Origin: Acutalibacteraceae bacterium
Lineage (GTDB): Bacteria; Bacillota_I; Bacilli_A; RFN20; CAG-449
Reading direction: 5' to 3'
Length of the DNA stretch: 64,000 nt
Assembly (NCBI GenBank): GCA_963610315.1
Contig: CAVDMV010000003.1
Location: 39,146-103,145 of the forward strand
Notes under the pieces: model-generated
Told to the model about the DNA's origin: nothing
Database searches by the model: none
What the model saw: the letters and a program-made list of their open reading frames with translations, nothing else
Part shown: one piece after another, positions 1-64,000 of the stretch
Numbering within the stretch: the first letter of the stretch is position 1
How the letters are laid out: every line of letters starts with the position of its first letter
Position numbers and translations under genes: made by a program

Positions 1-536
1 ATGGCGATATTTGAAGGAATAAGCGTTACTTCATTAGAATCTAATTTATTAAGAATTTCATAAGCTTTATCAAATAAACAAATATCAACTAATAAATAGA
101 AACAATTAATTGAGAAAGCAAAATAATAATTAATACTCTTATTAAGTTCGGCAATTGTCATCCCTTCATTAACTAGTTCATATGATTTATGTAAAATACC
201 GCAGTAATTGTTGTAGATGATCTCATTATTTAATGCCGATAAATAACCTGTTTTATTTTGATAATCGTTAATTTTACGATATAAGTCCAATGCTTTTTTA
301 TTGTAATCGTGAGCTAATTCAATATTACTTCCATGATATACCCAGAAATACATCGCATTAACTAAAGCAATACCAACCTCATCTTTAACTTCACTTGCAG
401 TTTTGTTAAATAAATCAATGTAAGAAACAATATCACTTTCAGTATAAAGGTGGTTTAAAATATAAATTCTAATAGAATTATTTAATGTTAGATCAGATTT
501 ATAACTATCAATTAAATCTAAATAATCTTGATTCAT
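1..536 (-). CDS. hypothetical protein, N-terminal 178 codons only (gene runs off the window start)
   Basis: ATG at 536..534 preceded by a GGTGAG RBS; open frame to position 1; absent from the ORF track because it is incomplete; no recognisable motif. Confidence 0.45.
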   Translation of the reverse strand, partial: MNQDYLDLIDSYKSDLTLNNSIRIYILNHLYTESDIVSYIDLFNKTASEVKDEVGIALVNAMYFWVYHGSNIELAHDYNKKALDLYRKINDYQNKTGYLSALNNEIIYNNYCGILHKSYELVNEGMTIAELNKSINYYFAFSINCFYLLVDICLFDKAYEILNKLDSNEVTLIPSNIA

Positions 537-656
537 AATTCTCACCTCGATAGAAATATAAGTTCTTTAAGAATTTATAATTGAAAAAATTATATAATAT
601 TAATATTAAAATAAAAAGATTTTCTTATCTAATTTAACGTTAAAAGGTCTAAAAAA

Positions 657-690
657 GCCTAGTAAGAATAATCTTACTAAGCTTAAATTG
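657..690 (-). terminator. Rho-independent terminator downstream of lipoprotein gene
   Basis: Minus-strand hairpin CTTAGTAAGattatTCTTACTAGG followed by a T-run. Confidence 0.5.
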
Positions 691-692
691 TT

Positions 693-2324
693 CTACCAAG
701 TATCTCTTAATGGGAATTTATGGCTTGTCATATAATACCAATCGTATTGATAAGGACATGAATCCATTACTTTATAACAATTATCATATGTATAAGCTGA
801 AGAATAATTACCATCAATATATTCAACGCCATTTTCTTTTGTTGCAAAGCATAGATAATAATCATTATCATAAATTCTTAAATCTGCATGATCAACTTGC
901 CATCCCCAAATGTGATATGTAGCAACATCATAAACTTTTTTAGTTGTATAGTTACATCTTCTATCATAATATCCTGCAATATAATCATGGTCATCATCTT
1001 TGACACCATAGCTAGTTACATTGAAGTCACCTTTATATAAACCAACCGCTCTTTCATATAAATCTTCATTATTCGCGTGGAATCCACAGAATGTTAAATA
1101 ATCTTGAATAGTATAATCTGCCGCGCAGTATGAAGTTGCATATTCTCTAAAGCTATTTGCAACCCCTTCAACAGTTCTTGAATCTGGATTTAATTTAAAG
1201 CAATATGCACCATAATCATATCTACTATTAGTGATTGCATATAATAAACCTTGACGTGATTCACTAGGTTTATCATCTTCGTAAGGATTATAAGTTAATG
1301 TCGCTAAACGAGTTGAATATTCTTTACCAGTTGATAAGAAGATATTGAGACCTTCTGCTGCTTTATCTTCATAAACTTTTAATGCTTCAATTTGGTTCTT
1401 AAATAATAAGTTAACCGCGTTAACTTGATTAGCCATCGTAGTCATAATACCTTCATAAGCTGCTCTTGCTGCATCCCCTTTACCTTTAGCTAAATAATAC
1501 ATTTGGAATTTAGCTAAGTTCGCAGTTAATAATAAGACAGAGTCAATATAAGCAACGAAGCTCTTAATATTCTTTACACGTTGAATTGACCATACATCAG
1601 TACATGCAATTGTATTGAAATAATAATAGAAAATATTATTTCCACTTGCTTCATTTGGTTTTAAAATATAGTTACATAAATTAGTTAATCTACTCGCGAT
1701 TGGAAGTCCACCGGTCATAAGATCTTTAACAATATCGTTATAATATTCTTCACGTTTAGTTTCGATTTCTTCTTCAGTTAAAGATTCATCTTTTTCAGCA
1801 TTAACTAAATATTCTATACCAGTTGTCGCGATACCATTATAATCGTATAAGCATTCTTTAACCGCTTTTAAGACAGGGCTTAAGATACTTTCAGAATGGT
1901 CTCTTTCAATTTTTTCACATAAAGAATTTAATTTATTTTCAATTTGATCTAATTGTTGTTGAATCTTTTCTAAGGTTTTTGCGTTCGCATCACGAAGATC
2001 TAATCCACATTCTTTTAAAAGGTTAATAACTAATGTTTTACCATATGATGCAATTCCACCGCTTATTAGATCTCCACCTTTATCGATGACGATATCTAAA
2101 ATCCATTTATCAATATCTTCAGATGTAGGTTCTGCGCTAAAACGACGATAACCTAAATCTGTTAGTAAGTAATTATTAAAGTTAGTTGTGTTATCTCCAT
2201 TAATTTCTGAAGATGTGCTATTTCCGTTAGATTGTGAGGTGTTAGTATTATTTCCTCCGCAGGCAGTAGCTGTTAATAAAGAAGAGAGTAATAATCCACC
2301 AAGTGTCAATTTTTTAATATTCAT
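693..2324 (-). CDS. lipoprotein of unknown function (543 aa)
   Basis: Signal peptide plus lipobox LTATAC-GG; GGAGAAAA RBS; long helical/coiled region then Tyr/Asp/Trp-rich C-terminus; no family recognised. Confidence 0.7.
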   Translation of the reverse strand: MNIKKLTLGGLLLSSLLTATACGGNNTNTSQSNGNSTSSEINGDNTTNFNNYLLTDLGYRRFSAEPTSEDIDKWILDIVIDKGGDLISGGIASYGKTLVINLLKECGLDLRDANAKTLEKIQQQLDQIENKLNSLCEKIERDHSESILSPVLKAVKECLYDYNGIATTGIEYLVNAEKDESLTEEEIETKREEYYNDIVKDLMTGGLPIASRLTNLCNYILKPNEASGNNIFYYYFNTIACTDVWSIQRVKNIKSFVAYIDSVLLLTANLAKFQMYYLAKGKGDAARAAYEGIMTTMANQVNAVNLLFKNQIEALKVYEDKAAEGLNIFLSTGKEYSTRLATLTYNPYEDDKPSESRQGLLYAITNSRYDYGAYCFKLNPDSRTVEGVANSFREYATSYCAADYTIQDYLTFCGFHANNEDLYERAVGLYKGDFNVTSYGVKDDDHDYIAGYYDRRCNYTTKKVYDVATYHIWGWQVDHADLRIYDNDYYLCFATKENGVEYIDGNYSSAYTYDNCYKVMDSCPYQYDWYYMTSHKFPLRDTW

Positions 2325-2945
2325 ATATTTTTTCTCCTTTCGTAAAGCACTTGTTTATCTCTTTACAACTATATTGTATCACACAAAAAATAAAAAGCAA
2401 CACTTTTTTATATTTTGTTAACATAATTATTTTTAAATATACAATTTATTTCTTTTTTTATCTCTTTCACTACAAAATCGTATAAATGTAAATATATTTA
2501 ATTATTTAAGTTATAAATATTAATTATTGTAACTGTAATCTAATAGTTCATGATATGTTAATAATAAATTACTAAATAATTTTTGGATTATAAAAATAAT
2601 ATAATACTCTTTTCCTTAATCAAATTAAGCTTATAAGTTTAAATGATAAAATCAATAATATTTTGTTATTAGATAAAAATTAACATTTAATTTTCTTACT
2701 AAAAAGTAATAAATTTAGGAAAAGTGTATTTTTGACTACTTGATTTTTATGGAAAAGTGTAAAATATGTCCATAAATAAAAAGTGAGTCTATCCTAAATA
2801 GGAAAATAATAGTTTATTACCAAATAAGTTTTAATAGAATATTTTTATCAATGAAGTTAGATAAACTAGCAAATCTTTTACTATTAGATATGTAGATAAT
2901 GGCATTTTAAAAGATAAATTTATAAATTATATTTATCGAAAATAA

Positions 2946-3584
2946 TTAATCAAATTTTAAATCTAGTATTTCTTCAAAGCTATTAATTGGATAATCCGTT
3001 TTATAACATTTACTTGCATAACTTATTCCAATAGTTTTAAATTTTCCGTTAATTCCGGCATTAATTCCTGAAATGGCATCTTCAACAATCACACATTCAC
3101 TTGGTGATAAATGAAGATATTCCGCGGCAAGTAAAAATACTTCGGGGTCAGGTTTGGCACGCGTTATATTAGTTCCATCACTAACTGCATCAAAATATTT
3201 TCTTAAATCTGTTTTTTCTAAGATTAATTTAGTATTTTTACTTGAAGAACCTACCGCTAGTTTATAGCCTCGTTTTTTTAATTCTTCTAAAGTTGATCTT
3301 ACATTATTAGGAACTTTTTGAGGCGACATATTTTCTAGATAAGTTTTATATATATCATTTTTATATTCAGCCATTTGTTCTTTTTCTTCTTCACTATATT
3401 GCTTATTAGAATAAGATAAAATAGCGTTTAAACTATCCATTCTTGAAAGTCCTCTTAATTCATCACTTATATTTTTATTAAAAGGAATATTTAATTTATC
3501 AGCTAATGCTTTCCAAGCTAAATAATGATATTCATCAGTTGATAATAAAACGCCATCTAGATCAAAGATAATACCTTTTATCAT
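2946..3584 (-). CDS. pgmB: beta-phosphoglucomutase (HAD superfamily)
   Basis: N-terminal FDLDGVL motif; AEYHYLAWKALA closely matches the beta-PGM consensus; length 212 aa; last gene of the sugar ABC operon. Confidence 0.85.
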   Translation of the reverse strand: MIKGIIFDLDGVLLSTDEYHYLAWKALADKLNIPFNKNISDELRGLSRMDSLNAILSYSNKQYSEEEKEQMAEYKNDIYKTYLENMSPQKVPNNVRSTLEELKKRGYKLAVGSSSKNTKLILEKTDLRKYFDAVSDGTNITRAKPDPEVFLLAAEYLHLSPSECVIVEDAISGINAGINGKFKTIGISYASKCYKTDYPINSFEEILDLKFD

Positions 3585-3671
3585 AATTCTCCTCCATTAT
3601 CTCTTAAAAACACAAAGTGAACCCCAAAGTTAGTTATCATCTAACCTTAAGATTCACTTTTTAATTATTTA

Positions 3672-5279
3672 TTATTCAATAGTTAAAGTACCTAAGCAAA
3701 GAAGTTCTTGTGATTCACGGTCAAATAACATGATATGATTACCTCTAAAACCTAATTTAATATCAGTTCCAATCATATAATCAACCGCGCCAAATTCATC
3801 ACCGGTCAGTAGATAGTTACCTACTTCTAAACGAATAGTTGTTTCTTTACCAGTAGGCATTGCGCTATAAACTTTTGCTTCAAGATTACCACCTTCATTA
3901 ATAGTGATATATTGTGATCTTACCCCAAGAACAAAGTCAAATTCATCGATAGTTGGATTATCTGGAACATCGATTGGTTGAGTAATTAATGGAATCTTAT
4001 AAGGGAATGGTCCATCTTTATTTGATTTATCTTCATTAACTGGACGAATATTCTTCTTAATTTCTTCACGACGTTTTTCTAAATCGAAATTTGGATCAGT
4101 TGGAGTAAAAATAGCCACTTTATCATCAAAGATTTTAAATTTAAAGGAATTACCTTCTTTTTTACCTCTTGCTTCAATTAAGTTAACTGCTGGGGTACCA
4201 ATAAAGTCCGCGACAAAGAGATTATTTGGATAATGATAAGTACGAATTGGAGGTTCATATTGTTGTAAAACACCATTATTCATTAAGCAAATTCTTGTTG
4301 CAAGAGTCATCGCTTCTAGTTGGTCGTGAGTAACATAAACGAAAGTCGCTCCTGTTTCCATATGGAGACGTTTTAATTCAGAACGCATTTCTAAACGTAG
4401 TTTTGCATCAAGGTTACTTAAAGGTTCATCCATAAATAAAACCTTAGGTCCAGGAGCTAAAGTACGCGCAATCGCGACACGTTGTTGTTGACCACCTGAT
4501 AATTCAGCAGGATAACGATCCATGAATTGAGTGATTTTTAATGTACGAGCTGAAGCACGTAATTTTAAATCGATTTCTTCAGGAGAAAGATGACGTACTT
4601 TTCTAATTGGATTACCATTTTCATCTAAATAACAATATTTATCATTTAGTTTGTCACCCTTCTTTTCGTGTTTGTCTAAGATCTTTTTAATTTCTTCATT
4701 TACTTTTTTTCTTTCTTCTTCTACTTTAGTTACTTCATAGCCTTTAGAAAGAAGTTTATAAGCTTTCTTTGCAGTAGGATAACTTACTTCAAAGAAATCA
4801 GTGATTTTAATAATCGCCGTTTCATCTTTAATTCTACCGTTTTTATCCGCGGCATCTTTAATTAAAGAAACAATCTTTTCTGGCTTATCTAAAACATTTA
4901 AATAATCATGTAAAGCGATTAAATCCCAATCATAGACATCCATTTCTTCATTGACATTCTTTAAACCAAAAGCAATGTTTTGATAAACTGTCATATTAGG
5001 CCATAAAGCATAGTTTTGGAATAAGAAACCAACATGACGTTTACTCGCAGAAACATTAATACCAAGTTCAGAATCAAAGACAACTTCATCACCGATAATA
5101 ATTCTTCCAGAAGTCGGAGTTTCAAGTCCTGCAATCATACGTAGCGTTGTAGTTTTACCACATCCAGATGGACCAAGTAATGTAACGAAACTATTATTAG
5201 GGATTTCTAAATTTAAATCATCAACGCCATAAAATTTACCCCATTTTTTATTGACGTGTTCTAATACAATTTTAGGCAT
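3672..5279 (-). CDS. sugar ABC transporter ATP-binding protein (MalK/MsmK-like) with a large inserted region
   Basis: Walker A GPSGCGKTT, Q-loop, LSGGQQQR signature, Walker B LFMDEPLSNLD; start taken at MPKIV (GGAGGAGG RBS), not the upstream in-frame Met; about 140 aa inserted between Q-loop and signature. Confidence 0.85.
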   Translation of the reverse strand: MPKIVLEHVNKKWGKFYGVDDLNLEIPNNSFVTLLGPSGCGKTTTLRMIAGLETPTSGRIIIGDEVVFDSELGINVSASKRHVGFLFQNYALWPNMTVYQNIAFGLKNVNEEMDVYDWDLIALHDYLNVLDKPEKIVSLIKDAADKNGRIKDETAIIKITDFFEVSYPTAKKAYKLLSKGYEVTKVEEERKKVNEEIKKILDKHEKKGDKLNDKYCYLDENGNPIRKVRHLSPEEIDLKLRASARTLKITQFMDRYPAELSGGQQQRVAIARTLAPGPKVLFMDEPLSNLDAKLRLEMRSELKRLHMETGATFVYVTHDQLEAMTLATRICLMNNGVLQQYEPPIRTYHYPNNLFVADFIGTPAVNLIEARGKKEGNSFKFKIFDDKVAIFTPTDPNFDLEKRREEIKKNIRPVNEDKSNKDGPFPYKIPLITQPIDVPDNPTIDEFDFVLGVRSQYITINEGGNLEAKVYSAMPTGKETTIRLEVGNYLLTGDEFGAVDYMIGTDIKLGFRGNHIMLFDRESQELLCLGTLTIE

Positions 5280-7161
5280 GTTTATTTTTACCTCCTCCGA
5301 TACCTGAGTCAATTGAAGCACCGGTTAATTTATTTACACCAAAGTTTGCGATTAAGACAAAGATAATAATTAATAAGTTAATCGCACTTGAGAAGGCTGA
5401 TAAGCCCATTTCATCATAATAAGATAATGATGTAGTCGCGATTTGATCGTTGTTTGTTACTAAGAACATGAATAAATTTAATTCACGCATACCAGTAATA
5501 AATGGTAATAAGTAACCTGAGATAATCGCGGATTTTTGAATAGGTATAACAATATGTGTCATACGTTTCCACCAAGGAGCCCCTTGAATAACGGCAGCTT
5601 CTTCAATTTCTGAAGATAATTGCATCATCGCGCTTAATGAAGAACGAGAAGCAAATGGAATATATTTAACAGATCCGCAGAGAATCATTAGGAACATTGC
5701 TCCTGCTGCTCCGGATATACCGGCATTTAATCCAAAGGCATGATATGCTGCTGAGAAAGCAACGGCTGGAATTAAATAAGGAAGGAACGAAATACCATTT
5801 ACATAACCTGCAAATTTATTCTTTCTCTTCTTTGATACACAATATCCAACTAAGAAGCCAAGAGTACCAGCAATAAGCGCACAGCTAACTGCAACTAAAG
5901 CTTGATTTCCAAATGATTTCCAAATATTTGTGTTATAGAAAATACCATAGTTACCATACATTCCAGCTTCACCATTTTCGTGATATGTCCACCATTTAGT
6001 TGTCCAAGATGAATAGTCTCCTGGGTTAGATAAGAACGTTTCAACACCGAAAGAAATAACAGGTAAGATAGAAGTAAAGGCAGTTAAGATAATTAAGATA
6101 ACTGCAATAACCCATTTACCAACTTTATTTAATTGAATCTTTGTTGCTTGAGCTGATTTACCAGAAACTGTAACGAATTGTTTTCTTGAAGTTAAAGAAG
6201 CTTGGTTAATAATTAAGATAATAAAACCGATAAGAAGCATTACAATACCGATAATAGAAGCAAATCCTTCACCAGTAATCGCTCTTAAATCAATGTAAGA
6301 AGTCGCAAGTACTTGGAAGTCTTTTCCGCCGACATAGTGAACGACTGGATAAGAACCAACTGCACTTGAGAAAACAAGTAAGATAGTTGAAAGTATCGCT
6401 GGAATAATCATTGGAATTGTAATTCTAAAGATGATTTTCCATTTTGGTGTATTTAAGATTGTCGCCGCTTCTTCAAGTGAAGCATCCATATTCTTAAAAA
6501 TACCACCGATTAAAATATAAGCAAATGCTGCATAGTGAATACCTAATACTAATGCTGAAGGGAATAAGCCTTGACACCACCATAAAGGGAAACGCCACGA
6601 AATTCCCATCTTAGAGAACATATAAGCAAAGAATCCATTAGAACCACCTGTTACATCCGCTGACCAGAATAAGTTTTTCCAAACAACTGCCAACGTCCAT
6701 TGAGGCATGATGTAAGGGAAAATGAAGATTGATGAAATCCACTTCTTACAAGGCAAGTTAGTTCTAGTAACTAAGAATGCCGCAATACCACCAAAAACTA
6801 AAGCAAACAAGCAACTTAACGTTCCTAGAAGTAACGAATTACCTAATGGAACCCAAAGATATTTATTCGCATAAGCGCCGCCGAAAAGATTAGCCCAGTT
6901 AGAAACTGAAAGTCCAACGGTATTATATCCATAGGCTTTTGCAAATTGCATTTCTTTACCAGCATGGACGGTAAATGAATTTTGAATAATAGACCAAAGA
7001 GGATAAAGAACTGCGAAAGATAACACTACACCCAATATTAGTAAAATTAAATTTTCAGGTCGAGAAATCCACGTGCCAACATGTGACATTACTTTATCCA
7101 TTGTTCCAGGAGTCTTTATATTACTAGAAGAATCTGAATATTCTTTTTTGTTTTTAAACAT
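5272..7161 (-). CDS. sugar ABC transporter permease (long, multi-span)
   Basis: Many predicted TM helices; start at MFKNKK with AAAGGAGA RBS; overlaps the ATPase start by 8 nt. Confidence 0.75.
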   Translation of the reverse strand: MFKNKKEYSDSSSNIKTPGTMDKVMSHVGTWISRPENLILLILGVVLSFAVLYPLWSIIQNSFTVHAGKEMQFAKAYGYNTVGLSVSNWANLFGGAYANKYLWVPLGNSLLLGTLSCLFALVFGGIAAFLVTRTNLPCKKWISSIFIFPYIMPQWTLAVVWKNLFWSADVTGGSNGFFAYMFSKMGISWRFPLWWCQGLFPSALVLGIHYAAFAYILIGGIFKNMDASLEEAATILNTPKWKIIFRITIPMIIPAILSTILLVFSSAVGSYPVVHYVGGKDFQVLATSYIDLRAITGEGFASIIGIVMLLIGFIILIINQASLTSRKQFVTVSGKSAQATKIQLNKVGKWVIAVILIILTAFTSILPVISFGVETFLSNPGDYSSWTTKWWTYHENGEAGMYGNYGIFYNTNIWKSFGNQALVAVSCALIAGTLGFLVGYCVSKKRKNKFAGYVNGISFLPYLIPAVAFSAAYHAFGLNAGISGAAGAMFLMILCGSVKYIPFASRSSLSAMMQLSSEIEEAAVIQGAPWWKRMTHIVIPIQKSAIISGYLLPFITGMRELNLFMFLVTNNDQIATTSLSYYDEMGLSAFSSAINLLIIIFVLIANFGVNKLTGASIDSGIGGGKNKHA

Positions 7162-7180
7162 GAAATCTCCTTTCAAAAGA

Positions 7181-7212
7181 AGAAGACCGTAGAATTAATC
7201 TACGACCTTCTC
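7181..7212 (-). promoter_or_regulatory. intercistronic hairpin between binding-protein and permease genes (partial attenuator)
   Basis: Imperfect inverted repeat GAAGACCGTAG/CTACGACCTTC followed by UUCUUUUG on the minus strand. Confidence 0.3.
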
Positions 7213-7230
7213 AATAAATATGTCAAACTT

Positions 7231-8574
7231 TTATTTAATACCTGTATCGATCCAAGTACCAACAGTTACATCTTTTTCCGAGCAATAAGAGCCGTCTTCA
7301 ACAACCATATTACCCTTACCATCACCAGTACCTGTCCAGAATTCATAGCCTTTATCATTTAAGCAAGCAAATTCTGTTCCACCGTCTTGAGAGTGATCTT
7401 GATTAATACCAGCTGTATTATTTGAACAATATCCACCGATATCTTTGCCCCAAGCTTTAAATCCGTCATAAGTACAAGTCATAAAGTGAATAAATGCACA
7501 TGATGTCCATGGATATGGAGATGTTTTTAAAACTTGAAGATAATGTTTATACATGAATCCGCCGATACCTTTATAGCCATCTTGATAAGCTGCGATAGTA
7601 ACATTCTTCTTTGATGATTCTTCAGTTTCAGTAACAGAACGAAGTTTTGAATAAACTAAGAGGCCTGAAGCTCCTTTAGCTGACTTAGTGACTAATTCAT
7701 TACAAATTGGACCGTCATCTGATCTTTCTGCATATTGTTTTACAAATAATTGAATATACGCTAATGCATATTTTGCTGATTCATGAGTTAAGCCAAGTTG
7801 AGTTGCTTTTTCTTTTAAGCCATCTGCTGTAGTTTCAATACGTGCTTTTTGCGTAGCATCGCCAATTGCTTCATATGCAGTTTTAAGAATATCAGAATAT
7901 TTTTGTTGTGTAAGCATAATTAAGAAGTTACGACCAACAGGCTCTGAAGAAGGTTTCATAAATAATGGTGTTTCGCCTTCTCTAACGAAATCCCAACAGT
8001 TCATAAATGATTTAGTAGTATCTAAATTATTAAATTCAAATACTTTATTAAGTGATTGAAGTGCAAATGGTTCTTTATTATCTGCATCACCATTCCATTC
8101 CTTTGGTACATAATTTAAAAGATTACCTGTTTGAATTTCTTTTGCATCAATTTGGTTTGCGTCTTGAATAAGAGTCATTGCAATTGAATGATTAGAGCCA
8201 TTAACATCACTATCAATCATAGTGAAGATACTGTTTTCCTTTGGTTGAGTCCATTCAATTTGTCCGCTGAACTCTGGATTATAATAAGGGAATGCTTCTT
8301 GAACTGCAGTAGATGGATTTCCATCTGCATCATTACCTTTTAAATAGTTAATAAAATATTCTTTTGCAGTTTTACCTCTAGATGAATTACCAATACCTGT
8401 CATTGTTTTTCCATCTAATTCTTCCATAGCTTTTTTATAGAGGTCTTTAGCGTCAAGAGTCATTGCTTCTTCAATAACTTTTTCGACTTCTGACTTACTA
8501 GTTCCACCACAAGAAGTAAGTCCACCGAGTGTGGTTGCAGCAACTGCAAGTAATATTGCGATTTTTTTCTTCAT
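7231..8574 (-). CDS. sugar ABC transporter substrate-binding lipoprotein
   Basis: Signal peptide with lipobox LTSC-GG; about 450 aa; first gene of operon with permease and ATPase. Confidence 0.75.
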   Translation of the reverse strand: MKKKIAILLAVAATTLGGLTSCGGTSKSEVEKVIEEAMTLDAKDLYKKAMEELDGKTMTGIGNSSRGKTAKEYFINYLKGNDADGNPSTAVQEAFPYYNPEFSGQIEWTQPKENSIFTMIDSDVNGSNHSIAMTLIQDANQIDAKEIQTGNLLNYVPKEWNGDADNKEPFALQSLNKVFEFNNLDTTKSFMNCWDFVREGETPLFMKPSSEPVGRNFLIMLTQQKYSDILKTAYEAIGDATQKARIETTADGLKEKATQLGLTHESAKYALAYIQLFVKQYAERSDDGPICNELVTKSAKGASGLLVYSKLRSVTETEESSKKNVTIAAYQDGYKGIGGFMYKHYLQVLKTSPYPWTSCAFIHFMTCTYDGFKAWGKDIGGYCSNNTAGINQDHSQDGGTEFACLNDKGYEFWTGTGDGKGNMVVEDGSYCSEKDVTVGTWIDTGIK

Positions 8575-8665
8575 AAAAATCTAAATTTCCTTTCCACGGA
8601 GAGCCTAAGTCTTCCGCATATTGTGTCAAAGGATTAGTTTGATGAATCCCTTTCCATCTATCTTC

Positions 8666-8694
8666 AAGATAGAATGTAAGCGTTTACAAGTCAA
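8666..8694 (-). promoter_or_regulatory. putative sigma-A promoter (-35 TTGACT, -10 TATCTT) with a cre site (TGTAAACGCTTACA, plus coords 8675..8688) in the spacer
   Basis: cre matches the TGWAANCGNTNWCA consensus at all constrained positions; 17-nt spacing between hexamers. Confidence 0.5.
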
Positions 8695-9129
8695 TTTATT
8701 AAATATTTAAGTAACTAAAAAAACTTAAAAAACTTAAAAATATATTATTTCATCCGATTTTAACGAATAATTTAATTTCTTTATCATATTATTTATATAA
8801 AATCGTTTAAAAATATTTAAATTAACAAAAGCATTCGAATGTAAAAAAACTTGTTATATCAAAAACTGCAGTTCTTTATCCTTATAAAAATTGATTTTAG
8901 GTAAAAATCAACTATAATCTAATTAGTTGTTTCAAGAAAACAATTTTAATTCTATTAATTAACTTCTTACTTTAGATTTAATAAAAGAATTATCTTTAAA
9001 TTAAAATCCAACGAATTTTTAATATAAAATTAAGTGATGCAACCCATAGTTGCGTATTTGAAAACTAGAATGTATAGACCTCTTTTTCCTATTTTTATAA
9101 GATTAAGGTACTTCAAGGAGGAAAAAATT

Positions 9130-9867
9130 ATGAACATCAAAATATCAAATCGTTTAATCGAATTAAGAAAGAAATATGGTTATTCACAAGAGCAACTTGC
9201 TGAAAAACTAGGTCTTTCACGTCAAGCAGTATCTAAATGGGAAAGAGCCGAGGCAAGTCCCGATACTGATAATCTTATTTGTTTAGCTAAATTGTATAAT
9301 GTATCTTTAGATGAACTTCTCTCTACTGATGAAGAAGATATCGAATCAATTATTAAAGATAACAAAGAAAAGAATAATGATAACGAGAAAGAACAAGGTA
9401 TCTACATTAAAGATGGCGAAGACACTTTAACTATCAAAAATGGACAAATCCATATTGTAGGAAATGATGGAGATAGTGTTCACATAGCTGATGGAAAGAT
9501 TAACCTTAAGTCCAGTGATGGAGAAAACCTCACAATTAATTATAAGAAATGGATCTATAATATTTTTAAAAGTATCATCTTTGCTTTAGGATTTATCACC
9601 TATGTTGTTTTAGGTTTTGCTTTAAATAATGGGTGGGCATTATATTGGCCAGTTATCCTTATTTCTCTTAGTTTAGCTAGTATTGCTGACGCTATTGAAG
9701 CAAAGAAATTTTGTAATTTCTTATTCCCAGTTTTAATTAGTGGAATTTATTGTTTAATCGGAATGATATTTTCTTTATGGCATCCAATGTGGGTTATCTT
9801 TTTATCTATACCTATTTATTATGCAGTCTTTGAACCACTTGATAAATTTTTAAAACATAAAAAATAA
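9130..9867 (+). CDS. XRE-family HTH transcriptional regulator with C-terminal transmembrane domain
   Basis: AGGAGG RBS before MNIKISNRL; HTH motif YSQEQLAEKLGLSRQAVSKWE; three hydrophobic helices at the C-terminus; true start downstream of the ORF-track start. Confidence 0.8.
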   Translation: MNIKISNRLIELRKKYGYSQEQLAEKLGLSRQAVSKWERAEASPDTDNLICLAKLYNVSLDELLSTDEEDIESIIKDNKEKNNDNEKEQGIYIKDGEDTLTIKNGQIHIVGNDGDSVHIADGKINLKSSDGENLTINYKKWIYNIFKSIIFALGFITYVVLGFALNNGWALYWPVILISLSLASIADAIEAKKFCNFLFPVLISGIYCLIGMIFSLWHPMWVIFLSIPIYYAVFEPLDKFLKHKK

Positions 9868-9871
9868 CTGT

Positions 9872-9897
9872 GTCTAGTTCTAACTAGACTTTTTTTA
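9872..9897 (+). terminator. Rho-independent terminator
   Basis: GTCTAGTTctaaCTAGAC hairpin followed by TTTTTTT. Confidence 0.65.
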
Positions 9898-9957
9898 TTA
9901 ATAAAAAGGATCATCACCTTTTAATATAGGTAACAATCCTTGAAATTATTAAATATT

Positions 9958-11775
9958 TTAATTATCTTCTTTTGAATAGATATGGCAACCTTTCTTACCA
10001 TGTCTTTTTACATAATATAATGCGTTATCCGCGTCTTTAAATAAACTATCAGAGGAAGAATCTTTATCCATAAAAGCAGTTCCAACGCTTAGGGAGACTA
10101 AAGGAATATCAATGGTACGAGAAGAAAGTAATTCATTAATTTCATCGATTTTATTAATAATCTTAGTTTCAAAATCTTTTTTTACATCCATCATAATTAC
10201 CGCGAATTCATCGCCACCAATTCGACAAATATAATCTATAGATCTAAATTGTTCTCCGAGCATTTTAGAAATCTTTTTTAAAACATCATCTCCGACATCA
10301 TGACCATAATTATCATTAACATCTTTAAATTCATCAATATCAATTAAGACAAGTGCGAAATTTCTTTTTTCTTTTATATTCGAATTAAGAATTTGATCAA
10401 ATCCTCCACGATTTAAAACTCCAGTAAGAGCATCATGTTCTGCTTCATATTTCATAAGTTTTTCTTCACTTATATCACGTGCGACATATAAGCCTTCGAT
10501 GGCATTTCCATCATTATCTCTTCTTTTTACGATAAAACGTGCTTGAATCCACGATCCATTAGGTGCTTTATAATCAGTAGTTACTGTATTTACATTCTTA
10601 AGTCTATTAGCTAATGTATCAATATTAAGGAATTCATATAATGACTCTTTAAATTCTGGTTCAATAAAGTTATTGATAATTATATCCTTTACATCATCAA
10701 AATTTCCTTTTTGTGGAACTAATTTTTCCATAAGTGGAACACTAGTTAATATCTCATATTTATGAGTAACAATATCAGCTTGGAAAATAGTTGAATAAAT
10801 TGTCGATAAAGAATTAATAACTTCTATACGTTCTTTTTCTTCATTAAAACGTGCTTCTTCTAACACTCTTTCTCTTCTTTGATTTTCTTTTTGTTCTTCA
10901 ACAATTTTATCAATAAGTTGAAATCCAACAACGACATATTCGGTATTATCGACTCTTCTACAATCATATTGATAATAATGTTTTATTCCTTCTTCAATGC
11001 TTCGATATGTTCCAACATAACTATCTTGCGTTGCAAATACTTTTCTAATATTATCAACATTTAATGATTCTTTAATACGTTTTTTATCATCAGGGTGAAC
11101 ATTTTCTTTAATCCAACGATCAATAACTGCATCAAATGGGAAAGCACCGCTACTGACATCTCTAACTGCTTTTACATTATAACTATCATCTAGACGAATA
11201 GCTTTTGCAGTACCCGTTTTTAAATTAGCGACAAAGACATTTCGAAAGCTTTTAGATAAAGCCATGATAATTGCTAGTTGATTAGCGAGTTCTCTTTCAT
11301 GAGCTTCTGTTTCTTTTCTTTTTTCTTCATCAAGTTTTTTATGTTCTTTAATAATATCATCAATATTTTGGAAACCAATAACTGCCATTTTACCATCTTC
11401 ACTAGATTTAGTAATTTTATATTGAAAGTAATGAATTTCTCCATTAACTAAACTACGATAGTTTCCAACAACTTCGTCTTGAGTTTTTAAAATTTCATTA
11501 ATCTTTTCAACTTTAAAAATTTGAGTAATTTTTTCTCTATCATCTTTATAAACAATTGTATTAACCCAGTTAATAATAACAGGATCAAAATGAAATTCTT
11601 GATGATTCTCTTTACCAGGAACATCAACATAAGAAGCATTTAGTTTAAGAATTCTTGCAGTCTTCTTCTCCATGTTTAATAAATAAACATTTTCAAAATG
11701 ACGAGCGAGTATATCAAAAACCATCAATTGCTCTTTAAGTGATTCAATTTTATTACTTGAAACGTTATTGTCCAT
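9958..11775 (-). CDS. diguanylate cyclase (GGDEF domain) with PAS-like sensor repeats
   Basis: C-terminal GGDEF domain with RIGGDEFAV active-site motif and DIDEFKDVNDNYGHDVGD; cytoplasmic, no TM segment. Confidence 0.85.
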   Translation of the reverse strand: MDNNVSSNKIESLKEQLMVFDILARHFENVYLLNMEKKTARILKLNASYVDVPGKENHQEFHFDPVIINWVNTIVYKDDREKITQIFKVEKINEILKTQDEVVGNYRSLVNGEIHYFQYKITKSSEDGKMAVIGFQNIDDIIKEHKKLDEEKRKETEAHERELANQLAIIMALSKSFRNVFVANLKTGTAKAIRLDDSYNVKAVRDVSSGAFPFDAVIDRWIKENVHPDDKKRIKESLNVDNIRKVFATQDSYVGTYRSIEEGIKHYYQYDCRRVDNTEYVVVGFQLIDKIVEEQKENQRRERVLEEARFNEEKERIEVINSLSTIYSTIFQADIVTHKYEILTSVPLMEKLVPQKGNFDDVKDIIINNFIEPEFKESLYEFLNIDTLANRLKNVNTVTTDYKAPNGSWIQARFIVKRRDNDGNAIEGLYVARDISEEKLMKYEAEHDALTGVLNRGGFDQILNSNIKEKRNFALVLIDIDEFKDVNDNYGHDVGDDVLKKISKMLGEQFRSIDYICRIGGDEFAVIMMDVKKDFETKIINKIDEINELLSSRTIDIPLVSLSVGTAFMDKDSSSDSLFKDADNALYYVKRHGKKGCHIYSKEDN

Positions 11776-11869
11776 ATAATCACCCTTTACACATTCTTAA
11801 CTTCCTTTTAAAACACATAGACTTTAAGCAATTTCATTCTATCACTAATAATTTACTTTTACACTAAAA

Positions 11870-13195
11870 TCATATTCTTTTTAGATATATAGTTCTGATA
11901 TACCACCATTGCTCAATAAAAGAGATAATCATATGAAATACCAATCCAAAGCCAAACATATAAACGATAATATCAATCGTAAATGTAATAGAATTTGTCT
12001 TATAAAGAATAAACCATACTCCGTAATAAATAAAGTTAACAAGAAGGCTATTTAAGGCATTAAGGTAAGTCTTACCTTTTCCAATAAATATTGAATCAGG
12101 TATTAAACATAATGTATAAGCAATATAAAACGGAACAAGCTTTAATAGAATTTGAAATATATGTTCTGCGTTATCTAACCTTTCTACATAAGTAAGAAAA
12201 GGATTCCAAGTAGGTAAAGTTAAAACCCATAAAACAAATATAAATAACGCTATCAAATAATAATTTGATTTTATGATATTATTATTATTATTATTATTAT
12301 TTTCTTCCTTACAGTCAGTTTTTACAATTTCACTAAGAGCAGTGGCAGGAATAAGTAACCATCCCCAAATAAAGTTATTAGCCACCCAATAATTACCTTG
12401 TTCACTTACCATATTGACCATCTTTCCAATCATTAAAGCGTAAACAATATTATCGATAAATTGTTGAGTTCCAGAGAATAAGCCAACCTTAAGCCAAGAA
12501 GCATATTCTTTTTTATCATCTTTTAATGAAAAACTAGGTTTAATGAGTTTTTCTAAATATAAGATAATAAATCCTATAATCGCTAGTAAGGAGTTTGTAA
12601 TGATATTACTTATAGCAATTCCATTCACACCAATTGAAGGAACTAATAGGAAATCGGTAGTTATGCCTAGAATGACTTGAATTCCTAAGAACACGTAAAC
12701 ATTCTTTTCTTTTTCGCTAACAACAAAAATAATATTAAAGAAAGAAGGAATAATACCTAGCATAAAACTAATTGTCTCAAGCTTAAGATAAGTACTTATG
12801 GCTGAAATATCATTTTCCTGCGGATTCATATAGGAAATAAGTGAATTACCATATATAAAAATTCCAATATTAAATATGAAATATAATACAAATACAATTA
12901 ATAAAGATTTAAAAACAAATGATGGACCTTGTTCTTTATTGTTTTTAAAAATTCTATTTAGAATTGAATATAAAGGAACAATTAAGAATGCCTTTATTGT
13001 TTCATCAATAAGATCATACCATTCCATTTGACCAATAATATCGATTCCAGTTGAAGATGTGTTAGTTGAGATAAGAAAAGTTCTTATCGTTTGATAAATA
13101 GAGGGTACTAAGGCTAATGCACATAACGAAAGCCATAAACTCCATTTAAAATGTTTCAAATTTTTAAATGTTGATTTTATCTTCGAAAAGATCAT
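11870..13195 (-). CDS. polytopic membrane transporter, MATE-like efflux family (tentative)
   Basis: About 12 predicted TM helices, about 440 aa; start at MIFSKIK after a GGAGG RBS; contains an internal poly-Asn tract. Confidence 0.5.
   Translation of the reverse strand: MIFSKIKSTFKNLKHFKWSLWLSLCALALVPSIYQTIRTFLISTNTSSTGIDIIGQMEWYDLIDETIKAFLIVPLYSILNRIFKNNKEQGPSFVFKSLLIVFVLYFIFNIGIFIYGNSLISYMNPQENDISAISTYLKLETISFMLGIIPSFFNIIFVVSEKEKNVYVFLGIQVILGITTDFLLVPSIGVNGIAISNIITNSLLAIIGFIILYLEKLIKPSFSLKDDKKEYASWLKVGLFSGTQQFIDNIVYALMIGKMVNMVSEQGNYWVANNFIWGWLLIPATALSEIVKTDCKEENNNNNNNNIIKSNYYLIALFIFVLWVLTLPTWNPFLTYVERLDNAEHIFQILLKLVPFYIAYTLCLIPDSIFIGKGKTYLNALNSLLVNFIYYGVWFILYKTNSITFTIDIIVYMFGFGLVFHMIISFIEQWWYIRTIYLKRI
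12277..12300 (-). repeat. (AAT)8 trinucleotide microsatellite encoding a poly-Asn tract inside the transporter gene
   Basis: Perfect ATT/TAT repeat on the plus strand; translates as NNNNNNNN. Confidence 0.9.
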
Positions 13196-13241
13196 TTTAA
13201 TAACCTCCATAATATTTTTTTAAAATTAATCTACTTATTTT

Positions 13242-13436
13242 TTATAAATAGATATATAGAAATAAAATTAAGATGATCGCTAAAGGAAAATTAAAGAAAT
13301 AAGCAAATAATATACCAAGCAAATCGTTAACGTTTCCTTCTGAAGAACCAAAAATAAAAAATAATCCATAGATAAATAACGCAATAGATATTATTAATAA
13401 CATAATTGAAGCAATGTTTTTCTTAATTTTATTCAT
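13242..13436 (-). CDS. small hydrophobic membrane protein (64 aa), hypothetical
   Basis: Two predicted TM helices; weak RBS; no homolog recognised. Confidence 0.3.
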   Translation of the reverse strand: MNKIKKNIASIMLLIISIALFIYGLFFIFGSSEGNVNDLLGILFAYFFNFPLAIILILFLYIYL

Positions 13437-13507
13437 TTAATTAACCTTTCTTACATATAAATTATAACTAATCTAAAAATGCATTAGTAAAATAATTTAA
13501 TTACGAT

Positions 13508-14380
13508 TTAAGAATTACTCACTTTCGCTAAACGAATGAATTCTTTACAAGCAAAACTAAGTTCTTTATCTTTAAGATAAATGATTTTACGTGAATTTTC
13601 ATTAATTGCTTCAAGTTCTAAAGGTCTCATAAATTCATTATTAATCACTTCATTATAAGGTAAAGGAACTATCGCGATTATTTTCTTTTCTTTAGCAAAA
13701 CTCATACTGGCCATGGTAGTTACTGTCGTAATATCAATTAAAGGATTCATATTTAACACATGGAATCTAGAAATAATATCACTTTCATAAGCACGAGGAA
13801 CAACTAAGTGTTCATTTTCTAAATCAGAAAGTTCTAATGCTTCTTTTTTTAATAATTTATGATTTGGAGGAAGATAAACAACAAATTCTTCTTTATCTAA
13901 CACTAAATAATTAACTTTATCAAAATCTTTAATATGAGCGTTAATAACTGCGATATCAACAATATCATCATTTAAATATTGTTCAGCAGTTAAAGCGTTA
14001 CATTCATATACATTAAATTTAATATGTGGATATTCTTCAAAAAATTTAGAAAATAATTTATGAATTAATAAAGAATAGACACTTGGTGGTAAAGCAATAT
14101 TAATCTTATCTTCTAAACCATTATTAATATTATTTAAATTAACAAAACTTTGTTCATATAAAGAAACAATTTTACGAGCTTTGGCATAGAGTTCTTTTCC
14201 ACTTGAAGTTAAGCGAATTGTCTTTCCTCCACGATACATTAGCTTAGTTCGATACATATCTTCTAAATATTTAACTTGATTAGATAAAGAAGGTTGAGCG
14301 ATAAATAATTTTTTACTTGCTTTAGAAAAACTCTTCTCTTCAACAATAGTTATATAGTTTTTTAGATAATCAATGTTCAT
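13508..14380 (-). CDS. LysR-family transcriptional regulator
   Basis: N-terminal HTH (SFSKASKKLFIAQPSLSNQVKYLE); 290 aa; divergent from the transporter gene. Confidence 0.85.
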   Translation of the reverse strand: MNIDYLKNYITIVEEKSFSKASKKLFIAQPSLSNQVKYLEDMYRTKLMYRGGKTIRLTSSGKELYAKARKIVSLYEQSFVNLNNINNGLEDKINIALPPSVYSLLIHKLFSKFFEEYPHIKFNVYECNALTAEQYLNDDIVDIAVINAHIKDFDKVNYLVLDKEEFVVYLPPNHKLLKKEALELSDLENEHLVVPRAYESDIISRFHVLNMNPLIDITTVTTMASMSFAKEKKIIAIVPLPYNEVINNEFMRPLELEAINENSRKIIYLKDKELSFACKEFIRLAKVSNS

Positions 14381-14503
14381 AAATGCCTCACTTATAATGT
14401 TTTTAAATAGAAATCATTTAAAATTAGTATAATCATTATAACTTAAATTGATAAAAATTTACCAATATATTTTATAATATTTTTTGTAAAGGAGAGAAAA
14501 ATT

Positions 14504-15631
14504 ATGATTTTTACATTAGCCGGAATCGGCGATAATATCGCAAGTGCACTTTCGTCCATGAGTTTATGGGTTGCTGTTGCCAAAAGCGTATTCATTATTT
14601 TAATCGGTTTTATTTTCACAAAAACCAAAACACTTCCAGAAAATACTGGTAAAATTTTAACTAAACTTGTTATGACAATTTGCTTACCTTGTTTAGCATT
14701 TGGTTCATTCATGACAAGTATCTCACAAGAAAGCTTCGTTTCTTGTATCGTATCTTTCGTCTATGGATTCGTCATCTATATCGCATTTATCTTTTTAGCG
14801 AAACTCATCTTCAAATGGGTTAAAGATCCAACTAGAAGAAAAGTAATGGAAATCTTATTCGTATTTGGTTCAACTACATTCTTCGGTCAACCATTAATTA
14901 AAGCGGTCTTCCCAGGAGCATTTAATGATTCTAGTATGTTTAATATCGCATACCGCGTATTCTTATATTCATATGCATACTATGCAATCTGTCAATCTAA
15001 AGAAGATGAAAATACTTCTGCGAACAAACCAACTATTAAAGACATCTTAAAAAGAATTTTCGTTAACCCAATCATCATCGCGACATTTGTCGGTTTTATC
15101 CTTTGGTCATTACAATTAATTGGTGATTCAAGTGATGTAACTAACTGGTGGGTTGTAACAGTAAATAATACTTCAGGAACAACTTCAACAGGTGCTTTCT
15201 GGAATCTCAGCGTTTCTGCACCATGGTTATATCAAACAATTAATACTTTAGGCGGATTATCTTCTCCACTTGTTTGGATTGCCATTGGCTGTACATTAGG
15301 TAAAGTTTCATTTAAAGATGCTGCAAAAGATAAAGATGTATGGATTTTTACTTTCATTAGAGTCTTAGGCGCACCTATCTTAAACTTTGGATTCTTATTA
15401 TTAATTAACTTAATCCCAGGTATTAATGTTTCATTTAATACACTTGCTGCGACAACATTAATGTGGGCAGTTCCACCTGCAACAGTCGCGATTACTTATT
15501 GTATTAACTCAAATAAAGAATCAACATTCGCTTCATCTTGTTCATTAATTGGTACTTTAGTATCTGTCTGTTTTATTCCAGTTTATATGATTTTATTAAC
15601 TGTCATTCAATCTGCAGGAATATTTGCTTAG
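14504..15631 (+). CDS. AEC-family (auxin efflux carrier / malate permease-like) membrane transporter
   Basis: 375 aa, 8-10 TM helices, N-terminal pattern typical of AEC proteins; GGAGAGAAAAA RBS. Confidence 0.6.
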   Translation: MIFTLAGIGDNIASALSSMSLWVAVAKSVFIILIGFIFTKTKTLPENTGKILTKLVMTICLPCLAFGSFMTSISQESFVSCIVSFVYGFVIYIAFIFLAKLIFKWVKDPTRRKVMEILFVFGSTTFFGQPLIKAVFPGAFNDSSMFNIAYRVFLYSYAYYAICQSKEDENTSANKPTIKDILKRIFVNPIIIATFVGFILWSLQLIGDSSDVTNWWVVTVNNTSGTTSTGAFWNLSVSAPWLYQTINTLGGLSSPLVWIAIGCTLGKVSFKDAAKDKDVWIFTFIRVLGAPILNFGFLLLINLIPGINVSFNTLAATTLMWAVPPATVAITYCINSNKESTFASSCSLIGTLVSVCFIPVYMILLTVIQSAGIFA

Positions 15632-15643
15632 GAGGAGAAAAAA

Positions 15644-16657
15644 ATGTCATTTAAAAAAGAAATTGCTTGTTTCGGCGTAAGAGAATATGAAATTCCTTAC
15701 TTTGAAAAATTAGGCGAACAATATAATTACAAATTAACTTTATTCCCACAATTCTTAAATACTGATAACTATAAAGATGCATTAGGTTATGAAGTAGTCA
15801 TGGTTAGAGGTAACTGCGTAGTTAATAAAGAAGCTATGAAAGACTTAGCTGACCACGGTTTAAAATATTATTTAACCCGTACTGCTGGTTATAACCATGT
15901 CGATATCGAAGCTTGTAAAGAATATAATATTAAAACTGCATTCGTTCCAGGTTATTCACCAAACGCAATTAGTGAACTCGCTTTAACTCTTGCGATGATG
16001 TTATTAAGAAATACTGCTTATACTGTTGATTATACTCACAAAGGTAATTTCAAAGTAACTAATCAAATGTTCTCTCGTGAAGTAAGAGGTTGTAGAGTAG
16101 GTATCTTAGGATGCGGAAGAATTGGTTGTACCACTGCTTCTTTATTTAAAGGTTTAGGTGCAGAAGTGGTTGGTTACGATGTCTATGAGTCAGATTATGC
16201 CAAAAAGATTGTTACTTTCTTACCATTAGATGAATTTAATAAAACATGTGATATCATTGTCGCACATATGAATTATGTTAAAGGATCTAACGATAACTTC
16301 ATCTCTAAAGAATTTATCGCGAATATGAAAGAACATTCTATCTTAGTTAACGTCGCTCGTGGTGAAATCTTAGATTTAGATGCAGCTTTAGAAGCTGTTG
16401 AAAATTCTCATTTAGATGGTTTAGCGATTGACGTTATCTCAAATGAAAAAACTCTCTTCTTCAAGAATTTTGAAGATCCTCAACACATGGATACACCTCA
16501 ACATCAAAAATTAATTGATTTATATCCTCGAGTACTCGTAACTCCTCACGTTGCTTCTTCTACTGATAAAGCATTAATCGATATGATTGAAGTTACACTC
16601 AAGAACTTAGATGAATTCTTAGAAACTGGTTCTTGTAAAAATTCATTAATTAAATAA
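15644..16657 (+). CDS. D-isomer-specific 2-hydroxyacid dehydrogenase (D-lactate dehydrogenase-like)
   Basis: NAD-binding GILGCGRIGCTTASLFKGLGAEVVGYD; 337 aa. Confidence 0.85.
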   Translation: MSFKKEIACFGVREYEIPYFEKLGEQYNYKLTLFPQFLNTDNYKDALGYEVVMVRGNCVVNKEAMKDLADHGLKYYLTRTAGYNHVDIEACKEYNIKTAFVPGYSPNAISELALTLAMMLLRNTAYTVDYTHKGNFKVTNQMFSREVRGCRVGILGCGRIGCTTASLFKGLGAEVVGYDVYESDYAKKIVTFLPLDEFNKTCDIIVAHMNYVKGSNDNFISKEFIANMKEHSILVNVARGEILDLDAALEAVENSHLDGLAIDVISNEKTLFFKNFEDPQHMDTPQHQKLIDLYPRVLVTPHVASSTDKALIDMIEVTLKNLDEFLETGSCKNSLIK

Positions 16658-16664
16658 ATTATAA

Positions 16665-16690
16665 GTCCACTTAGAAATAAGTGGATTTTT
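16665..16690 (+). terminator. Rho-independent terminator
   Basis: GTCCACTTAgaaaTAAGTGGAT hairpin followed by TTTTT. Confidence 0.65.
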
Positions 16691-16749
16691 ATTACATTTA
16701 GTTCAATTAAGTAGTATCATTTATTTAATTTACGAAAGGAATTTATATT

Positions 16750-18510
16750 ATGAACGAATGGAATTTAAAAGAAATTTATGCCGATAAAGAATCTTGGGAC
16801 AAAGATTATGAATTACTAAAAGAAAAGATCCCACATTTTGCTGATTTTAAAGGAAAACTAAACGAAGAAAAATCTTTAGAAGAATTCTTCTTATTTCAAG
16901 ATGAATTAGAAAAAGTCTTAGAACGTTTTTATTCTTATATTGCGATGAGTTATGACAAAAACCAAAAAGATCTTGAAACACAAGCTTCCATTATGAAAGC
17001 AAGATCCTTATTCCCAGATTATGGTGCGGTTACTTCTTATATCAATACTGAATTATTAGAAAAACCTTATAGTTTCTATGAGGATTTAGCTAGCAAAAAC
17101 AAAGTCATTAAAGAACACTTATTCTCTATCAAGAAAACATTTGATTCAAAGAAATTTGTTCTCTCACCAAGTGAAGAAAAGATTATCTCTGATTATTCAA
17201 TGGTTTCTTCTGCCTCAGCTAGATTATATTCAATGCTCCAAAATAGTGATTTTACTCCAGTAGATGTCACTTTATCAAATAATGAAGTAGTTAAAGTATC
17301 ACCAAATACTTATACAAGTATTTTAATGAATTGTGAAAAACAAGAAGATCGTAAAAAAGTATTTGAATCTTTATTTTCTTATTATGATTTACATAAAAAT
17401 ACCCTTTGCACAATCTATAAAGGTGTTGTTGATGCTGATATCGCAAAAATGAAATCAAGAGGTTATAAATCAATCTTAGAAAGCGTCTTAGATCATAATA
17501 AGATTCCTGAAGAAGTATATTTATCTTTAATTAATACAGTAAAAGAAAATACTGCACCATTAAAAAGATATATTAAATTAAGAAAAGAATTCTTTAAATT
17601 AGATGAATATCATACTTATGATCGTTTCTTATCTTTCTCTACTAGCGATGTTAAATATCCTTATGAAAAAGCTTATGAAGATGTTTTAAAAGCTTTATCA
17701 CCTTTAGGAGAAGACTTTGTTTCTCACGCGAAAGTCGCTTTAAAAGAAGGTCACGTTGATGTTTATCCATCTGAAGGCAAAAGAAGTGGAGCTTATTCAA
17801 CTCAAGTATATGGTTACGGACCTTATATCTTATTAAATCATACTAATACCTTAGATTCAGCATTCACTCTCGCACATGAATGTGGTCACTCAATTCACAC
17901 TCTTTATTCAAATGAAAATCAACCTTATGCAACTAAAGATTACACCATCTTTGTCGCGGAAATCGCTTCAACATTTAATGAAGCAGTCTTCTTAGATTAT
18001 TTAATGAAGAATTCAACTGATAAAGAACTTAAGGTTCAAGCTCTTGAACAACAAATTGATGGTATAGTTTCTACGTTCTACCGTCAAACATTATTCGCAG
18101 ATTTTGAATATCAAGCACATATGTTAGTCATTGAAAATAAACCATTTACTTATGAATCATTAAATAACATTATGGCTGACTTATATAAGAAATATTATGA
18201 TATTGATTTAGACACAGAACCATTAAAGAAGATGGTATGGGCATATATTCCTCATATGTATAATACTCCATTCTATGTTTATCAATATGCAACTTGCTTC
18301 TCAGCTTCAAGTAAGATATATCAAGATGTTAAAAATAATGTACCAGGTGCATTTGAAAAATATGTTTCTATGTTAAAAATGGGTGGATGTACTTACCCAG
18401 TCGAAATCGTTAAACAAGGCGGAGTTGATTTAACTTCAAAAGAGCCATTTGTCGCAGTTTGTACTAAGCTTAACGATTTACTCGATGAATTCGAAAAACT
18501 CGTAAAATAA
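16750..18510 (+). CDS. pepF: oligoendopeptidase F (M3B family)
   Basis: HEXXH zinc motif HECGHSIH; 586 aa; overall PepF architecture. Confidence 0.9.
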   Translation: MNEWNLKEIYADKESWDKDYELLKEKIPHFADFKGKLNEEKSLEEFFLFQDELEKVLERFYSYIAMSYDKNQKDLETQASIMKARSLFPDYGAVTSYINTELLEKPYSFYEDLASKNKVIKEHLFSIKKTFDSKKFVLSPSEEKIISDYSMVSSASARLYSMLQNSDFTPVDVTLSNNEVVKVSPNTYTSILMNCEKQEDRKKVFESLFSYYDLHKNTLCTIYKGVVDADIAKMKSRGYKSILESVLDHNKIPEEVYLSLINTVKENTAPLKRYIKLRKEFFKLDEYHTYDRFLSFSTSDVKYPYEKAYEDVLKALSPLGEDFVSHAKVALKEGHVDVYPSEGKRSGAYSTQVYGYGPYILLNHTNTLDSAFTLAHECGHSIHTLYSNENQPYATKDYTIFVAEIASTFNEAVFLDYLMKNSTDKELKVQALEQQIDGIVSTFYRQTLFADFEYQAHMLVIENKPFTYESLNNIMADLYKKYYDIDLDTEPLKKMVWAYIPHMYNTPFYVYQYATCFSASSKIYQDVKNNVPGAFEKYVSMLKMGGCTYPVEIVKQGGVDLTSKEPFVAVCTKLNDLLDEFEKLVK

Positions 18511-18514
18511 GCTT

Positions 18515-18550
18515 TAAAAAAGCGTTCTAGAGATTATCTAGAACGTTTTT
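18515..18550. terminator. bidirectional Rho-independent terminator
   Basis: AACGTTCTAGAgattaTCTAGAACGTT flanked by an A-run and a T-run. Confidence 0.65.
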
Positions 18551-18555
18551 ATTTG

Positions 18556-19248
18556 TCAATCATTAAATTTATCTAGTAAGACAGGTCTTAAAGGAACATA
18601 AATAAACATTCGATCAAATAAGGCTGAAAAGAAACTAATTAAAACTGAATTCATTATCGCGGCAATAAAAGTACCAATTCCTACTCCACATAAAGGAAGA
18701 TTAAGTGCATAACCCATTCCAACTCCTAAGGCTAAAAATAATAAATCAAAAGCTAATTTAAAATAGAAATACTTAATATTAAATTTTCTTGATACGTATT
18801 TAGTAAATAAATCATATACTTGAGGATGGAAATAAGATTTAATTAATAAAGCAACAGAAAAGCCTGTTAGAATAGTACCTAATACAAAGAAGATAATTCT
18901 TAAATACAAAGGTAAAGAACTAAAATCAGTAACACTTGGATTAAAGATTGGAATTAAACGAAATAGATCTAAGAAGGCGCCGTATAATAAGCAAGTCACA
19001 AAACTCCATAAATAATGAATTTTAAATTTACCCATTACAAAACAAAATATAATTAATAATATACCTTGAATGACATATTCAGCTTGTCCAAAAGTTAAAA
19101 GCGATACTTTTTGACTTAATACATAAGCTGGTAAAACTATCATCGATACTCCTAGATCACTCGCGGTCACTACTGCGACTGATAAACTAAGAAGAATAAC
19201 TCCTAATAAATAAGATATTTCTTGAAATAATTTTAATTTATTTTTCAT
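18556..19248 (-). CDS. integral membrane protein (YczE/YitT-like)
   Basis: 6-7 predicted TM helices; start at MKNKLK with AAGGAA RBS. Confidence 0.45.
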   Translation of the reverse strand: MKNKLKLFQEISYLLGVILLSLSVAVVTASDLGVSMIVLPAYVLSQKVSLLTFGQAEYVIQGILLIIFCFVMGKFKIHYLWSFVTCLLYGAFLDLFRLIPIFNPSVTDFSSLPLYLRIIFFVLGTILTGFSVALLIKSYFHPQVYDLFTKYVSRKFNIKYFYFKLAFDLLFLALGVGMGYALNLPLCGVGIGTFIAAIMNSVLISFFSALFDRMFIYVPLRPVLLDKFND

Positions 19249-19343
19249 ACACAATTCCTTAAGCATTAGTAATTATAAACGATAAATTAAATATAGGCAA
19301 CCATGAAAAAAGCACTAGGTTTCCCTAATGCTTAGTTAACAAA

Positions 19344-20579
19344 TTATTCTTCAACTAATGTTGCGAGTTTAGCTAAACGTTTAATTGTTTCAACTACTGA
19401 AATAACTGCTTGTTTAGAATCATAAACTTCACCTGCAAGAACTAAACGTGATTGCTTGTTGTAGAGTTTGAATTGATATTTAGCATTCTTATCTTTATAA
19501 ACATAGAATGAACCTTCATAAACTACAGTTCTAAATTTTTCTAATGCTTCTTTACATGAATCTTTTGATTGGTAAACTAAAGAAGTTGCAATTACTCTCT
19601 TATTAGCCGCGATTAATTGATAAACAAATCCATCGCCTTCTTCTTTAATAATATAAGTACCAGTATTTTCTTGTTCAATTTCAAATTCAACTTTTTCTAC
19701 TTCTGAATGATCTGCATCTTCGCTATCATCGACAACAATGTTTTCACTCTTTGCCCAACGTTTGTAAGATTCAATCGCATTTGTTGCGCTTGCTTTAGTT
19801 GAATAGTTCGCGGAAGTCGCTAAACATCTTCCTTGAGGAGTCATAACTCTAAATGAGAATAAACCATGTTTATCTTCAACAACATCACAACGAGATGTAT
19901 CAAGATTCTTCTTTAATGTTTCAATACCAGTTCTAACTGATTTTTCAGATGTGTATGGTTCAGAAACAATAATTACTTCACCATTAGATGCTTTTAATTT
20001 ATAACGATAATTTGGTCCTTCAGAAACGATGACATATTTACCTTTTACAGTATGTTCTTTTTCTTCATCTTCGTCATAAGATTCTTTTTCATCAGTTTTA
20101 ACTGCTGCAACAGGTGCTTCTTCTTCAGTCACTTCTTCTGCAGCTTCTTCTTTTTCTTCAGAAGGTTCTTCTACTTCTTCAGTTGGAGTTTCTTCAGTTG
20201 GTTCTTCAACTGGTGCTACTTCTTCAGTTGGTTCTTCTGTTTCTTTTGATTCTTCTACTTCTTCAGCTGGTGTTTCTTCTTCAGTAGCTTCTTCAGTTAC
20301 ATCTTCTTTTGCTTCTTCAGCTTCCTCTTCTGCAGCTTCTTCTTCAACTGCTTCAACAGGAGATTCTTCTGCAGCAGGTTCTTCAGCAGGTTCTTCTACT
20401 GGAGCTTCTTCTTTTGTTTCTTCAGTTTCTAAAGATTTTTCATAAGCTTTGCCTTTTTTTCTAACGACTACGCATAGAATAACAAGTAATACTAGGAAGA
20501 CCGCCGCACATACTGCAAATAAAATAACAAATTTGCTAGAAACGGTATTCGCTAATAAATTAATGAGATTACATTTCAT
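19344..20579 (-). CDS. membrane-anchored protein with acidic Glu-rich linker and four DUF1508 (YegP-like) repeats
   Basis: N-terminal TM helix; about 130 aa E/A/P/T-rich low-complexity region; C-terminal repeats (YRYKLKASNGEVIIVSEPYTSEKSVRTGIETL etc.) match the YegP pattern. Confidence 0.7.
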   Translation of the reverse strand: MKCNLINLLANTVSSKFVILFAVCAAVFLVLLVILCVVVRKKGKAYEKSLETEETKEEAPVEEPAEEPAAEESPVEAVEEEAAEEEAEEAKEDVTEEATEEETPAEEVEESKETEEPTEEVAPVEEPTEETPTEEVEEPSEEKEEAAEEVTEEEAPVAAVKTDEKESYDEDEEKEHTVKGKYVIVSEGPNYRYKLKASNGEVIIVSEPYTSEKSVRTGIETLKKNLDTSRCDVVEDKHGLFSFRVMTPQGRCLATSANYSTKASATNAIESYKRWAKSENIVVDDSEDADHSEVEKVEFEIEQENTGTYIIKEEGDGFVYQLIAANKRVIATSLVYQSKDSCKEALEKFRTVVYEGSFYVYKDKNAKYQFKLYNKQSRLVLAGEVYDSKQAVISVVETIKRLAKLATLVEE

Positions 20580-20740
20580 AAACTTTTTCCTCCAAAATTT
20601 AATATAAAAATATTTTACAAAAATTAAAGTAATCTTTAAAGATTATAACGAAAAATTTATTTATTTAAATAAATATTTTTTCATAAAAAATGAGCGATGT
20701 AAGATTTTTTATATTTTTTTCTAAAATTTTAAAATTTTTG

Positions 20741-20768
20741 TTGCAAAGTTATTTTACTGTGATATAAT
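20741..20768 (+). promoter_or_regulatory. sigma-A promoter of tRNA-Thr (-35 TTGCAA, 16-nt spacer, -10 TATAAT)
   Basis: Near-consensus hexamers about 20 nt upstream of the tRNA 5' end. Confidence 0.55.
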
Positions 20769-20788
20769 CTTACTTGCTTGAGGCAAAT

Positions 20789-20864
20789 GCCGACCTAGCT
20801 CAATTGGCAGAGCAACTGATTTGTAATCAGTAGGTTGCTGGTTCGATTCCGGTGGTCGGCACCA
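20789..20864 (+). tRNA. tRNA-Thr (anticodon UGU)
   Basis: Cloverleaf with 7-bp acceptor stem, anticodon loop TTTGTAA, encoded CCA; near-identical to Bacillus tRNA-Thr(UGU). Confidence 0.9.
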
Positions 20865-20875
20865 TTAAGTAGATT

Positions 20876-20905
20876 AAAGCTTTGATTAATTCAAAGCTTT
20901 TTTTG
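20876..20905 (+). terminator. Rho-independent terminator after tRNA-Thr
   Basis: AAAGCTTTGattaattCAAAGCTTT followed by TTTTT. Confidence 0.7.
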
Positions 20906-20939
20906 TACCTTAAATAAGCTACATTATAGGAGATAATAT

Positions 20940-21530
20940 ATGGATATCATAGATAGAATAAAAGAAAATAAAGGTTATAATTCATCGCACTGCGAAGAAT
21001 TAAGTTCTTATCAATTAAAAGCTAAAACGCTTTGTCAAAAATATAATATGACTTTACCCAATGAAACTGAAGTAAGAGAAGAAATTCTTCGTTCATTACT
21101 TGGAACTTACTCTCCTTGTGGCATTGAACCGACATTTCATTGTGATTATGGTTTTAATATTCATCTAAATGGTTTTGTCTTATTAAACTATAACTGCGTC
21201 ATCCTCGATACTTCTCCAGTTAATATTGGTCACATGGTCTTTATCGCTCCTAACTGTGTCATTGCTTGTTCAGGTCACGCAATTCATCCTGAGCAAAGAT
21301 GTAACGGTATTGGTACATCTAAGCCTATCACTATTGAAGATGGTGTTTGGATTGGTGCTTCTAGTACTATTTTAGGAGGAGTAACGATTGGTAAAAATTC
21401 TATAATTGCTGCAGGAAGCGTCGTAACTAAAGATATTCCTTCTAATGTCATTGCCGGAGGAGTACCTTGTAAAGTTATTAGAGAAATAACTGAAAAAGAT
21501 AAAATTGATCCTTCGAATATCGCATTCTAA
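20940..21530 (+). CDS. maa: sugar (maltose/galactoside) O-acetyltransferase, hexapeptide-repeat family
   Basis: Left-handed beta-helix hexapeptide repeats; 196 aa. Confidence 0.8.
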   Translation: MDIIDRIKENKGYNSSHCEELSSYQLKAKTLCQKYNMTLPNETEVREEILRSLLGTYSPCGIEPTFHCDYGFNIHLNGFVLLNYNCVILDTSPVNIGHMVFIAPNCVIACSGHAIHPEQRCNGIGTSKPITIEDGVWIGASSTILGGVTIGKNSIIAAGSVVTKDIPSNVIAGGVPCKVIREITEKDKIDPSNIAF

Positions 21531-21534
21531 AATA

Positions 21535-21560
21535 AAAAGAGAGCTAAGACTCTCTCTTTA
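21535..21560. terminator. bidirectional terminator between maa and gpsA
   Basis: AAGAGAGctaagactCTCTCTT hairpin flanked by an A-run and a T-run. Confidence 0.5.
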
Positions 21561-22548
21561 AATCTCTATTCATTAAGGAAATAATCTCCTCACGAGGAGA
21601 TTTTTTTTCGAATAGCACATGATAAACGCCAGCAACAATCGGCATTTCAACATGATATTCTTGACACGCTTTATATAAATAAGAGCACGCTTTAACTCCT
21701 TCAACAGTTTTAGAATTATTCTTCAATACTTCTGTTGCATCATTAGCTTGACCAATTGCATAACCAAAGCTAAAGTTTCTCGATTTAAAAGAAGTACAAG
21801 TCAAGAATAAATCTCCAATACCAGTTAAGCCTAAATATGTCTCTTTTTTTCCACCTTTATAAACACCAAACTTCGTCATTTCATGTAAGCCACGGGTAAT
21901 TAAAGCAGCTCTTGCATTATCTTGAAAGCCAAGGCCAGAACAAATACCACTGGCAATTGCAATAACATTTTTAATACACGCTCCATATTGAGCACCAATT
22001 TCATCATCGTTAGTATAAACTCTAAAATATTGATTAGAGAACATCTTTTGTACGATTTCTGCATAAGCTAAATTTTTACTAACCGCACTTATAAGGGTAA
22101 ATTCTTTATTCGCTACTTCTAAAGCAAAACTAGGTCCAATTAAAGTAACAACATCTTTATAAGAATATCCTTCTAAAGCTTTTTTTATTGTATCTGATAA
22201 AGGAGAGAAAGTTGTTCCATCTAATCCTTTAGCCACATTTATAATTAAAGTTTCCCCTAAAGAATATTCTTTAATTTGTTCACATACTGAAACTAAAGAA
22301 GAACTAGGTACGGCAAGAAGAATTACTTCTGGAAGAAAATCTTTTAAGCAATATGAAATAGAAGTAGTTGCTTTTAAAGATGAATTTAAGATTGTTTCAT
22401 TAAAGAATTTAGAATTTTTATGATTTAAATTAATATCATTTACTTCATTTTCATTAATACCATAGATTAATACTTCATGTTGGTTATCTGAAAGAACATT
22501 ACCTAAAGCAGTTCCCCAAGACCCACTTCCTAAAATCGCTACTTTCAT
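21544..22548 (-). CDS. gpsA: NAD(P)H-dependent glycerol-3-phosphate dehydrogenase
   Basis: N-terminal MKVAILGSGSWGTALG Rossmann motif; 334 aa. Confidence 0.9.
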   Translation of the reverse strand: MKVAILGSGSWGTALGNVLSDNQHEVLIYGINENEVNDINLNHKNSKFFNETILNSSLKATTSISYCLKDFLPEVILLAVPSSSLVSVCEQIKEYSLGETLIINVAKGLDGTTFSPLSDTIKKALEGYSYKDVVTLIGPSFALEVANKEFTLISAVSKNLAYAEIVQKMFSNQYFRVYTNDDEIGAQYGACIKNVIAIASGICSGLGFQDNARAALITRGLHEMTKFGVYKGGKKETYLGLTGIGDLFLTCTSFKSRNFSFGYAIGQANDATEVLKNNSKTVEGVKACSYLYKACQEYHVEMPIVAGVYHVLFEKKSPREEIISLMNRDLKRES

Positions 22549-24089
22549 AACTCCTCCTTAATAGATTTTTTTGTCTTGTGTAGATAAATGATCATATCAA
22601 TTACTAATATAATTAAAAATGGAATACTCACACCTAACATATCAATACCGACATCTTTAAATGATGGTCCTCTAGATCCGGCAAATATTTGAATAATTTC
22701 ACTACCTGAAGCAAGAATAAAACTTACTCCAATTGAGATAGGATAAGCGATATATTTCTTTTTAATAAACATTAAATAAGTTAATGTACCAAATAAACTC
22801 ATCGCCATAAATAAACCAAAGTGACCGACTAACTTTCTAACATAATATGAGAAAGTATCTAAATCACGAATATAAGGTTGTCTAGTGACATTTACTTTTA
22901 TTATTTTTTCTAAATGCTTAGAATCATAATCTAACGATATTTTAATATATGTTTCACCTTTTTCTAAAGTACGAATTAAACCATTATTATCAATGACTAA
23001 GATAGATGTATCGCCACTTTCATACTGAATATTTTTATAAGTAGCTTCTTCATTAAAAGAAATATTTAGTAATGCTGAATTTAATACGCTTAAAGATAAG
23101 GTATCATTATCTAATTTATTATTAATAATTATTTCACTAGGAAATACATCAAAAGTTGTTAAACTAGTTTTATATAAAACATTAGATGAACTACGAGAAA
23201 TAACTTCAAGATTTAAATTATCACTTGCTTTATAAATATATAATTTATCATCCTTAACTTCGCCATATTCATTATCAATTTTATAATATAAATCATATTT
23301 GTTTCCGTTAGTAGGTAAGAATGAATAATCTAAATTATAAACTCCATTAACATATAATTTTTCATTAAAAGAAGATAACTTATAAGAAGAAATTGCTTCA
23401 TTCTTCTTTTCACTACCTAACCTAAATTTTAATGTAATATTAATATTATCATTTAAATTAACATCCATTGAAAATTTAGTTATAGAATCGCCTAAATAGA
23501 AGGCACCATATTCATTTACATTAGTTAACGATGAAGTAAATTCTTTTTTATAGATATTAGTATCAGAAACTACATCAATATAATGATATGAAGAAGAACT
23601 GATAGCCATATTTTCAATATATTCATTTCCATCAATATAGATTTTATAATCTTTAATTTCAGGATAAACTACATTGATGTGTTTAACTAATTTAACATCC
23701 TTATTCGCATTAGAAGTAATAGTAATATCACATTCTCCTAAGGAATTAAATTCTAGAGTACCACTAGAAGAAATTGAAGCTACACCATTATCACTGCTAG
23801 AAAAAGATAAGCTCTTATTAGATGCATCACTAGGTAAAACATTTAAATTAAGTGTTACTTTTTCACCAAGATACATCTTATCTAAAGAAGAATTTAATTC
23901 AATATCACTTACATCAATATAAACATTATTTTCTCTAGTAATCTTATTTAAAACGTAAGAAAAAATGTTCACCACTTTATTAGATTCATTACTAGAAACA
24001 TTTCCATTAAACGAAGAATGAACAATAATTAATGTTGAACAAATGATATATAAAGCTAAACAAATGTATTTAAATATCTTCTTTTTCAT
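22545..24089 (-). CDS. secreted/membrane protein with Ig-like extracellular region and C-terminal VanZ-like domain
   Basis: Signal peptide; beta-rich repeats; C-terminal multi-TM region resembling VanZ; 4-nt overlap (ATGA) with gpsA. Confidence 0.55.
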   Translation of the reverse strand: MKKKIFKYICLALYIICSTLIIVHSSFNGNVSSNESNKVVNIFSYVLNKITRENNVYIDVSDIELNSSLDKMYLGEKVTLNLNVLPSDASNKSLSFSSSDNGVASISSSGTLEFNSLGECDITITSNANKDVKLVKHINVVYPEIKDYKIYIDGNEYIENMAISSSSYHYIDVVSDTNIYKKEFTSSLTNVNEYGAFYLGDSITKFSMDVNLNDNINITLKFRLGSEKKNEAISSYKLSSFNEKLYVNGVYNLDYSFLPTNGNKYDLYYKIDNEYGEVKDDKLYIYKASDNLNLEVISRSSSNVLYKTSLTTFDVFPSEIIINNKLDNDTLSLSVLNSALLNISFNEEATYKNIQYESGDTSILVIDNNGLIRTLEKGETYIKISLDYDSKHLEKIIKVNVTRQPYIRDLDTFSYYVRKLVGHFGLFMAMSLFGTLTYLMFIKKKYIAYPISIGVSFILASGSEIIQIFAGSRGPSFKDVGIDMLGVSIPFLIILVIDMIIYLHKTKKSIKEEL

Positions 24090-24204
24090 TCATTATCCTC
24101 ACTTTTAAAAAGTATAGCACTAAAAAAAAGAAATATCATTTATTAAAAATAATTCTAACCACTTTTTAAAAATTAGTTTACAATAAATACAAGAAAGGGG
24201 CCAT

Positions 24205-24414
24205 ATGGAGAAAATATCAAGTTTAGAATTAATTATCTCTTTTTTAAAAGAGGGTCATATAGTTACATATAAACCTTATAATAATCCTAGGAACTTTCTA
24301 ATTTTAAAAGAGGACAAAAAGATTAAGGTCTTTAATGATCATCTTTCTTATTTTATTTCTGAAAGTGACCTTAAAGAATTAGCTAATCTCTTTGAATTCT
24401 ATTTATATAACTAA
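24205..24414 (+). CDS. small hypothetical protein (69 aa) upstream of upp
   Basis: AAAGGGG RBS 7 nt before the ATG; no homolog recognised. Confidence 0.3.
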   Translation: MEKISSLELIISFLKEGHIVTYKPYNNPRNFLILKEDKKIKVFNDHLSYFISESDLKELANLFEFYLYN

Positions 24415-24432
24415 TAACATCAGGAGGTTAAT

Positions 24433-25059
24433 ATGTTAAAAGTTTGTAATCACCCATTAATTGAAGTTAAATTAAACCACATGAGAGACGAAAATACACG
24501 TCCAAAGGAATTTAGAGAAGCATTAGATGAAATTGCATCTTTAATGACTTATGAAGTATTTAGAGATTTAGAAGTAATTGATTGTGATAAAACTATTACA
24601 ACTCCAACTAGCGCAGTTCTACCAAAGAAGAAGATTAAACAAAATTTAATCATCGCACCTATCTTACGTGCAGGGCTTGGTATGGTTGAAGGCGTTAGAA
24701 ATATGGTTCCAACCGCAAGAATTGGCCATATTGGTATGTTTAGAAACGAAGAAACATTAGAACCACAAGAATACTATTTCAAACTTCCTGAAGTAGAAAA
24801 CCCATTAGTTCTTATTTGTGATCCAATGCTTGCGACAGGTGGAAGCGCGAATGCAGCTATCGCAGCTGTCAAGAAAAGAGGCTATAACAACATTAGATTA
24901 ATGTGTTTAGTCGGTGTTCCTGAAGGAATTACTGCTGTACAAAAAGCTCATCCAGATGTTGATATCTATATCGCGGCAGTTGATGATCACTTAAATGAAA
25001 AAGGTTATATTTTACCAGGCCTTGGTGATGCTGGCGATAGAATCTTTGGAACTAAGTAA
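24433..25059 (+). CDS. upp: uracil phosphoribosyltransferase
   Basis: Conserved Upp blocks PILRAGLGM and [13 protein letters not shown]; 208 aa; GGAGG RBS. Confidence 0.92.
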
Positions 25060-25070
25060 TATACATTTTA

Positions 25071-25093
25071 AGCGAGGTCTCCTCGCTTTTTTG
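25071..25093 (+). terminator. Rho-independent terminator after upp
   Basis: AGCGAGGtctCCTCGCT followed by TTTTTT. Confidence 0.75.
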
Positions 25094-25101
25094 TTGCAAA
25101 G

Positions 25102-25127
25102 AAAAAAACCTAGGATTACCTAGGTTA
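25102..25127 (-). terminator. Rho-independent terminator at the end of the minus-strand FAS operon
   Basis: AACCTAGGtaatCCTAGGTT followed by TTTTTTT on the minus strand. Confidence 0.7.
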
Positions 25128-25132
25128 AGTTA

Positions 25133-25957
25133 TTAAATTTGATTATTTTCTTTTGCGAGTAACATTTCTTTTAATTGGATAGAATCTAAGATTAATTTAA
25201 CAAGTTTTTCTAATGGAGAATTAGATTTAAAATCCGATCTACATGCATAGTTAACTCTATTATCTTGTAATAATTGAATAGATATATCCTTTTTATTTTG
25301 AGGATAGACAGCAATTGCAGTTCCACCTTTTTCTTTAACTAAAGTCATCGCAGGAATATCTGTCATTCCGTCACCAATATAAATCATATTTCTAAATTGA
25401 ACATGTTTAGTTTCAATTCTTTGGTTAACAGTTTTATCATCAGAGATATTCATTGCCCCTTTATTAATTCTAAATAAATATTGAGTTTTTAAAGTATAAT
25501 TAACAATGGTCTTTGGCCAATATGCTTCACCATATTGATCATAAAGGAATTCACATCCATAAACTTGTTTGAATTCTTTATAGATTGAACTACCTTCAAT
25601 AATTTCTTTATTACCAGAAGAAATAATATAGTGTTCAACGTTAATACCATGTTCATCACCATATTGATTTATTCTTTTAAACCAGGTAGTAACACCTTCA
25701 TAAAATTTAACATCTTTACCTAAAGAATTTAAATATTCTCTAGTTAATTTAATCTTCTTCTTGTTGCATTCTTCAATCATCACTCTTAAATAAGATAAGA
25801 TTGATTCAACTCCAGTATTCTTTGATAAACTATCAGTTTTACTCCAGAATTCTTCTGGTGTTAAACCTAAATTTGGGATAAAAGAAAATGATTGCATATC
25901 ATTAGTTGCAAGTGTTTTATCAAAGTCATAGCATATTGCGACAGTAATTTTTTCCAT
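25133..25957 (-). CDS. HAD-superfamily hydrolase/phosphatase
   Basis: N-terminal DFDKTL motif and C-terminal IGDGMTDIPAM; 274 aa. Confidence 0.6.
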   Translation of the reverse strand: MEKITVAICYDFDKTLATNDMQSFSFIPNLGLTPEEFWSKTDSLSKNTGVESILSYLRVMIEECNKKKIKLTREYLNSLGKDVKFYEGVTTWFKRINQYGDEHGINVEHYIISSGNKEIIEGSSIYKEFKQVYGCEFLYDQYGEAYWPKTIVNYTLKTQYLFRINKGAMNISDDKTVNQRIETKHVQFRNMIYIGDGMTDIPAMTLVKEKGGTAIAVYPQNKKDISIQLLQDNRVNYACRSDFKSNSPLEKLVKLILDSIQLKEMLLAKENNQI

Positions 25958-26018
25958 AAGTGTCCTCCTAGAAAATTAATTATACTATCTTTTAATAAAA
26001 ATAGCAAATCACGTAATT

Positions 26019-26720
26019 TTAACGATATCTAATCACTGCTTTAGAAGAAATAGAACCATTATTTTTTAAGATGTTAAAGACGATTTGATAATCATCTTCT
26101 TGATAGATAGTAGTTATCTCTTCATCTTCAATAACTTCAGAAATAAAATTAATTTCAAATTCATAAATATCTAAAGAAAGATAATATTCACTCTTTAATG
26201 CATTTAAATAATATCGAACATAACTAACATTATTTAAATGATGTGAATAATCAATATCACTTGAATAGACTTTATGAATTAATTCATTTTGTCTTTCAAT
26301 TTGAGGAATACGAGAATAAATTCTAATTTTTGGAAGTAAACTATCTTCTTTTAAAGAGAGAAATTCTAAAGAAACAGATTCTCTAGTAACATAATTAATT
26401 CCACATATCTCTGTAAACGAAGTAACTACTTCTTCATCATTTAATATAACATTAGTTTCTAAAATAAATGACATGAGATTAACTTTAACTAAATGTACTT
26501 TAAAATCTAAGATATCATTTAATTTAGGCATCTTCTCTATCACAAGTTTATTTCTTAATACTACTAAAATTATGTTATATTGAGGCTTTAAATATTCATT
26601 ATTTAAATGATGTTCTTCTAAATATTCAGTCGTTACATCTTCAATTAAAGAACTTAAAGAGATGAGATTTAATTTAAAAGAAGCATCAACTTCAGAATAT
26701 CTTACTTTAATCTTTTCCAT
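26019..26720 (-). CDS. acyl-ACP thioesterase (FatA-like, double hotdog)
   Basis: N-terminal KVRYSEVD pattern typical of acyl-ACP thioesterases; about 235 aa; start at MEKIK after GGAGG. Confidence 0.65.
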   Translation of the reverse strand: MEKIKVRYSEVDASFKLNLISLSSLIEDVTTEYLEEHHLNNEYLKPQYNIILVVLRNKLVIEKMPKLNDILDFKVHLVKVNLMSFILETNVILNDEEVVTSFTEICGINYVTRESVSLEFLSLKEDSLLPKIRIYSRIPQIERQNELIHKVYSSDIDYSHHLNNVSYVRYYLNALKSEYYLSLDIYEFEINFISEVIEDEEITTIYQEDDYQIVFNILKNNGSISSKAVIRYR

Positions 26721-27423
26721 TAATACCTCCAACTAAACTCTTCTTAATATTAATTTCATTTGAATTAATAATATGTTTTTCATTGTTATTACCTATCACA
26801 ACTAAATAGCCTTCTTTAGTAAAATCAATTACTTTATAAAGATTACCTTCATGAATAATTTCTCTATTCATAATGATATTGTTATTGCGATAAATAACCA
26901 TTAATTCATCAATATTCTTATTTAATAAGTAATCAAATTCAATTAGAACTTCATCTAACAAAGTTAATTTACTAATATTAATAAATTCATTAATTCCAGT
27001 TGCATTAAATTCTTTATTAGCTTTTAAATTGATTCCAATACCGAGAACGATATATTCTAGTTCACTTCCTAAATAAGAAGATTCAGCAAGAATCCCACAT
27101 ATTTTTTGGTCATCTACGTATATATCATTAGGCCATTTAATAAGTGCGTTAATACCATGTTTTCTTAAAACATTCATAATAACTAAAGAAGAAATAATTT
27201 CATAACGAGCGTCTTCTTTAAAAATAAATGAAAATGGTAAGCAATTAGATGAATCCCAAGTATGAGTCATTCTTCCTTTTCCTGCAGTTTGATTATCAGT
27301 ATAAAGAACACTCCTAGAGGTTAACTCAGAGGAGTGTTCTTTTAAATACGTATTTGTAGAATTAACTTCATCGATATAATAAAGATCAAAAGAAGCGACT
27401 TTTTTCTTAAATACGATATCCAT
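26707..27423 (-). CDS. birA: biotin-[acetyl-CoA-carboxylase] ligase, catalytic-only (no HTH domain)
   Basis: QTAGKGRMTHTW motif matches the BirA GRGRRGR biotin-binding loop; 238 aa. Confidence 0.75.
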   Translation of the reverse strand: MDIVFKKKVASFDLYYIDEVNSTNTYLKEHSSELTSRSVLYTDNQTAGKGRMTHTWDSSNCLPFSFIFKEDARYEIISSLVIMNVLRKHGINALIKWPNDIYVDDQKICGILAESSYLGSELEYIVLGIGINLKANKEFNATGINEFINISKLTLLDEVLIEFDYLLNKNIDELMVIYRNNNIIMNREIIHEGNLYKVIDFTKEGYLVVIGNNNEKHIINSNEINIKKSLVGGINGKD

Positions 27424-27424
27424 C

Positions 27425-28330
27425 TTATTTGCCTAATTTTGAAACTATATCTAAATAGCCATTGTAGTCAGAGACATTATAAATAGTCGCGGTAGGACTA
27501 ATCTTTCTAATAAAGCCTGTTAAAGCTTTGCCAGGACCGATTTCAACAAATGTATCAACACCTTGTTCAAGAAGATATTTAACTGAATCTTCAAAATAAA
27601 CGCTGTGACAGATTTGATCTTTTAAAATGTCATTTAATGGACGAGTTTCTTCTTTACCTGATACGTTATAAACAATTCTATAAGTAGGAGTAGCAGGAAC
27701 AAAACGATCTAAAACTTCTTTTAATTCGATTGAAGCATTATTTAATAATGATGAATGGAAAGCACCTGAAACATTTAATGGAATCGCTCTCCTAGCTTTT
27801 GCTTCTAAAAGGAGTTCACAAGCTTTATCAACTGCTTCATTAGTACCAGTAATAACAATTTGTCCTGGACAGTTATAGTTTGCAATTTCTACTACACCAG
27901 TATCAACTTTCTTTAAAGTTTCTAAGATAGTATTTCGATCTAAACCGATAATAGCGGCCATCTTTGTTGTTCCTAAAGGTAAAGCATTTTGCATAATTCT
28001 ACCTCTATTAGAAATAATTTCGATGGCATCTTCAATCTTCCAAGCATTCGCAAAAGCTAAAGCACTATATTCACCTAAAGAAAGTCCGCAGGCAAATTCA
28101 GGAACAATTCCTTTTTCTTCTAATGCCTTTGCAATTGCAAAAGAAGTAAGTAACATTGCTTTTTGAGCGTAAGCAGTTTGATTTAATAATTCATTTTCGT
28201 TGAAACATAAGTCTTTAATTTCAGGGAAAGCATCATAAATCTTTTTTACTAAATCTAAATTTTCATAAAAGTCTTTACCCATTCCAATATATTGGGCGCC
28301 TTGACCTGCAAAACAAAATGCAATTTTCAT
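27425..28330 (-). CDS. fabD: malonyl-CoA:ACP transacylase
   Basis: AGQGAQ and GLSLGEYSA active-site motifs; 301 aa. Confidence 0.9.
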   Translation of the reverse strand: MKIAFCFAGQGAQYIGMGKDFYENLDLVKKIYDAFPEIKDLCFNENELLNQTAYAQKAMLLTSFAIAKALEEKGIVPEFACGLSLGEYSALAFANAWKIEDAIEIISNRGRIMQNALPLGTTKMAAIIGLDRNTILETLKKVDTGVVEIANYNCPGQIVITGTNEAVDKACELLLEAKARRAIPLNVSGAFHSSLLNNASIELKEVLDRFVPATPTYRIVYNVSGKEETRPLNDILKDQICHSVYFEDSVKYLLEQGVDTFVEIGPGKALTGFIRKISPTATIYNVSDYNGYLDIVSKLGK

Positions 28331-28342
28331 AAGTCAACCTTT

Positions 28343-29257
28343 CTAACCGATATTACGGTATTTGTTAAATCTGTTATTTAATAATTCGTCTTTACTTAAT
28401 GCAGTTAATTCATCAAGTTTTGCGACGAGTTTTTCTTTAATTTGATTACCATATTCTTTAGAAATATAAGTAACACCTCCAAGAGGTTCTTTAATTACTT
28501 CATCGATAATTTTAAGTTCTAATAAATCCTTACTAGTCATCTTCATAATTTCGCATACATCTTCAACTTTAACGCTGTTTTTAAATAAAATTGAAGCAAA
28601 TCCTTCAGGTGAAAGAACTGAATATATCGCGTTTTCAAACATGTAAATATAATCTGAAACAGTGAGAGCTAACGCGCCTCCTGATCCTCCTTCAGATAGA
28701 ACAACTGCGATAACTGGTACTTTTAATGAAGCAAATTCCATGAGGTTATTTGCAATCGCGCGAGCTTGGCCTCTTTCTTCTGCCCCTTTTCCTGGATATG
28801 CGCCAGAAGTATCAACAATAGTAATAATAGGGCGATTAAATTTTTCTGCTTGATGCGCGAGTCTTAAAGTTTTTCTAAAACCTTCTGGAGAAGTCATACC
28901 AAAGTTTCTTTTAATATTTTCTTTAGTATTTGTTCCTTTAGCTTCAGCTAGAACTGTAACAGGATATTTACCTAGATAACCAACACCAGCAATAATTGCT
29001 GCATCATCACCATAATATTGATCACCGTGTAATTCATAAAAATCATCAATTAAAGCATTAATTAAAGCTTTCGCTTTAACTCTTTTTTCACTACGAGCGA
29101 TATTTACTCTATCATAAGCACTTAAAGAAGAATAAGTTTCAATTAATAAATTCTTTAATTCTTGCTTTAATTCTTCATATTCTTTATCTTGTGGATCAAG
29201 GTTAACAATTTGCTCTTTTAATTGAGCTATTTTTAATTCATTCTCTTCAAGTATCAT
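28343..29257 (-). CDS. accA: acetyl-CoA carboxylase carboxyltransferase alpha subunit
   Basis: Crotonase-fold CT domain; 304 aa; gene order accD-accA. Confidence 0.9.
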   Translation of the reverse strand: MILEENELKIAQLKEQIVNLDPQDKEYEELKQELKNLLIETYSSLSAYDRVNIARSEKRVKAKALINALIDDFYELHGDQYYGDDAAIIAGVGYLGKYPVTVLAEAKGTNTKENIKRNFGMTSPEGFRKTLRLAHQAEKFNRPIITIVDTSGAYPGKGAEERGQARAIANNLMEFASLKVPVIAVVLSEGGSGGALALTVSDYIYMFENAIYSVLSPEGFASILFKNSVKVEDVCEIMKMTSKDLLELKIIDEVIKEPLGGVTYISKEYGNQIKEKLVAKLDELTALSKDELLNNRFNKYRNIG

Positions 29258-29258
29258 A

Positions 29259-30134
29259 TTATCTATAATTATGAAGTTTTAATAGCTTATAAAGCGTAAC
29301 CTTCATATCCTTTCTTTCAACTATATTATCAATATAACCTTTATCTAAAAGGAATTCTGATGTTTGGAAATCTTTAGGAAGAACTTCTTTAATTGTTGAT
29401 TCAATAACTCTTCTTCCAGCAAAACCAATTAAAGTTTTAGGTTCAGCAAGAGTAATATCGGCAAGAGAAGCAAAAGACGCGCTTACTCCGCCGGTAGTAG
29501 GATCAGTTAAGACTGCAATATAAAGTTCTTTTTCTCTTAATTTACCAACTGCTTGGCTAGTTTTAGCCATTTGGAATAAAGAGATAATCCCTTCTTGCAT
29601 TCTTGCTCCTCCAGAACAAGTAAATAAAATTAAAGGTAAGTGTTCTTTAAGCGCTTTTTCACACATTAATGTAACTTTTTCGCCGCAGACAGAGCCCATA
29701 CTTCCCATCATAAAGAAACTATCCATAACGCCAACTAAGCAAGAGATACCGTTAATTTTACCTTTGACGCAGACAATTGATTCATCAATTTCTGAAGTTT
29801 CTTTAGCCTTAGACAATTTTTCTTCATAAGTAGGGAAATCTAAATGCTTTTCTTCAAGATTAGAAAATATTTCTTCATAACCTTCATCCATAACTTGTTT
29901 TAAGCGTTCTTTAGCGTGTAAACGCGCATGATAACCGCAGTTAGGACATACATATAAAGCATCTTGATATGCTTCAGAAAGTAAAGTTTTTTGACAAGAT
30001 GGGCATTTAACCATTAATCCATCTGGAACTTTAATTGGAGTAGTTTTTTCATCACGTTTTCTAAATTGAAGATCCGCTAGAACGGAATTAAATTCTTTAA
30101 TTTCTTCTTTTCTTTTATCGAATATATCTGGCAT
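29259..30134 (-). CDS. accD: acetyl-CoA carboxylase carboxyltransferase beta subunit
   Basis: N-terminal zinc finger CPSC...CPNCGYH; CT domain; 291 aa. Confidence 0.9.
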   Translation of the reverse strand: MPDIFDKRKEEIKEFNSVLADLQFRKRDEKTTPIKVPDGLMVKCPSCQKTLLSEAYQDALYVCPNCGYHARLHAKERLKQVMDEGYEEIFSNLEEKHLDFPTYEEKLSKAKETSEIDESIVCVKGKINGISCLVGVMDSFFMMGSMGSVCGEKVTLMCEKALKEHLPLILFTCSGGARMQEGIISLFQMAKTSQAVGKLREKELYIAVLTDPTTGGVSASFASLADITLAEPKTLIGFAGRRVIESTIKEVLPKDFQTSEFLLDKGYIDNIVERKDMKVTLYKLLKLHNYR

Positions 30135-31482
30135 TTTGTTCTAGCTCCTTTATCGTTTCATCAACAAAGCCAGTATTAAAGTTTCCTAAAATATACTTTG
30201 GATGATGCATAATCATATAATGGAATTCAGTTGTAGTTGGTACTCCATCAATTAATAATTCTTCTAACGCGACTCTCATTTTTCTAATTGCTTCAAGACG
30301 GTTTTTACCTAATACAACTAATTTTAAAATCATTGAGTCGTAATAAGGAGGAATGACGTATCCTGGGAAAACATGAGTATCTACTCTTACACCATTTCCA
30401 CCAGGTAAATGTAAGAAATTAATTTTACCTGCTTGAGGTCTAAAATCATTTGATACATCTTCAGCATTAATTCTACATTCAATCGCGAAACCATTGAGGT
30501 GAATATCTTCTTGTTTATAAGGAAGTTTCATACCTGCCGCAATCTTAATCATTAATTTAATAATATCTACGCCAGTTACCATTTCTGTAACTGAATGTTC
30601 TACTTGAACTCGAGTATTCATTTCGATGAAATAGAAATTTTCTTTGTCATCAACTAAGAATTCAATAGTACCGACTGAATCATAATTAACAAATTCAACT
30701 GCTTTTAAAGCATTTTCATATAATTTATTCTTTAATTTTTGTGAAATAGATTGGCATGGAGCTTCTTCAAGCATCTTTTGTTTTCTTCTTTGCATTGAGC
30801 AATTTCTTTCGAAAAGATGAATGTAATGGCCGAACTTATCACCAACAACTTGAACTTCGACATGCTTTGGATTTTGTACTAATTTTTCAATATATAATTC
30901 ATCGTTTGCGAAGAATTTCTTTGCTTCTTCTTTAGCTTCTTTATACATATCCGCGAATTTAGCTTCGGATTCGACCATTCGAATACCTTTTCCTCCTCCG
31001 CCGGCACTTGCTTTAATTAATACTGGGAAGCCAATTTCTTTTGCGATGGCTAACCCTTCATCTAACTTAACTGCTTTATAAGAGCCTGGAACAATTTGAA
31101 CACCAGCTTGACGCATTGATTTAATTGCTTCAGATTTATTACCCATTAATTCCATGACTTCTGGACGAGGTCCAATCCAAGTGATACCACATTTTTCAAC
31201 CATTTTGGCAAATAATGGGTTTTCGCTTAAAAAGCCAAAACCAGGATGAATCGCATCACATCCTGTTACACATGCTGCTGAAAGAATTCTTTCCATGTTT
31301 AAATATGAATTGGTAGAATTAGCTTCACCAATACATATTGCTTCATCCGCGATTTTAACATGTAAAGAAGATTTATCCGCGCTTGAATAAATCGCGACTG
31401 TCGCAATTCCCATTTCTTTACAAGCACGAATAATTCTAACTGCAATTTCTCCTCTATTTGCGATTAATACTTTCTTAAACAT
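30115..31482 (-). CDS. accC: biotin carboxylase
   Basis: ATP-grasp; MFKKVLIANRGEIAVRIIRACKEMGI N-terminus near-identical to AccC; 455 aa. Confidence 0.93.
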   Translation of the reverse strand: MFKKVLIANRGEIAVRIIRACKEMGIATVAIYSSADKSSLHVKIADEAICIGEANSTNSYLNMERILSAACVTGCDAIHPGFGFLSENPLFAKMVEKCGITWIGPRPEVMELMGNKSEAIKSMRQAGVQIVPGSYKAVKLDEGLAIAKEIGFPVLIKASAGGGGKGIRMVESEAKFADMYKEAKEEAKKFFANDELYIEKLVQNPKHVEVQVVGDKFGHYIHLFERNCSMQRRKQKMLEEAPCQSISQKLKNKLYENALKAVEFVNYDSVGTIEFLVDDKENFYFIEMNTRVQVEHSVTEMVTGVDIIKLMIKIAAGMKLPYKQEDIHLNGFAIECRINAEDVSNDFRPQAGKINFLHLPGGNGVRVDTHVFPGYVIPPYYDSMILKLVVLGKNRLEAIRKMRVALEELLIDGVPTTTEFHYMIMHHPKYILGNFNTGFVDETIKELEQNARYIR

Positions 31483-31484
31483 AA

Positions 31485-31919
31485 TTAATCACCTATTAAG
31501 AATAATTTTTGATCAAATTCAATTACTCCACCTTCACTTGCATAAATTTCTTTAACAGTTCCGTCTTTTGGTGCAGTAATTTCATTCATAACTTTCATTG
31601 CTTCAATGATACAAAGTTTATCACCTTTTTTAACTTTAGAACCAACTTCAACAAATGGTTTAGCATCTGGATATTGAGCTTGGTGATAAGTACCAACTAA
31701 TGGTGATTTAACAATGTCTTTTTCATTGATAACTTCTTCTTCAGAAGTTGAAGGAGTTACACTTGAAGAATGTTCATTAGGAACTACAAATCCTACTTGA
31801 TTTTCACTCTTTGTTAATTTGATTTTCATATCATCAACTTCAATATCTAAAGATGTAATATTTGCTTTTTCAAACATCTTAACAATCTTTTCAATTTCTT
31901 CAATTTTCATATTAAGCAT
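31485..31919 (-). CDS. accB: biotin carboxyl carrier protein
   Basis: Biotinylation motif EAMKVMN; 144 aa. Confidence 0.88.
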   Translation of the reverse strand: MLNMKIEEIEKIVKMFEKANITSLDIEVDDMKIKLTKSENQVGFVVPNEHSSSVTPSTSEEEVINEKDIVKSPLVGTYHQAQYPDAKPFVEVGSKVKKGDKLCIIEAMKVMNEITAPKDGTVKEIYASEGGVIEFDQKLFLIGD

Positions 31920-32148
31920 TTAACTCCTTTTCTTTTCTTGTAACTAATTTAACTACATCATCAACCGTGATTAATTGTTCCATTTCTTCATATTCGATTT
32001 GAATGGAGAATGCAGTTTCAAGTTCAAGAATCATTTCAACTGCATAAAGGCTATCAATGCCTAAATCTTTTAATTTCGCATCTTTCGTGATTTTTTCTTC
32101 ATCAACATTCGCGCATTCAATTAATAATTGTTTAATTTTTTCAAACAT
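31912..32148 (-). CDS. acyl carrier protein (copy 1)
   Basis: 78 aa, acidic, phosphopantetheine site GIDSL. Confidence 0.8.
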   Translation of the reverse strand: MFEKIKQLLIECANVDEEKITKDAKLKDLGIDSLYAVEMILELETAFSIQIEYEEMEQLITVDDVVKLVTRKEKELNA

Positions 32149-32172
32149 AATAAGCCTCCTATGCTATATTAA

Positions 32173-32913
32173 TTATTTTTTGCCTTTTTCTCTTTCATTA
32201 GTCCAAAAGTTATTTAAGAAAACTTTATAAGCACTAGTAGTAAAAGGTGGTTTTAATAATTTAATTTTGGTTTCTTCACTTAAAGAACCATTTTCGATAA
32301 ATTCTTGACCAGCGAGAATAAACTTTTCTAAGAATTTATCAATTTTATTTTGATTATTTAATTCGACTAAAGTCTTCATTTGAGGAACTAAAATCGCTAA
32401 ATAATTATTTTGACCGCAGATACAATCATATTGTTTTAATAAAGACGTATAAGCTAAATCAGTTTCAGTGTACGCACAAGTAGAAATAACGATAAATTTT
32501 CTATTTGGACGAGGATTTCTAATACCGTGGAAAGACTTTCCATCGCGAGGAGCGATTTGTCCTTCGTAAGTACACATCATCGATAAAAGTCGATCAGTAA
32601 GTACCTTATTAATTCCAGGCATTGAGAAGAAATATAAAGGATAAGAATTAATAACGATATCCGCGTTATCTAATTTTTCTTTAACAGTATTTACATCATC
32701 ATTTTTAATGACGCATTCTCCTGCCGTTCTTCCCCAGCAAGATAAGCAACCTAAACAAGGGGTAATTTTTAAATCAGATACGTTAATAATTTCTATATCT
32801 AAATCATTATTTACATTTAATCCTTTTAAGAAAGCATTAGTTACTACCATTGTAGAACTTCTTTCTTTTTTAGGACTACCATTTAAGACGACAACTTTTT
32901 TCTTAGTTTCCAT
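32173..32913 (-). CDS. iron-sulfur flavoprotein-like NAD(P)H-dependent FMN reductase (flavodoxin fold)
   Basis: VVVLNGSPKK flavodoxin-like N-terminus; compact Cys motif CLGCLSCWGRTAGEC (CX2CX2CX7C) as in Isf proteins; 246 aa; embedded in the FAS operon. Confidence 0.6.
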   Translation of the reverse strand: METKKKVVVLNGSPKKERSSTMVVTNAFLKGLNVNNDLDIEIINVSDLKITPCLGCLSCWGRTAGECVIKNDDVNTVKEKLDNADIVINSYPLYFFSMPGINKVLTDRLLSMMCTYEGQIAPRDGKSFHGIRNPRPNRKFIVISTCAYTETDLAYTSLLKQYDCICGQNNYLAILVPQMKTLVELNNQNKIDKFLEKFILAGQEFIENGSLSEETKIKLLKPPFTTSAYKVFLNNFWTNEREKGKK

Positions 32914-33373
32914 AGATTTGTTCTTTTTTAACAGCAGTAAATGTCATTGTTCCTTTTGAATAGATGACATCATTTACTTTAACAACTGCATCAAAAGTTG
33001 TTAATGGTCCCATTACCTTAGATTTTTTTACATTAATAATTAATGTATCACCAGGAATAACAGGTTTAATAAATTTGAAATTGTCTACTTTTAATAATAC
33101 GTAAATAAGATTTGCATCAGAACCATCAGATTCAATTACGAGTGAACATAATTGAGCACATGATTCAATAATTAATACTCCAGGCATGATTGGATTATCA
33201 GGGAAATGACCCATAAAATAAGGTTCATTTACTGAAACGTTCTTTAATCCAGTCGCTTCAACATTTGGAGTAAGTTCTAAGACCTTTTCAATCATTTGGA
33301 AAGGAGGTCTTTGTTTAATTCTTTTATTTATTTCATTAATGTTCATCATATTATAAAGATAATCCTCCATCAA
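32903..33373 (-). CDS. fabZ: 3-hydroxyacyl-ACP dehydratase
   Basis: Hotdog fold with HFPDNPIMPGVL motif; 156 aa. Confidence 0.85.
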   Translation of the reverse strand: MMEDYLYNMMNINEINKRIKQRPPFQMIEKVLELTPNVEATGLKNVSVNEPYFMGHFPDNPIMPGVLIIESCAQLCSLVIESDGSDANLIYVLLKVDNFKFIKPVIPGDTLIINVKKSKVMGPLTTFDAVVKVNDVIYSKGTMTFTAVKKEQIYGN

Positions 33374-34082
33374 TTGTAATTACTTGTCCAGTAATGTAGC
33401 TTGCTTCATCACTAGCTAAGAAAGAAACTAACGCCGCGATATCTTCAACAACACCTAATCTATGAAGAGGAATGTTCTTTAAATATTCTTCTTTTTTATC
33501 TTCTGGGATATGATCTAACATTTCTGTTTGGATAAATCCAGGAGCGACAGCATTAACTCTAATTCCATAAGGAGAAAGTTCTTTCGCTAAAGTTTGAGTC
33601 ATTGAGTTAACTGCACCTTTAGTTGATGAATATACGCTTTGTCCAGGTAAAGCAAATTTACCTGAGACAGAAGACATATTGATGATGACACCTTTTTTCT
33701 TACGAAGCATTTTTAAAGCTGCTTGTTGAGCACAATAGAAATATCCTTTAACATTTAAATCATAACATGCATCAAGATTTTCTTTTGTCATCATGAGTAA
33801 TAATTCATCTCTAACGATACCAGCATTATTGACTAAAACATCAATTTGTCCGTATGTTTTAGCGATTTCTTTCATCATTTTGCTCGCTTCTTCAAATTTA
33901 GAAACATCAGCTTTATAGATAATTCCATCTCCTCCATTAGCCTTAATTTCATCTAATGTCTTAAGAGCGGATTCATCGCTTCTAGAATAATTAACAACAA
34001 CAAAATAGCCATCCTTAGCAAGTCTAATTGCGCATCCTTTACCGATGCCCTTACTTGCGCCTGTAACAATTGCAACTTTCAT
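33351..34082 (-). CDS. fabG: 3-oxoacyl-ACP reductase (SDR)
   Basis: TGASKGIG cofactor motif, YSSTK catalytic tetrad; 243 aa. Confidence 0.88.
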   Translation of the reverse strand: MKVAIVTGASKGIGKGCAIRLAKDGYFVVVNYSRSDESALKTLDEIKANGGDGIIYKADVSKFEEASKMMKEIAKTYGQIDVLVNNAGIVRDELLLMMTKENLDACYDLNVKGYFYCAQQAALKMLRKKKGVIINMSSVSGKFALPGQSVYSSTKGAVNSMTQTLAKELSPYGIRVNAVAPGFIQTEMLDHIPEDKKEEYLKNIPLHRLGVVEDIAALVSFLASDEASYITGQVITIDGGLSL

Positions 34083-34096
34083 AAAATTCTCCTTTT

Positions 34097-36508
34097 TTAT
34101 TTAGATAAGATAACTGCAGTATATGAACCACCAGATCCATATGCAGTAACTAAGATATGAGATAATCCTTCAGAAGAAAGAGTTTTCTTAGTCATTTTTC
34201 CATTTTCATTTACATAAGCAAAATCATCATGGTCGATTGTATTAGATAATAATAATGATGCTTGAACAACGTTTAACGCTGCAGAAGCTGCTCTACCTTC
34301 ACCAGTTCTAGCTTTTGTTGAAACTACTGGAGTAGTAAAGTTTTCACCAAATACACGTTTATATGAAGAAATTTCTTCATTATCAATAACTTCACATCCA
34401 TTACCGAAACCAACGATAGCATCAATATCACTTACTTTTAATCCTGCGTGATCAAGAGCTTGTTTAATTGCTTCATCAAGAGCTTCGCTAGAATTGGATA
34501 ATGTACCAAAGCTAACATCTTTATGTGTCATACCATAGCCTGAAACATAAGCATATTTTTTCGCACCACGTTTATCTGCATTAGTTTCGCTTTCTAAGAC
34601 GATAGTAATGCCGCCGTCACTAAGGACGAAGCCTTTATTATGAGAATATGGTTCAACATAGCTATCTGCGACATAGCCAAGTGAAGTATATAATTCAGAT
34701 GTAACATTAATATTTTCATCACTACCAGAAGCTAAAATAATATCTTCTTTTCCTTGTTCAATGATGTTCATACCATAAGCAATACTTGCTAAACCTGATT
34801 GAGCACCGTTTGTGATTGTAACGTTATAACCTTTAATCTTTGATTGGATTGATAAGTAACCACCTGCTGCATTATAAACAGTATTTGGGAAGCTAAATGC
34901 GCTGCCATTTGCGTTACCTTTTTCGTAAATATTTTCTTCGAATTCACAACCCATACCAAGAGCGCCTTCAGAAGTACCAACAACAATACCAATACGTGTT
35001 GCATTTTCATCAGTAACTTCTAAGTTAGCATCTTTTAATGCATAAATTCCTGAAGCAACTTCAATAGAAGAAATAACATCGAGTTTTCTATGGAATGACA
35101 TTGGAACACCAACTGGTGCGAATAAGTTAGGAATTGATGTAGCATCAACTTTACGATCTAATACTGATTTGACGTTACCTTCTTTAACAGTTTCATTTGC
35201 GTTAACCTTTGCAATATAGTTTTCAGTACCATTACCTAATGGAGAAACAATACCAAAACCTGTAACGACTACTTTTTCTTTCTTTTCTGGTAAAGTTACA
35301 TTACCAGCATTTTTACTGAAGATAATTGAAGCGTTATTACCACCGAAAGCAAATGAGTTAGACATAACATTTTCTAATTCTTTTTCATGTGCTTTATTTG
35401 GAATAAAGTCAATTTTACCTGCTTTTTCTTTTAATGTGACTAAATCTTCATCACTATAGCCAAGAGTTGCAGGAACTGTATTAGTTGTTAATGCTTTGAT
35501 TGAGAAAACAGCTTCGATCGCGCCAGCTGCACCTAAGCAATGGCCAACCATTGCTTTAGTTGATGAAACACTTAAATTATCTGTTTCTGGATCAAAAATT
35601 GTATGTAATGATAAGAATTCAGCATTATCGTTTTTACCAGTACCTGTACCGTGAGCGTTAATATAACCAATTTCGTTAGCTTTAACACCTGAAGTTTTCA
35701 TCGCCCAACGAATTGCGTTCATTTGTCCTTCACCATCTTCTCTAGGAGCTGTAATGTGATGAGCGTCACTTGATACACCTGAGCCTAAGACTTCACAATA
35801 AATCTTTGCTTTTCTCTTTAATGCATGTTCATAAGATTCAACAACAACAATACCTGAACCTTCACCAAGAGTAATACCTTTACAATGGTTAAATGGTGAA
35901 CATGGATTTGAATCTAATGCATGAAGAGCTAAGAAGCCTGAATAAGGAACGCTAGCAAAAGCATCCGCGCCACCTGCGATAACAATATCAGCTTTACCTG
36001 CTCTAATGAGGTCACAAGCATATGAGATAGAAATAGTACCAGCTGCACATGCGTTTGCAATATTAGTTACAACACCACCTGCGTGGACGTAGCCAGCTAC
36101 TTGAGAAGCAATCGCGCTAATAGGCATTTGCTTAATATCTTTTTTATCTTTGCCGTGTTGATAATAATGTTCAATAGAAACAACGCCGCCAACACATGAA
36201 CCGATGATAACGCTAACTCTAGGATCATCATTAAAATCTTTTAATCCTGCATCAGACATCGCTTCTTTAGTAGCTTTAATACATAATTTAGAAACTCTAT
36301 CCATATATTCTTTTGTTTCAACATCTTTTAAATCATCTTTAACTTCTGCCGCTAATGAAGCATAGCAATCTTTTGTATCAACACTAGTTGTAGTAGCGAT
36401 ACCTGAGACTGATTTTAATGCATTTGACCAACATTCATCAACGCTACTACCAATTGCACTGATTAAACCTAAACCAGTAACAACACAACGTAAATTATTT
36501 TCTGTCAT
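34097..36508 (-). CDS. fused beta-ketoacyl-ACP synthase II (active) plus catalytically inactive KS-like C-terminal domain (CLF-like), 803 aa
   Basis: N-domain has Cys (NACAAG), HGTGT and GHCLGAAG motifs; C-domain starts VVVTGFGIVSPLG but has NGAQSG at the Cys position and lacks both catalytic His. Confidence 0.8.
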   Translation of the reverse strand: MTENNLRCVVTGLGLISAIGSSVDECWSNALKSVSGIATTTSVDTKDCYASLAAEVKDDLKDVETKEYMDRVSKLCIKATKEAMSDAGLKDFNDDPRVSVIIGSCVGGVVSIEHYYQHGKDKKDIKQMPISAIASQVAGYVHAGGVVTNIANACAAGTISISYACDLIRAGKADIVIAGGADAFASVPYSGFLALHALDSNPCSPFNHCKGITLGEGSGIVVVESYEHALKRKAKIYCEVLGSGVSSDAHHITAPREDGEGQMNAIRWAMKTSGVKANEIGYINAHGTGTGKNDNAEFLSLHTIFDPETDNLSVSSTKAMVGHCLGAAGAIEAVFSIKALTTNTVPATLGYSDEDLVTLKEKAGKIDFIPNKAHEKELENVMSNSFAFGGNNASIIFSKNAGNVTLPEKKEKVVVTGFGIVSPLGNGTENYIAKVNANETVKEGNVKSVLDRKVDATSIPNLFAPVGVPMSFHRKLDVISSIEVASGIYALKDANLEVTDENATRIGIVVGTSEGALGMGCEFEENIYEKGNANGSAFSFPNTVYNAAGGYLSIQSKIKGYNVTITNGAQSGLASIAYGMNIIEQGKEDIILASGSDENINVTSELYTSLGYVADSYVEPYSHNKGFVLSDGGITIVLESETNADKRGAKKYAYVSGYGMTHKDVSFGTLSNSSEALDEAIKQALDHAGLKVSDIDAIVGFGNGCEVIDNEEISSYKRVFGENFTTPVVSTKARTGEGRAASAALNVVQASLLLSNTIDHDDFAYVNENGKMTKKTLSSEGLSHILVTAYGSGGSYTAVILSK

Positions 36509-36615
36509 AAAATTCTCCTTTTTTTAAAATTATTCAACCTCTAAATCTAAGATTTAGGGCATATTTTCTTAAAGTCAAAAAAATAGTTGCAAGAATAACT
36601 TGCAACTACCTAAAA

Positions 36616-36861
36616 CTACTTATTTGCGATAATATATGCTGCAAGAGTATCAATGCTTCTGAAGTGTTCTCTAGCAACACCAGTCATTGATAAACCAAAT
36701 TCATCATCAATAAATGAGATAATTTCAATTGAGTCGATTGAGTCTAAACCAATTGAAGTACCTTCAAATAATGGAGTATCGAAATTTAATACACTTGGTT
36801 CAACTCCTAAGTTTTCACAAATGAAATCTTTTAATTTTTGTTTTACTTCTACTTCGTTCAT
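36616..36861 (-). CDS. acyl carrier protein (copy 2)
   Basis: 81 aa; phosphopantetheine attachment site GLDSIDSIE. Confidence 0.7.
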   Translation of the reverse strand: MNEVEVKQKLKDFICENLGVEPSVLNFDTPLFEGTSIGLDSIDSIEIISFIDDEFGLSMTGVAREHFRSIDTLAAYIIANK

Positions 36862-37021
36862 AAAATATCCTTTCTTAATAAACTAAAAAGTATGATTAGC
36901 CTTTTTTCACATTTACAATCATAACACTTAAAAAAAACTTAATCAATAACTTTTCTCTTTAAGAAAGTTAATAACTAGTGAATGAATATATTTTATATAT
37001 TATTATCGATTTAGTAGAAAA

Positions 37022-37333
37022 TTAAGAAATTATTACAATGCTTGTTACTAAGTCTCCTTCATGAGAAATAGAGATACTTATTTCAGGATGATTTAAAACA
37101 TAAGGCTGACCAGAAGGATGTTTTAAAATTGAATATTCAAGATAAAGAGGATCTTGAGTCGCTTTAAAAATTGCTTCTTTAGACGCCCAACGAACAGCTA
37201 AAAAAGTGGACTTAGAATCTTCATTTAATTCATTAAATTCTTCTAACTCCACTTTCGTTAGTATTCGATTTATAAAATTTTCTTTTTTATTTTCAAATCT
37301 AGATATTCTTGTTAAATCAATTCCTACTTGCAT
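37022..37333 (-). CDS. acpS: holo-ACP synthase (4'-phosphopantetheinyl transferase)
   Basis: MQVGIDLTRISRF N-terminus and KEAIFKA motif typical of AcpS; 103 aa. Confidence 0.8.
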   Translation of the reverse strand: MQVGIDLTRISRFENKKENFINRILTKVELEEFNELNEDSKSTFLAVRWASKEAIFKATQDPLYLEYSILKHPSGQPYVLNHPEISISISHEGDLVTSIVIIS

Positions 37334-37375
37334 AATTTACCTCACGTAAATTAAGTGTAGCATTTATCAGTTTTA

Positions 37376-39034
37376 TTATCTAGTTGAATTAACAAATGAG
37401 TCGATATCAACTTTTGTTGTATCGATAGTTGATATTTGTTTTCTTAGTTTTAATACATAAGAAGGTGAAACAGATAATTCATCAATACCTAATGAAACAA
37501 AGAAAGGTAATAATTTTTCATCACGTGCTAATTCACCACATATACCAACAGGAATATTTTTCTTATGGCCATTTTCGATTGTTAATTTGATAAGTCTAAG
37601 AATAGCCTTATGATGTGGATTAAATGTTTTATCTAATAATGGATTAACGCGGTCGATTGCTAAAGTATATTGAGATAAATCATTCGTGCCGATTGAGAAG
37701 AAGTCGACGTGTTCTGCTAGTACATCTGACATAATTGCCGCGGCAGGAGTTTCAATCATAATACCGATTTTCATATCAGGATTAAACTTTTCACCACGAG
37801 AAGTAAGGTTATTTTTCGCTAAAGCACACATTTCTTTAACAAATTCGACTTCGCTTAATGAGATAATCATCGGAATCATAATTGCTAAATTACCATATGC
37901 TGATGCACGATATAAGGCAGTTAATTGGTCTAAGAACATCGCAGGACGATCTTTACAAATTCTAATTGAACGATATCCTAAAGCTGGATTTTCTTCTTCA
38001 GGTAATTCGAAATAATCAACTTTTTTATCCGCGCCGATATCTAAAGTTCTAATAATAACTTCTTTCCCCTTCATTGCTTCAACAACTTTTTTATAATGAA
38101 CAAATTGTTCTTCTTCAGTTGGGTAAGTTTTACTATCTAAATAGATGAATTCAGATCTAAATAAACCGATACCTTCTCCATCATTTTTAATAACATTATC
38201 AACTTCATAACTAGAAGCAATATTAGAATAAATCTTTAATTTTTTACCATCTAATGTTGTCGTTTCTTTGCCTCTTAGAAAGGAAAGTTCTTTTATATCA
38301 TTAAGATAAGATTCTTTGATTTTTGAATATTTAGTAATATCTTTTGAAGTTGGATCAATAATTAGTTTTCCTTTAAGGCCATCAATAATCGCAAATTTGC
38401 CGTTTAAAGAAGCGTCAACATTAAAATCATCAATTGCACAGATAGAAGGAATTTCAAGCATTCTAGTAAGAATGGAAACGTGAGAATTAATGCTTCCTTT
38501 AACTAAAATTAAGCCGATGAGAAGATTCTTATCAAACTTCATAAGTTCACTTGAAGGTAAGTCATCACAGATGATAATTGAAGGTTCTTTTAATAAAGTT
38601 AAATCTTCTTTTTTAGTTAAGACATCAATAATTTTATTACCGACTTCAAGAACATCTCTCGCTCTTTCTTTCATGTAAGCATCGTCCATAGTTTCAAACA
38701 TACTGGATAATTGTTTACTTGCTTCTTTAACCGCCGATTCTGCCGTTAATTTATTGTTTATACCTTCTTTAACTAAATCTTCAAAATCGAGATCTTCCGC
38801 CATAAGTTTATGGGTAAGGAAGAGTTGAGCCTCTTCCTCCCCTAAACGAATTAATGTGTCTTGATAAAGTTTTTCAAATGAAACAATGGTTTTTGCACGA
38901 GCTTCAATGAAACGTTCAGTTTCTTTTTCTTCACCTAAGAATTCATTTTTAGTTTCAGTTTTTATATCTTGGTAAACAACTAGTTTTCCAAGTGCGTATC
39001 CATCAAAGATACGTTTAGATGAATATTCTTTCAT
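37376..39034 (-). CDS. ptsI: phosphoenolpyruvate-protein phosphotransferase (PTS enzyme I)
   Basis: 552 aa; PEP-utilizing enzyme domains including the phospho-His region GSINSHVSIL. Confidence 0.88.
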   Translation of the reverse strand: MKEYSSKRIFDGYALGKLVVYQDIKTETKNEFLGEEKETERFIEARAKTIVSFEKLYQDTLIRLGEEEAQLFLTHKLMAEDLDFEDLVKEGINNKLTAESAVKEASKQLSSMFETMDDAYMKERARDVLEVGNKIIDVLTKKEDLTLLKEPSIIICDDLPSSELMKFDKNLLIGLILVKGSINSHVSILTRMLEIPSICAIDDFNVDASLNGKFAIIDGLKGKLIIDPTSKDITKYSKIKESYLNDIKELSFLRGKETTTLDGKKLKIYSNIASSYEVDNVIKNDGEGIGLFRSEFIYLDSKTYPTEEEQFVHYKKVVEAMKGKEVIIRTLDIGADKKVDYFELPEEENPALGYRSIRICKDRPAMFLDQLTALYRASAYGNLAIMIPMIISLSEVEFVKEMCALAKNNLTSRGEKFNPDMKIGIMIETPAAAIMSDVLAEHVDFFSIGTNDLSQYTLAIDRVNPLLDKTFNPHHKAILRLIKLTIENGHKKNIPVGICGELARDEKLLPFFVSLGIDELSVSPSYVLKLRKQISTIDTTKVDIDSFVNSTR

Positions 39035-39036
39035 AA

Positions 39037-39294
39037 TTATAAATTAGCTTCGAATACTTCTTGAAGAGCTTTTGCTGCTTCTTCTTCATCCGCACCTTCA
39101 ACTTCAATTAAAACTTCTTCATTAGATTTTACGCATAATCCCATTACACCAAAGATTCTCTTTAAATCAGCTTTTTTACCTTTGTTTGTAATAGAAACTG
39201 TAGAAGTATATTTTTTTGCTTCTGCAACGACAATTCCTGCAGGACGTGCATGAATGCCTTCTTTATCTTTAATTACATATGTGAATGATTTCAT
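39037..39294 (-). CDS. ptsH: phosphocarrier protein HPr
   Basis: 85 aa; active-site GIHARPAG (His15). Confidence 0.9.
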   Translation of the reverse strand: MKSFTYVIKDKEGIHARPAGIVVAEAKKYTSTVSITNKGKKADLKRIFGVMGLCVKSNEEVLIEVEGADEEEAAKALQEVFEANL

Positions 39295-39296
39295 AT

Positions 39297-41300
39297 TTAT
39301 TTTCTCTTTCCGATTCTAAGGCCTTTGAACTTACCAAGTTCTGGGTTTTCGACATCTTTCTTTAATAAGCTTAACATAAATGCTGTGATAATTGTACCAA
39401 TCGCTAAAGCAAGGAGATAGAAATACCATTTACCAACAACTGCGAATACGAAGATACCACCATGAGGTGCCATTAATGTACAACCGAATACAACACTTAA
39501 TAAACCTGCAACTGCTGCACCAACAACAGATGAAGAAATAACTCTTAATGGATCTTTTGCTGCATATGGAATTGCTCCTTCAGTAATAAAGCCAGCACCC
39601 ATAACATAGTTAACCATTGCTTCTTTTCTTTCTTCTTTTGTCCATTTTTGTGGGAATAATGTCGCGGATAATGCAATTCCTAGAGGAGGAACCATACCGC
39701 CAATCATAACTGCCGCCATCATTTGATAACAATAAGCTTGATATGCTGCATCAGTAGAACCAGCTGCTGCAGTTAACATTGCTGTACCGAAGACATATGC
39801 CGCTTTATTAATAGGGCCACCCATATCGATAGCCATCATTGCTGCAAGTAACGCACCAAGTAAAATTGTTAAATTGTTTTTACCTAACCAGTTTAAAGCA
39901 TTAGAGATACCAATGTTAATATATGTAAATGGAGTATTAATAACAAACATTACTAATCCAATAAGCGCAACACCAAAGACTGGATAAATTAACATAGGTT
40001 TAATACCATCAAGCGCTTTTGGCATTTTTTCTGTACATTTTTCTAATAACTTAATGATATAACCTGCAATAAACCCTGCCGCGACTGCTCCTAAGAAACC
40101 AGCAGTTGATCCTGTATCATTACCGGAAATTTGTACTCCGATTGAAAATGAAGATACGGTAGCAAGAGATCCTCCAACAAAGCCAATCGCTAAACCTGGT
40201 CTACCAGCAATAGAATAAGCGATAAATGCCGCTAAAACTGGTAACATGAAGTTAAATGCAACTCCTCCAGTAGTTTTTAAGAACCAAGATACTGGAGTAC
40301 CTGTACCGAAATTACCATCAGTAGGAACACCAGCGAAAGTATCAATCATAAATGCTAAAGCAATTAAGATACCACCACCGATAACGAATGGTAACATGTG
40401 AGAAACACCATTCATTAAGTGTTTATAAATTTGATGCCAAATAGAACCATCTGACTTAGTATCTTTTTTAGTTTGCTTATTATCTGAATGATATACAGGA
40501 GCTTCGTTATTAACAGCTTTTTTAATTAATTCTTTAGGTTCATGGATACCTTTACTTACGGTAGAAATAACGACGTGTTTTCCATCAAATCTATCCATTT
40601 CAACATTGACGTCTGCCGCGACTACAATGCCCTTTGCATGAGCGATTTCTTCATCTGTTAATAAGTTTTTAACGCCACCTGAACCATTAGTTTCAACTTT
40701 ACATGAATAGCCAAGTTCTTCAGCCGCTTTCTTAATTGATTCTTCTGCCATATATGTATGAGCGATACCATTAGGGCAACCTGTAACACCTAAGATTTCA
40801 GGATAATCGACACTAGGAGAAGCATTTTGTTCTTCTTCAATTCTATCTTTTTCCGCTTCATCAATGACTTTTAAGAATTCTTCTTTAGATGATGCGTTTA
40901 CTAAATTATTTTTAAAATTTTCATCCATTAATAAGTTAGATAATCTCGCAAGAACTTCTAAGTGAACATTATCTTCACTATTAGGCGCCGCGATTAAGAA
41001 TAATAAATTAACTTTTTCACCATCTAATGAATCATAATCAACACCATCTTTTAATACCATAGCCGCTAATGCAGGTTTAGTGACAACATCAGATTTACAA
41101 TGAGGAATTGCAATTCCTTCTCCGATACCAGTTGTTGATTCTTCTTCACGATGATAAACACCAGCTTTGTAAGTTTCTACATCTTTAATGACACCACTTT
41201 TTGAAATTAATGAGACAGCTTTTTCGATAACGTCATGTTTATCAGTAGCTGAAGCATTAATATCAATTGTTTCACTTGATAATAAATCTGTAATTTTCAT
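39297..41300 (-). CDS. fruA: PTS fructose-specific EIIABC
   Basis: 667 aa; N-terminal IIA(Fru) domain, IIB, C-terminal multi-TM IIC; adjacent fruK/fruR. Confidence 0.88.
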   Translation of the reverse strand: MKITDLLSSETIDINASATDKHDVIEKAVSLISKSGVIKDVETYKAGVYHREEESTTGIGEGIAIPHCKSDVVTKPALAAMVLKDGVDYDSLDGEKVNLLFLIAAPNSEDNVHLEVLARLSNLLMDENFKNNLVNASSKEEFLKVIDEAEKDRIEEEQNASPSVDYPEILGVTGCPNGIAHTYMAEESIKKAAEELGYSCKVETNGSGGVKNLLTDEEIAHAKGIVVAADVNVEMDRFDGKHVVISTVSKGIHEPKELIKKAVNNEAPVYHSDNKQTKKDTKSDGSIWHQIYKHLMNGVSHMLPFVIGGGILIALAFMIDTFAGVPTDGNFGTGTPVSWFLKTTGGVAFNFMLPVLAAFIAYSIAGRPGLAIGFVGGSLATVSSFSIGVQISGNDTGSTAGFLGAVAAGFIAGYIIKLLEKCTEKMPKALDGIKPMLIYPVFGVALIGLVMFVINTPFTYINIGISNALNWLGKNNLTILLGALLAAMMAIDMGGPINKAAYVFGTAMLTAAAGSTDAAYQAYCYQMMAAVMIGGMVPPLGIALSATLFPQKWTKEERKEAMVNYVMGAGFITEGAIPYAAKDPLRVISSSVVGAAVAGLLSVVFGCTLMAPHGGIFVFAVVGKWYFYLLALAIGTIITAFMLSLLKKDVENPELGKFKGLRIGKRK

Positions 41301-41312
41301 GTTACCCTCCTT

Positions 41313-42215
41313 CTATTTTATCAATTGTTCTAATTTTTCAACTTTTTCTAATGTGGCTAAATTTTCTGAAAAAGCTGAAGCACTTCCGCATGCAATTCCT
41401 CTCTTGAATGCTTTATATATATCATCGCTACGATAGTATTCATCAATAAATCCTGCAACTAATGAATCACCTGCGCCAACGGTGTTAATAACTTTTCCTT
41501 TTGGACAATCAGTTAATTTGTATTCTCCGTTACCTCTAACTAGTAATGCTCCGCTTCCACCAAGAGAAACGATGACATTTTGTGCTCCTAAAGAAATTAA
41601 TTTTTTTGCGTTTTCCACTAATTCTTCTTCATTACTAATTTTAACATTGAATAGTTCTTCTAATTCTTCCTTATTAGGTTTAACTAATACAGGATGATAT
41701 GGCAAAGTTTTAAGTAAGGTATCTTTTGTTGTATCAACAATTAATTGAACATTTTGATTTTTAATTCTTTCAAGAATTCTTTCATAAGTGTTGCTTGGTA
41801 AAGTATTTGGGATTGCTCCAGAAATTACTAAGACATCATTTGAAGTAAGATTAGTAAGTTTTTCAATTAATGTTTCAATATCTTGATCTTCAACTCTCGG
41901 TCCTTGACCATTGATTGCAGTTTCAACCATACCTTTTATTTTTACATTAATTCTAGTATTACCATTTAAATGAACGAAATCACTTTCAATATTATGTGCT
42001 TTCATTTCATCTTCGATATACTTACCAATAAAGCCTCCGACAAAACCCATCGCAACAGATTTTGTTCCTAAGTTTGATAAAACTAATGAAACGTTTATTC
42101 CTTTGCCACCAGGAAGCATTGTTTCCTTCTTAGTTCTATTAATTGCACCAACTTCTAGTTTGTCTAAATCAACAATATAGTCAAGTGCAGGAGAAAATGT
42201 AACTGTATATATCAT
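41313..42215 (-). CDS. fruK: 1-phosphofructokinase (pfkB family)
   Basis: Ribokinase-like fold with GGKGIN and GAGDS motifs; 300 aa. Confidence 0.88.
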   Translation of the reverse strand: MIYTVTFSPALDYIVDLDKLEVGAINRTKKETMLPGGKGINVSLVLSNLGTKSVAMGFVGGFIGKYIEDEMKAHNIESDFVHLNGNTRINVKIKGMVETAINGQGPRVEDQDIETLIEKLTNLTSNDVLVISGAIPNTLPSNTYERILERIKNQNVQLIVDTTKDTLLKTLPYHPVLVKPNKEELEELFNVKISNEEELVENAKKLISLGAQNVIVSLGGSGALLVRGNGEYKLTDCPKGKVINTVGAGDSLVAGFIDEYYRSDDIYKAFKRGIACGSASAFSENLATLEKVEKLEQLIK

Positions 42216-42965
42216 CTATTTATTCACCTCCAATACATTTTCTTTTTTATATTCTTTATTTTTAATTTTGTCTGTTATTAATGTTGCTTCGTTAAAGGAA
42301 GCAAATTTAACACCTTGTTCAAAACCTAATTTACTATTATCTGCGATTACATAAGCTTTAATACTTCTATTAAGGGCGGTCTTTTTAATCATTGCTTCTT
42401 CATAATCAGGAGTAGTATAACCTTGTGATAATGAAATAGCGTTCGCTCCAAAGAAGCCTATATCAAATGTAAATCTTTTAATCGTTTCTACTGGGAAAGA
42501 ACCAACAAATGCATCAGTTGATAATTTAATTTCTCCACCAGTAACATAAACTTTATATTTTCTTTTAGTTAGTTTTTGAGCGATAGTCATTGAGTTAGTA
42601 ACAAAGATGTTGCCACTTGATTTTATATAATCACATAAGCAAGAAGTTGTTGTTCCAGCATCTATATAAACTAATGTATTATCCTTAATTAAAGAAGCAG
42701 CGTATTGAGCGATTGAATTCTTTTCATCAACATGGAGTGAAGCTTTTTCATTCATATTTAACTCTTTTAATGAAGTTTTATTATTTTGAATAGATTTTGC
42801 TCCACCATGAAGTCTAATAATTTTACCTTCTTTTTCAAGATGAACTAAATCGCCGCGGATTGTTGATTCGCTAGAAGAAGTTTTTTTCATTAATTCATGT
42901 AACGATACATATTCTTTTTCATTAAGTAAATCAAGTATCATTTGTAATCTTAAATTTTTAAGCAC
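42216..42965 (-). CDS. fruR: DeoR-family transcriptional repressor of the fructose operon
   Basis: N-terminal DeoR HTH plus C-terminal sugar-phosphate sensor domain; 249 aa. Confidence 0.85.
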   Translation of the reverse strand: MLKNLRLQMILDLLNEKEYVSLHELMKKTSSSESTIRGDLVHLEKEGKIIRLHGGAKSIQNNKTSLKELNMNEKASLHVDEKNSIAQYAASLIKDNTLVYIDAGTTTSCLCDYIKSSGNIFVTNSMTIAQKLTKRKYKVYVTGGEIKLSTDAFVGSFPVETIKRFTFDIGFFGANAISLSQGYTTPDYEEAMIKKTALNRSIKAYVIADNSKLGFEQGVKFASFNEATLITDKIKNKEYKKENVLEVNK

Positions 42966-43376
42966 AAGGTCATCACCTCTAATTTAATTATAAAAGCGCT
43001 TACATTTAAAAAGCAACAAAAAACATTAATTTTCATTATAAATCATTAATTCGAAATACTATTAATTATCAAAGATAATTAAAAATCATCAGATATTTTT
43101 TTATTATTTTTTCAACATCTCGTTTTAACGGGATTTATAGTAATTTTTATTGTTTTATATTTTAATATTTGATTAATACTACTTGTTAGAAATTAAGGTT
43201 ATAAAAAATTGGATAAGGAAAAATACGTATTTGAAAATATTAATAAAGAATCTATAGACAATAATTATCATATTCAACTAATATAAAAAGAAAAACTAAG
43301 AAGATCATTATTCCTCTTAGTTTTATCATACGAAGTAGGGGTTTAAGCCCCTCTGGTGAAAATTGGTGGATTTACA

Positions 43377-43433
43377 AATAAAAAGATAATCGATTTACAA
43401 AATAAGTTTTGTATCTTGATTATCTTTTTTTTA
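43377..43433. terminator. long bidirectional terminator hairpin (20-nt imperfect palindrome arms)
   Basis: AAGATAATCGATTTACAAAAtaagTTTTGTATCTTGATTATCTT flanked by an A-run and a T-run; 3' of tRNA-Ser on the minus strand. Confidence 0.6.
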
Positions 43434-43485
43434 TATGGGTGTAATAATTTGACGTATGCGTTTCTTTTATCATCGTTTTATATCT

Positions 43486-43573
43486 ATGGCGGAGAAAGGG
43501 GGATTTGAACCCCCGCGGATTACTCCCTGTCAGTTTTCGAAACTGATCTCTTCGGCCACTTGAGTATTTCTCC
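43486..43573 (-). tRNA. tRNA-Ser (anticodon CGA), class II with long variable arm
   Basis: Reverse complement folds with acceptor GGAGAAA/TTTCTCC, anticodon loop TTCGAAA, long variable arm, encoded CCA. Confidence 0.85.
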
Positions 43574-43671
43574 GTTTCTAAATTATAGCAAAAGGACCAA
43601 AAAATTAAAATAATTTCTTTCGTTTGATATAATATATCAAATTGACTATAATAAAAAGAAGAGGTGGCCTC

Positions 43672-45408
43672 ATGGATAAAATTATTGAATTTTTTCAAAA
43701 CTTAAATTTTGATAAATTTATTAGTTATTTAAAAGATTATAGATTTTGGATTGTTATCGCTGCGATTGTTTTATTAATCATTTTAAGTATAACTGTCATT
43801 ATATATTATAAAAAAGACTATAAAAGAATTGCTTTAAATTATGAAGATTACAATACTAGATATTTCTCTATTCATTATGAAGAACAATATGTTTATTCCG
43901 TTGATGATAAGACATTGACAAAGAAAAGAAAAGAAAATCTTGATTGGTTCTATTCTTCATTTATTCCACAAGATAAATTAAGAGTTATCGTTTGGATTAA
44001 TGCTTTACAAAAAGAAGATACAAAAGCTTCTAATTACTTAGAAGTCCATACGAAAATTCAATTTCCTAAAAGAAATGTTTATACAATTCTTACAGTAACT
44101 AGTATTAATTATGAAAAGAAGATCATTCATATAGAATCAAGAATCTTCCCTAATATTAAAAAATCTCGTATGGAATTAGGTAGAAAATTAAATATCAAAA
44201 ATGAAAAAGATATGCCTTCCTTATTAAACGAAAAAAAAGATTCTCCTTGCACAATGTTCTTATGTCAATTATTTACCGAAGAGAATAGTTCAACTAAAAT
44301 TACTAATATCTTAGTTACAATCTTACTTTCGAGATTACTAAAATTCACATCAAAAAATAGACTCATCTGTTCAACAGAAAATAATTATATTGCAATTGTA
44401 AGCTTTAATTCATGTACAGATGTAGAAGTTTCTTCTTTAGGTAACAAAATCGCAAAAGAAATATCAAAGATCTTATTCTTAAGTTCCATTTCAAATAATA
44501 TTTCTTTTAAAATCGGAATTATTAAAGACTCTAATAGAGAATATGATTTCTATAAATTAGTTTCTATTGGTGAAGAAATTACTAATTATGCATATCAAAA
44601 CGAATTATCAAGTAATGTTATTATTTATAACCAAAATATGAACTATCAAATTGAACAAGATTCAGAAGATATTGATGAATTAAAATCTGTTCTCAATGAA
44701 AATTTATTTACTCAAACTATTACTCCAATATTAAATACAAAAGGACAAGTATTTGGTTATGATATTAATTTCAATGTCATATCCGATAAAATTAAGTCCT
44801 TTGAAGAATTACAAACTATCGCCCTTGATAATAATTATACATTCGAATTAGAATCCGTATTTTATCGTAACGCACATTCATTGTTTATTGGGCATGCACC
44901 AAGAACAAATCAATATATCTTGTTTGATATAAAACCAGATTGTTGCAATTACATAAAAGATATTATTGCAAGTAATCAATCTGCAAAAAAAGCTCAAACA
45001 ATCTTTGTATTAAAAGATTATGATGTAAATGATGATCTAATAACTAAATTACAAGAATTAGAAACATCAGGAATTAATTTTGCATTAGAAATTACTTCTA
45101 CAACATTAACATTAAGCGCTGAATTAATGAAGATTTTCCCTTATTTCATATTAAGAGAAACTACATTCGACAGCAGTTTCACTGGTCAATATCTTGCTTT
45201 CTTTAGCGATATGGTCAATAGAATTTCTACTTATAAAGGAAAAATTATCGCAACTGGTGTCTCATCTTGGTCAAACATTGAAATATTATTAAATTTAAAC
45301 GTTGGATTAATCTCTTCAAAACAAATTGCTCAATCAACTGCTGGTATGCCAACAATTGATGATAAGAGAATTGAAAAGCTTATTTCATTAAAAAAAGAAA
45401 ATAAATAA
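43672..45408 (+). CDS. membrane-anchored protein with degenerate (probably non-catalytic) EAL domain
   Basis: N-terminal TM helix; C-terminal region aligns to EAL blocks (ITPILNTKGQVFGYDINF; FALEITSTTL) but the EAL and DDFGTGYSS catalytic motifs are not conserved; start at MDKII after AGAGGTGG. Confidence 0.55.
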   Translation: MDKIIEFFQNLNFDKFISYLKDYRFWIVIAAIVLLIILSITVIIYYKKDYKRIALNYEDYNTRYFSIHYEEQYVYSVDDKTLTKKRKENLDWFYSSFIPQDKLRVIVWINALQKEDTKASNYLEVHTKIQFPKRNVYTILTVTSINYEKKIIHIESRIFPNIKKSRMELGRKLNIKNEKDMPSLLNEKKDSPCTMFLCQLFTEENSSTKITNILVTILLSRLLKFTSKNRLICSTENNYIAIVSFNSCTDVEVSSLGNKIAKEISKILFLSSISNNISFKIGIIKDSNREYDFYKLVSIGEEITNYAYQNELSSNVIIYNQNMNYQIEQDSEDIDELKSVLNENLFTQTITPILNTKGQVFGYDINFNVISDKIKSFEELQTIALDNNYTFELESVFYRNAHSLFIGHAPRTNQYILFDIKPDCCNYIKDIIASNQSAKKAQTIFVLKDYDVNDDLITKLQELETSGINFALEITSTTLTLSAELMKIFPYFILRETTFDSSFTGQYLAFFSDMVNRISTYKGKIIATGVSSWSNIEILLNLNVGLISSKQIAQSTAGMPTIDDKRIEKLISLKKENK

Positions 45409-45435
45409 AAATAAGTAATAAAAAATAGTTTCGCT

Positions 45436-46065
45436 TCATCTCACGAAACTATTTTTTTGTTTGTTCATTTGATTTTTTTGATATATTAGATGAACTAATC
45501 CATCTAATTGTAATTGATCAATTGATGCGATATTTTCTTTTTCTTTTTCATCAACAAATCCATATAATTCACTTTCATTGATAATAGCTAAATTCTTTGG
45601 CATTCCTTCAATATCATCAATTAAGCAAGAATCATTACATACGCAGATGCCTACAAATAAATCTTCTTCTTTAACATTTAATGCACTGATTAAATAATCT
45701 AGTCTAGCTTTATGAAGAAGCATTGGATTTTTACCAACTGCTCTAGTATTTTTTTCATCATATTTGAACCATTGATCATCCGCAAATTTACCAGATAAAC
45801 CACCTCTTAATGATAAATTAGATATACAGTAAATATATTTGTTACCAAATAATATGTGATTAAAATGAATTGTTTTTGTATCAATTTCTATTTCAATGTT
45901 ATTAATTAAATATAAGTCTTTATCTTTAGCAATTTGATAAGTGTAATCGTAGACACGTTTAAAGAATTGCTTGTCATCTTGATGTTCTTTTATAACAGGC
46001 AAGAGTAAAACAAGCAATGAAATTACAACGAAAACAGTTACAAAACAAATTGCGCCAACTAACAT
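45436..46065 (-). CDS. NERD-domain membrane-anchored protein
   Basis: N-terminal TM helix then NERD-like block IEIDTKTIHFNHILFGNKYIYCISNLSLRGGLSG...W. Confidence 0.5.
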   Translation of the reverse strand: MLVGAICFVTVFVVISLLVLLLPVIKEHQDDKQFFKRVYDYTYQIAKDKDLYLINNIEIEIDTKTIHFNHILFGNKYIYCISNLSLRGGLSGKFADDQWFKYDEKNTRAVGKNPMLLHKARLDYLISALNVKEEDLFVGICVCNDSCLIDDIEGMPKNLAIINESELYGFVDEKEKENIASIDQLQLDGLVHLIYQKNQMNKQKNSFVR

Positions 46066-46078
46066 AAATTAATACCTA

Positions 46079-46780
46079 TTATGCAATTTCTAAAGCTACT
46101 TCCATCATTTGTTTGAAAGATGTTTGTCTTTCTTCAGCAGTTGTTTCTTCTTTAGAAGTAAATGAATCGGAAACTGTTAAAATACAAAGCGCTTTTTTGC
46201 CTAAATAAGCTGCAGTTGAATATAATGCATAAGATTCCATTTCAACCGCCATACAGCCCATTTTAGCCCATTTTTTCCATACTTCTGGTTGATCGTTATA
46301 GAAAATGTCACTTGATAAAATATTTCCTACATGGGCTGGAAATTTCTTTTCTTGGCATACGTCGTATGCTTTCTTTAATAAATCAAAGTCAGCAATCGCA
46401 GAGAATGTACCTGGTAAGCCATATTGATGTGACCAATTAGAATTTGTACAAGCTCCTTGCGCTAAAATTAAATCGTATAATTTACATTCTGGAACATATG
46501 CTCCGCAGCTACCAATTCTAATGATATTTTTTACGCCGTAAAAAGCATATAATTCATAGCAATAAATACCAATAGAAGGCATACCCATACCAGATCCCAT
46601 AACTGATACTTTCTTTCCTTTATAATATCCTGTATAAGCTAATGCATTTCTAACTCCATTTACAAGTTTTGCATCTTCTAAAAATGTTTCTGCAATAAAT
46701 TTTGCTCTAAGTGGATCTCCTGGTAATAAAACTGTTTCTGCGAAATCACCTAAAGATGCACTGTTGTGTGGTGTTGCCAT
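46079..46780 (-). CDS. deoD: purine nucleoside phosphorylase (DeoD-type)
   Basis: MATPHNSASLGDFAETVLLPGDPLRAKFIAETFLEDA nearly identical to E. coli DeoD N-terminus; 233 aa. Confidence 0.93.
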   Translation of the reverse strand: MATPHNSASLGDFAETVLLPGDPLRAKFIAETFLEDAKLVNGVRNALAYTGYYKGKKVSVMGSGMGMPSIGIYCYELYAFYGVKNIIRIGSCGAYVPECKLYDLILAQGACTNSNWSHQYGLPGTFSAIADFDLLKKAYDVCQEKKFPAHVGNILSSDIFYNDQPEVWKKWAKMGCMAVEMESYALYSTAAYLGKKALCILTVSDSFTSKEETTAEERQTSFKQMMEVALEIA

Positions 46781-46939
46781 AAAATTCCTCCTTAAAAATA
46801 TACCTCTATTATACCAAATTATTTTTAAAATATAACCTATAATTTTATTAAGTAAATAAATTGATATTTTAATCGTTATTTAAGGTTATAAAGATTATCT
46901 AAATATTCTTTTAAAAGGCAATATTAAAGCAAAATCATA

Positions 46940-47671
46940 TTATTTTAGAATATCATTATCATAAAATTTAATGCTTAAGACAGGCCATTTAATTTTAGAA
47001 TAATTTCTATCCCTACTATTAAGTTTACGGCCTGATGGTTGATAAATAAGTCCTCCAAAATGAATATTTTTATTATTTGGTTTTTCTTCTTTTAAAATCA
47101 TGTCATAAATTTGATCAGTATCTAATAAGAAGCCTTTTTCTGGATTACCATAATAAAAATAATCCATTGGTTCACGTTCTGGGTTATTGCCTGCAATAAC
47201 AGTATGATAAACAATTTTTTTAATAATTTCTTTATTAGAATTTAATTCTTCGTTAGCTTGAATAATATATTCACTATATTTTTCAATTATTTCATCTTTT
47301 GTTAATGGTTCACCATTGTTACCTAATTTTTTTGAAGCCCCAAAATGATAGAAAGAAATAATGTGCCGAGTTCTACTACTAACACCTATTTTCTTTAAGA
47401 ATTGAAAGAAATCATAAAAATATTCTTGGTGAATAGATGGATTACTTCCTGACTTAATTGAAACATTAATTCTTGATTTACGAACTTTAATTGTTATATC
47501 TGGTTTAGCTCTTCGATCATCAAAAGAATAAGCTTTTATTAAGTCATTATCTTCAACAAAAGAAAACATCCTCTTAATATTTTCTTTCCATAAAGGGCTT
47601 AAATCCTTATATTTTTTATTATTTAGAACATCTATAATGTCGAATTCATTTTTTTCTCCGATATTTGGCAT
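46940..47671 (-). CDS. hypothetical protein (243 aa), possible nuclease-like fold
   Basis: Complete ORF with RBS; no family recognised; weak PD-(D/E)xK-like spacing (KPDITIKVRK); lies between deoD and the tRNA remnants. Confidence 0.45.
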   Translation of the reverse strand: MPNIGEKNEFDIIDVLNNKKYKDLSPLWKENIKRMFSFVEDNDLIKAYSFDDRRAKPDITIKVRKSRINVSIKSGSNPSIHQEYFYDFFQFLKKIGVSSRTRHIISFYHFGASKKLGNNGEPLTKDEIIEKYSEYIIQANEELNSNKEIIKKIVYHTVIAGNNPEREPMDYFYYGNPEKGFLLDTDQIYDMILKEEKPNNKNIHFGGLIYQPSGRKLNSRDRNYSKIKWPVLSIKFYDNDILK

Positions 47672-47740
47672 GTTTTTTAACCTCCTAAATATATCTTTTG
47701 AGGTTTTAAAGAAAAATCCTAAATAATTTTATTTTTATTT

Positions 47741-47840
47741 AACCGATCGGTCGGGGTTCGAGCGGAGATAGTCCCATCCTCACCTATTGGATTAGAAGAG
47801 GCTTAACTCGTCATTCACGGTGTTCGAATCCTTATAGAAC
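47741..47840 (+). pseudogene. degenerate tRNA-Asn 3' half fused to a truncated tRNA-Glu-like copy, inverted relative to the functional genes
   Basis: TTAACCGATCGGTCGGGGTTCGAG matches the tRNA-Asn T-arm; CCTATTGGATTAGAAGAGGCTTAACTC...GTTCGAATCC matches tRNA-Glu but lacks the anticodon stem. Confidence 0.5.
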
Positions 47841-47865
47841 AAAAAAAGCACCTATTACAGTGCTC
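47841..47865 (-). terminator. Rho-independent terminator of the tRNA-Asn/tRNA-Glu operon
   Basis: AGCACTGTAATAGGTGCT hairpin followed by TTTTTTT on the minus strand. Confidence 0.6.
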
Positions 47866-47877
47866 ATATTTCCAAAT

Positions 47878-47954
47878 TGGTGACCTATACGGGATTCGAA
47901 CCCATGAATGCATGCGTGAAAGGCATGTGAGTTAAGCCTCTTCTCCAATAGGCC
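47878..47954 (-). tRNA. tRNA-Glu (anticodon UUC)
   Basis: Reverse complement GGCCTATTGG...CTTTCAC...GGGTTCGAATCCCGTATAGGTCACCA; anticodon loop CTTTCAC; similar to Bacillus tRNA-Glu. Confidence 0.85.
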
Positions 47955-47960
47955 AGAGGA

Positions 47961-48036
47961 TGGCGCCTATCGAGGGACTCGAACCCACGACCGATCGGTT
48001 AACAGCCGATTGCTCTACCGACTGAGCTAGATAGGC
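47961..48036 (-). tRNA. tRNA-Asn (anticodon GUU)
   Basis: Reverse complement GCCTATCTAGCTCAGTCGGTAGAGCAATCGGCTGTTAACCGATCGGTCGTGGGTTCGAGTCCCTCGATAGGCGCCA; anticodon loop CTGTTAA. Confidence 0.9.
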
Positions 48037-48073
48037 ACTTTGCCAAAGCTTTGGATTGCTTCAAGCAAGTAAG

Positions 48074-48102
48074 ATATTACCATAGCAATCGGCTGTTTGC
48101 AA
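48074..48102 (-). promoter_or_regulatory. sigma-A promoter of the tRNA-Asn/Glu operon (-35 TTGCAA, 17-nt spacer, -10 TAATAT)
   Basis: Consensus-like hexamers; downstream leader shares an 18/19-nt element with the tRNA-Thr leader. Confidence 0.5.
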
Positions 48103-48116
48103 GAGTTTTTTTAAAA

Positions 48117-48341
48117 TTAATTCATTTTTTTTGAAATTGCTTCAACAATATCTTTAACATATTTGAAAGATAACATTTCTTCGTTACTAAATTCAATGTT
48201 ATATTTTTCTTCCATTTCTAATAAAACATCAACTACATCAAGGGAATCTAGTCCTAATTCTTTAATTGTGCTGTCCATTGTTACATCTTTGTTTTTTGCA
48301 ATCTTTTTTAATCCTGAAATTACTTCTTCTGAAATATTCAT
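48117..48341 (-). CDS. acyl carrier protein (copy 3, stand-alone)
   Basis: 74 aa, acidic; phosphopantetheine site LGLDSLDVV. Confidence 0.7.
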   Translation of the reverse strand: MNISEEVISGLKKIAKNKDVTMDSTIKELGLDSLDVVDVLLEMEEKYNIEFSNEEMLSFKYVKDIVEAISKKMN

Positions 48342-48545
48342 ATAAAATCTTGTACTATATATTAATCTATATATAATACATCTCCTTTCTCTTTAGACAA
48401 AAAATATTATAACAAATATTATTTTTTTATACAATAATGTATTTTTTCATATATTTATAATACACTTTTGATATAATTGTTCATAAAATTCTTTTAATTA
48501 TTATACATTATGTTATAATTTGTTCATTACTAGAGAGGTATTTTC

Positions 48546-49664
48546 ATGAAACACATTAATTTATTACTTATTTCTTTATTAGCAACTACTACATTATTTT
48601 CTTGTTCAAATAATAGTAATAGTAATGAAGGAATCGAATATCAAACAATAGTAGATGCAAAAGATAGATCTATACAAGTAAAAAAAGAAGTTAACAAAAT
48701 TTGTGTAACATTTAACATTGAAGAATACTTTGCTATCTATGGTGATAATGCCGATACAAAATTAGTTGGTTGGTCACATTCTTATTTAAATGGTAGAAGA
48801 AATGATGCTTATGAAGCTTATACAAAAGCTTATCCTTCATTAGTTAGTATACCTGATATTGGTTATGGAGCGAGTTTAAATGCTGAATCTATCTTAGCTT
48901 TGAATCCTGATGTAGTTATTTCTTCTTTAAGCGCAGATTATTCTTATTTAGAGCCTCAATTATCATTATTAGAAAAAGCTAATATACCAGTTGTATTTGT
49001 CGATTATCATACAGATACTATTGAATCAATAAAAAATTCTAATTCAATATTAGGTAAATTATTAAATAGAGAAGATAGAGCTAATGAAATCTCTTCTTTT
49101 TATGAAAGTAAGGTTTCACCGATTTTTGAAAAAGCAAAAACTATTAAAGAGGAAGATAAACCTAATGTTTATATGGAATTTTCTAAAGGCAAAGATACAT
49201 ATGGTAACACTTGGTCAAATAAGATGTGGGGATCATTAATTCAACAAGTCGGTGGTAATAATATTGCTTATAACCTTACTGACGCAACAAGTGTTGATAT
49301 GGCTAAAGAAGCTATCATTAAATATAATCCTGATGTCATCATTTTAACAGGTACATTACAATCAGGTTTACAAGATAATGTTGTTTTAGGTTATAACCAA
49401 GATGAAGAAAAAGCAAAAATTAATTTAGCTTCATATTTAGAAAGAAGCGAATGGAAAGATATTAATGCCGTTAAAAATCGTAATTTATCCGCGGTATATC
49501 ATGACTTATCTCGCCATATATTTGATTTTGCTGGAGTTGAATTTTTAGCGAAGAAGATTCAACCAACTATTTTCGGTGATTTAGATCCTATGAAGGATTT
49601 AAAAGAATTTTTCTCAAAATATATGCCTTTTGAAATAGAAGGTTGTTTCACCGTTGAATTATAG
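48546..49664 (+). CDS. iron-chelate (siderophore/heme-type) ABC transporter substrate-binding lipoprotein
   Basis: Lipobox LFSC-SNN; TroA/FecB-like class III binding-protein architecture; 372 aa. Confidence 0.8.
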   Translation: MKHINLLLISLLATTTLFSCSNNSNSNEGIEYQTIVDAKDRSIQVKKEVNKICVTFNIEEYFAIYGDNADTKLVGWSHSYLNGRRNDAYEAYTKAYPSLVSIPDIGYGASLNAESILALNPDVVISSLSADYSYLEPQLSLLEKANIPVVFVDYHTDTIESIKNSNSILGKLLNREDRANEISSFYESKVSPIFEKAKTIKEEDKPNVYMEFSKGKDTYGNTWSNKMWGSLIQQVGGNNIAYNLTDATSVDMAKEAIIKYNPDVIILTGTLQSGLQDNVVLGYNQDEEKAKINLASYLERSEWKDINAVKNRNLSAVYHDLSRHIFDFAGVEFLAKKIQPTIFGDLDPMKDLKEFFSKYMPFEIEGCFTVEL

Positions 49665-49672
49665 GTCCATCT

Positions 49673-50689
49673 ATGAATAATTATATTATTTCTGATTATC
49701 TAAAAAAGAACCTCATTAAAATTAGTTCTTTAGTTGTTGTTACAATATTAGTTATCTTATTATTTTTTGTCGATATCTTTGTTGGAAGCGCAAATCTTAC
49801 AATTTTTGAAACTTTATGTGCGATATTTTCTCCCGGAAGCGTATCTTCAAATATTGTTTTAATTGTGCGAGAACTACGTATTCCTATCGCTTTAATGGCT
49901 ATTTTAATTGGTTTATCATTAGGTACAAGTGGTTCAGTTATGCAAACTATTCTTCATAATCCACTTGCTTCACCTTATACTTTAGGAATTGGTGCCGGCG
50001 CTTCATTTGGCGCGACTATCGCTATCCTTTTTTCCGGTAACGACTTTGTTATTGCCGGCTTAGCTTTCGTATTTGCTATGTTCATTTCTTTAACCATCTT
50101 TATCATTGGTAGATTTAAGAAAATATCAACGCATACTATGACATTATTAGGTATTGCCTTACTTTTCTTTTTCAAAGCTTTACAATCATTTGTTCAATAT
50201 TTTGCTAGTGAAGATCAAAATCAAAGCATTGTCTTCTGGGAATTTGGTTCTTTACAAAAGGTAGATTACCAAAAGGTCTTAATTTTATTAGTTGCTTTTG
50301 CGATTATTTTTCCTTTATTATTAAGAAATTCTTGGAAGTACACTACTCTTTCTTTAGGTGATATGAAAGCTGAAAGCTTAGGTATTCAAACTTCTAAATT
50401 AAAACTAGAATCATTTGTTCTCATTTCAATTTTATCAGCGTTATCAGTTTGTTTTACTGGTCCTATTGGTTTTATTGGTATTGCAAGTCCTCATATTGCT
50501 CGATTAATAACTGGCGATGATCATCGTTTCTATTTACCTCTTTCAGGGTTAATTGGAGCCTTTATCCTTTTAATATCAGATATTATTTCTAAAATTATTA
50601 TGCCTGGATCTATTTTCCCAATTGGTATTATTACATCATTAATTGGTGTTCCATTTTTCTTTGCAGTATTAATAAAGGAGAAAGATTAA
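49673..50689 (+). CDS. iron-chelate ABC transporter permease (FecCD family)
   Basis: 338 aa, about 9 TM helices, FecCD-type conserved Gly-rich segments. Confidence 0.85.
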   Translation: MNNYIISDYLKKNLIKISSLVVVTILVILLFFVDIFVGSANLTIFETLCAIFSPGSVSSNIVLIVRELRIPIALMAILIGLSLGTSGSVMQTILHNPLASPYTLGIGAGASFGATIAILFSGNDFVIAGLAFVFAMFISLTIFIIGRFKKISTHTMTLLGIALLFFFKALQSFVQYFASEDQNQSIVFWEFGSLQKVDYQKVLILLVAFAIIFPLLLRNSWKYTTLSLGDMKAESLGIQTSKLKLESFVLISILSALSVCFTGPIGFIGIASPHIARLITGDDHRFYLPLSGLIGAFILLISDIISKIIMPGSIFPIGIITSLIGVPFFFAVLIKEKD

Positions 50690-50690
50690 T

Positions 50691-51485
50691 ATGTCATTAA
50701 AAATTGAAAATATTTATTATGCTTATCCTAAATCAAATGAGAATACATTAAATGGTGTTTCTTTAGAATTAAAAGATGGAGAAATAACTACTATATTAGG
50801 TCCTAATGGAGCTGGTAAAACTACTCTTATTAAATTACTAACTTCTTCGATAAAAAAAGAAGGTAAAATCTATTTAGATAATAAAGATTTAAGTGAAATC
50901 TCTTTAAATGAAAGAAGTAATATCTTTGGCTATTTACCTCAAGAGAATTCAAAATTATCTTCTTTAACTGTCTTTGAAGTAGTTCTATTAGGTAATATTG
51001 ATAACTTAGGTATTAAAATTAGTAAAGAACAGCTTGAACATACTTCCTCAATCATTCAACAATTTGGATTATCTAATATTGCGAATAAAAAATTCTCTTC
51101 TTTATCAGGTGGACAAAGAAAAATTGTTTCTATCGCTCAAATAATTTCAAAGAATCCTAAAATATTAATTCTAGATGAGCCTACCGCGAACTTAGATGTC
51201 TATAATGAAATTGAAGTATTATCATTAATACAAAGTTATGTTAAAAAGAAAAATATTGCTTGCTTATTAGTTTTACATTCTATTAATCTAGCAAGTAGAT
51301 ATTCAGATAAAATATGCTTGTTAAAGAAAGGCCAAATATATAAAGTCGGCTCACCAATAGAAGTTATTACTGAAGAAAACTTATTAAATGTTTATCAAGT
51401 TAAAATTGAAAAAACTATATCTAAAAATGGTTATCCTTTAATTCATATTTTAGAAAATGAAGATAAGAAAGATTATTCATTTTAG
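50691..51485 (+). CDS. iron-chelate ABC transporter ATP-binding protein
   Basis: Walker A GPNGAGKTT, LSGGQRK signature, Walker B ILILDEPT; 264 aa. Confidence 0.88.
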   Translation: MSLKIENIYYAYPKSNENTLNGVSLELKDGEITTILGPNGAGKTTLIKLLTSSIKKEGKIYLDNKDLSEISLNERSNIFGYLPQENSKLSSLTVFEVVLLGNIDNLGIKISKEQLEHTSSIIQQFGLSNIANKKFSSLSGGQRKIVSIAQIISKNPKILILDEPTANLDVYNEIEVLSLIQSYVKKKNIACLLVLHSINLASRYSDKICLLKKGQIYKVGSPIEVITEENLLNVYQVKIEKTISKNGYPLIHILENEDKKDYSF

Positions 51486-51550
51486 TGAATAGTCTTTTTT
51501 GTTAGCAAATAAATAGGCTTGATTTGTTACAATCAAACCAAATAAGCTAC

Positions 51551-51624
51551 TGGAGCAATCAACGGGAATCGAACCCGCGTTAGAAGCTTGGGAAGCATCA
51601 GTTCTACCATTAAACTATGATTGC
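51551..51624 (-). tRNA. tRNA-Gly (anticodon probably CCC)
   Basis: Reverse complement GCAATCATAGTTTAATGGTAGAAC...TTCCCAA...GGGTTCGATTCCCGTTGATTGCTCCA; loop TTCCCAA as in E. coli glyU; one U-U mismatch in the anticodon stem. Confidence 0.75.
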
Positions 51625-51644
51625 ATAAAAGGCTTTCGCCTTTA

Positions 51645-52676
51645 TTAAATTAAGTATAAATAGATTAAATCTAAGGTATTTTTAATACCTTCAATGTGTG
51701 TTCTTTCCATGCCATGGGAAGCGTGTACGCCAGTACCGATTAATGCGCCTTTAAAGTCTCTACCAGCTCTAGAAGCGGCTGAAACATCGCTACTATAGAA
51801 TGGGAAGATATCAACGGTATATTTAATATTGTTTTCTTTTGCTAAGTTAATTAATCTAGTGGTTAATTCATAATCATATGGTCCACTCGCATCTTTCGCG
51901 CATATAGAACAAGAATATTCGTTTCCTGCTAAATCTAGGCCAATACAGCCCATATCAAGCGTGACAAATTCAGAAATTTCTTCACTTACTGCACTCGCGC
52001 CATGACCTACTTCTTCATAGACAACAAAATACATTTTTGTATTGTATTTAGGAGTTACGTTATGTTCTTTCATGTATGTTAAGAGCATTAATAAAATAAC
52101 TACTGAGGCTTTATCATCAATAAATCTAGTTTTTAAGAATCCTGATTCAGTGATTTCAAATTTAGGATCGTAACATACGATATCGCCGTTTTGAATACCT
52201 AGTTTTTCTACATCCGCTTTAGAAAATACTTTTTCATCTAATCTAACTTCAAGGTTATCAATATCTCTAGCTTTAGTTTTTGCATCAGGATAGACGTGAA
52301 CGGCAGGAGAAGTAGAAAGAATAGTTCCAGTATAAACCTTATTATCTCTAGTATAGATTTTACAGTATTCACCATCTAAAGTTGGAGTTGAAGGTCCTCC
52401 AAGAACTGTTAAAGCTAATGTACCGTTTGCTTTAATAGAACGAACCATGAGGCCTAATGTATCTAGATGTGCACTTGTCGCGACAGTTTTAGAATTATCT
52501 TTACCTTGAATAGAAACTTCTAATGCCCCGTTATTTAAAATCTTATAATCATAACCTAAATCTTTAATATAATTTTCTACTAGTTTTACCGCATTAGAAG
52601 TAAATCCTGTAGGTGAATCACAAGTAAAGACATCTTTAGATATCTTTTTAAATAAATCATAATTAAATTCAATCAT
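51645..52676 (-). CDS. M42-family aminopeptidase (glutamyl aminopeptidase/FrvX-like)
   Basis: M42 peptidase architecture; start at MIEFNY after AAAGGAGA RBS; about 343 aa. Confidence 0.8.
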   Translation of the reverse strand: MIEFNYDLFKKISKDVFTCDSPTGFTSNAVKLVENYIKDLGYDYKILNNGALEVSIQGKDNSKTVATSAHLDTLGLMVRSIKANGTLALTVLGGPSTPTLDGEYCKIYTRDNKVYTGTILSTSPAVHVYPDAKTKARDIDNLEVRLDEKVFSKADVEKLGIQNGDIVCYDPKFEITESGFLKTRFIDDKASVVILLMLLTYMKEHNVTPKYNTKMYFVVYEEVGHGASAVSEEISEFVTLDMGCIGLDLAGNEYSCSICAKDASGPYDYELTTRLINLAKENNIKYTVDIFPFYSSDVSAASRAGRDFKGALIGTGVHASHGMERTHIEGIKNTLDLIYLYLI

Positions 52677-52689
52677 TGCTAGTCTCCTT

Positions 52690-53154
52690 TTAATTAATAA
52701 TATCAATAAATTCTGCTTCTACGTATTTAGCTAGAGTATTAGGTTCAATTTCAATTTGATAACCTACTTTTCCCGCCGAAACGCATATTGTATCAAATAA
52801 AATAGCAGTATCATTAATAATCGTTTTAAATTTCTTTTTCATTCCAATAGGAGAACATCCTCCATGAATATAACCAGTTAATGGAAGAAGTTCTTTTTGA
52901 TGAATCATTTCAATCGATTTAACTCCAACTGCTTTTGCTGCCTTCTTTAAATCTAACGAATGATTGACTGGAATACAAAAGACATAATAATTTTTATCAT
53001 TAGCTTTTGTCACTAATGTTTTAAATACTTGTTCTACGTCTTGAGATAAAGTTTTCGCAACTTCTTCTCCATTAGTGATAGAATTACTATAAGTATGCAT
53101 CTCATATTCAATTTTTGCTGCATCTAATAAGCGAGAAACATTAGTCTTTTCCAT
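52690..53154 (-). CDS. ybaK: YbaK/ProX-type aminoacyl-tRNA trans-editing deacylase (Cys-tRNA(Pro) deacylase)
   Basis: 154 aa; YbaK-like fold; 14-nt overlap with the upstream gene. Confidence 0.75.
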   Translation of the reverse strand: MEKTNVSRLLDAAKIEYEMHTYSNSITNGEEVAKTLSQDVEQVFKTLVTKANDKNYYVFCIPVNHSLDLKKAAKAVGVKSIEMIHQKELLPLTGYIHGGCSPIGMKKKFKTIINDTAILFDTICVSAGKVGYQIEIEPNTLAKYVEAEFIDIIN

Positions 53155-54421
53155 TTTCTTTACCTATATTTTCTCTTGCAAGCGCAAGCATTAATTTAAT
53201 TCTATTTTCTTGGTTAACTTTACTTGCCGATGAATCATAATCAATTGGAGTAATATTAGTTTCTGGATACAATGACTTTAATTTATTCATAACGCCTTTA
53301 CCGCAGACATGATTTGGTAAACAACCAAATGGTTGAGCGCAGACAATATTAGGATAACCTTCTTTAATTAGTTCTTTCATTTCCGCGGAAAGTAACCATC
53401 CTTCACCCATTTTAGCCCCATGTTTAATAACACCTAAGGATTCTTTTCTCGTTTCTTTAAATGGTTTCATTGGAGTAAAGGAAGAATATTTCTTAATTGA
53501 TTTAATCATTAATGTTTCATAATGAGTAATAAATTTTAATAAGAAGGTATTATAGATTTTCTTAGATAATTTAGTTCCATAATATCGATGATCATATTCA
53601 CCATTCGCAAAGCAATATAATAAGAAGCCAAATACACCAGGAACGCAGATTTCCGCCCCTTCAGAAATTAAGAATTGTTCAAGGTTATTATTACCGATTG
53701 AAGCATATTTAACATAAATTTCTCCAACAATACCAACTTTTGGTTTAGGTGTAATTTCAATAGGTAAAGAAGCAAAATCGTTAACGATAGCTTTTAAGTT
53801 CTTCTTAATTTGATGTAAAGAAGATCCTCTTCCATTTCTAAGTTCATTTCGTAAATAATTATTCCATTTTACTACTAATTCATCAGAACTACCTTTTTTC
53901 GTTTCATATGATCTAGTTTTATTATGTAAATACATAATGGTATCACCATAAGTAACCGCAGCAAGTAGATTCATTAAGAAAGGTAATGTAATATCAATAC
54001 CCTCTGATTTAGATAAATCTCCAAGATTTAAGGTAATAACTGGAACAAAGCCAAAGCCAGCATTTTCTAATGCTTTTCTAAGTAATGGTACGTAGTTAGT
54101 CGCTCGACATCCTCCACCAGTTTGAGTGAGAACTAACGCGACATGATGAACATCATCTTCATGTTTTAAAGCGTCGATAAATTGACCGATAACACATGTT
54201 GCAGGATAACAAGTATCGTTATGAACGTATTTTAGTCCTTCTTTAACTAAGATAGTTTCTTTATTTTGAAGGATTTTTGCTTTAAAACCCATCTTTTCAA
54301 TCGCCCCAGCGATTATATCCATATGAGAATCAAGGAAGGAAGGAACTAAAATAGTATGAGTTTTTTTCATTTCAGGAGTGAACTTAGGATAATCTAAAAT
54401 ATAATCTTTTTTATTTTCCAT
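53141..54421 (-). CDS. 2-hydroxyacyl-CoA dehydratase-like (HgdB/DUF2229-type) protein
   Basis: 426 aa; conserved Cys-containing dehydratase-like fold; translationally coupled to the activase gene (11-nt overlap). Confidence 0.55.
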   Translation of the reverse strand: MENKKDYILDYPKFTPEMKKTHTILVPSFLDSHMDIIAGAIEKMGFKAKILQNKETILVKEGLKYVHNDTCYPATCVIGQFIDALKHEDDVHHVALVLTQTGGGCRATNYVPLLRKALENAGFGFVPVITLNLGDLSKSEGIDITLPFLMNLLAAVTYGDTIMYLHNKTRSYETKKGSSDELVVKWNNYLRNELRNGRGSSLHQIKKNLKAIVNDFASLPIEITPKPKVGIVGEIYVKYASIGNNNLEQFLISEGAEICVPGVFGFLLYCFANGEYDHRYYGTKLSKKIYNTFLLKFITHYETLMIKSIKKYSSFTPMKPFKETRKESLGVIKHGAKMGEGWLLSAEMKELIKEGYPNIVCAQPFGCLPNHVCGKGVMNKLKSLYPETNITPIDYDSSASKVNQENRIKLMLALARENIGKENGKD

Positions 54422-57332
54422 TTTTTTCTCTCTCCTTTCCTTCTAATGCGGCGAGTAATGATCTAATTCTAATCTTTACCGCGCCTAAATTAGTGATTTC
54501 ATCAATCTTAATTTGGGTATATATTTTGCCATTTGATTCAAGTAATTTCTTTGTTTCATCAGTTGTAATTGCATCTAGTCCGCAGCCAAATGATACAAGT
54601 TGAATAAGGTTTACATCTTCATTATCTGAAGCAAATTTTGCTGCAGAATATAATCGTGCGTGATATGTCCATTGATTTAAAACGTTAGTTGCAAATTTCT
54701 TATTTAAGTGAGAAATACTATCTTCAGTAATAACCGCACAATTAAAACCTAAGATTAGTTTATCAATACCATGGTTTACTTCTGGATCTACGTGATATGG
54801 TCTACCAGCAAGAACAAAGATTCTTTTTTCTTCTTTTCTTGCTTTTGAAATAATGATTTGGCCTTGTTCACGGATATATTTTAAATAATTATCGTATTCT
54901 TCATATGCTTTTTTTGAAGCTTGTTGAATCTCTTTTTTAGAAAATCCACCAATACGATAATTTAAGATTTCAAGAATCTTCTTATTAAATTGTTTTTTAT
55001 CATGTAAAGATAAATAGTCTCTAATAAAGTTAATATCTTTTAATTTTTCAACATTATTAATAATAGTTTCAGGATAATAAGCGACAATTGGACAATTGTA
55101 ATGGTTTTGAGAAATACCTTCATCAATGTTATATGACATACATGGATAGAAGATTACTTTATAACCATCGTCAATTAATTTTTCGATATGTCCATGAACT
55201 AATTTAGCTGGGTAACAAGCCGTATCAGATGGAATTGTATGTTGTCCTTTATGATATAAACTAGGTGAAGAAAATCCTGAATTATGAACTTCAAAACCTA
55301 ATTCAGTAAAGAAGGTATACCAGAAAGGTAATAATTCATAATTATTTAAAACTAAAGGTAAAGCAATTTTGCCTCTTTTACCAGCTTTAGGTTCATAAGA
55401 CATTAATTTATTTTGAATAATTTTATAAAGATTATATTCATCAGATTGAGATTTCTTAGTAATAGGTTTTTCACATTTATTACCAGAGATAAATTTACTT
55501 CCATTATTAAATGTATTCATTGTTAATGCACAATGGTTATTACAGCCATTACAGTTAAAAGAAACTGTTTTAAAAGTAAATGAATTAATTTCGTCAAGAG
55601 AAATGATACTTGATTTTTCTAATTTTAATTCTTTCGCTTGTAAAGCAGAACCATAAGCTCCAGCAAGGCCAGCAATATTAGGACGAGTAACATTTAGATT
55701 TAATTCTTTTTCAAAGGCCCTTAAAACCGCTTCATTATAGAAAGTACCGCCTTGAACAACAATGTTTTTACCTAGTTCACTAGGATCTGCGACTCTAATA
55801 ACCTTATAGATTGCATTTTTAACTACAGACATCGATAACCCTGCAGAAATATTATCAATAGTCGCGCCATCTTTTTGTGCTTGTTTAACGCTAGAGTTCA
55901 TAAAGACTGTACATCTTGAGCCTAAATCTACTGGCTTTTTAGCGAGTAAACCAAGCTTAGAGAATTCTTCAATGTTATAGCCTAAAGCATTAGAAAATGT
56001 TTGTAAGAAAGATCCACATCCGGAAGAACAAGCTTCGTTTAAGAAGATGTTAGAGATAACTCCATTTTCAATTTTGAAGCATTTAATATCTTGTCCCCCA
56101 ATGTCGATAATAAAATCAACATTGTTATTAAAGTGTTTTGCAGCTTTAAAATGAGCCATCGTTTCAACAATACCATAGTCTAAAGAAAAGGCATTTTTAA
56201 TTAAATCTTCGCCATAGCCTGTTGAACAAGCACCTTTAATTTTAGTATCAGGATTAATCTCATAAATCTCTTTTAAAATATCTTTAAAAACGATTAATGG
56301 TTTACCTTGGTTAGGTAAATATTTTGTATAACGAATATTTTCATTATCATCGATTAAAACAACTTTTAAAGTAGTTGATCCTGAATCAACACCTAAATAT
56401 AAATTATCTTTATAGCCTTCTAATGGAAGAATATCGACTTTAGCAAGAGCATGTCTTTTTCTAAATGCTTCTAGTTCTTCTTCTGAGTTAAATAAAGGCT
56501 CGTTAAATGCATAATTTCCGCTTGCTTTAGATTCTTCAAAAAGTAATAATACATCATCTAATTTATATTTTTTACTCGCGCATAAAGCTGATCCTAATGC
56601 AACATAAAATAAAGAATTTTCTGGACAAGTACCTTTTAATTCTAATGATTCATCAAAGGAATTCCTAAGTTCTTCAATAAATGTTAATGGTCCACCTAAA
56701 TAAACGATATTACCTTTAATTTCTCTACCTTGTGCAAGTCCTCCAATAGTTTGATTAACAACTGATTTAAAAATAGATCTTGCAACATCTTCTTTAGATG
56801 CACCTTGATTTAAAAGAGCTTGAATATCAGTTTTCGCGAAAACTCCACATCTAGAAGCAATTGTATATGTTTTATTAGCTTTACTAGATAGTTTGTTCAT
56901 CTCATCAATAGAAACATTTAATAATGTTGCCATTTGGTCAATAAATGCACCAGTTCCTCCGGCACAAGTACCGTTCATTCTTACTTCTAAACCGTGATTT
57001 AAAAAGAGAATCTTTGCATCTTCTCCTCCAAGTTCAATAATACAATCAGTATCTTTTAAATAAGTTGTGGCAGCAATTCTAGTTGCATAAACTTCTTGTA
57101 CGAAATCAATATTTAAGCTTTGAGCGATTCCCATTCCCGCGGAGCCACTCATACCGATGAATACATTTTCATCTAATATGATATTTTTATCTTTTAATTC
57201 CTTAATTACTTTTAATAAATTTTCTTTAATATGGGAATAATGACGAGTATATGAAGAATAAATTAATTTACCTTCATCATTTAATACGACACATTTAATA
57301 GTTGTTGATCCAATATCTAATCCAATGCGCAT
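54411..57332 (-). CDS. CoA-substrate-specific enzyme activase-like protein: two BadF/BcrA/HgdC-type ATPase domains plus a C-terminal dehydratase-like domain
   Basis: Two ASKHA-fold repeats (IGLDIGSTTIKCVV...; LGVDSGSTTLKVVL...), CNGCNNHC cysteine cluster, about 330 aa C-terminal domain; start at MRIGLD after GGAGG. Confidence 0.7.
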   Translation of the reverse strand: MRIGLDIGSTTIKCVVLNDEGKLIYSSYTRHYSHIKENLLKVIKELKDKNIILDENVFIGMSGSAGMGIAQSLNIDFVQEVYATRIAATTYLKDTDCIIELGGEDAKILFLNHGLEVRMNGTCAGGTGAFIDQMATLLNVSIDEMNKLSSKANKTYTIASRCGVFAKTDIQALLNQGASKEDVARSIFKSVVNQTIGGLAQGREIKGNIVYLGGPLTFIEELRNSFDESLELKGTCPENSLFYVALGSALCASKKYKLDDVLLLFEESKASGNYAFNEPLFNSEEELEAFRKRHALAKVDILPLEGYKDNLYLGVDSGSTTLKVVLIDDNENIRYTKYLPNQGKPLIVFKDILKEIYEINPDTKIKGACSTGYGEDLIKNAFSLDYGIVETMAHFKAAKHFNNNVDFIIDIGGQDIKCFKIENGVISNIFLNEACSSGCGSFLQTFSNALGYNIEEFSKLGLLAKKPVDLGSRCTVFMNSSVKQAQKDGATIDNISAGLSMSVVKNAIYKVIRVADPSELGKNIVVQGGTFYNEAVLRAFEKELNLNVTRPNIAGLAGAYGSALQAKELKLEKSSIISLDEINSFTFKTVSFNCNGCNNHCALTMNTFNNGSKFISGNKCEKPITKKSQSDEYNLYKIIQNKLMSYEPKAGKRGKIALPLVLNNYELLPFWYTFFTELGFEVHNSGFSSPSLYHKGQHTIPSDTACYPAKLVHGHIEKLIDDGYKVIFYPCMSYNIDEGISQNHYNCPIVAYYPETIINNVEKLKDINFIRDYLSLHDKKQFNKKILEILNYRIGGFSKKEIQQASKKAYEEYDNYLKYIREQGQIIISKARKEEKRIFVLAGRPYHVDPEVNHGIDKLILGFNCAVITEDSISHLNKKFATNVLNQWTYHARLYSAAKFASDNEDVNLIQLVSFGCGLDAITTDETKKLLESNGKIYTQIKIDEITNLGAVKIRIRSLLAALEGKEREKNGK

Positions 57333-57482
57333 AACTTTCCTCCATTTCTCAAATATTATAAGAAGAAGTCGGTTAAAAAACAATAAATAAAAAATACTCT
57401 CTTATTATTTTAAAAAAATAATATATTTCATTTTATTTCTTAATATTATATAATTAGTTTGTATTTCCAAGGAGGATTAACT

Positions 57483-58541
57483 ATGGGATTATTTAACAAA
57501 AAACAATTATTAAAAGTTATTGAATTTGAAGACGAATCAAAAGACGTTTTAGTTAACAAATATCAACTTAAAGATCGTGATGAGATTATGAACTCTTCTA
57601 CATTAGTAGTTAGACCATCTCAAATAGCATTATTTGTTCATAAAGGTCAAGTTTGTGATGTCTTTGCACCAGGTACATATAAATTAGCAACTGAAAACAT
57701 TCCTTTCTTAACTAAATTATTAAGTTTACCTACAGGTTTTGATTCACCTATTAAAGCAGAAGTATATTTCATTAATACAAAACAAATCACTGGTTTAAAA
57801 TGGGGAACTCAAAATCCAATCATGATGAGAGATAACGACTTCGGTAACGTTAGATTAAGAGCGTTCGGTGTCTACTCTTTCAAAGTTAAAAACGCAAAAG
57901 TCTTTATGGAAGAAATGTTTGGTACAAATTCTATCTATAAAGCAAGTGATGTAGCAGAACAAATGAAACCAGTCATCGTTCAAGGTTTCTCTGATGCAAT
58001 CGCTGAAAGTAAAATTTCTGCTCTCGATTTAGCAGCAAATTACAAAGAATTCTCAACAACAATTTTAGCGAAGAACCAAGAAGAATTTGAAAAATTCGGT
58101 CTTGAATTATGCACATTAGTCATTGAAAATATTTCTCTTCCAGAAGAAGTTGAAAAAGCTCTCGACGAAAGAACAAAACTTGGTGTTCTTGAAGATAAGA
58201 TGGGTACTTACGCTCAATACAAAGCTGCAAATGCAATGGAAGAAGCAGCAAAGAATCCTAATGGAAACAATATGGCTGGCTTAGGTGTTGGTATCGGCGC
58301 AGGAGCAAATATCGGAGCAATGTTTGGTTCAGCTTTATCAAGCGCACAAAATAAACCAAAAGAAGCACCAACTTCAACTGCAACTAAGAAATGTCCACAA
58401 TGTGGTGCAGATGTTCCTTCAACAAGTAAATTCTGCCCAGAATGTGGTGAAAAAATGCCAGTAGCTAAATTCTGTTCTAACTGCGGAGCTAAATTACAAG
58501 AAGGCGCAAAATTCTGTCCTGAATGTGGAGAAAAACAATAA
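57483..58541 (+). CDS. SPFH/Band-7 domain protein with four C-terminal zinc-ribbon CxxC motifs
   Basis: AAGGAGG RBS; SPFH-like N-terminal domain; C-terminal CPQCG...CPECG...CSNCG...CPECG. Confidence 0.75.
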   Translation: MGLFNKKQLLKVIEFEDESKDVLVNKYQLKDRDEIMNSSTLVVRPSQIALFVHKGQVCDVFAPGTYKLATENIPFLTKLLSLPTGFDSPIKAEVYFINTKQITGLKWGTQNPIMMRDNDFGNVRLRAFGVYSFKVKNAKVFMEEMFGTNSIYKASDVAEQMKPVIVQGFSDAIAESKISALDLAANYKEFSTTILAKNQEEFEKFGLELCTLVIENISLPEEVEKALDERTKLGVLEDKMGTYAQYKAANAMEEAAKNPNGNNMAGLGVGIGAGANIGAMFGSALSSAQNKPKEAPTSTATKKCPQCGADVPSTSKFCPECGEKMPVAKFCSNCGAKLQEGAKFCPECGEKQ

Positions 58542-59611
58542 TGGAAAATGAAGAAGTAGTAACAAAAGAACTTGCTTCTAGTGATAAAAAATGTCCTACT
58601 TGTGCTTCGGAATTAAGTTTTGATCCTAAAACAAAAAAATTAAAATGTTGTTCATGTGGTAACACTTATGAATTTGATCAAGTTTTAAACAATGATAAAC
58701 ATGATTTAAATTTAGAAGAACAAAGTATCTCTACTAAAGAATGGGCTAATGAATCTAAGTTAGTAAAATGTTCTTCATGTGGGGCTAATATCATGATTAA
58801 TGGTTTAGCTATCACACAAGAATGTCCTTACTGCGGTTCTAAATATATCGTTGAAACTGATGAAGTTCCAGGTTTAAAACCTGACTGCGTCGTTCCATTT
58901 GCTTTTGATCAAGAAGATGCAAAAATCAAATTTAAATCAAAGATTAAAGGTAAGTTCTTTGTCCCTCATAAATTAAAAAAAGAATTCAAAGATGCTGATA
59001 TTAAAGGCATCTATATTCCTGCTTTCTCATTTGATGGAGAAACTAGATCTACTTATCACGGTACTGTTCAAGTATCTAAACAAGTCAAAACTAAAGATGG
59101 TTATAAAACAGTTTATGAAACTAGACCAATCTCTGGAACTTATGATTATGATTATTGTAACTTATTAGTTGAATCATCAACACAAATTAATAACGAACAA
59201 TTATCATCGATTACTCCATATAATCTTCATGAATCATATGCTTATAACAATGATTTCTTAAGAGGATATTATGTAGAACAATACGTTGATACTATTAAAG
59301 ATTGTCATTCTGTCGCAGAAAGTAGAGTTGGAAGTGATATTAAATCAGGTATTTCAAGTAAATATTCTGGTACCGTCACTTCATTATTTGTTGATACACA
59401 TTATTCAAACGAAAAATATAATTATCAATTATTACCTCTTTATTATGTTTCATTCTTATATAAAGAAAAAAGATATACAGCTTTAATGAATGGTCAAACT
59501 GGTAAAGTTGGTAAAGGATTACCTATTTCTAAATTAAAAGTCGCTCTTGTTGTATTTGTTGTATTAGTACTCATTGCACTTGTTGTATTCTTCATTATGA
59601 AATCAGAATAG
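58541..59611 (+). CDS. double zinc-ribbon protein with C-terminal transmembrane anchor
   Basis: TAATG stop/start overlap with the SPFH gene; CPTC...CCSCG and CSSCG...CPYCG ribbons; C-terminal hydrophobic helix. Confidence 0.6.
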   Translation: MENEEVVTKELASSDKKCPTCASELSFDPKTKKLKCCSCGNTYEFDQVLNNDKHDLNLEEQSISTKEWANESKLVKCSSCGANIMINGLAITQECPYCGSKYIVETDEVPGLKPDCVVPFAFDQEDAKIKFKSKIKGKFFVPHKLKKEFKDADIKGIYIPAFSFDGETRSTYHGTVQVSKQVKTKDGYKTVYETRPISGTYDYDYCNLLVESSTQINNEQLSSITPYNLHESYAYNNDFLRGYYVEQYVDTIKDCHSVAESRVGSDIKSGISSKYSGTVTSLFVDTHYSNEKYNYQLLPLYYVSFLYKEKRYTALMNGQTGKVGKGLPISKLKVALVVFVVLVLIALVVFFIMKSE

Positions 59612-59625
59612 AAAGGGGATTTAAA

Positions 59626-60003
59626 ATGAATAAAGTAAAAAGAAATAAAAAAATATACGCTATTATTGCCGCGGTAATTCTTGTTCTTGGTATTGGTTCA
59701 CTAGTCGGATCAGTATTTACATTAATTGCAGGAATTAGTAAATTCGGTCAAGAAAATCAATTAGTTTCCGCGATTATCGTTACCGTTGTTGGAGTATTAT
59801 TAGTTTTACTTGGAGGATTCTTAGTCGTCCTAGGTATTTATCATTTATGGATTGCTTCTGCATTAAAAGCAACAGATGGTAATATCGCTGAAGGAAATGA
59901 TCTTGCGAATAAAACAATCAACGCGAAAAAATGTCCTAAATGCGGCTGCACAAATACTCCTGGAGTAGATGTTTGCCAAAGTTGTGGTACAAAATTAGAT
60001 TAA
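59626..60003 (+). CDS. small two-TM membrane protein with C-terminal zinc ribbon
   Basis: GGGG RBS; two hydrophobic helices; CPKCGC...CQSCG. Confidence 0.6.
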   Translation: MNKVKRNKKIYAIIAAVILVLGIGSLVGSVFTLIAGISKFGQENQLVSAIIVTVVGVLLVLLGGFLVVLGIYHLWIASALKATDGNIAEGNDLANKTINAKKCPKCGCTNTPGVDVCQSCGTKLD

Positions 60004-60007
60004 GAAT

Positions 60008-60034
60008 AAAGCTTGGCTCTCGCCAAGCTTTTTA
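60008..60034 (+). terminator. Rho-independent terminator of the SPFH operon
   Basis: AAGCTTGGCtctCGCCAAGCTT followed by TTT. Confidence 0.75.
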
Positions 60035-60379
60035 GTTATCAATATGATTCATGACGCGATGAGTAAGCTCGTAACTTGCTTCATCCATCTTTCTTTTATG
60101 AATTTTAATATTAACAAAATGATAGATCCAAATCGCTAATAAAACAGTTGAAACGCCTAATAAAACCATAGATATAGTAAATAAGATAATATATGTTGTA
60201 TCTCTAGGTTTTGAATCTGAATATATTCCGGCTACAACAAAAAATAAAATAATACCTATCACATATCCTAAAATATAAAATAAAGCTAAGAATTTACTTT
60301 TCTTCTCATGGAGTAAGTAAATTCTTTTTTCTTCATCTCTAATTTTTATTAATTCTTCATTTCTAGTCATATTTTTCAC
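60032..60379 (-). CDS. small membrane protein (115 aa), hypothetical
   Basis: Two predicted TM helices; no homolog recognised. Confidence 0.4.
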   Translation of the reverse strand: MKNMTRNEELIKIRDEEKRIYLLHEKKSKFLALFYILGYVIGIILFFVVAGIYSDSKPRDTTYIILFTISMVLLGVSTVLLAIWIYHFVNIKIHKRKMDEASYELTHRVMNHIDN

Positions 60380-60460
60380 CTATTTATTAGTTAGTCTAAA
60401 GTAAAAGTCTCTTCTTTTCAATAATATATGTTTTAAATATCTATTTATCTTATTTTTCTT

Positions 60461-60494
60461 AAAAAAGCCATCTAGTTTTATTCACTAGATGGCT
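60461..60494 (-). terminator. Rho-independent terminator of guaA
   Basis: AGCCATCTAGtgaataaaaCTAGATGGCT followed by TTTTTT on the minus strand. Confidence 0.65.
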
Positions 60495-60511
60495 AAAAAA
60501 TTTATTAAAAT

Positions 60512-62038
60512 CTATTCAAATTCAATTGTCGCAGGTGGTTTACTAGTTACATCATAAAGTACACGGTTAACATTATGTACTTCATTAACAATTCGTCTAG
60601 AAACGACATCTAAGACATCATAAGGAATTTTTGCCCAGTCAGCCGTCATTCCATCAATAGAAGTTACGGCACGAATCGCGACTGAATAAGAATATGATCT
60701 TTGATCGCCCATAACCCCAACTGATTTATTATCAAGTAAAACAGTAAAATATTGCCATACTGATTTATCTAATCCAGCTTTCTTAAATTCTTCTCTTAAG
60801 ATTGCGTCACTATCTCTAACAATTTCAAGTTTATCTTCAGTGATATCACCAATAATTCTAATTGCTAAACCAGGTCCTGGAAAAGGTTGTCTATTGACGA
60901 GTTCATCATCAATTCCTAATGCTTTACCAAGTCTTCTAACTTCATCCTTAAATAATTTATTTAATGGTTCGAGAAGTTGGAATTTCATATCTTTAGGAAG
61001 ACCACCGACATTGTGATGTGATTTAATTGTTTGAGCCGTTTTTGTTCCTGATTCAATGACATCAGTATATAAAGTTCCTTGCGCTAAGAAAGAATAATCA
61101 CCGATTTTTGCTGATTCTTCATCGAATACTTTAACGAATGTATTACCAATGATTTTTCTCTTCTTTTCAGGTTCTCTAACATCTTTTAATAAGCCTAAGA
61201 ATAATTCACTCGCATCGATTTTTACTACATCAATGCCGAATTTCTTAAATCTTTCCATGACAATTTTAGCTTCGTCTTTTCTAAGTAGGCCATGGTCAAT
61301 AAACATACATTTTAATTGTGAACCGATCGCTTTTGAAATAAGTACTGCCGCGACAGTTGAATCTACTCCGCCGGAAATACCAAGTAGTACGTTCTTATCT
61401 TGAACTTTTTCTTTAATCGCTTTAATTTGTTCTTGAATATATGTATCCATATTCCAAGTACATGCACATTTACAAACTTTAACAACAAAGTTCTTTAAAA
61501 TTTGGAATCCACATTCTGAGTTATTAACTTCAGGATGGAATTGAACTGCATAAATATTTCTTGTTGTATCTTGAATACTAGCGATTGGACAATCAGTAGT
61601 TTTTGCAAGTACTTCAAAGCCTTTAGGTGCTTCAAAAACTCCATCTCCATGACTCATCCAAACGATTTGAGATTGTTTAGTTTCAGAAAAGATTATTGAA
61701 TCCTTAATAACGTTTAATTCTTTTCCCCCGTATTCTTTATTAACACAAGGTTTAACGCTTCCGCCGAAATGATGTGAAATATATTGCATACCATAGCAAA
61801 TGCCAAGAACTGGTACACCTAAAGAAAAGATTTCATCGTTACATCTAAATGATTTTGGATCATAAACTGAATTAGGTCCGCCGGAAAGGATAATTCCTTT
61901 GACGTTCTTACTTTTAATTTCTTCAATCGTAATATCGTAACTAACTAGTTCTGAAAATACTCCCATATCACGTATTCTACGTGCGATTAGTTGGTTGTAT
62001 TGACTACCAAAATCAATTACTAAGATTTCTTCTTCCAT
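60512..62038 (-). CDS. guaA: GMP synthase (glutamine-hydrolysing)
   Basis: Class I GATase N-domain plus ATP pyrophosphatase (SGGVDS) and dimerisation domain; ATG start (MEEEIL) with GGGAGG RBS, downstream of the TTG used by the ORF track. Confidence 0.93.
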
Positions 62039-62055
62039 AAAGCCTCCCAAAGAAC

Positions 62056-62078
62056 ATAAAAAAGGGCTATGTGCCCTT
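62056..62078 (-). terminator. intrinsic terminator/attenuator about 20 nt upstream of the guaA RBS
   Basis: AAGGGCacataGCCCTT followed by TTTTTT on the minus strand. Confidence 0.55.
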
Positions 62079-62130
62079 ATTTTATAAATAATATAGATTT
62101 GTTACACAAAAAGAATTAATAGAGATATTA

Positions 62131-62232
62131 TTAGTTTTCATTCTTAATTCTTTTTCCATACATCTCCATGCCCAAGTATAGATCGATAAATAAGATTTCC
62201 CCCGATAGTCGAAGTCCACCTACCATAATCAT
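62131..62232 (-). CDS. putative 33-aa leader ORF (MIMVGGLRLSGEILFIDLYLGMEMYGKRIKNEN) between riboswitch aptamer and terminator
   Basis: Strong GGGGGAGG RBS 5 nt upstream of the ATG; no homolog recognised. Confidence 0.25.
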   Translation of the reverse strand: MIMVGGLRLSGEILFIDLYLGMEMYGKRIKNEN

Positions 62233-62256
62233 TAATCCTCCCCCATAGAGATATTA

Positions 62257-62327
62257 ATATCGTAGTCTCGCTATTTACGGCAGCGAGGTAGAGACTTTCG
62301 AACCAATCATCGAATTTATACGACCAA
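62257..62327 (-). ncRNA. purine riboswitch aptamer, guanine-type (C at the specificity position)
   Basis: Minus strand UCGUAUAA-AUUCGAUGAUUGGUUCGAA-AGUCUCUACC-UCGCUGCCGUAAAUAGCGAG-ACUACGA aligns block by block with the xpt aptamer (UAUAA, UCUACC, CCGUAAAU, GACUACG). Confidence 0.7.
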
Positions 62328-62410
62328 TTACATATTTAGTTTACTTGGTAAGATTGTTTATGTCTATATCAATTTTTTGAAAGCGATTTCATGAGCTTTC
62401 AACTATTCAA

Positions 62411-63847
62411 TTATTCTTCCTCTTTTGTTTCTTCTCCTGCTGGAGCAGTAACAACATCTTTAGGATCTCTTAAAGCTAAGTTAACCGCGATACCAAGTAA
62501 CATACTTACTGCAGTTGAAGTAATTGTAATTGCTGGATCATAAGCATCACCAAATTTTAATGATAGACCGCCGATACCTGAAACTAAGATAACACTTGCG
62601 ATAAAGATATTTTTAGATACATTGAAATCAACTTTTTCTTGAATGAGCATTTTAACACCGCTTGAAGCGATAAATCCATAAAGAATTAATGATACACCAC
62701 CAGTAACACAACCTGGAATTGTTTCAAGTAATGCTGTAAATGGAGTGAAGAAACCAACGACAATTGACATTAATGCTGCAAGGAAAACTACTTTAACTGA
62801 TGCAATACCTGTTGTACCAATAACCGCGACGTTTTCGCCATATGTAGTATTTGCCGCACCACATAAAGCACCTGATAATGCAGTTGCGATACCATCACCT
62901 GTTAATGTTCTCTTTAAGCCTGGTTCACCATTTAATAAATCTCTACCAATGATATTACCTAAGTTTTCATGATCACCGATATGTTCACAAACTGTAACTA
63001 ATGAAACTGGAACGAATAATAAGATAACTTCGCCAATTGTTGCCCAATCAAAGTTCTTAATTGATTCAAATCTTAAGAACATAAATGATTCTGGATCATC
63101 TGGAACAAACATCTTGTAATTAAAGATTGATGAGAAATCAAATTCAGTAAAGATTTTTGTTAATGGAGTGAAATTAACAATATTGAAATATTCATTACCA
63201 CATGCAGTATATCCAATTAAAGTAACAACTACCGCGAAGATATATCCGCTGCCCATACCAATAACGAATGGGATTAAGCTTGCCATCTTACCTTTACCAT
63301 AGTGAGATGCTAAAGCTGTTGCAAATAAAGCGACTAATCCACAAAGAATGGCCATTAAATTATATGATGAATTAGAAGTAGTTAAATTACTAACTGCTGA
63401 ACTAGATAAGCCTAAACCGATGACCATGATGACTGGACCAACAATGACTGGAGGTAAAACTTTATCTAACCAAGAAGTACCAACAAATTTAACAAGTAAA
63501 GCAATAACACAATAAACTAAGCCTACTAGAGCCATACCAATGATTAACGCTAAGTAGTTTCTTCCACCAGCATTATTAATTAAGCCGACTGCTAACGCAC
63601 TTGCCATTGGTGAAATGTAAGCAAAGCTTGAGCTTAAGAAGACTGGTGATTTCATCTTTGTAATTAATAAATAACAAATTGTACCTAGACCTGCTGATAC
63701 TAATGTCGCTGCAATTGGTAAACCTGTAAGAATAGGTACTGTAATACAAGCAACGAGCATTGCAAGAATGTGTTGAATCGCAAAGATAATCCAGTGCGAA
63801 ACTTTTTTAGGTGTTTCTTCAACATCTAGAACTAAGTTCTTTTCCAT
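62411..63847 (-). CDS. nucleobase:cation symporter (NCS2 family; xanthine/uracil permease)
   Basis: About 478 aa, 12-14 TM helices, NCS2 conserved segments; start at MEKNLV after GGGGGAGG RBS. Confidence 0.85.
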
Positions 63848-63874
63848 ATTATATCCTCCCCCGTAAATTTTCCT

Positions 63875-63906
63875 AAAAAAAAGGTCAACCGACAATGGTT
63901 GAACCG
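63875..63906 (-). terminator. leader terminator/attenuator immediately upstream of the permease RBS
   Basis: GGTTCAACCattgtCGGTTGACC followed by UUUUUUUU on the minus strand, then the RBS. Confidence 0.5.
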
Positions 63907-64000
63907 TTTTTTATTGAATGGAAAAACTTGAATAGTAAAATTTAGAGAATAAATCCCCGTTAGAAATAGTCATCTTTGATTTTGAAGATGTCTTATTCAT

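Follow-up and report, generated by a model that had tools for sequence, protein, structure and literature searches.

The gene cluster that we analysed within a 64-kb stretch of DNA (the window) probably encodes the housekeeping type II fatty-acid synthase (FASII) and the acetyl-CoA carboxylase (ACC) of a low-GC, uncultured bacterium from gut or rumen that resembles Acholeplasmatales; the cluster would be transcribed as several units, rely on a fused ketosynthase (KS) didomain without FabH, and possess an Isf-like flavoprotein as its candidate enoyl-ACP reductase. We favor this reading because the genes for ACC, FabD, and BirA reside in the cluster itself and because PlsX is found in the clusters of relatives. 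From this genome our analysis covered 64 kb, and from each relative about 20 kb; the MAGs among the matches bear the labels Acholeplasmatales and Anaeroplasma, and a 1.69-Mb contig carries one of the relatives. Pfam and NCBIfam assignments reproduced the gene order from acpS through the HAD hydrolase given in an initial annotation of this DNA; its three acyl carrier proteins (ACPs), the 42-nt spacing between ptsI and acpS, and a predicted terminator at the end of the cluster were confirmed as well. All protein-coding genes, promoter-like sites, and terminators given below lie on the minus strand.

The conserved heart of the locus is a five-part module typical of the lineage: a divergent carrier (ACP2), a PfaC-like fused KS/chain length factor (CLF) didomain, FabG, FabZ, and an Isf-like Fe-S flavoprotein. 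The order ACP2, didomain (about 800 aa in related loci), fabG, fabZ is found in 13 of 13 independent related loci, and each of the 12 related loci that extend far enough also carries the Isf-like gene, either after fabZ or after accA. The flavoprotein was detected in 17 didomain loci versus none of 69 ordinary, canonical FabF loci, while the opposite holds for FabH (0/20 didomain loci versus 37/69 ordinary ones) and FabK (0/20 versus 6/69).

The didomain (34097..36508, 803 aa) contains two ketoacyl-synt/Ketoacyl-synt_C pairs according to Pfam, and its assignment to the KS-CLF type holds up, with an intact FabF-like N-half and a catalytically dead, CLF-like C-half. Cys153, His285, and His322 are retained in the former; in the latter, the Cys position is occupied by Ala, Ser, Asn, or Pro, the two His residues are replaced by Phe and Glu, respectively, and an invariant Gln stands at Cys+1. 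Both halves are closest to FabF, with the N-half being 40% identical to the Bacillus subtilis protein, although this half alone scores 359 bits and thus stays below the NCBIfam FabF cut-off of 493.75. The only full-length structural match to the AF2 model (pTM 0.90) is 6RIW (E = 2e-49, TMq 0.77), which is the KS-CLF didomain of PfaC from a bacterial polyunsaturated-fatty-acid synthase, according to the account of Santin et al. (2020) given in PMC9702510. As in PfaC, the active KS and, after it, the inactive KS-like chain length factor belong to one polypeptide. However, sequence identity amounts to only 17%, and PfaC works within a megasynthase that also comprises DH domains, tandem ACPs, a FabK-like ER (PfaD), and an Sfp-type PPTase, whereas the didomain studied here is free-standing within a dissociated FASII.

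A second resemblance is to the KS-alpha/KS-beta (CLF) pairs of type II polyketide synthases, such as that for actinorhodin (1TQY), in which an active KS likewise has a Cys-less partner with a conserved Gln nearby and a dedicated ACP adjoins the KS-CLF genes; unlike this heterodimer, KS and CLF are fused in our protein, and cyclases and aromatases are missing. In a PDB search with the C-half, the actinorhodin KS subunit (1tqy_A) ranked under FabF/FabB entries, and the CLF subunit was not among the 60 best matches. In what we take to be the actinorhodin CLF sequence, Gln aligns with the Cys position itself and not with Cys+1. Since the C-half has its Gln one residue past the lost Cys and no longer possesses either His, a decarboxylase role for this half appears doubtful. 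Given the confidently predicted model and the match to 6RIW, we envisage the didomain as an intramolecular pseudo-heterodimer in which the intact Cys-His-His N-half would carry out all condensations.

ACP2 (36616..36861; GLDSIDSIE) matches PF00550 with 38.4 bits but remains below all NCBIfam AcpP cut-offs. Because each of the 13 independent loci (L001-L009, L084, and L087-L089) has a homologue right upstream of the didomain, ACP2 looks like the dedicated, conserved partner of this enzyme, in keeping with an earlier suggestion that the KS-CLF protein has its own carrier. The other two carriers are AcpP-like, and they, too, score under the AcpP cut-offs. ACP1 (31912..32148; LGIDSLYAVE; PF00550, 43 bits; NF002150, 63.6 bits against a cut-off of 66) shares 8 nt with the start of accB and, along with accB and accC, is confined to Acholeplasmatales-type clusters. 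The stand-alone ACP3 (48117..48341; LGLDSLDVVD; PF00550, 37.3 bits; TIGR00517, 45 bits, below cut-off), which is followed by two tRNA genes (47881-48036), is a genuine PP-binding protein with a DSL serine. More than one ACP can serve ordinary membrane-lipid metabolism, as AcpA and AcpB of Enterococcus faecalis illustrate; unlike in the two-ACP lactic acid bacteria, three ACPs are present here and none of them adjoins plsX. The holo-ACP synthase gene acpS (37022..37333, 103 aa; PF01648, 56.5 bits; TIGR00556, 66.8 bits, above the cut-off of 45.35) had been viewed as a purposeful leader of the operon. This idea was not borne out, as no relative outside the same species has acpS at this position; the gene is absent upstream of the cluster in L084, L087, L088, and L089.

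Most of the remaining enzymes are readily assigned: fabG (33351..34082; TIGR01830, 284.9 bits; NF009466, 234.5 bits, cut-off 222), fabZ (32903..33373; NF000582, 132.7 bits, cut-off 113; gene callers start it at an ATG, giving 148 aa), accB (31485-31919; Biotin_lipoyl), accC (30115-31482; CPSase_L_D2/Biotin_carb), accD (29259-30134; Carboxyl_trans with Zn_ribbon_ACC), accA (28343-29257; ACCA), and the malonyl-CoA:ACP transacylase gene fabD (27425..28330; TIGR00128, 278.6 bits, cut-off 260.9). The biotin-protein ligase gene birA (26707..27423; TIGR00121, 128.7 bits, cut-off 83.1) encodes the catalytic domain only, with no HTH, its alignment beginning at about residue 75 of bifunctional BirA models. 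The acyl-ACP thioesterase (26019..26732; PF20791, 34.4 bits; PF01643, 27.9 bits, both above cut-off) is also present in L089 and L084/L085, and in L002 and L088 PlsX fills the equivalent end slot right behind the module. At the very end stands a HAD-IB family hydrolase (25133..25957) with weak matches to PF06888, PF12710, and TIGR01488/9, all below cut-off. A designed HAD tail had been proposed, but this gene closes the cluster solely in the same species (L081-L083) and is not a conserved member.

Going by the assigned gene functions, ACC would make malonyl-CoA, FabD would load it onto ACP, and FabG and FabZ would fulfil their usual roles. Tblastn searches of the 64-kb window, in which positive controls worked, yielded no match for FabH, FabK, or PlsX. 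A Pfam scan of the window ORFs of at least 70 aa, minus a few overlapping longer ORFs, returned none for ACP_syn_III, NMO, FA_synthesis, MarR, DegV, or an extra SDR. The reported lack of fabH, fabT, and plsX is hence confirmed within the window, which contains no FabT-like (MarR-type) regulator. With no FabH present, we propose that the didomain would prime synthesis by decarboxylating malonyl-ACP to acetyl-ACP and would thereby stand in for both FabH and FabF.

The cluster was initially called atypical, and this is supported relative to model Firmicutes. Like the canonical Firmicute fab/acc cluster, exemplified by the plsX-fabH-fabK-fabD-fabG-fabF arrangement of the Oscillospiraceae locus L028, it is a dissociated type II system with fabD, fabG, fabZ, accBCDA, and an ACP gene tightly packed on one strand. 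Streptococci and enterococci possess an operon running from fabT-fabH-acpP-fabK to accA. Our locus differs in that FabH, FabK/FabI, and FabT are missing, the KS/CLF fusion replaces FabF, an extra divergent ACP with its own terminator and an Isf-like flavoprotein are added, and birA and the thioesterase gene lie inside the operon. The thioesterase might free the fatty acid for re-activation, an alternative exit to that via PlsX. Streptococcus pneumoniae bypasses PlsX through an acyl-ACP thioesterase and a fatty-acid kinase that yields acyl-phosphate; in contrast, we found no fatty-acid kinase gene in this window.

The Isf-like protein (32173..32913; PF03358 [FMN_red], 53.3 bits; PF02525 [Flavodoxin_2], 51.3 bits) is a putative Fe-S/FMN protein with a flavodoxin-type fold and a CX2CX2CX7C motif. 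The four Cys residues of this motif (C52, C55, C58, and C66) are invariant, as are W59, H128, R131, and C145. The closest PDB sequence match is the ene-reductase FLR (7D38, profile E = 1e-10). Together with synteny, this kinship to an ene-reductase as the nearest solved relative makes the protein a candidate enoyl-ACP reductase. FLR belongs to a new class of FMN ene-reductases and takes no electrons from NAD(P)H directly (PMC7862272). It reduces C=C bonds conjugated to a carbonyl, the same chemistry that an enoyl reductase needs. FLR (7D38-7D3B) and the Isf/FMN_red family resemble our protein in their flavodoxin/WrbA-like fold and in a CxxCxxC...C stretch within the part that aligns. The similarity to FLR is restricted to about 80 residues (roughly residues 34-116), however; FLR, at 310 aa, differs in its C-terminal domain, and its substrates are free flavones rather than the ACP thioesters proposed here. 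The top 50 structural matches do not include FLR, and solved Isf structures were found neither there nor among the listed sequence matches (E ≤ 0.01).

It is possible, albeit rather unlikely, that the locus is a housekeeping synthase in which the Isf-like protein acts as a redox accessory, for instance in electron transfer, in stress defence or quinone reduction, or as a FabX-analogous enzyme of unsaturated-fatty-acid synthesis, while the genes for FabH and an enoyl-ACP reductase of conventional type would lie at other sites of the genome. In Firmicutes, fabI is often unlinked, as in Bacillus and Staphylococcus, and because only a fraction of each genome was covered, FabH or FabI/K/L/V could lie outside the compared regions. 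The AF2 model (pLDDT 94) adopts an azoreductase/NQO, FMN-reductase type of fold; its structural neighbours are azoreductases, NQO/quinone reductases, and WrbA, not enoyl reductases, and no NCBIfam family reaches its cut-off. A precedent exists in Helicobacter pylori, where FabX, an enzyme with FMN and [4Fe-4S], is reportedly involved in unsaturated-fatty-acid synthesis (PMC8626469). What argues against an accessory role is that the gene strictly accompanies the didomain module in both of the rearranged cluster types, and even in a Thermodesulfobacteriota locus whose homologue is 27% identical and carries the same Cys motif. Furthermore, the flavoprotein gene overlaps the fabZ stop by 11 nt, and the clusters hold no other reductase candidate, whereas canonical Clostridia-type clusters in our data set carry fabK inside. 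We therefore prefer the view that the flavoprotein, translationally coupled to fabZ, would reduce trans-2-enoyl-ACP, possibly with a ferredoxin-type electron donor instead of NAD(P)H.

The initial annotation suggested a pathway for free or specialised fatty acids. Such a pathway, with dedicated carriers for unusual fatty acids, a polyketide, or a polyene-like lipid and separate from membrane-lipid synthesis, would account for a KS-CLF-type enzyme of PfaC-like architecture, the adjoining divergent ACP, the terminal thioesterase, three ACPs in 64 kb, and weak NCBIfam similarity to the cispentacin proteins AmcF, AmcE, and AmcB and the flexirubin protein FlxB. We nevertheless consider it improbable: the operon encodes the four ACC subunits as well as FabD and BirA, with no second copy in the window (Pfam, NCBIfam). 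Relatives have plsX (L002, L088), a PlsC-type acyltransferase gene and a patatin gene (L084), or DegV (L089) attached to the same module. The secondary-metabolite models score far under their cut-offs and lower than those of FabF, FabZ, and FabG; cyclase, aromatase, methyltransferase, Sfp-type PPTase, or other tailoring genes are absent; and lineages of the Acholeplasmatales and Anaeroplasma type, to which the MAG matches are assigned, have small genomes, in which two synthases would hardly be retained.

With respect to the housekeeping synthase that we favor, predicted terminators and promoters suggest several transcription units. ACP2 is followed by a putative intrinsic terminator (36581..36611) with a 13-bp stem and U7, a fold of -17.7 kcal/mol (z = -5.9) that none of 200 shuffles equalled, and an equivalent hairpin with U-run follows ACP2 in six relatives (L001, L003, L004, L005, L087, and L089). 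The 160-nt acpS-ACP2 interval holds a promoter-like site, weak on its own (TTGATT-17-TG-TATGAT, 36918..36946; consensus scan), and the 61-nt thioesterase-HAD gap a near-consensus one (TTGCTA-17-TATAAT, 25979..26007; 10/12 consensus matches). From the KS gene to the thioesterase gene, genes overlap or are separated by at most 24 nt, and a hairpin with U-run (25107..25126; -11.2 kcal/mol, z = -3.4) would close the cluster. The initial annotation contained neither the ACP2 terminator nor the thioesterase-HAD promoter-like site, and with these its description of the cluster as one super-operon is not supported. Between this terminator and the KS start lies a perfect 8-1-8 palindrome, CTAAATCT-A-AGATTTAG (36541..36557), possibly an operator; this is its single perfect copy in the window, the only other match (2 mismatches) being expected by chance, and no obvious counterpart was seen in the relatives' ACP2-KS gaps compared.

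The conserved ACP2 terminator, the promoter-like sites, and the tight KS-thioesterase packing lend themselves to a model with four units. acpS would be transcribed by read-through from the fructose-PTS block fruR-fruK-fruA-ptsH-ptsI (37376-42965; Pfam DeoR, PfkB, EIIABC, HPr, PEP-utilizers), whose last gene, ptsI (37376..39034), is the likely source. ACP2 would form a monocistronic unit ending at its strong terminator or the end of an attenuated acpS-ACP2 transcript; a 13-gene operon would run from the didomain to the thioesterase; and HAD would probably be expressed from its own promoter. Co-transcription with the fructose PTS, as once suggested, is thus plausible for acpS and perhaps ACP2, but the enzyme genes should be shielded by the ACP2 terminator. 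Likewise improbable is a single super-operon from fruR to HAD that ties lipid synthesis to sugar uptake: shared strandedness, a hairpin-free ptsI-acpS gap, and the lack of a predicted terminator between acpS and ACP2 fit it, but the ACP2 terminator is retained in relatives without upstream PTS genes, the PTS-acpS neighbourhood is missing from L084 and L087-L089, and promoter-like sites precede ACP2 and HAD.

Collectively, the core organisation of this cluster represents the standard layout across a large clade, though not in the well-studied relatives that the initial annotation had in mind, as this clade is uncultured and unstudied. If our assignment is true, the Isf-like flavoprotein may represent a new kind of enoyl-ACP reductase.

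The fatty acid synthesis (FAS) cluster occupies positions 37333 to 25133 on the minus strand of the window, whose G+C content is about 30%, and our ORF list, together with Pfam and NCBIfam scans, reproduces exactly the gene order that the initial annotation had proposed for it. The cluster opens with acpS, followed by the genes for the divergent acyl carrier protein ACP2 (36616-36861), for an 803-aa protein with a double ketoacyl-synthase domain pair (34097-36508; the KS didomain), for FabG and FabZ, and for an FMN_red/Flavodoxin_2 protein of 246 aa that carries the motif C-X2-C-X2-C-X7-C (32173-32913; the Isf-like protein). It continues with the gene for the AcpP-like ACP1 (31912-32148), accB, accC, accD, accA, fabD, and the genes for a biotin ligase without HTH, an acyl-ACP thioesterase and a HAD-IB hydrolase, and it closes with a hairpin and U-run. 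The genes for malonyl-CoA supply are present as matches to the Pfam models ACCA, Carboxyl_trans, Biotin_carb, and Biotin_lipoyl. FabD exceeds the TIGR00128 cut-off (278.6 bits versus 260.9), as do FabG that of NF009466 (234.5 bits versus 222) and FabZ that of NF000582 (132.7 bits versus 113); the phosphopantetheinyl transferase (PPTase) near the cluster is of the AcpS type (103 aa).

The locus is a variant FASII system in which the initiation and enoyl-reduction steps are without a recognised enzyme. Using references from control loci as tblastn queries, we found no match to PlsX within the 64-kb window and no match to FabH or FabK in either the window or 20 loci encoding the didomain; the absence of FabH and of the known enoyl reductases holds for the loci in hand. 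The Pfam scan, which covered window ORFs of at least 70 aa except for a few overlapping longer ORFs, gave no match to ACP_syn_III, NMO, a further adh_short domain, DegV, or a MarR-type regulator, and FabG is the only SDR in the cluster. The proposal that fabH, fabT, and plsX are missing is hence borne out for the window.

Relatives of the didomain protein number in the hundreds, and those that are named derive from Acholeplasmatales/Anaeroplasma metagenome-assembled genomes (MAGs) and from MAGs that carry the labels Clostridia, Christensenella, Lachnospiraceae, and Oscillospiraceae. No match named as the cultured relative Acholeplasma laidlawii, which is documented to make saturated fatty acids de novo, occurs among the best 120 homologues, and the literature searched gave nothing on the module in this species. 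We mapped 13 independent related loci by tblastn or from gene tables. The order ACP2 homologue, didomain, fabG, fabZ is found in all 13, and the Isf-like gene is present in each of the 12 loci that extend far enough. Genome contigs were also scanned with patterns common to all FabF proteins, which yielded 80 loci, about 11 of them with the didomain, and the other 69 served as negative controls. Across the two groups, whose counts include closely related loci and thus do not represent independent events, the Isf-like gene occurs in 17 didomain loci versus none of the 69 ordinary FabF loci, FabH in none of 20 versus 37 of 69, and FabK in none of 20 versus 6 of 69.

The related clusters come in two types. 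In type A (the window and loci L003, L004, L087, and L089 of other genomes), fabZ is followed by the Isf-like gene, ACP1, accB, accC, accD, accA, fabD, and birA, with or without the thioesterase gene; in type B (L002, L005, L008, L084, and L088), the order is fabZ-fabD-accD-accA with the Isf-like gene nearby, either directly after accA (L002, L005, L084, and L088) or about 1 kb upstream of ACP2 (L008). The type B Isf-like gene is followed by plsX (L002 and L088) or by an acyl-ACP thioesterase gene (L084), and acpS and the HAD gene hold their positions in the window's own species only. One type B cluster (L084:15428-18114 and L085) has further genes of its own: a PmbA/TldD pair separates fabD from accD, and genes for a TetR-family protein, a patatin-like lipase, and a PlsC-type acyltransferase lie just upstream of the ACP gene. 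A distant KS and CLF-like pair (33% and 25% identity) is encoded by a Thermodesulfobacteriota MAG (L062:588-4078), where an Isf-like gene (27% identity, same CxxCxxCW...GxC motif) adjoins the pair on the opposite strand, so that the link between KS/CLF and flavoprotein reaches beyond Firmicutes. Since it is seen in both cluster types and in this distant locus, the linkage of the didomain with the Isf-like protein has survived rearrangement. A similar KS pair in candidate division FCPU426 (L069) has no Isf-like gene within 10 kb.

The Isf-like protein scores 53.3 bits against PF03358 (cut-off 24), and source databases label its family only as "flavodoxin family protein" or "WrbA". Its structural model (pLDDT 94) is predicted to adopt the fold of FMN azoreductases, NQO, and WrbA (TM about 0.55-0.6), with a Foldseek probability of 1.00 to FMN azoreductases and NQO. 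The residues C52, C55, C58, C66, W59, Y115, H128, R131, and C145 are invariant in the family; the four cysteines of C52-X2-C55-X2-C58-X7-C66, unchanged across 65 homologues, form a putative [4Fe-4S] site that follows the compact four-Cys motif of Methanosarcina Isf, CX2CX2CX4-7C. The closest solved protein in sequence is the flavone reductase FLR (7D38; E = 2e-5 for a single-sequence query, 1e-10 for a profile); this match spans only residues 34-116 or so, the Cys stretch included, and 7D38 is not among the best 50 structural matches of the model. FLR represents a new class of FMN ene-reductases that hydrogenates carbonyl-conjugated C=C bonds and is unable to use NAD(P)H directly (PMC7862272).

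Judged by its context, the Isf-like protein is a well-supported candidate enoyl-ACP reductase, because proteins of the FLR kind can carry out enoyl-type reductions and because it fills the only vacant slot of the elongation cycle, with its gene overlapping fabZ by 11 nt. No Isf-type enoyl reductase was found in the literature searched. The literature on "Fe-S flavoenzymes" was discarded as a precedent, as it concerns the unrelated OYE/2,4-dienoyl-CoA-reductase class.

Both halves of the didomain have FabF models as their best matches. The N-half retains the Cys-His-His triad (C153, H285, and H322) and is 40% identical to FabF from B. subtilis; on its own it reaches 359 bits against the TIGR03150 FabF cut-off of 493.75, which the entire protein passes (519.8 bits) as the sum of two halves, neither of which does so alone. 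In the C-half of 13 homologues, the Cys position is taken by A, S, N, or P, Phe invariably replaces the first His, and Glu invariably replaces the second, so that this half is, as judged from these residues, a dead, CLF-like partner. We dropped the label "KSQ" for it, since its invariant Gln (Q569, aligned to its own N-half and two FabFs) sits at Cys+1 rather than exactly replacing the Cys, and since both His residues for KS decarboxylation chemistry are lost. FabF is a closer relative of the C-half than is the act KS subunit, and the best 60 PDB matches of this half do not include the act CLF subunit. An AF2 model of the didomain (pTM 0.90 over 802 residues) has a sole full-length structural match (TMq 0.77), namely 6RIW, the KS-CLF didomain of PfaC from a PUFA synthase (PMC9702510), and the two halves are predicted to pack as a KS-dimer-like pseudo-heterodimer. 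PUFA (Pfa) synthases have tandem ACP domains, FabA-like DH domains, a PfaD-type ER, and an Sfp-type PPTase, whereas none of these is found here and the partners are discrete FASII-type proteins.

The family of fused KS-KS' proteins of about 800 aa is large; about two-thirds of the best 150 representatives (50% clustering) have the same length and align end to end, and only about ten clusters are at least 45% identical to the window protein. Some homologues of normal length (P0014, P0021, P0023, and others) carry a precomputed match to PF08545, the FabH-type ACP_syn_III model; instead of a fusion to FabH, this may reflect weak cross-matching among members of the thiolase-fold superfamily. The literature searched contained no KS-CLF fusion from primary FAS. 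The didomain is a plausible candidate for initiation.

All three ACPs pass the Pfam PP-binding model with a DS(L/I) phosphopantetheine serine, and share about 20-38% identity with one another, yet none of them reaches its NCBIfam AcpP cut-off (ACP1, 63.6 versus 66; ACP3, 45 versus 70.45; ACP2, 33 versus 66). The stand-alone ACP3 (48117-48341), predicted previously as a third carrier, is real and has a PP-binding match; it is followed by two tRNA genes and is unlinked to the cluster. ACP1 travels as a block with accB and accC in type A clusters only. A search with ACP2 gave 11 matches, a yield put down to its short length. The idea that the KS-CLF enzyme has a carrier dedicated to it gains support from the ACP2 homologue directly upstream of the didomain gene in all 13 related loci, a position that marks ACP2 as a putative partner conserved along with the didomain. 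Ordinary lipid metabolism with multiple ACPs reportedly has a precedent in AcpA and AcpB of E. faecalis.

The cluster does not appear to be the single "super-operon" of the initial annotation, since a terminator behind ACP2 and promoter-like sites, all of them predictions, split it into several units. The reported 42-nt gap between ptsI and acpS without a terminator stands, as folding reveals no structure in it. Directly 3' of ACP2, a 13-bp stem followed by U7 (36611-36581; -17.7 kcal/mol, z = -5.9) forms a predicted terminator; equivalent hairpins with U-runs but differing sequences are found in the ACP2-KS gap of six related loci, a retention despite sequence change of the kind that marks a functional element. 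With a terminator of its own, ACP2 is probably produced in considerable excess over the enzymes, as would befit the main carrier. In the 160-nt acpS-ACP2 gap, a promoter-like site includes an extended -10, the 61-nt gap between the thioesterase and HAD genes has a predicted promoter (10 of 12 consensus matches), and from KS through thioesterase neighbouring genes either overlap or leave gaps of no more than 24 nt. On the best reading, acpS would be reached by read-through from the fructose-PTS genes, ACP2 would have a short transcript that stops at its strong terminator, an enzyme operon of 13 genes would run from the KS didomain to the thioesterase, and HAD would be transcribed at least partly independently.

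In the stretch from the ACP2 terminator to the KS start codon lies a perfect 8-1-8 palindrome (36541-36557; CTAAATCT-A-AGATTTAG), which overlaps a weakly promoter-like sequence (TTGACT...) and may serve a regulator as its operator. As a repeated operator it was rejected, with a single perfect copy in the window and another match at chance level, and the ACP2-KS gaps of relatives have no obvious counterpart. An Rfam scan gave no RNA element in or adjoining the cluster. One kb beyond the cluster end, with upp between on the opposite strand, lies gpsA, which encodes the glycerol-3-phosphate dehydrogenase at the entry to phospholipid synthesis and overlaps the gene for a 514-aa Big_2/VanZ protein; the two genes together take up 21544-24089 on the minus strand.

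That the cluster serves a specialised pathway, as was suggested before, is unsupported; it has no tailoring genes, and our analysis favours housekeeping FASII instead. This reading rests on the presence of all four ACC subunits, FabD, and BirA within the operon, on plsX directly after the module in two relatives, with PlsC-like, patatin, and DegV genes adjoining in others, and on matches that include Acholeplasmatales/Anaeroplasma MAGs, lineages of a type with small genomes, with one relative on a 1.69-Mb contig. The locus is the standard FAS of a large uncultured clade. As PlsX and the thioesterase share the terminal slot in different clusters, their gene positions suggest that they are alternative exits from the synthase: acyl-ACP would be converted to acyl-phosphate either directly or via free acid and a fatty-acid kinase, a route said to have a precedent in S. 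pneumoniae. No fatty-acid kinase gene is present in the window.

Elsewhere in the window, a purine riboswitch (62243-62343, minus strand; 75 bits versus a gathering score of 37) is located downstream of the gene for a xanthine/uracil permease (62411-63895) and, because it is directly upstream of guaA (GMP synthase, 60512-62050), probably controls that gene. A 990-aa BcrAD_BadFG/DUF2229 "CoA enzyme activase" fusion and an overlapping 426-aa ORF without a Pfam match (53141-57383, minus strand) resemble a 2-hydroxyacyl-CoA-dehydratase-activase-like system. The minus strand also encodes a 605-aa GGDEF diguanylate cyclase (9958-11775) and a 411-aa DUF1508-containing protein (19344-20579), and several ORFs of 440-590 aa are without any Pfam match (693-2324, 7231-8574, 11870-13210, and 43642-45408).

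Tentatively, and with somewhat more doubt than confidence, we propose that a large uncultured clade of gut and rumen Firmicutes (Acholeplasmatales-like and some Clostridia-labelled MAGs) runs a variant FASII in which a flavodoxin-fold FMN/[4Fe-4S] protein of about 245 aa would represent a class of enoyl-ACP reductase not recognised so far, which ferredoxin might drive in place of NAD(P)H, and in which a free-standing PfaC-like FabF-CLF fusion with its own ACP would perform both initiation and elongation, making FabH unnecessary. In current databases, these proteins bear no more specific names than "flavodoxin family protein" and "beta-ketoacyl synthase family protein", so that metabolic reconstructions of these MAGs would score fatty acid synthesis as incomplete. 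Enoyl-ACP reduction is the FASII step with the greatest enzyme diversity (FabI, FabL, FabK, and FabV) and a drug target (triclosan and FabI-specific antibiotics). If our proposal is true, a Fe-S/flavodoxin-type reductase class in abundant gut anaerobes would change predictions of which commensals are spared by such drugs, and lipid synthesis would gain a possibly ferredoxin-linked step. A FASII that lacks FabH and relies on a fused KS/CLF would be a natural model for initiation and chain-length control without KAS III, and would link primary FASII to the architectures of PUFA synthases and type II PKS.

Follow-up and report, generated by a model that had tools for sequence, protein, structure and literature searches.

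The window, by which we mean the whole stretch of 64,000 nt that was analysed, carries on its minus strand an operon for type II fatty acid synthesis (FAS). Its genes follow in the order AcpS, ACP, KS-KS fusion, FabG, FabZ, flavoprotein, ACP, AccB, AccC, AccD, AccA, FabD, BirA and thioesterase. Counted from ACP2 to the thioesterase, the operon has 13 genes, and 14 with the upstream AcpS included. Coordinates of genes and features are collected in Table 1.

Neighbouring genes of the operon either overlap or are separated by 0–24 nt. The ATG of the flavoprotein gene lies at 32911–32913 and the TAA of fabZ at 32903–32905, which gives an overlap of 11 nt and agrees with the preliminary description of this DNA, where the gene was said to overlap the fabZ stop. 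On its other side, ACP1 starts 24 nt downstream of the flavoprotein gene. A pattern scan detected no terminator-like sites between the KS fusion and the thioesterase. Promoter scanning was uninformative in this DNA of 30% GC, with 50 matches compared to 63.9 in shuffled sequence.

Table 1. Features of the FAS operon, listed in the direction of transcription.
Feature	Position	Strand	Basis
acpS, holo-ACP synthase	37022..37333	-	PF01648 3.4e-15
ACP2, first acyl carrier protein, upstream of KS fusion	36616..36861	-	PP-binding 1.5e-9
Terminator-like hairpin, 13 bp stem and T run, in the gap between ACP2 and KS fusion	36581..36611	-	pattern match only
KS-KS fusion, 803 aa	34097..36508	-	Pfam/NCBIfam domains; fabF TIGR03150 519.8 bits, cutoff 493.75
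fabG, 3-oxoacyl-ACP reductase, sole SDR of the cluster	33351..34082	-	TIGR01830 284.9 bits
fabZ, 3-hydroxyacyl-ACP dehydratase	32903..33373	-	NF000582 132.7 bits, cutoff 113
Gene of flavodoxin-fold, presumably FMN-binding protein, candidate enoyl-ACP reductase	32173..32913	-	ORF and Pfam matches
Probable FMN phosphate-binding loop, residues 11-21 NGSPKKERSST	32851..32883	-	conservation, within FMN_red match
Cys4 motif C53-x2-C56-x2-C59-x7-C67 (TPCLGCLSCWGRTAGEC)	32713..32757	-	loop after beta-strand 2
Probable isoalloxazine-binding loop, residues 90-100 SYPLYFFSMPG	32614..32646	-	conservation and alignment
ACP1, second acyl carrier protein	31912..32148	-	PP-binding 5.6e-11 and ACP NCBIfam models
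accB, accC, accD, accA, four acetyl-CoA carboxylase subunits	28343..31919	-	Pfam, identical contigs and translations
fabD, malonyl-CoA:ACP transacylase	27425..28330	-	PF00698 5.4e-27
birA (biotin ligase) and acyl-ACP thioesterase, operon end	26019..27423	-	PF03099, PF20791, PF01643

FabD, FabG, FabZ, KS, ACP and all subunits of acetyl-CoA carboxylase (ACC) had been placed in the cluster by the preliminary description, and Pfam and NCBIfam models return the same assignments. Since FabF and FabZ exceed their equivalog cutoffs and ACC, FabD, ACP, KS, KR and DH are all present, the components of the cluster are FAS-grade. The flavoprotein is the only member without an assigned role. As a side observation, gene callers start fabZ at an internal ATG, giving a product of 148 aa.

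The KS fusion deserves separate description. Half-to-half alignment showed that its N-half is FabF-type, with Cys154 and two His residues, and that Gln570 replaces the catalytic Cys in the C-half. The N-half triad Cys-His-His is kept in all 120 homologues, Gln stands at the Cys position of the C-half in 116 of the 120, and both His are absent from the C-half. The exchange of Cys for Gln is a hallmark of chain-length-factor (CLF) and KSQ domains; these start synthesis by decarboxylating malonyl-ACP, and the second KS half accordingly appears CLF/KSQ-like. In KS-CLF heterodimers and KSQ loading domains of polyketide synthases (PKS) Gln also takes the place of the catalytic Cys, whereas here both halves are joined in one polypeptide inside a primary FAS operon. 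The absence of FabH would be explained if the Gln-bearing half primes the chains, and once it is accounted for, the enoyl reductase (ER) is left as the sole unfilled step.

The flavodoxin-fold protein and its family

The gene opens with ATG and encodes 246 aa. Its product matches FMN_red (PF03358; 3.1e-14, 53.3 bits, gathering cutoff 24) and Flavodoxin_2 (PF02525; 1.6e-13, 51.3 bits, gathering cutoff 27). Both are above gathering in the profile search that the preliminary description had suggested, and its report of a 246-aa flavodoxin-fold protein with a compact Cys motif between fabZ and acp is borne out by the ORF, the Pfam matches and the motif itself. The flavodoxin-fold matches span only residues 5–118, and a C-terminal helical part of ~100 aa is outside these Pfam models. 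Among NCBIfam models, none comes close to its cutoff. The AlphaFold (AF2) model is confident (pLDDT 88.9); it has a five-stranded core with an alpha/beta flavodoxin-like fold, while C-terminal residues ~180–245 are helical. The long loop after strand 2, in which the Cys motif is located, is the segment of lowest confidence.

Residues TPC53LGC56LSC59WGRTAGEC67 of this loop form the pattern CX2CX2CX7C. In an alignment of 38 homologues (A1; 54–68% identity), C53, C56, C59 and C67 are invariant, together with C146, and the four motif Cys are putative [4Fe-4S] ligands. The same alignment marks two further segments. Residues N11, G12, S13, P14, S19 and T21 are each at least 90% conserved, and the stretch 11–21 is probably the FMN phosphate-binding loop, a role that we presume from knowledge of the family. 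P92, L93, F96, M98, P99 and G100 are invariant; residues 90–100 align with FPLYWFSVPA of NQO2, and also with the flavone reductase described below, and probably represent the isoalloxazine-binding loop.

GC content of the gene (0.294) is like that of its neighbours and of the window (0.301), so nothing suggests a recent insertion, and horizontal acquisition of this kind was rejected. Public annotation names the family “flavodoxin family protein” or “multimeric flavodoxin WrbA” (e.g. WP_195616506.1 of Lachnospira eligens).

By sequence, the closest solved relative is FLR (PDB 7D38), with E of 2e-5 when the single sequence is the query and 7e-11 with the family profile. Target residues 33–113 align with FLR residues 25–109, a stretch that includes the Cys motif as well as the second FMN loop; the similarity takes in ~80 N-terminal residues and falls short of full-length homology, with the C-terminal tail of FLR unaligned. 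Entries 7D38–7D3B are structures of FLR, the flavone reductase of Flavonifractor plautii; this FMN ene-reductase combines a WrbA-like fold with a C-terminal tail that holds the substrate-activating Thr279 (PMC7862272). In the proposed mechanism, FMNH- passes a hydride to the beta-carbon of the enone; the reaction is reversible, and an external flavin reductase was used in the assay (PMC7862272). FLR and the target have in common the flavodoxin/WrbA-like fold, an extra C-terminal part, and a CxxCxxC...C segment after strand 2. The double bond reduced by FLR is conjugated to a carbonyl, and reduction of enoyl-ACP needs the same chemistry.

The target had been called Isf-type in the preliminary description. 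This holds for motif and fold; by sequence, no Isf-named chain was matched by the family profile in PDB at E<=10. Isf of Methanosarcina thermophila and other anaerobes combines a flavodoxin-like fold, FMN and a compact Cys motif, CX2CX2CX4-7C or CX2CX2CX5-7C, thought to ligate [4Fe-4S] (PMC3164229); the likeness seen in the target is one of motif and fold. In fold, the protein best matches NAD(P)H:quinone oxidoreductases and azoreductases (NQO1/NQO2, AzoR, MmNQO 4R81), at 10–19% identity, and the fold is also that of the FMN reductases SsuE and EmoB. The best azoreductase match shown (3U7I) has no aligned counterpart of the family Cys4 motif. Unlike the target, quinone oxidoreductases and azoreductases have no linkage to lipid or ACP genes. 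Comparison was also made with FabK (enoyl-ACP reductase II), the usual ER of Firmicutes fab clusters. FabK would share with the target the proposed reaction and the presumed FMN cofactor, but it differs in fold, being a TIM barrel of the NMO family, and a FabK probe revealed no sequence similarity.

A profile search through 1.84 billion representative proteins gave 197 clusters at E<=1e-30, a number that rises to about 10,500 when the limit is relaxed to E<=1e-3. Of the 150 best family representatives, 143 carry the Cys motif. Many relatives of 350–620 aa bear an SCP2 lipid-binding domain, located C- or N-terminally, and one bears a GDSL hydrolase, which indicates lipophilic substrates for the family. 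In the 20 long members scanned for fusions, SCP2 and GDSL were the only partners accepted and no fusion with a FAS domain was. An apparent AccA–flavoprotein “fusion” (P0123) was rejected; it starts at position 68 of the profile, and a frameshift or a merged gene call probably accounts for it.

In a neighbour-joining tree, the FAS-linked proteins make up one clade, down to 41% identity. Sister clades (34–40% identity) occupy two contexts besides FAS. One is characterized by TetR, a PlsC-type acyltransferase, an AMP-dependent ligase, ACP, sometimes patatin, the flavoprotein and a GDSL hydrolase; in the other, the gene is flanked by patatin genes. No KS, KR or DH was found in the paralogue clusters examined. 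The whole family is tied to ACP and acyl-lipid metabolism, but not always to elongation enzymes. Paralogues persist in clusters that rely on a ligase in place of de novo synthesis, which suggests that at least part of the family may act on acyl-ACP in another way.

Genomic context and the search for an enoyl reductase

Scanning one genome per species, we found 440 genomes that encode a relative of the target. In the best 80 of these 440 genome matches (50–98% identity) the gene is co-directional within the same FAS cluster without exception (80/80). These 80 loci include FabZ in 77 cases, FabG in 76, the KS fusion in 73 and ACP2 in 65; absences of FabZ, FabG or the KS fusion coincide with short contigs or nearby contig ends.

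Two gene orders can be distinguished. Type A (ACP, KSKS, FabG, FabZ, FLAV, ACP, AccBCDA, FabD, BirA) occurs in Acholeplasmatales and Anaeroplasma, among them the cultured A. bactoclasticum ATCC 27112 (locus L017). Type B (ACP, KSKS, FabG, FabZ, FabD, AccD, AccA, FLAV, then PlsX and DegV or a thioesterase) was seen in Clostridia, including Lachnospira eligens (locus L025) and Eubacterium species; here accB and accC are outside the cluster and FAS genes are dispersed. The flavoprotein gene is retained in variants in which TldD/PmbA genes interrupt the cluster, and a member of 41% identity still terminates a type B cluster. The context is conserved over two bacterial classes and two gene orders. 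Clusters of relatives are linked to PlsX, DegV, PlsC and thioesterase, and in the clustering of flanking ORFs the neighbours that recurred were only TetR, PlsX, thioesterase, BioY, patatin, PlsC and unrelated genes.

The preliminary description had recognised no FabI, FabK, FabL or FabV among the 13 genes, and the Pfam and NCBIfam scan of the cluster likewise disclosed none of them. No ER was detected among 20 further ORFs of the window, which included all ORFs of 230–420 aa outside the cluster. The target gave no Pfam match to PF03060 (NMO/TIM-barrel FMN domain), and no match in Pfam or NCBIfam to SDR, the Rossmann-fold type of FabI, FabL and FabV.

The search was extended by tblastn to 1.56 Mb, consisting of the window and 89 loci. 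The FabK probe, validated against PDB 2Z6I (E 1e-159), produced zero matches. For FabI, we used an unverified sequence as a probe; it gave one SDR per source, with the inspected matches located at the position of fabG, and in the window it matched fabG only. All-vs-all clustering of flanking ORFs grouped 75 SDR ORFs from 73 loci; 73 of these ORFs were checked, and all 73 are FabG by best hit. No recurrent NMO, second SDR or FabV family was observed among the clustered ORFs. Across 80 species, neither FabH nor a canonical ER is located in the cluster or within 10 kb of it.

We have also addressed the literature. Our full-text search found no description of a flavodoxin-fold ER or of the ER status of these taxa. 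Genes listed for L. eligens MAGs include a KEGG “fabK”, while fabH is not listed (PMC11958714). A second mention of fabK in the style of KEGG concerns a species outside the present interest.

Proposed function and rival explanations

The reading that the flavoprotein is a non-canonical enoyl-ACP reductase of an unusual type II FAS is the best supported, and we give it an even chance of being correct. It rests on elimination, on conserved linkage, and on the chemistry of FLR as the nearest characterised relative. An ER role is suggested because the flavoprotein is the only unassigned gene and enoyl reduction the only missing step, and because the linkage to FAS holds across two classes and several rearrangements. 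It is suggested further by the reduction of carbonyl-conjugated C=C bonds in the nearest characterised relative of this presumed FMN enzyme, and by translational coupling to fabZ, the maker of the proposed substrate.

In the proposed pathway, the operon would supply acetyl-CoA carboxylase, FabD, two ACPs and the fused ketosynthase, all of which can be read from the sequence. The Gln-bearing second KS half, as the Cys-to-Gln hallmark implies, would prime synthesis by decarboxylating malonyl-ACP in place of FabH, and FabG and FabZ, both present, would yield trans-2-enoyl-ACP. The flavoprotein would hold FMN in its flavodoxin-like core, and C3 of the enoyl thioester would receive a hydride from reduced FMN and C2 a proton, giving saturated acyl-ACP; FLR is proposed to act likewise on the flavone enone. 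More speculatively, a [4Fe-4S] cluster held by the Cys4 motif might relay electrons from ferredoxin or flavodoxin to FMN. Alternatively, FMN could be reduced directly by NAD(P)H in a ping-pong manner, as in azoreductases and NQO1.

Our estimate for the reductase reading stops at even because the ER search covered the window and cluster neighbourhoods, a KEGG “fabK” is reported in L. eligens MAGs, and accB and accC lie outside type B clusters. It stops there also because paralogues persist where a ligase replaces de novo synthesis, and because homology with FLR is confined to the N-terminal third. In paralogue clusters without KS, KR and DH, it is hard to see what a reductase of the elongation cycle would do, which speaks against the ER function.

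These paralogues, which adjoin ACP, AMP-dependent ligase, PlsC, patatin and GDSL hydrolase, speak for a rival explanation that we consider unlikely, in which the flavoprotein performs another redox change on acyl-ACP or acyl-lipids and a canonical ER elsewhere in the genome serves elongation. Such an enzyme could be a FabX-like dehydrogenase/isomerase for anaerobic unsaturated fatty acids, or an enzyme that reduces activated double bonds of fatty acids obtained by scavenging. FabX of H. pylori, an acyl-ACP dehydrogenase/isomerase with FMN and [4Fe-4S], though with the fold of FabK, counts in its favour, as do the absence of FabA, FabM and FabN for unsaturated fatty acids from the cluster and the position of the gene in Clostridia-type clusters at the exit end, beside PlsX or thioesterase. 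The reversibility of FLR (PMC7862272) and the “fabK” of L. eligens (PMC11958714) point in the same direction. Against it, KS-less contexts belong to sister clades, outside the FAS-linked clade, and no canonical ER was found in 1.56 Mb around the clusters. Enzymes for synthesis of unsaturated fatty acids are, moreover, usually sporadic, whereas this gene is present in 80/80 clusters (best 80 of 440), including those of reduced-genome Mollicutes-like bacteria. The protein could also be an electron-transfer or flavin-reductase partner, with ferredoxin or NAD(P)H as the electron source and another enzyme of the lipid pathway as the acceptor, for instance an ER encoded separately or an anaerobic enzyme that modifies plasmalogens or lipids. 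The fold of FMN reductases SsuE and EmoB is consistent with this, as are the [4Fe-4S] ligation ascribed to the compact Cys motif in Isf (PMC3164229), the external flavin reductase in the FLR assay, and one paralogue that adjoins a gene with a faint DUF2229 match. We nevertheless regard it as decidedly unlikely: the 80 loci show no acceptor enzyme conserved beside the gene, the SCP2 and GDSL fusions of relatives indicate direct binding of lipid substrates, and no Isf chain was matched by sequence.

Best fold matches to NAD(P)H:quinone oxidoreductases and azoreductases, and the public names “flavodoxin family protein” and “WrbA”, would suit a generic stress enzyme of the quinone/azo/nitro reductase type, merely co-transcribed with FAS genes. 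This is very unlikely in view of a gene embedded in the operon in 80/80 cases (best 80 of 440), in two classes and two orders and with a start/stop overlap, of a monophyletic FAS-linked clade, and of relatives that are lipid-linked throughout. Finally, a KS with a Gln-type partner and the absence of ER recall highly reducing type II PKS and aryl-polyene systems, and FabZ has a weak ApeI-like match (0.0014). The cluster could on these grounds be a type II PKS-like maker of polyenes (KS-CLF, KR, DH) that needs no ER, with the flavoprotein in a tailoring role. We hold this to be extremely improbable because ACC, BirA, PlsX, PlsC and thioesterase are present together with FAS-grade FabF and FabZ that pass their equivalog cutoffs. 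The operon includes all ACC subunits, BirA, FabD, AcpS and an acyl-ACP thioesterase, relatives' operons carry PlsX, DegV, PlsC and BioY, and the cluster occurs in small-genome Acholeplasmatales. In L. eligens, it is apparently the sole fab set mentioned, with fabH not listed (PMC11958714).

Implications for fatty acid synthesis in gut and rumen anaerobes

The fold of the flavoprotein is a known one; its position within an operon of primary metabolism, strictly conserved in abundant anaerobes of gut and rumen, has gone unrecognised. We propose more tentatively, and with somewhat less than an even expectation, a flavodoxin-fold FMN enoyl reductase, unrelated in fold to FabI, FabL and FabV (SDR) and to FabK (TIM barrel), that uses [4Fe-4S] and draws on ferredoxin beside or instead of NAD(P)H. 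With the KS-KSQ fusion in place of FabH, such an enzyme would mark out a FAS II variant of its own in hundreds of anaerobic gut and rumen species. Among these would be Lachnospira eligens, other Lachnospiraceae, Anaeroplasma and Acholeplasmatales.

Enoyl-ACP reductase sets the pace of fatty acid synthesis in bacteria and is the step most targeted by drugs. Drugs directed at it are triclosan, isoniazid and the FabI inhibitors afabicin and fabimycin, while FabK inhibitors are in development against C. difficile and F. nucleatum; the ER isoform largely determines which bacteria a drug kills. If the reductase reading is true, gut commensals with this cluster are predicted to be intrinsically insensitive to FabI and FabK inhibitors, which bears on microbiome-sparing antibiotics. 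The flavoprotein would then represent a new structural class of enoyl-ACP reductase, within a FAS II variant whose chains are initiated by a KS-KSQ module, and would supply a step that is apparently missing when metabolism is reconstructed from these genomes. The KS-KSQ fusion, for its part, would provide a FabH-independent start of primary fatty acid synthesis. If the Fe-S cluster is real, lipid synthesis in these anaerobes would be tied to their ferredoxin pool.

Relatives and paralogues of the flavoprotein

The closest solved relative by sequence, flavone reductase (FLR) of Flavonifractor plautii (PDB 7D38), carries a CTGCTAC-x11-C segment at residues ~44-65. In the alignment, this cysteine-rich segment matches the position of the Cys motif of the flavoprotein family. 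The paper describing FLR mentions neither the cysteines nor an Fe-S cluster, and the enzyme was assayed with an external flavin reductase (PMC7862272). The natural electron input of FLR, too, may proceed through a cluster, one that was lost on purification.

Domain fusions were found among family representatives. In dozens of them (350-715 aa; P0139-P0261), the Cys-motif flavoprotein domain is fused to an SCP2 lipid-binding domain; most fusions carry this domain C-terminally, P0258 and P0260 N-terminally. Another representative, P0124, joins the flavoprotein domain to a GDSL hydrolase. For two SCP2 fusions, the contigs on which they lie are too short for informative gene context.

Paralogues of the flavoprotein (34-40% identity) reside in a second conserved cluster, observed at three loci (Table). 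It comprises genes for TetR, an acyltransferase of the PlsC type, an AMP-dependent ligase, ACP, in some cases patatin, the flavoprotein and a GDSL hydrolase. No KS, KR or DH genes are present in the clusters of L090, L095 and L093. This cluster looks like an exogenous-lipid scavenging module that retains the flavoprotein.

Cluster variants and neighbouring genes

In one variant of the FAS cluster (locus L088), a TldD/PmbA pair is inserted; despite this insertion, the flavoprotein and thioesterase are still kept at the cluster end. The low-GC Mollicutes-type cluster was also observed in MAG records titled Azospirillum sp. CAG:239, Desulfovibrio piger, Bacteroides uniformis and Lachnospiraceae bacterium (L008, L032, L035, L010). 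Flavoproteins of L008 and L010 share 94-98% identity with the window protein. These four records, titled as unrelated organisms, appear to be mislabelled bins.

Directly upstream, the FAS operon is adjoined by a fructose PTS operon encoding a DeoR regulator, 1-phosphofructokinase (PfkB), fused EIIA-IIB-IIC, HPr and Enzyme I. A protein with DUF1508 repeats is also encoded in the window. The Pfam scan of window ORFs gave no match at E<=1e-3 for five sizeable ORFs of 243-447 aa. A 990-aa ORF lies adjacent.

Coordinates of features in the window and at loci from other genomes
Feature	Sequence	Position	Strand	Remark
ORF	window	7231-8574	-	no Pfam match
ORF	window	11870-13210	-	no Pfam match
411-aa protein	window	19344-20579	-	four DUF1508 repeats
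Second ACP gene	window	31912-32148	-	
KS-KS fusion	window	34097-36508	-	803 aa
Terminator-like hairpin	window	36581-36611	-	13-bp stem and T run
First ACP gene	window	36616-36861	-	
Fructose PTS operon	window	37376-42965	-	Pfam matches on identical contigs
ORF	window	46940-47671	-	no Pfam match
ORF	window	53141-54421	-	no Pfam match
ORF	window	54411-57383	-	990 aa
ORF	window	58523-59611	+	no Pfam match
TldD/PmbA pair	L088	15428-18114		between FabD and AccD, on a 1.69-Mb contig of an abundant lineage of Clostridia that is related to CAG:882
Paralogue cluster	L090	5562-9403		
Paralogue cluster	L095	848-5541		
Paralogue cluster	L093	6421-10997		

ACP genes and the ketosynthase fusion

The two ACP genes of the FAS operon differ from each other, and the first is the sole ACP retained in Clostridia-type clusters. 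Immediately 3' of it, ahead of the KS fusion, lies the hairpin, which could be an attenuator or a means of expressing the first ACP in excess.

The N-terminal half of the fusion is a complete FabF-type KS with Cys154/His/His. In the second, KS-like half, the catalytic Cys is replaced by Gln570, a likeness to CLF/KSQ; this Gln is kept in 116 of the 120 homologues. No FabH is encoded in the FAS cluster of the window. This arrangement suggests that primary fatty acid synthesis would be primed by decarboxylation, independently of FabH.

Follow-up and report, generated by a model that had tools for sequence, protein, structure and literature searches.

The window analysed here, the whole 64-kb (64,000-nucleotide) stretch of DNA, encodes on its minus strand a single 803-residue protein in which a FabF-type ketosynthase (KS) with an intact set of catalytic residues is followed by a second KS domain that has lost the catalytic triad. 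We consider it fairly probable that this protein is a covalent pseudo-heterodimeric KS, with a dead half that completes the dimer interface and acyl pocket of the live one, and that it serves, by malonyl-ACP self-priming, as the condensing enzyme of a FabH-less FAS II module. The live N-terminal half would perform the Claisen condensations, and the dead C-terminal half, an old degenerate FabF paralogue, would pack against it in the manner of the other protomer in a KS dimer, supplying the partner-side helix-loop-helix that closes the acyl pocket of the live half. Since a half without triad is paired with a live half in one chain, there would be one active site per polypeptide. A role like that of a chain length factor (CLF) would have arisen anew from FabF and become fixed by the fusion. 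For priming, the live half would decarboxylate malonyl-ACP to acetyl-ACP, load itself and condense with a second malonyl-ACP.

A preliminary description had proposed such a fusion, without stating its strand; its interpretation is supported overall, and every checkable element held, with three qualifications concerning the term CLF-like (including the placement of a glutamine), the word unusual and the scope of the phrase 'only condensing enzyme'. The gene lies in the following operon, listed in the direction of transcription:

37022-37333, minus strand: acpS (holo-ACP synthase), 103 aa; Pfam ACPS, E 3.4e-15; above the TIGR00556 cut-off
36616-36861, minus strand: ACP1, 81 aa, directly upstream of the fusion gene; PP-binding, E 1.5e-9; atypical
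34097-36508, minus strand: KS-KS(dead) fusion gene, 803 codons plus stop, ATG start, uninterrupted ORF
33351-34082, minus strand: fabG (3-oxoacyl-ACP reductase), 243 aa; TIGR01830, 284.9 bits, just under the cut-off of 297.75; adh_short_C2, E 1e-67
32903-33373, minus strand: fabZ (3-hydroxyacyl-ACP dehydratase); NF000582 FabZ, 132.7 bits, cut-off 113; synteny
32173-32913, minus strand: flavodoxin-fold protein, 246 aa; Pfam FMN_red and Flavodoxin_2; CxxCxxCx7C motif
31912-32148, minus strand: ACP2, 78 aa, more canonical; NF002150, 63.6 bits; TIGR00517, 57.3 bits
28343-31919, minus strand: accB, accC, accD, accA (acetyl-CoA carboxylase), from their translations and the Pfam domains of identical genes in locus L004 (Biotin_lipoyl; Biotin_carb_N and Biotin_carb_C; Carboxyl_trans; ACCA)
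27425-28330, minus strand: fabD (malonyl-CoA:ACP transacylase); TIGR00128, 278.6 bits, cut-off 260.9
26707-27423, minus strand: birA-type biotin ligase; TIGR00121, 128.7 bits, cut-off 83.1
26019-26732, minus strand: acyl-ACP thioesterase at the operon end; N- and C-terminal Acyl-ACP_TE domains

An AGGAG ribosome-binding site lies 7-8 nt 5' of the ATG of the fusion gene, and a Pfam scan of the protein returned two ketoacyl-synt and two Ketoacyl-synt_C domains (E 1e-44 to 2e-50). The features of the first half and of the junction are:

35297-36508, minus strand: N-terminal half (aa 1-404), FabF-type KAS II predicted to be active; TIGR03150 match, triad and Lys kept
36047-36049, minus strand: codon of catalytic Cys154 (NACAAG)
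35651-35653, minus strand: codon of catalytic His286 (HGTGT)
35555-35557, minus strand: codon of catalytic Lys318 (STK)
35540-35542, minus strand: codon of catalytic His323 (GHCLGAAG)
35345-35347, minus strand: codon of gatekeeper Phe388, the equivalent of FabF Phe400
35273-35311, minus strand: linker between the halves (aa 400-412, NAGNVTLPEKKEK), lying between the FabF match (to aa 399) and the second KS match (from aa 413)

As the preliminary description had stated, the N-terminal half is of the FabF type with a full Cys-His-His triad. It scores 519.8 bits against the TIGR03150 fabF model (cut-off 493.75, a narrow margin), with residues 7-397 aligned to model positions 2-406 of 407, and Cys154, His286, Lys318, His323 and Phe388 are invariant in 120 homologues. 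Judged by its sequence, this half is a genuine FabF-type KAS II, for which catalysis is predicted; it shares with canonical homodimeric FabF a score above the TIGR03150 cut-off, the Cys-His-His-Lys set and the gatekeeper Phe, and is 31-40% identical to solved FabFs in structural alignments. Whereas canonical FabF is a single-domain homodimer subunit of ~410 residues, the protein described here is a two-domain chain of 803 residues, predicted to form an intramolecular pseudo-dimer. It further differs from canonical FabF in its attached dead paralogue, in two 4-residue deletions within the helix-loop-helix of the N-terminal half, seen in the alignment to E. coli FabF, and in a score barely over the cut-off. 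Presumably, the N-terminal half is either unable or not required to homodimerise.

The gene sits between an ACP gene and fabG, at the place of fabF in a fatty-acid operon, as had been proposed. To place this arrangement in a wider frame, we compared 80 species-level loci, each with ±10 kb of flanking sequence, across which the gene order ACP - KS-KS(dead) - FabG - FabZ is conserved. A gene of the ACP1 type lies upstream of the fusion in nearly all of them, the exceptions being loci that end on that side, and fabG lies downstream in nearly all; ACP2 is restricted to Mollicutes-type operons (29/86 loci). Together with the flavodoxin-fold protein, FabD, acetyl-CoA carboxylase (ACC) and the acyl-ACP thioesterase, these genes would form a conserved FAS II module with no FabH encoded alongside. 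The absence of fabH from the cluster was borne out: neither the operon nor the 64-kb window contains a FabH homologue, the best phmmer match to E. coli FabH across the window having an E value of 0.49 and the Pfam domains of the other ORFs revealing none. A second KS was likewise not found in the window, nor were FabI, FabK, FabL or FabV in operon or window, and within ±10 kb none of the 80 loci encodes FabH, FabI or a second KS. Based on the window and on these 80 loci, the fusion could be the sole KS of the cell.

Homologues that extend over the whole protein are encoded by at least 524 species-level genomes of gut and rumen bacteria, among them Mollicutes-like Bacilli, Clostridia (e.g. Lachnospira eligens) and Treponema. 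The preliminary description had called such a fusion, as the only condensing enzyme of a FAS operon, unusual. The first part of this statement stands for the operon, the 64-kb window and the ±10 kb around the fusion in each of 80 genomes, but the implied rarity does not; with at least 524 species-level genomes, the architecture is unusual only in being unstudied. In the open full-text literature we found no paper on a KS-KS(dead) fusion or on a flavodoxin-fold enoyl-ACP reductase (ENR). The taxon labels 'Azospirillum sp. CAG:239' and 'Desulfovibrio piger', carried by the best-matching metagenome-assembled genomes, were judged unreliable for contigs of 30% GC with such gene content, and were not used.

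It is conceivable, if unlikely, that the fusion only elongates, or that it serves a specialised lipid or polyene pathway in the manner of KS-CLF pairs of the aryl-polyene/ishigamide type, with an ordinary FabH, and maybe a housekeeping FabF, encoded elsewhere in the genome. The absence of FabH pertains to the window and to the ±10 kb surroundings of 80 loci, the make-up ACP - KS/CLF - KR - DH resembles that of highly reducing type II PKS clusters, and ACP1 is atypical, scoring 31 bits against TIGR00517, under the cut-off. In Clostridia-type loci, moreover, accB and accC are not adjacent to the module, so that part of the pathway is encoded elsewhere in these carriers, which may possess a second FAS locus; and a distant high-GC fused relative (L088) adjoins NRPS, thioesterase and ABC-exporter genes. 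However, the operon contains acpS, accABCD, fabD, birA and the acyl-ACP thioesterase, a complete primary FAS set which, together with the plsX and plsC genes that flank the module in Clostridia, points to membrane-lipid synthesis. The spread of the module, which includes small-genome Mollicutes-like lineages, also argues against a specialised pathway, as do the scores of FabZ, FabD and the N-terminal half, at or above curated cut-offs for fatty-acid synthesis. In Firmicutes, finally, fabH normally lies inside the fab operon, yet it is missing from all 80 loci.

The reading of the fusion as a self-priming pseudo-heterodimer assigns a structural role to the C-terminal half, whose features are:

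34097-35296, minus strand: C-terminal half (aa 405-803), catalytically dead FabF paralogue, judged by its alignment with both E. coli FabF and the N-terminal half
34817-34918, minus strand: stretch of highest conservation in the dead half (aa 531-564, G-N-x-x-GSAFxFPNTVYNAAGGYLSI...), homologous to the FabF dimer-interface helix-loop-helix
34802-34804, minus strand: codon of Ala569, aligned to the catalytic Cys
34799-34801, minus strand: codon of Gln570 (NGAQSG), Cys+1
34406-34408, minus strand: codon of Phe701, at the position of FabF His303
34313-34315, minus strand: codon of Lys732, FabF Lys335 kept
34298-34300, minus strand: codon of Glu737, at the position of FabF His340
34292-34294, minus strand: codon of Arg739, invariant

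The KS match of this half begins with VVVTGFGIVSPLGNG (aa 413) and spans residues 413-803; its alignment with E. coli FabF covers the full length and scores 131 bits. Its similarity to the N-terminal half is 25% identity (97 bits); since the dead half is at least as close to E. coli FabF as to its live partner, a recent tandem duplication is unsupported. The claim that the domain has a KS fold but lacks Cys, His and His proved correct in the alignments, which place Ala569, Phe701 and Glu737 at the triad positions. The motif NGAQSG, which had been assigned to the Cys position, is indeed present, but its Gln is Gln570, at Cys+1, and the residue aligned to the Cys is Ala569, a position that varies between Ala, Ser, Asn, Pro and Phe among homologues. 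In contrast to position 569, Gln570 is kept in 116/120 homologues. Across 78 species, Glu737 and Arg739 are invariant (78/78 each), followed by Phe701 (77/78), Lys732 (75/78) and Gln570 (70/78). Mean pairwise identity in this set is 55% for the C-terminal and 72% for the N-terminal half, and 73 positions of the C-terminal half are at least 95% conserved, indicating that it is under purifying selection despite the loss of the triad.

Almost a third of these positions (24/73) fall within the 34 residues 531-564, which align with residues ~125-160 of E. coli FabF. In FabF dimers, the corresponding helix-loop-helix lies at the interface and covers the substrate pocket of the partner (bioRxiv 10.64898/2026.05.19.726425). 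By homology to these dimers, the dead half may shape the pocket of the live half, and with the interface helix-loop-helix as its most conserved block, it may set product chain length via an interface tunnel. Its own pocket is argued to be unused, since Glu514 aligns to the FabF pocket residue Ile108 and the equivalent residue is acidic in 6/7 distant relatives.

An AlphaFold2 model of the whole chain yielded one compact body (pTM 0.92, pLDDT 88). Its best full-length match in the PDB was a real fused KS-CLF, the PfaC didomain 6RIW (Foldseek E 8e-51, query-normalised TM 0.77, 17% sequence identity), while single FabF chains covered half of the query (TM 0.45). The prediction of an intramolecular dimer, which had been suggested as a check of the fusion, thus returned a compact didomain with dimer-like predicted packing. 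In sequence comparisons, however, the dead half is a degenerate FabF and falls outside the CLF clade: its profile matched genuine FabF in the PDB with 200 bits and the actinorhodin KS-alpha with 131 bits, and the CLF chains 1TQY_B, 6KXD_B and 6RIW were not among the best 60 PDB matches. We therefore rejected membership of the CLF clade. The label CLF-like, used in the preliminary description, remains apt for a KS fold without catalytic residues and for the predicted packing, but as an analogy rather than a family assignment. The half agrees with CLFs in being a KS fold without the active-site Cys (Ala569), its dimer packing with an active KS being a prediction, and departs from the CLFs of aromatic PKSs, where Gln replaces the catalytic Cys, in carrying its Gln at Cys+1. 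A profile search with high-GC dead-half sequences recovered mostly ordinary KS and CLF proteins, along with two partial fused relatives, one in a fragmentary context (L087) and the other in a context of NRPS type (L088).

The conserved residues Gln570, Lys732, Glu737 and Arg739 seem to exceed the needs of a purely structural partner and may reflect a residual binding or catalytic role. KSQ loading domains and C163Q mutants of FabF are decarboxylases, and it could be argued that malonyl-ACP decarboxylation is the dedicated task of the dead half, which would act as a KSQ-like priming domain, provide the live half with acetyl-ACP and replace FabH catalytically. The retention of Gln570 beside the former Cys position, the full or near invariance of Lys732, Glu737 and Arg739, the operon without FabH, and the presence of the C163Q structures 2GFV and 9LPL among the PDB matches to the model are compatible with this idea. 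We nevertheless hold it to be quite improbable, as the Gln is displaced to Cys+1 next to a variable Cys-aligned residue, Phe701 and Glu737 stand in place of the two histidines on which decarboxylation by KS enzymes depends, the pocket position equivalent to Ile108 is acidic, and decarboxylation by an anammox heterodimer has been ascribed to its triad-bearing subunit (bioRxiv 10.64898/2026.05.19.726425).

That the 803-residue ORF is an assembly or frameshift artefact joining two adjacent KS genes, or a decaying pseudogene, is a reading for which we found no supporting evidence and which we regard as practically negligible, considering that the identical protein is called on contigs from many independent assemblies (at least 25 contigs among the matches listed; 23 contigs were inspected), that 100% of the query is covered by more than 120 clusters of homologues, 790-830 aa long and 60-72% identical, that the fused ORF is continuous in 78 species-level genomes, that most of the close relatives below 600 aa are fragments in which the tail of the N-terminal half is still present, and that 73 positions of the C-terminal half are so highly conserved. 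The frameshift that the preliminary description had advised excluding is refuted by this conservation of the fused frame, and the covalent linkage of the two KS halves is corroborated by the full-length homologues of a conserved family. In current annotation, the protein appears only as 'beta-ketoacyl-ACP synthase family protein', and it would merit a family model of its own.

Paired live and dead KS domains are known from several other systems. In PfaC, as in the fusion, an active KS is followed in one chain by an inactive KS-like domain, the two packing as a pseudo-dimer, which for the fusion is a prediction. PfaC, however, is part of a multidomain megasynthase (KS-CLF-DH-DH, pfa cluster), whereas the fusion is a free-standing protein of 803 aa among discrete FAS II genes, scores 92 bits against the PUFA model TIGR02813 (cut-off 1010) and, unlike PfaC, has FabF as the closest relative of both its halves. 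The KS-alpha/CLF pairs of type II PKSs (actinorhodin, 1TQY; ishigamide Iga11/Iga12, 6KXD) likewise combine a live KS with a triad-less homologue, but they are two separate polypeptides in a polyketide context, as opposed to one chain in a fatty-acid context, and the Gln that lies at the Cys position in aromatic-PKS CLFs lies at Cys+1 in the dead half. In these pairs, the acyl tunnel at the interface presumably owes its shape to the partner, and initiation proceeds by malonyl-ACP decarboxylation without KAS III. In PigJ/RedX of prodiginine biosynthesis, a secondary metabolic pathway, each chain also holds two KS-like domains, one of them catalytic, in an order that appears reversed: the live N-terminal half aligns to positions 508-755 of the PigJ model NF053555, the C-terminal KS of PigJ, and the fusion scores 82.6 bits against this model (cut-off 900).

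The anammox pair amxFabF2/amxFabFmut (PDB 9S5H) is, like the fusion, a FabF-derived live/dead pair in a cluster of fatty-acid type. In amxFabFmut, a small or aliphatic residue takes the place of the Cys, and Asn, Glu or Cys that of the His, and the pair carries out malonyl-ACP decarboxylation and acetoacetyl-ACP formation only as a heterodimer (bioRxiv 10.64898/2026.05.19.726425). In the PDB comparison with the dead-half profile, both 9S5H chains rank near the top (199 and 184 bits), but these scores equal those to ordinary FabF and so do not establish common ancestry with the fusion family. The anammox proteins are moreover encoded by separate genes, alongside canonical FabFs, and belong to ladderane lipid synthesis in Planctomycetota, while the fusion is a single gene. 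As both the KS-CLF pairs and the anammox pair work by malonyl-ACP decarboxylation, we liken the priming mode of the fusion to theirs, and by this analogy, priming probably proceeds in the same way. Other solutions to priming do not involve such a protein. In P. aeruginosa, FabY provides FabH-independent initiation, and MadA is composed of GNAT and hot-dog domains. According to the respective reports, the malonyl-ACP decarboxylase MadA/YiiD allows FAS II to start without KAS III (PMC8666670), and FAS in P. putida is initiated by the KAS I enzyme FabB (PMC10869286). None of these three, MadA/YiiD, FabB or FabY, is a live-dead KS fusion.

The cluster also encodes, in most of the related loci, the flavodoxin-fold protein, whose Cys motif is conserved in 76/76 copies and may bind an Fe-S cluster. 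Its AlphaFold2 model (pLDDT 89) matches the fold of FMN-dependent NADH azoreductases and quinone reductases. We infer that it is a candidate for the enoyl-ACP reductase of the fusion-KS system, and, being co-conserved, it offers a concrete candidate for a new class of this enzyme. Taking these observations together, we tentatively suggest, at somewhat less than even confidence, that hundreds of gut and rumen anaerobes, comprising Mollicutes-like Bacilli, many Clostridia and Treponema, use an undescribed form of FAS II for their membranes, in which a single fused live/dead FabF starts synthesis by decarboxylating malonyl-ACP and also extends the chain, FabH is dispensable, and a flavodoxin-fold Cys4 ENR takes the place of FabI, FabK, FabL and FabV.

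If the fusion is the sole condensing enzyme, it would represent a natural solution of the KS/CLF type within primary fatty-acid synthesis. It would then provide a clean system with one active site, in which the effect of a dead partner on FabF pocket geometry, as well as FAS II priming without FabH, could be studied. Members of the family are common among the gut bacteria of humans and animals, Lachnospira eligens being one example of a carrier, and as its carriers may lack the usual targets, it bears on the spectrum of the FabH, FabF, FabI and FabK inhibitors that are being developed as 'narrow-spectrum' drugs.

The two-ketosynthase protein of 803 residues is encoded by an uninterrupted reading frame, immediately preceded by an AGGAG ribosome-binding site. 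Its coordinates agree with the preliminary description, but the gene has to be assigned to the minus strand. The genes considered here are as follows.

21544-22548, minus strand: gpsA, NAD-dependent glycerol-3-phosphate dehydrogenase, about 3.5 kb from the end of the fatty acid synthesis (FAS) operon
31912-32148, minus strand: ACP2, the more canonical acyl carrier protein (57-64 bits), between the flavoprotein gene and accB
32173-32913, minus strand: flavodoxin-fold protein, 246 residues, Pfam FMN_red/Flavodoxin_2 (in related loci from other genomes: L001 20226-20945; L041 14996-15790)
34097..36508, minus strand: KS-KS(dead) fusion, ATG start, 803 codons plus stop
36616-36861, minus strand: ACP1, atypical, motif LDSIDSIEI, 31 bits to TIGR00517
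37376-42965, minus strand: fructose PTS with ptsH-ptsI (DeoR-type regulator, 1-phosphofructokinase, EIIABC)
52690-57383, minus strand: BcrAD_BadFG/DUF2229 'CoA-enzyme activase' of 990 residues, region shared with the next ORFs

A Pfam scan finds ketoacyl-synt (E 1e-44) and Ketoacyl-synt_C (E 2e-50) twice each in the fusion. The N-terminal half (residues 1-404) had been described as an active FabF-type ketosynthase (KS), and this holds: residues 7-397 match the NCBIfam model TIGR03150 (fabF) with 519.8 bits, above the curated cut-off of 493.75, and the motifs NACAAG (Cys154), HGTGT (His286), STK (Lys318) and GHCLGAAG (His323) as well as the FAFGG gate (Phe388) do not vary across 120 homologues. 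The C-terminal half (residues 405-803), whose KS match starts at VVVTGFGIVSPLGNG (residue 413), aligns over its full length with E. coli FabF (131 bits) and with its own N-half (25% identity). In these alignments, with coordinates checked, Ala569 stands at the Cys position, Phe701 and Glu737 at those of His303 and His340 (E. coli FabF numbering), and Lys732 retains Lys335. Profile and alignment comparison thus bears out the proposal of a FabF-like first half and a second half devoid of the catalytic triad. The Cys of the NGAQSG segment is indeed absent; Gln570, however, aligns with the residue after the Cys and not with the Cys itself, as had been stated.

An identical protein is predicted on many contigs from independent assemblies, and its homologues form more than 120 clusters of 790-830 residues with 60-72% identity and 100% length coverage, which rules out the frameshift or assembly artefact that the preliminary description had wished to see excluded; the fused frame is genuine. 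Close relatives shorter than 600 residues are mostly fragments. An exhaustive HMMER search queried with the dead half alone (E < 1e-30) yielded 210 representative proteins, the best of them nearly all two-KS proteins of about 800 residues in which the first half has Cys/His/Lys/His intact and the second is dead. When a single genome was scanned for each species, relatives turned up in at least 524 genomes. The best 80 of these are gut and rumen genomes labelled Mollicutes, Anaeroplasma, Acholeplasmatales, Erysipelotrichaceae, Clostridia, Lachnospiraceae, Christensenellaceae and Treponema, among them the cultured Lachnospira eligens BIOML-A1 and Eubacterium sp. AF22-9; Treponema rectale QOS39127.1 belongs to a fusion cluster. 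The metagenome-assembled genome (MAG) records L007 and L057, with a low-GC, Mollicutes-like operon, are labelled 'Azospirillum sp. CAG:239' and 'Desulfovibrio piger'; the 'Azospirillum' copy is 98% identical to that of the window across the dead half, and both labels look wrong for these contigs, through bin contamination or mislabelling. Sources name the fusion merely 'beta-ketoacyl-ACP synthase family protein', no NCBIfam model covers the KS-KS(dead) architecture, and a full-text literature search found no paper on it.

The FAS operon, entirely on the minus strand, runs acpS, ACP1, KS-KS(dead), fabG, fabZ, flavodoxin-fold protein, ACP2, accB, accC, accD, accA, fabD, birA, acyl-ACP thioesterase, HAD phosphatase. 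Directly upstream of acpS, in the same orientation, lie fruR-fruK-fruA-ptsH-ptsI, an arrangement repeated in L004-L006, other assemblies of the same gene. The nearby gpsA fits a lipid-synthesis neighbourhood; plsX, plsY and plsC were not seen in the window. The fusion is the sole thiolase-fold gene in the window, where, in line with the earlier remark that the cluster has no fabH, no FabH homologue was detected (best phmmer E = 0.49); the only FabI match is FabG itself, and nothing related came up when the other large ORFs were scanned with Pfam. The 990-residue activase is followed by ORFs of 426 (no Pfam match) and 154 residues; this group, which has no relation to the FAS operon, resembles a radical enzyme system of the activator/dehydratase type.

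ACP, KS-KS(dead), FabG and FabZ follow one another in virtually the same order across 80 species-level loci, continuing with the flavoprotein, acetyl-CoA carboxylase and FabD in Mollicutes-type loci and with FabD, AccD, AccA and the flavoprotein in Clostridia-type loci; in none of the 80 does FabH, FabI or a second KS occur within 10 kb of the fusion. In nearly all related loci the gene right before the fusion is of the ACP1 type, while ACP2 is found in just 29 of 86; the two may divide the work, for instance with one serving priming and the other elongation, or one lipid and the other a different acyl product. Clostridia loci recurrently add a TetR regulator, a patatin-like protein, PlsC, PlsX, a thioesterase and TldD/PmbA, a neighbour set characteristic of housekeeping synthesis of membrane lipids. 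The genome might still encode FabH elsewhere, perhaps along with a FabF for housekeeping, in which case the fusion cluster would be devoted to elongation or to a specialised lipid, but the complete primary-FAS gene set of the operon and the plsX/plsC linkage make this less likely.

A profile of the dead half was searched against solved structures and the top 60 matches were considered. The best is a genuine FabF (200 bits); the chains of the anammox FabF2/FabFmut heterodimer (PDB 9S5H) score 199 and 184 bits and actinorhodin KS-alpha 131 bits, while chain-length factor (CLF) chains are absent from the top 60. We therefore reject membership in the CLF clade: judging by sequence, the dead half is a degenerate FabF paralogue, and the likeness to CLFs proposed earlier stands as analogy, not as descent. 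Its similarity to the N-half of the same chain is no greater than that to E. coli FabF, indicating that the duplication is old. Mean pairwise identity among 78 species is 55% for the dead versus 72% for the live half; by these alignments the dead half evolves faster, yet it is plainly under constraint, as 73 of its positions reach a conservation of at least 95%. Glu737 and Arg739 are found in 78/78 species, Phe701 in 77/78, Lys732 in 75/78 and Gln570 in 70/78, and position 569 is variable. Although conservation of this Gln, Lys, Glu and Arg would suit a KSQ-like decarboxylase, such a function of the dead half is quite improbable, with the Gln out of register with the Cys position and both His missing.

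A partner role is suggested instead by the placement of conservation. Residues 531-564 (GSAFxFPNTVYNAAGGYLSI) hold 24 of the 73 conserved positions, a third, and are homologous to the FabF helix-loop-helix, which builds the interface and covers the substrate site in FabF dimers (bioRxiv 10.64898/2026.05.19.726425). This element is at full length in the dead half, as its most conserved block, whereas the live half (residues ~117-146) shows two 4-residue deletions in the helix-loop-helix/dimer-interface region relative to E. coli FabF, an asymmetry that could be what blocks homodimerisation. Glu514 aligns with the FabF pocket residue Ile108, and 6 of 7 distant relatives have an acidic residue there. 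From the interface block and Glu514, the dead half appears to have kept the partner subunit's contribution to the other pocket, its own pocket and chemistry apparently being gone.

An AlphaFold2 model of the whole chain, built on a 51-sequence alignment, reached a pLDDT of 88.3 and a pTM of 0.92, so that the relative placement of the halves is confidently predicted; the anticipated intramolecular dimer thus emerges as a predicted pseudo-dimer. In a Foldseek search of the PDB, 6RIW ranks first, as the sole full-length match (E 8e-51, TM 0.77 on the query, 17% identity), followed by single FabF chains, each covering half the query (TM 0.45).

We infer that the live half would carry out all condensations and that the dead half would be its obligate structural, pocket-forming partner, leaving one active site per polypeptide. 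Chains would start with decarboxylation of malonyl-ACP to acetyl-ACP, with which the fusion would then prime itself. Such priming has a precedent in anammox FabF2/FabFmut, inactive as separate proteins, whose heterodimer carries out malonyl-ACP decarboxylation and acetoacetyl-ACP formation (bioRxiv 10.64898/2026.05.19.726425). Initiation independent of FabH is also described for P. putida FabB (PMC10869286) and for malonyl-ACP decarboxylases (PMC8666670).

The flavodoxin-fold gene sits in the operon at the place expected of an enoyl-ACP reductase and accompanies the fusion in most of the 80 loci. All 76 copies of the protein carry a CxxCxxCx7C motif, a possible binding site for a 4Fe-4S cluster, and the fold modelled by AlphaFold2 is similar to that of FMN-dependent NADH azoreductases and quinone reductases. 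It is annotated just as 'flavodoxin family protein', and a 2022 review on enoyl-ACP reductases contains no mention of a flavodoxin-type or Fe-S enzyme. As the sole oxidoreductase without an assigned role in a cluster lacking FabI/K/L/V, it is a candidate for a new enoyl-ACP reductase class.

A fused KS-CLF is already known from PfaC of PUFA synthase (6RIW), whose order of a live KS followed by a dead one our protein shares. The live-dead KS/CLF pairs of type II PKS and those of anammox ladderane clusters, known since 2026, are separate proteins, unlike the single chain found here, and prodiginine tandem KS proteins apparently have the opposite domain order (83 bits only to NF053555). Distant fused KS-KS(dead) relatives occur in other phyla, at least one adjoining NRPS genes, indicating that the fusion is broader than the FAS module. 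Two loci, L087 and L088, were noted for distant high-GC relatives; P0447, in L088 (1-11944, Acidimicrobiales MAG), neighbours ABC-exporter genes, a luciferase-like oxidoreductase, a type II thioesterase and a large NRPS, placing the architecture in secondary-metabolite (lipopeptide-type) clusters as well. What sets our protein apart is that a free-standing FabF-FabF(dead) fusion takes the place of fabF in a primary FAS II operon, conserved across hundreds of species.
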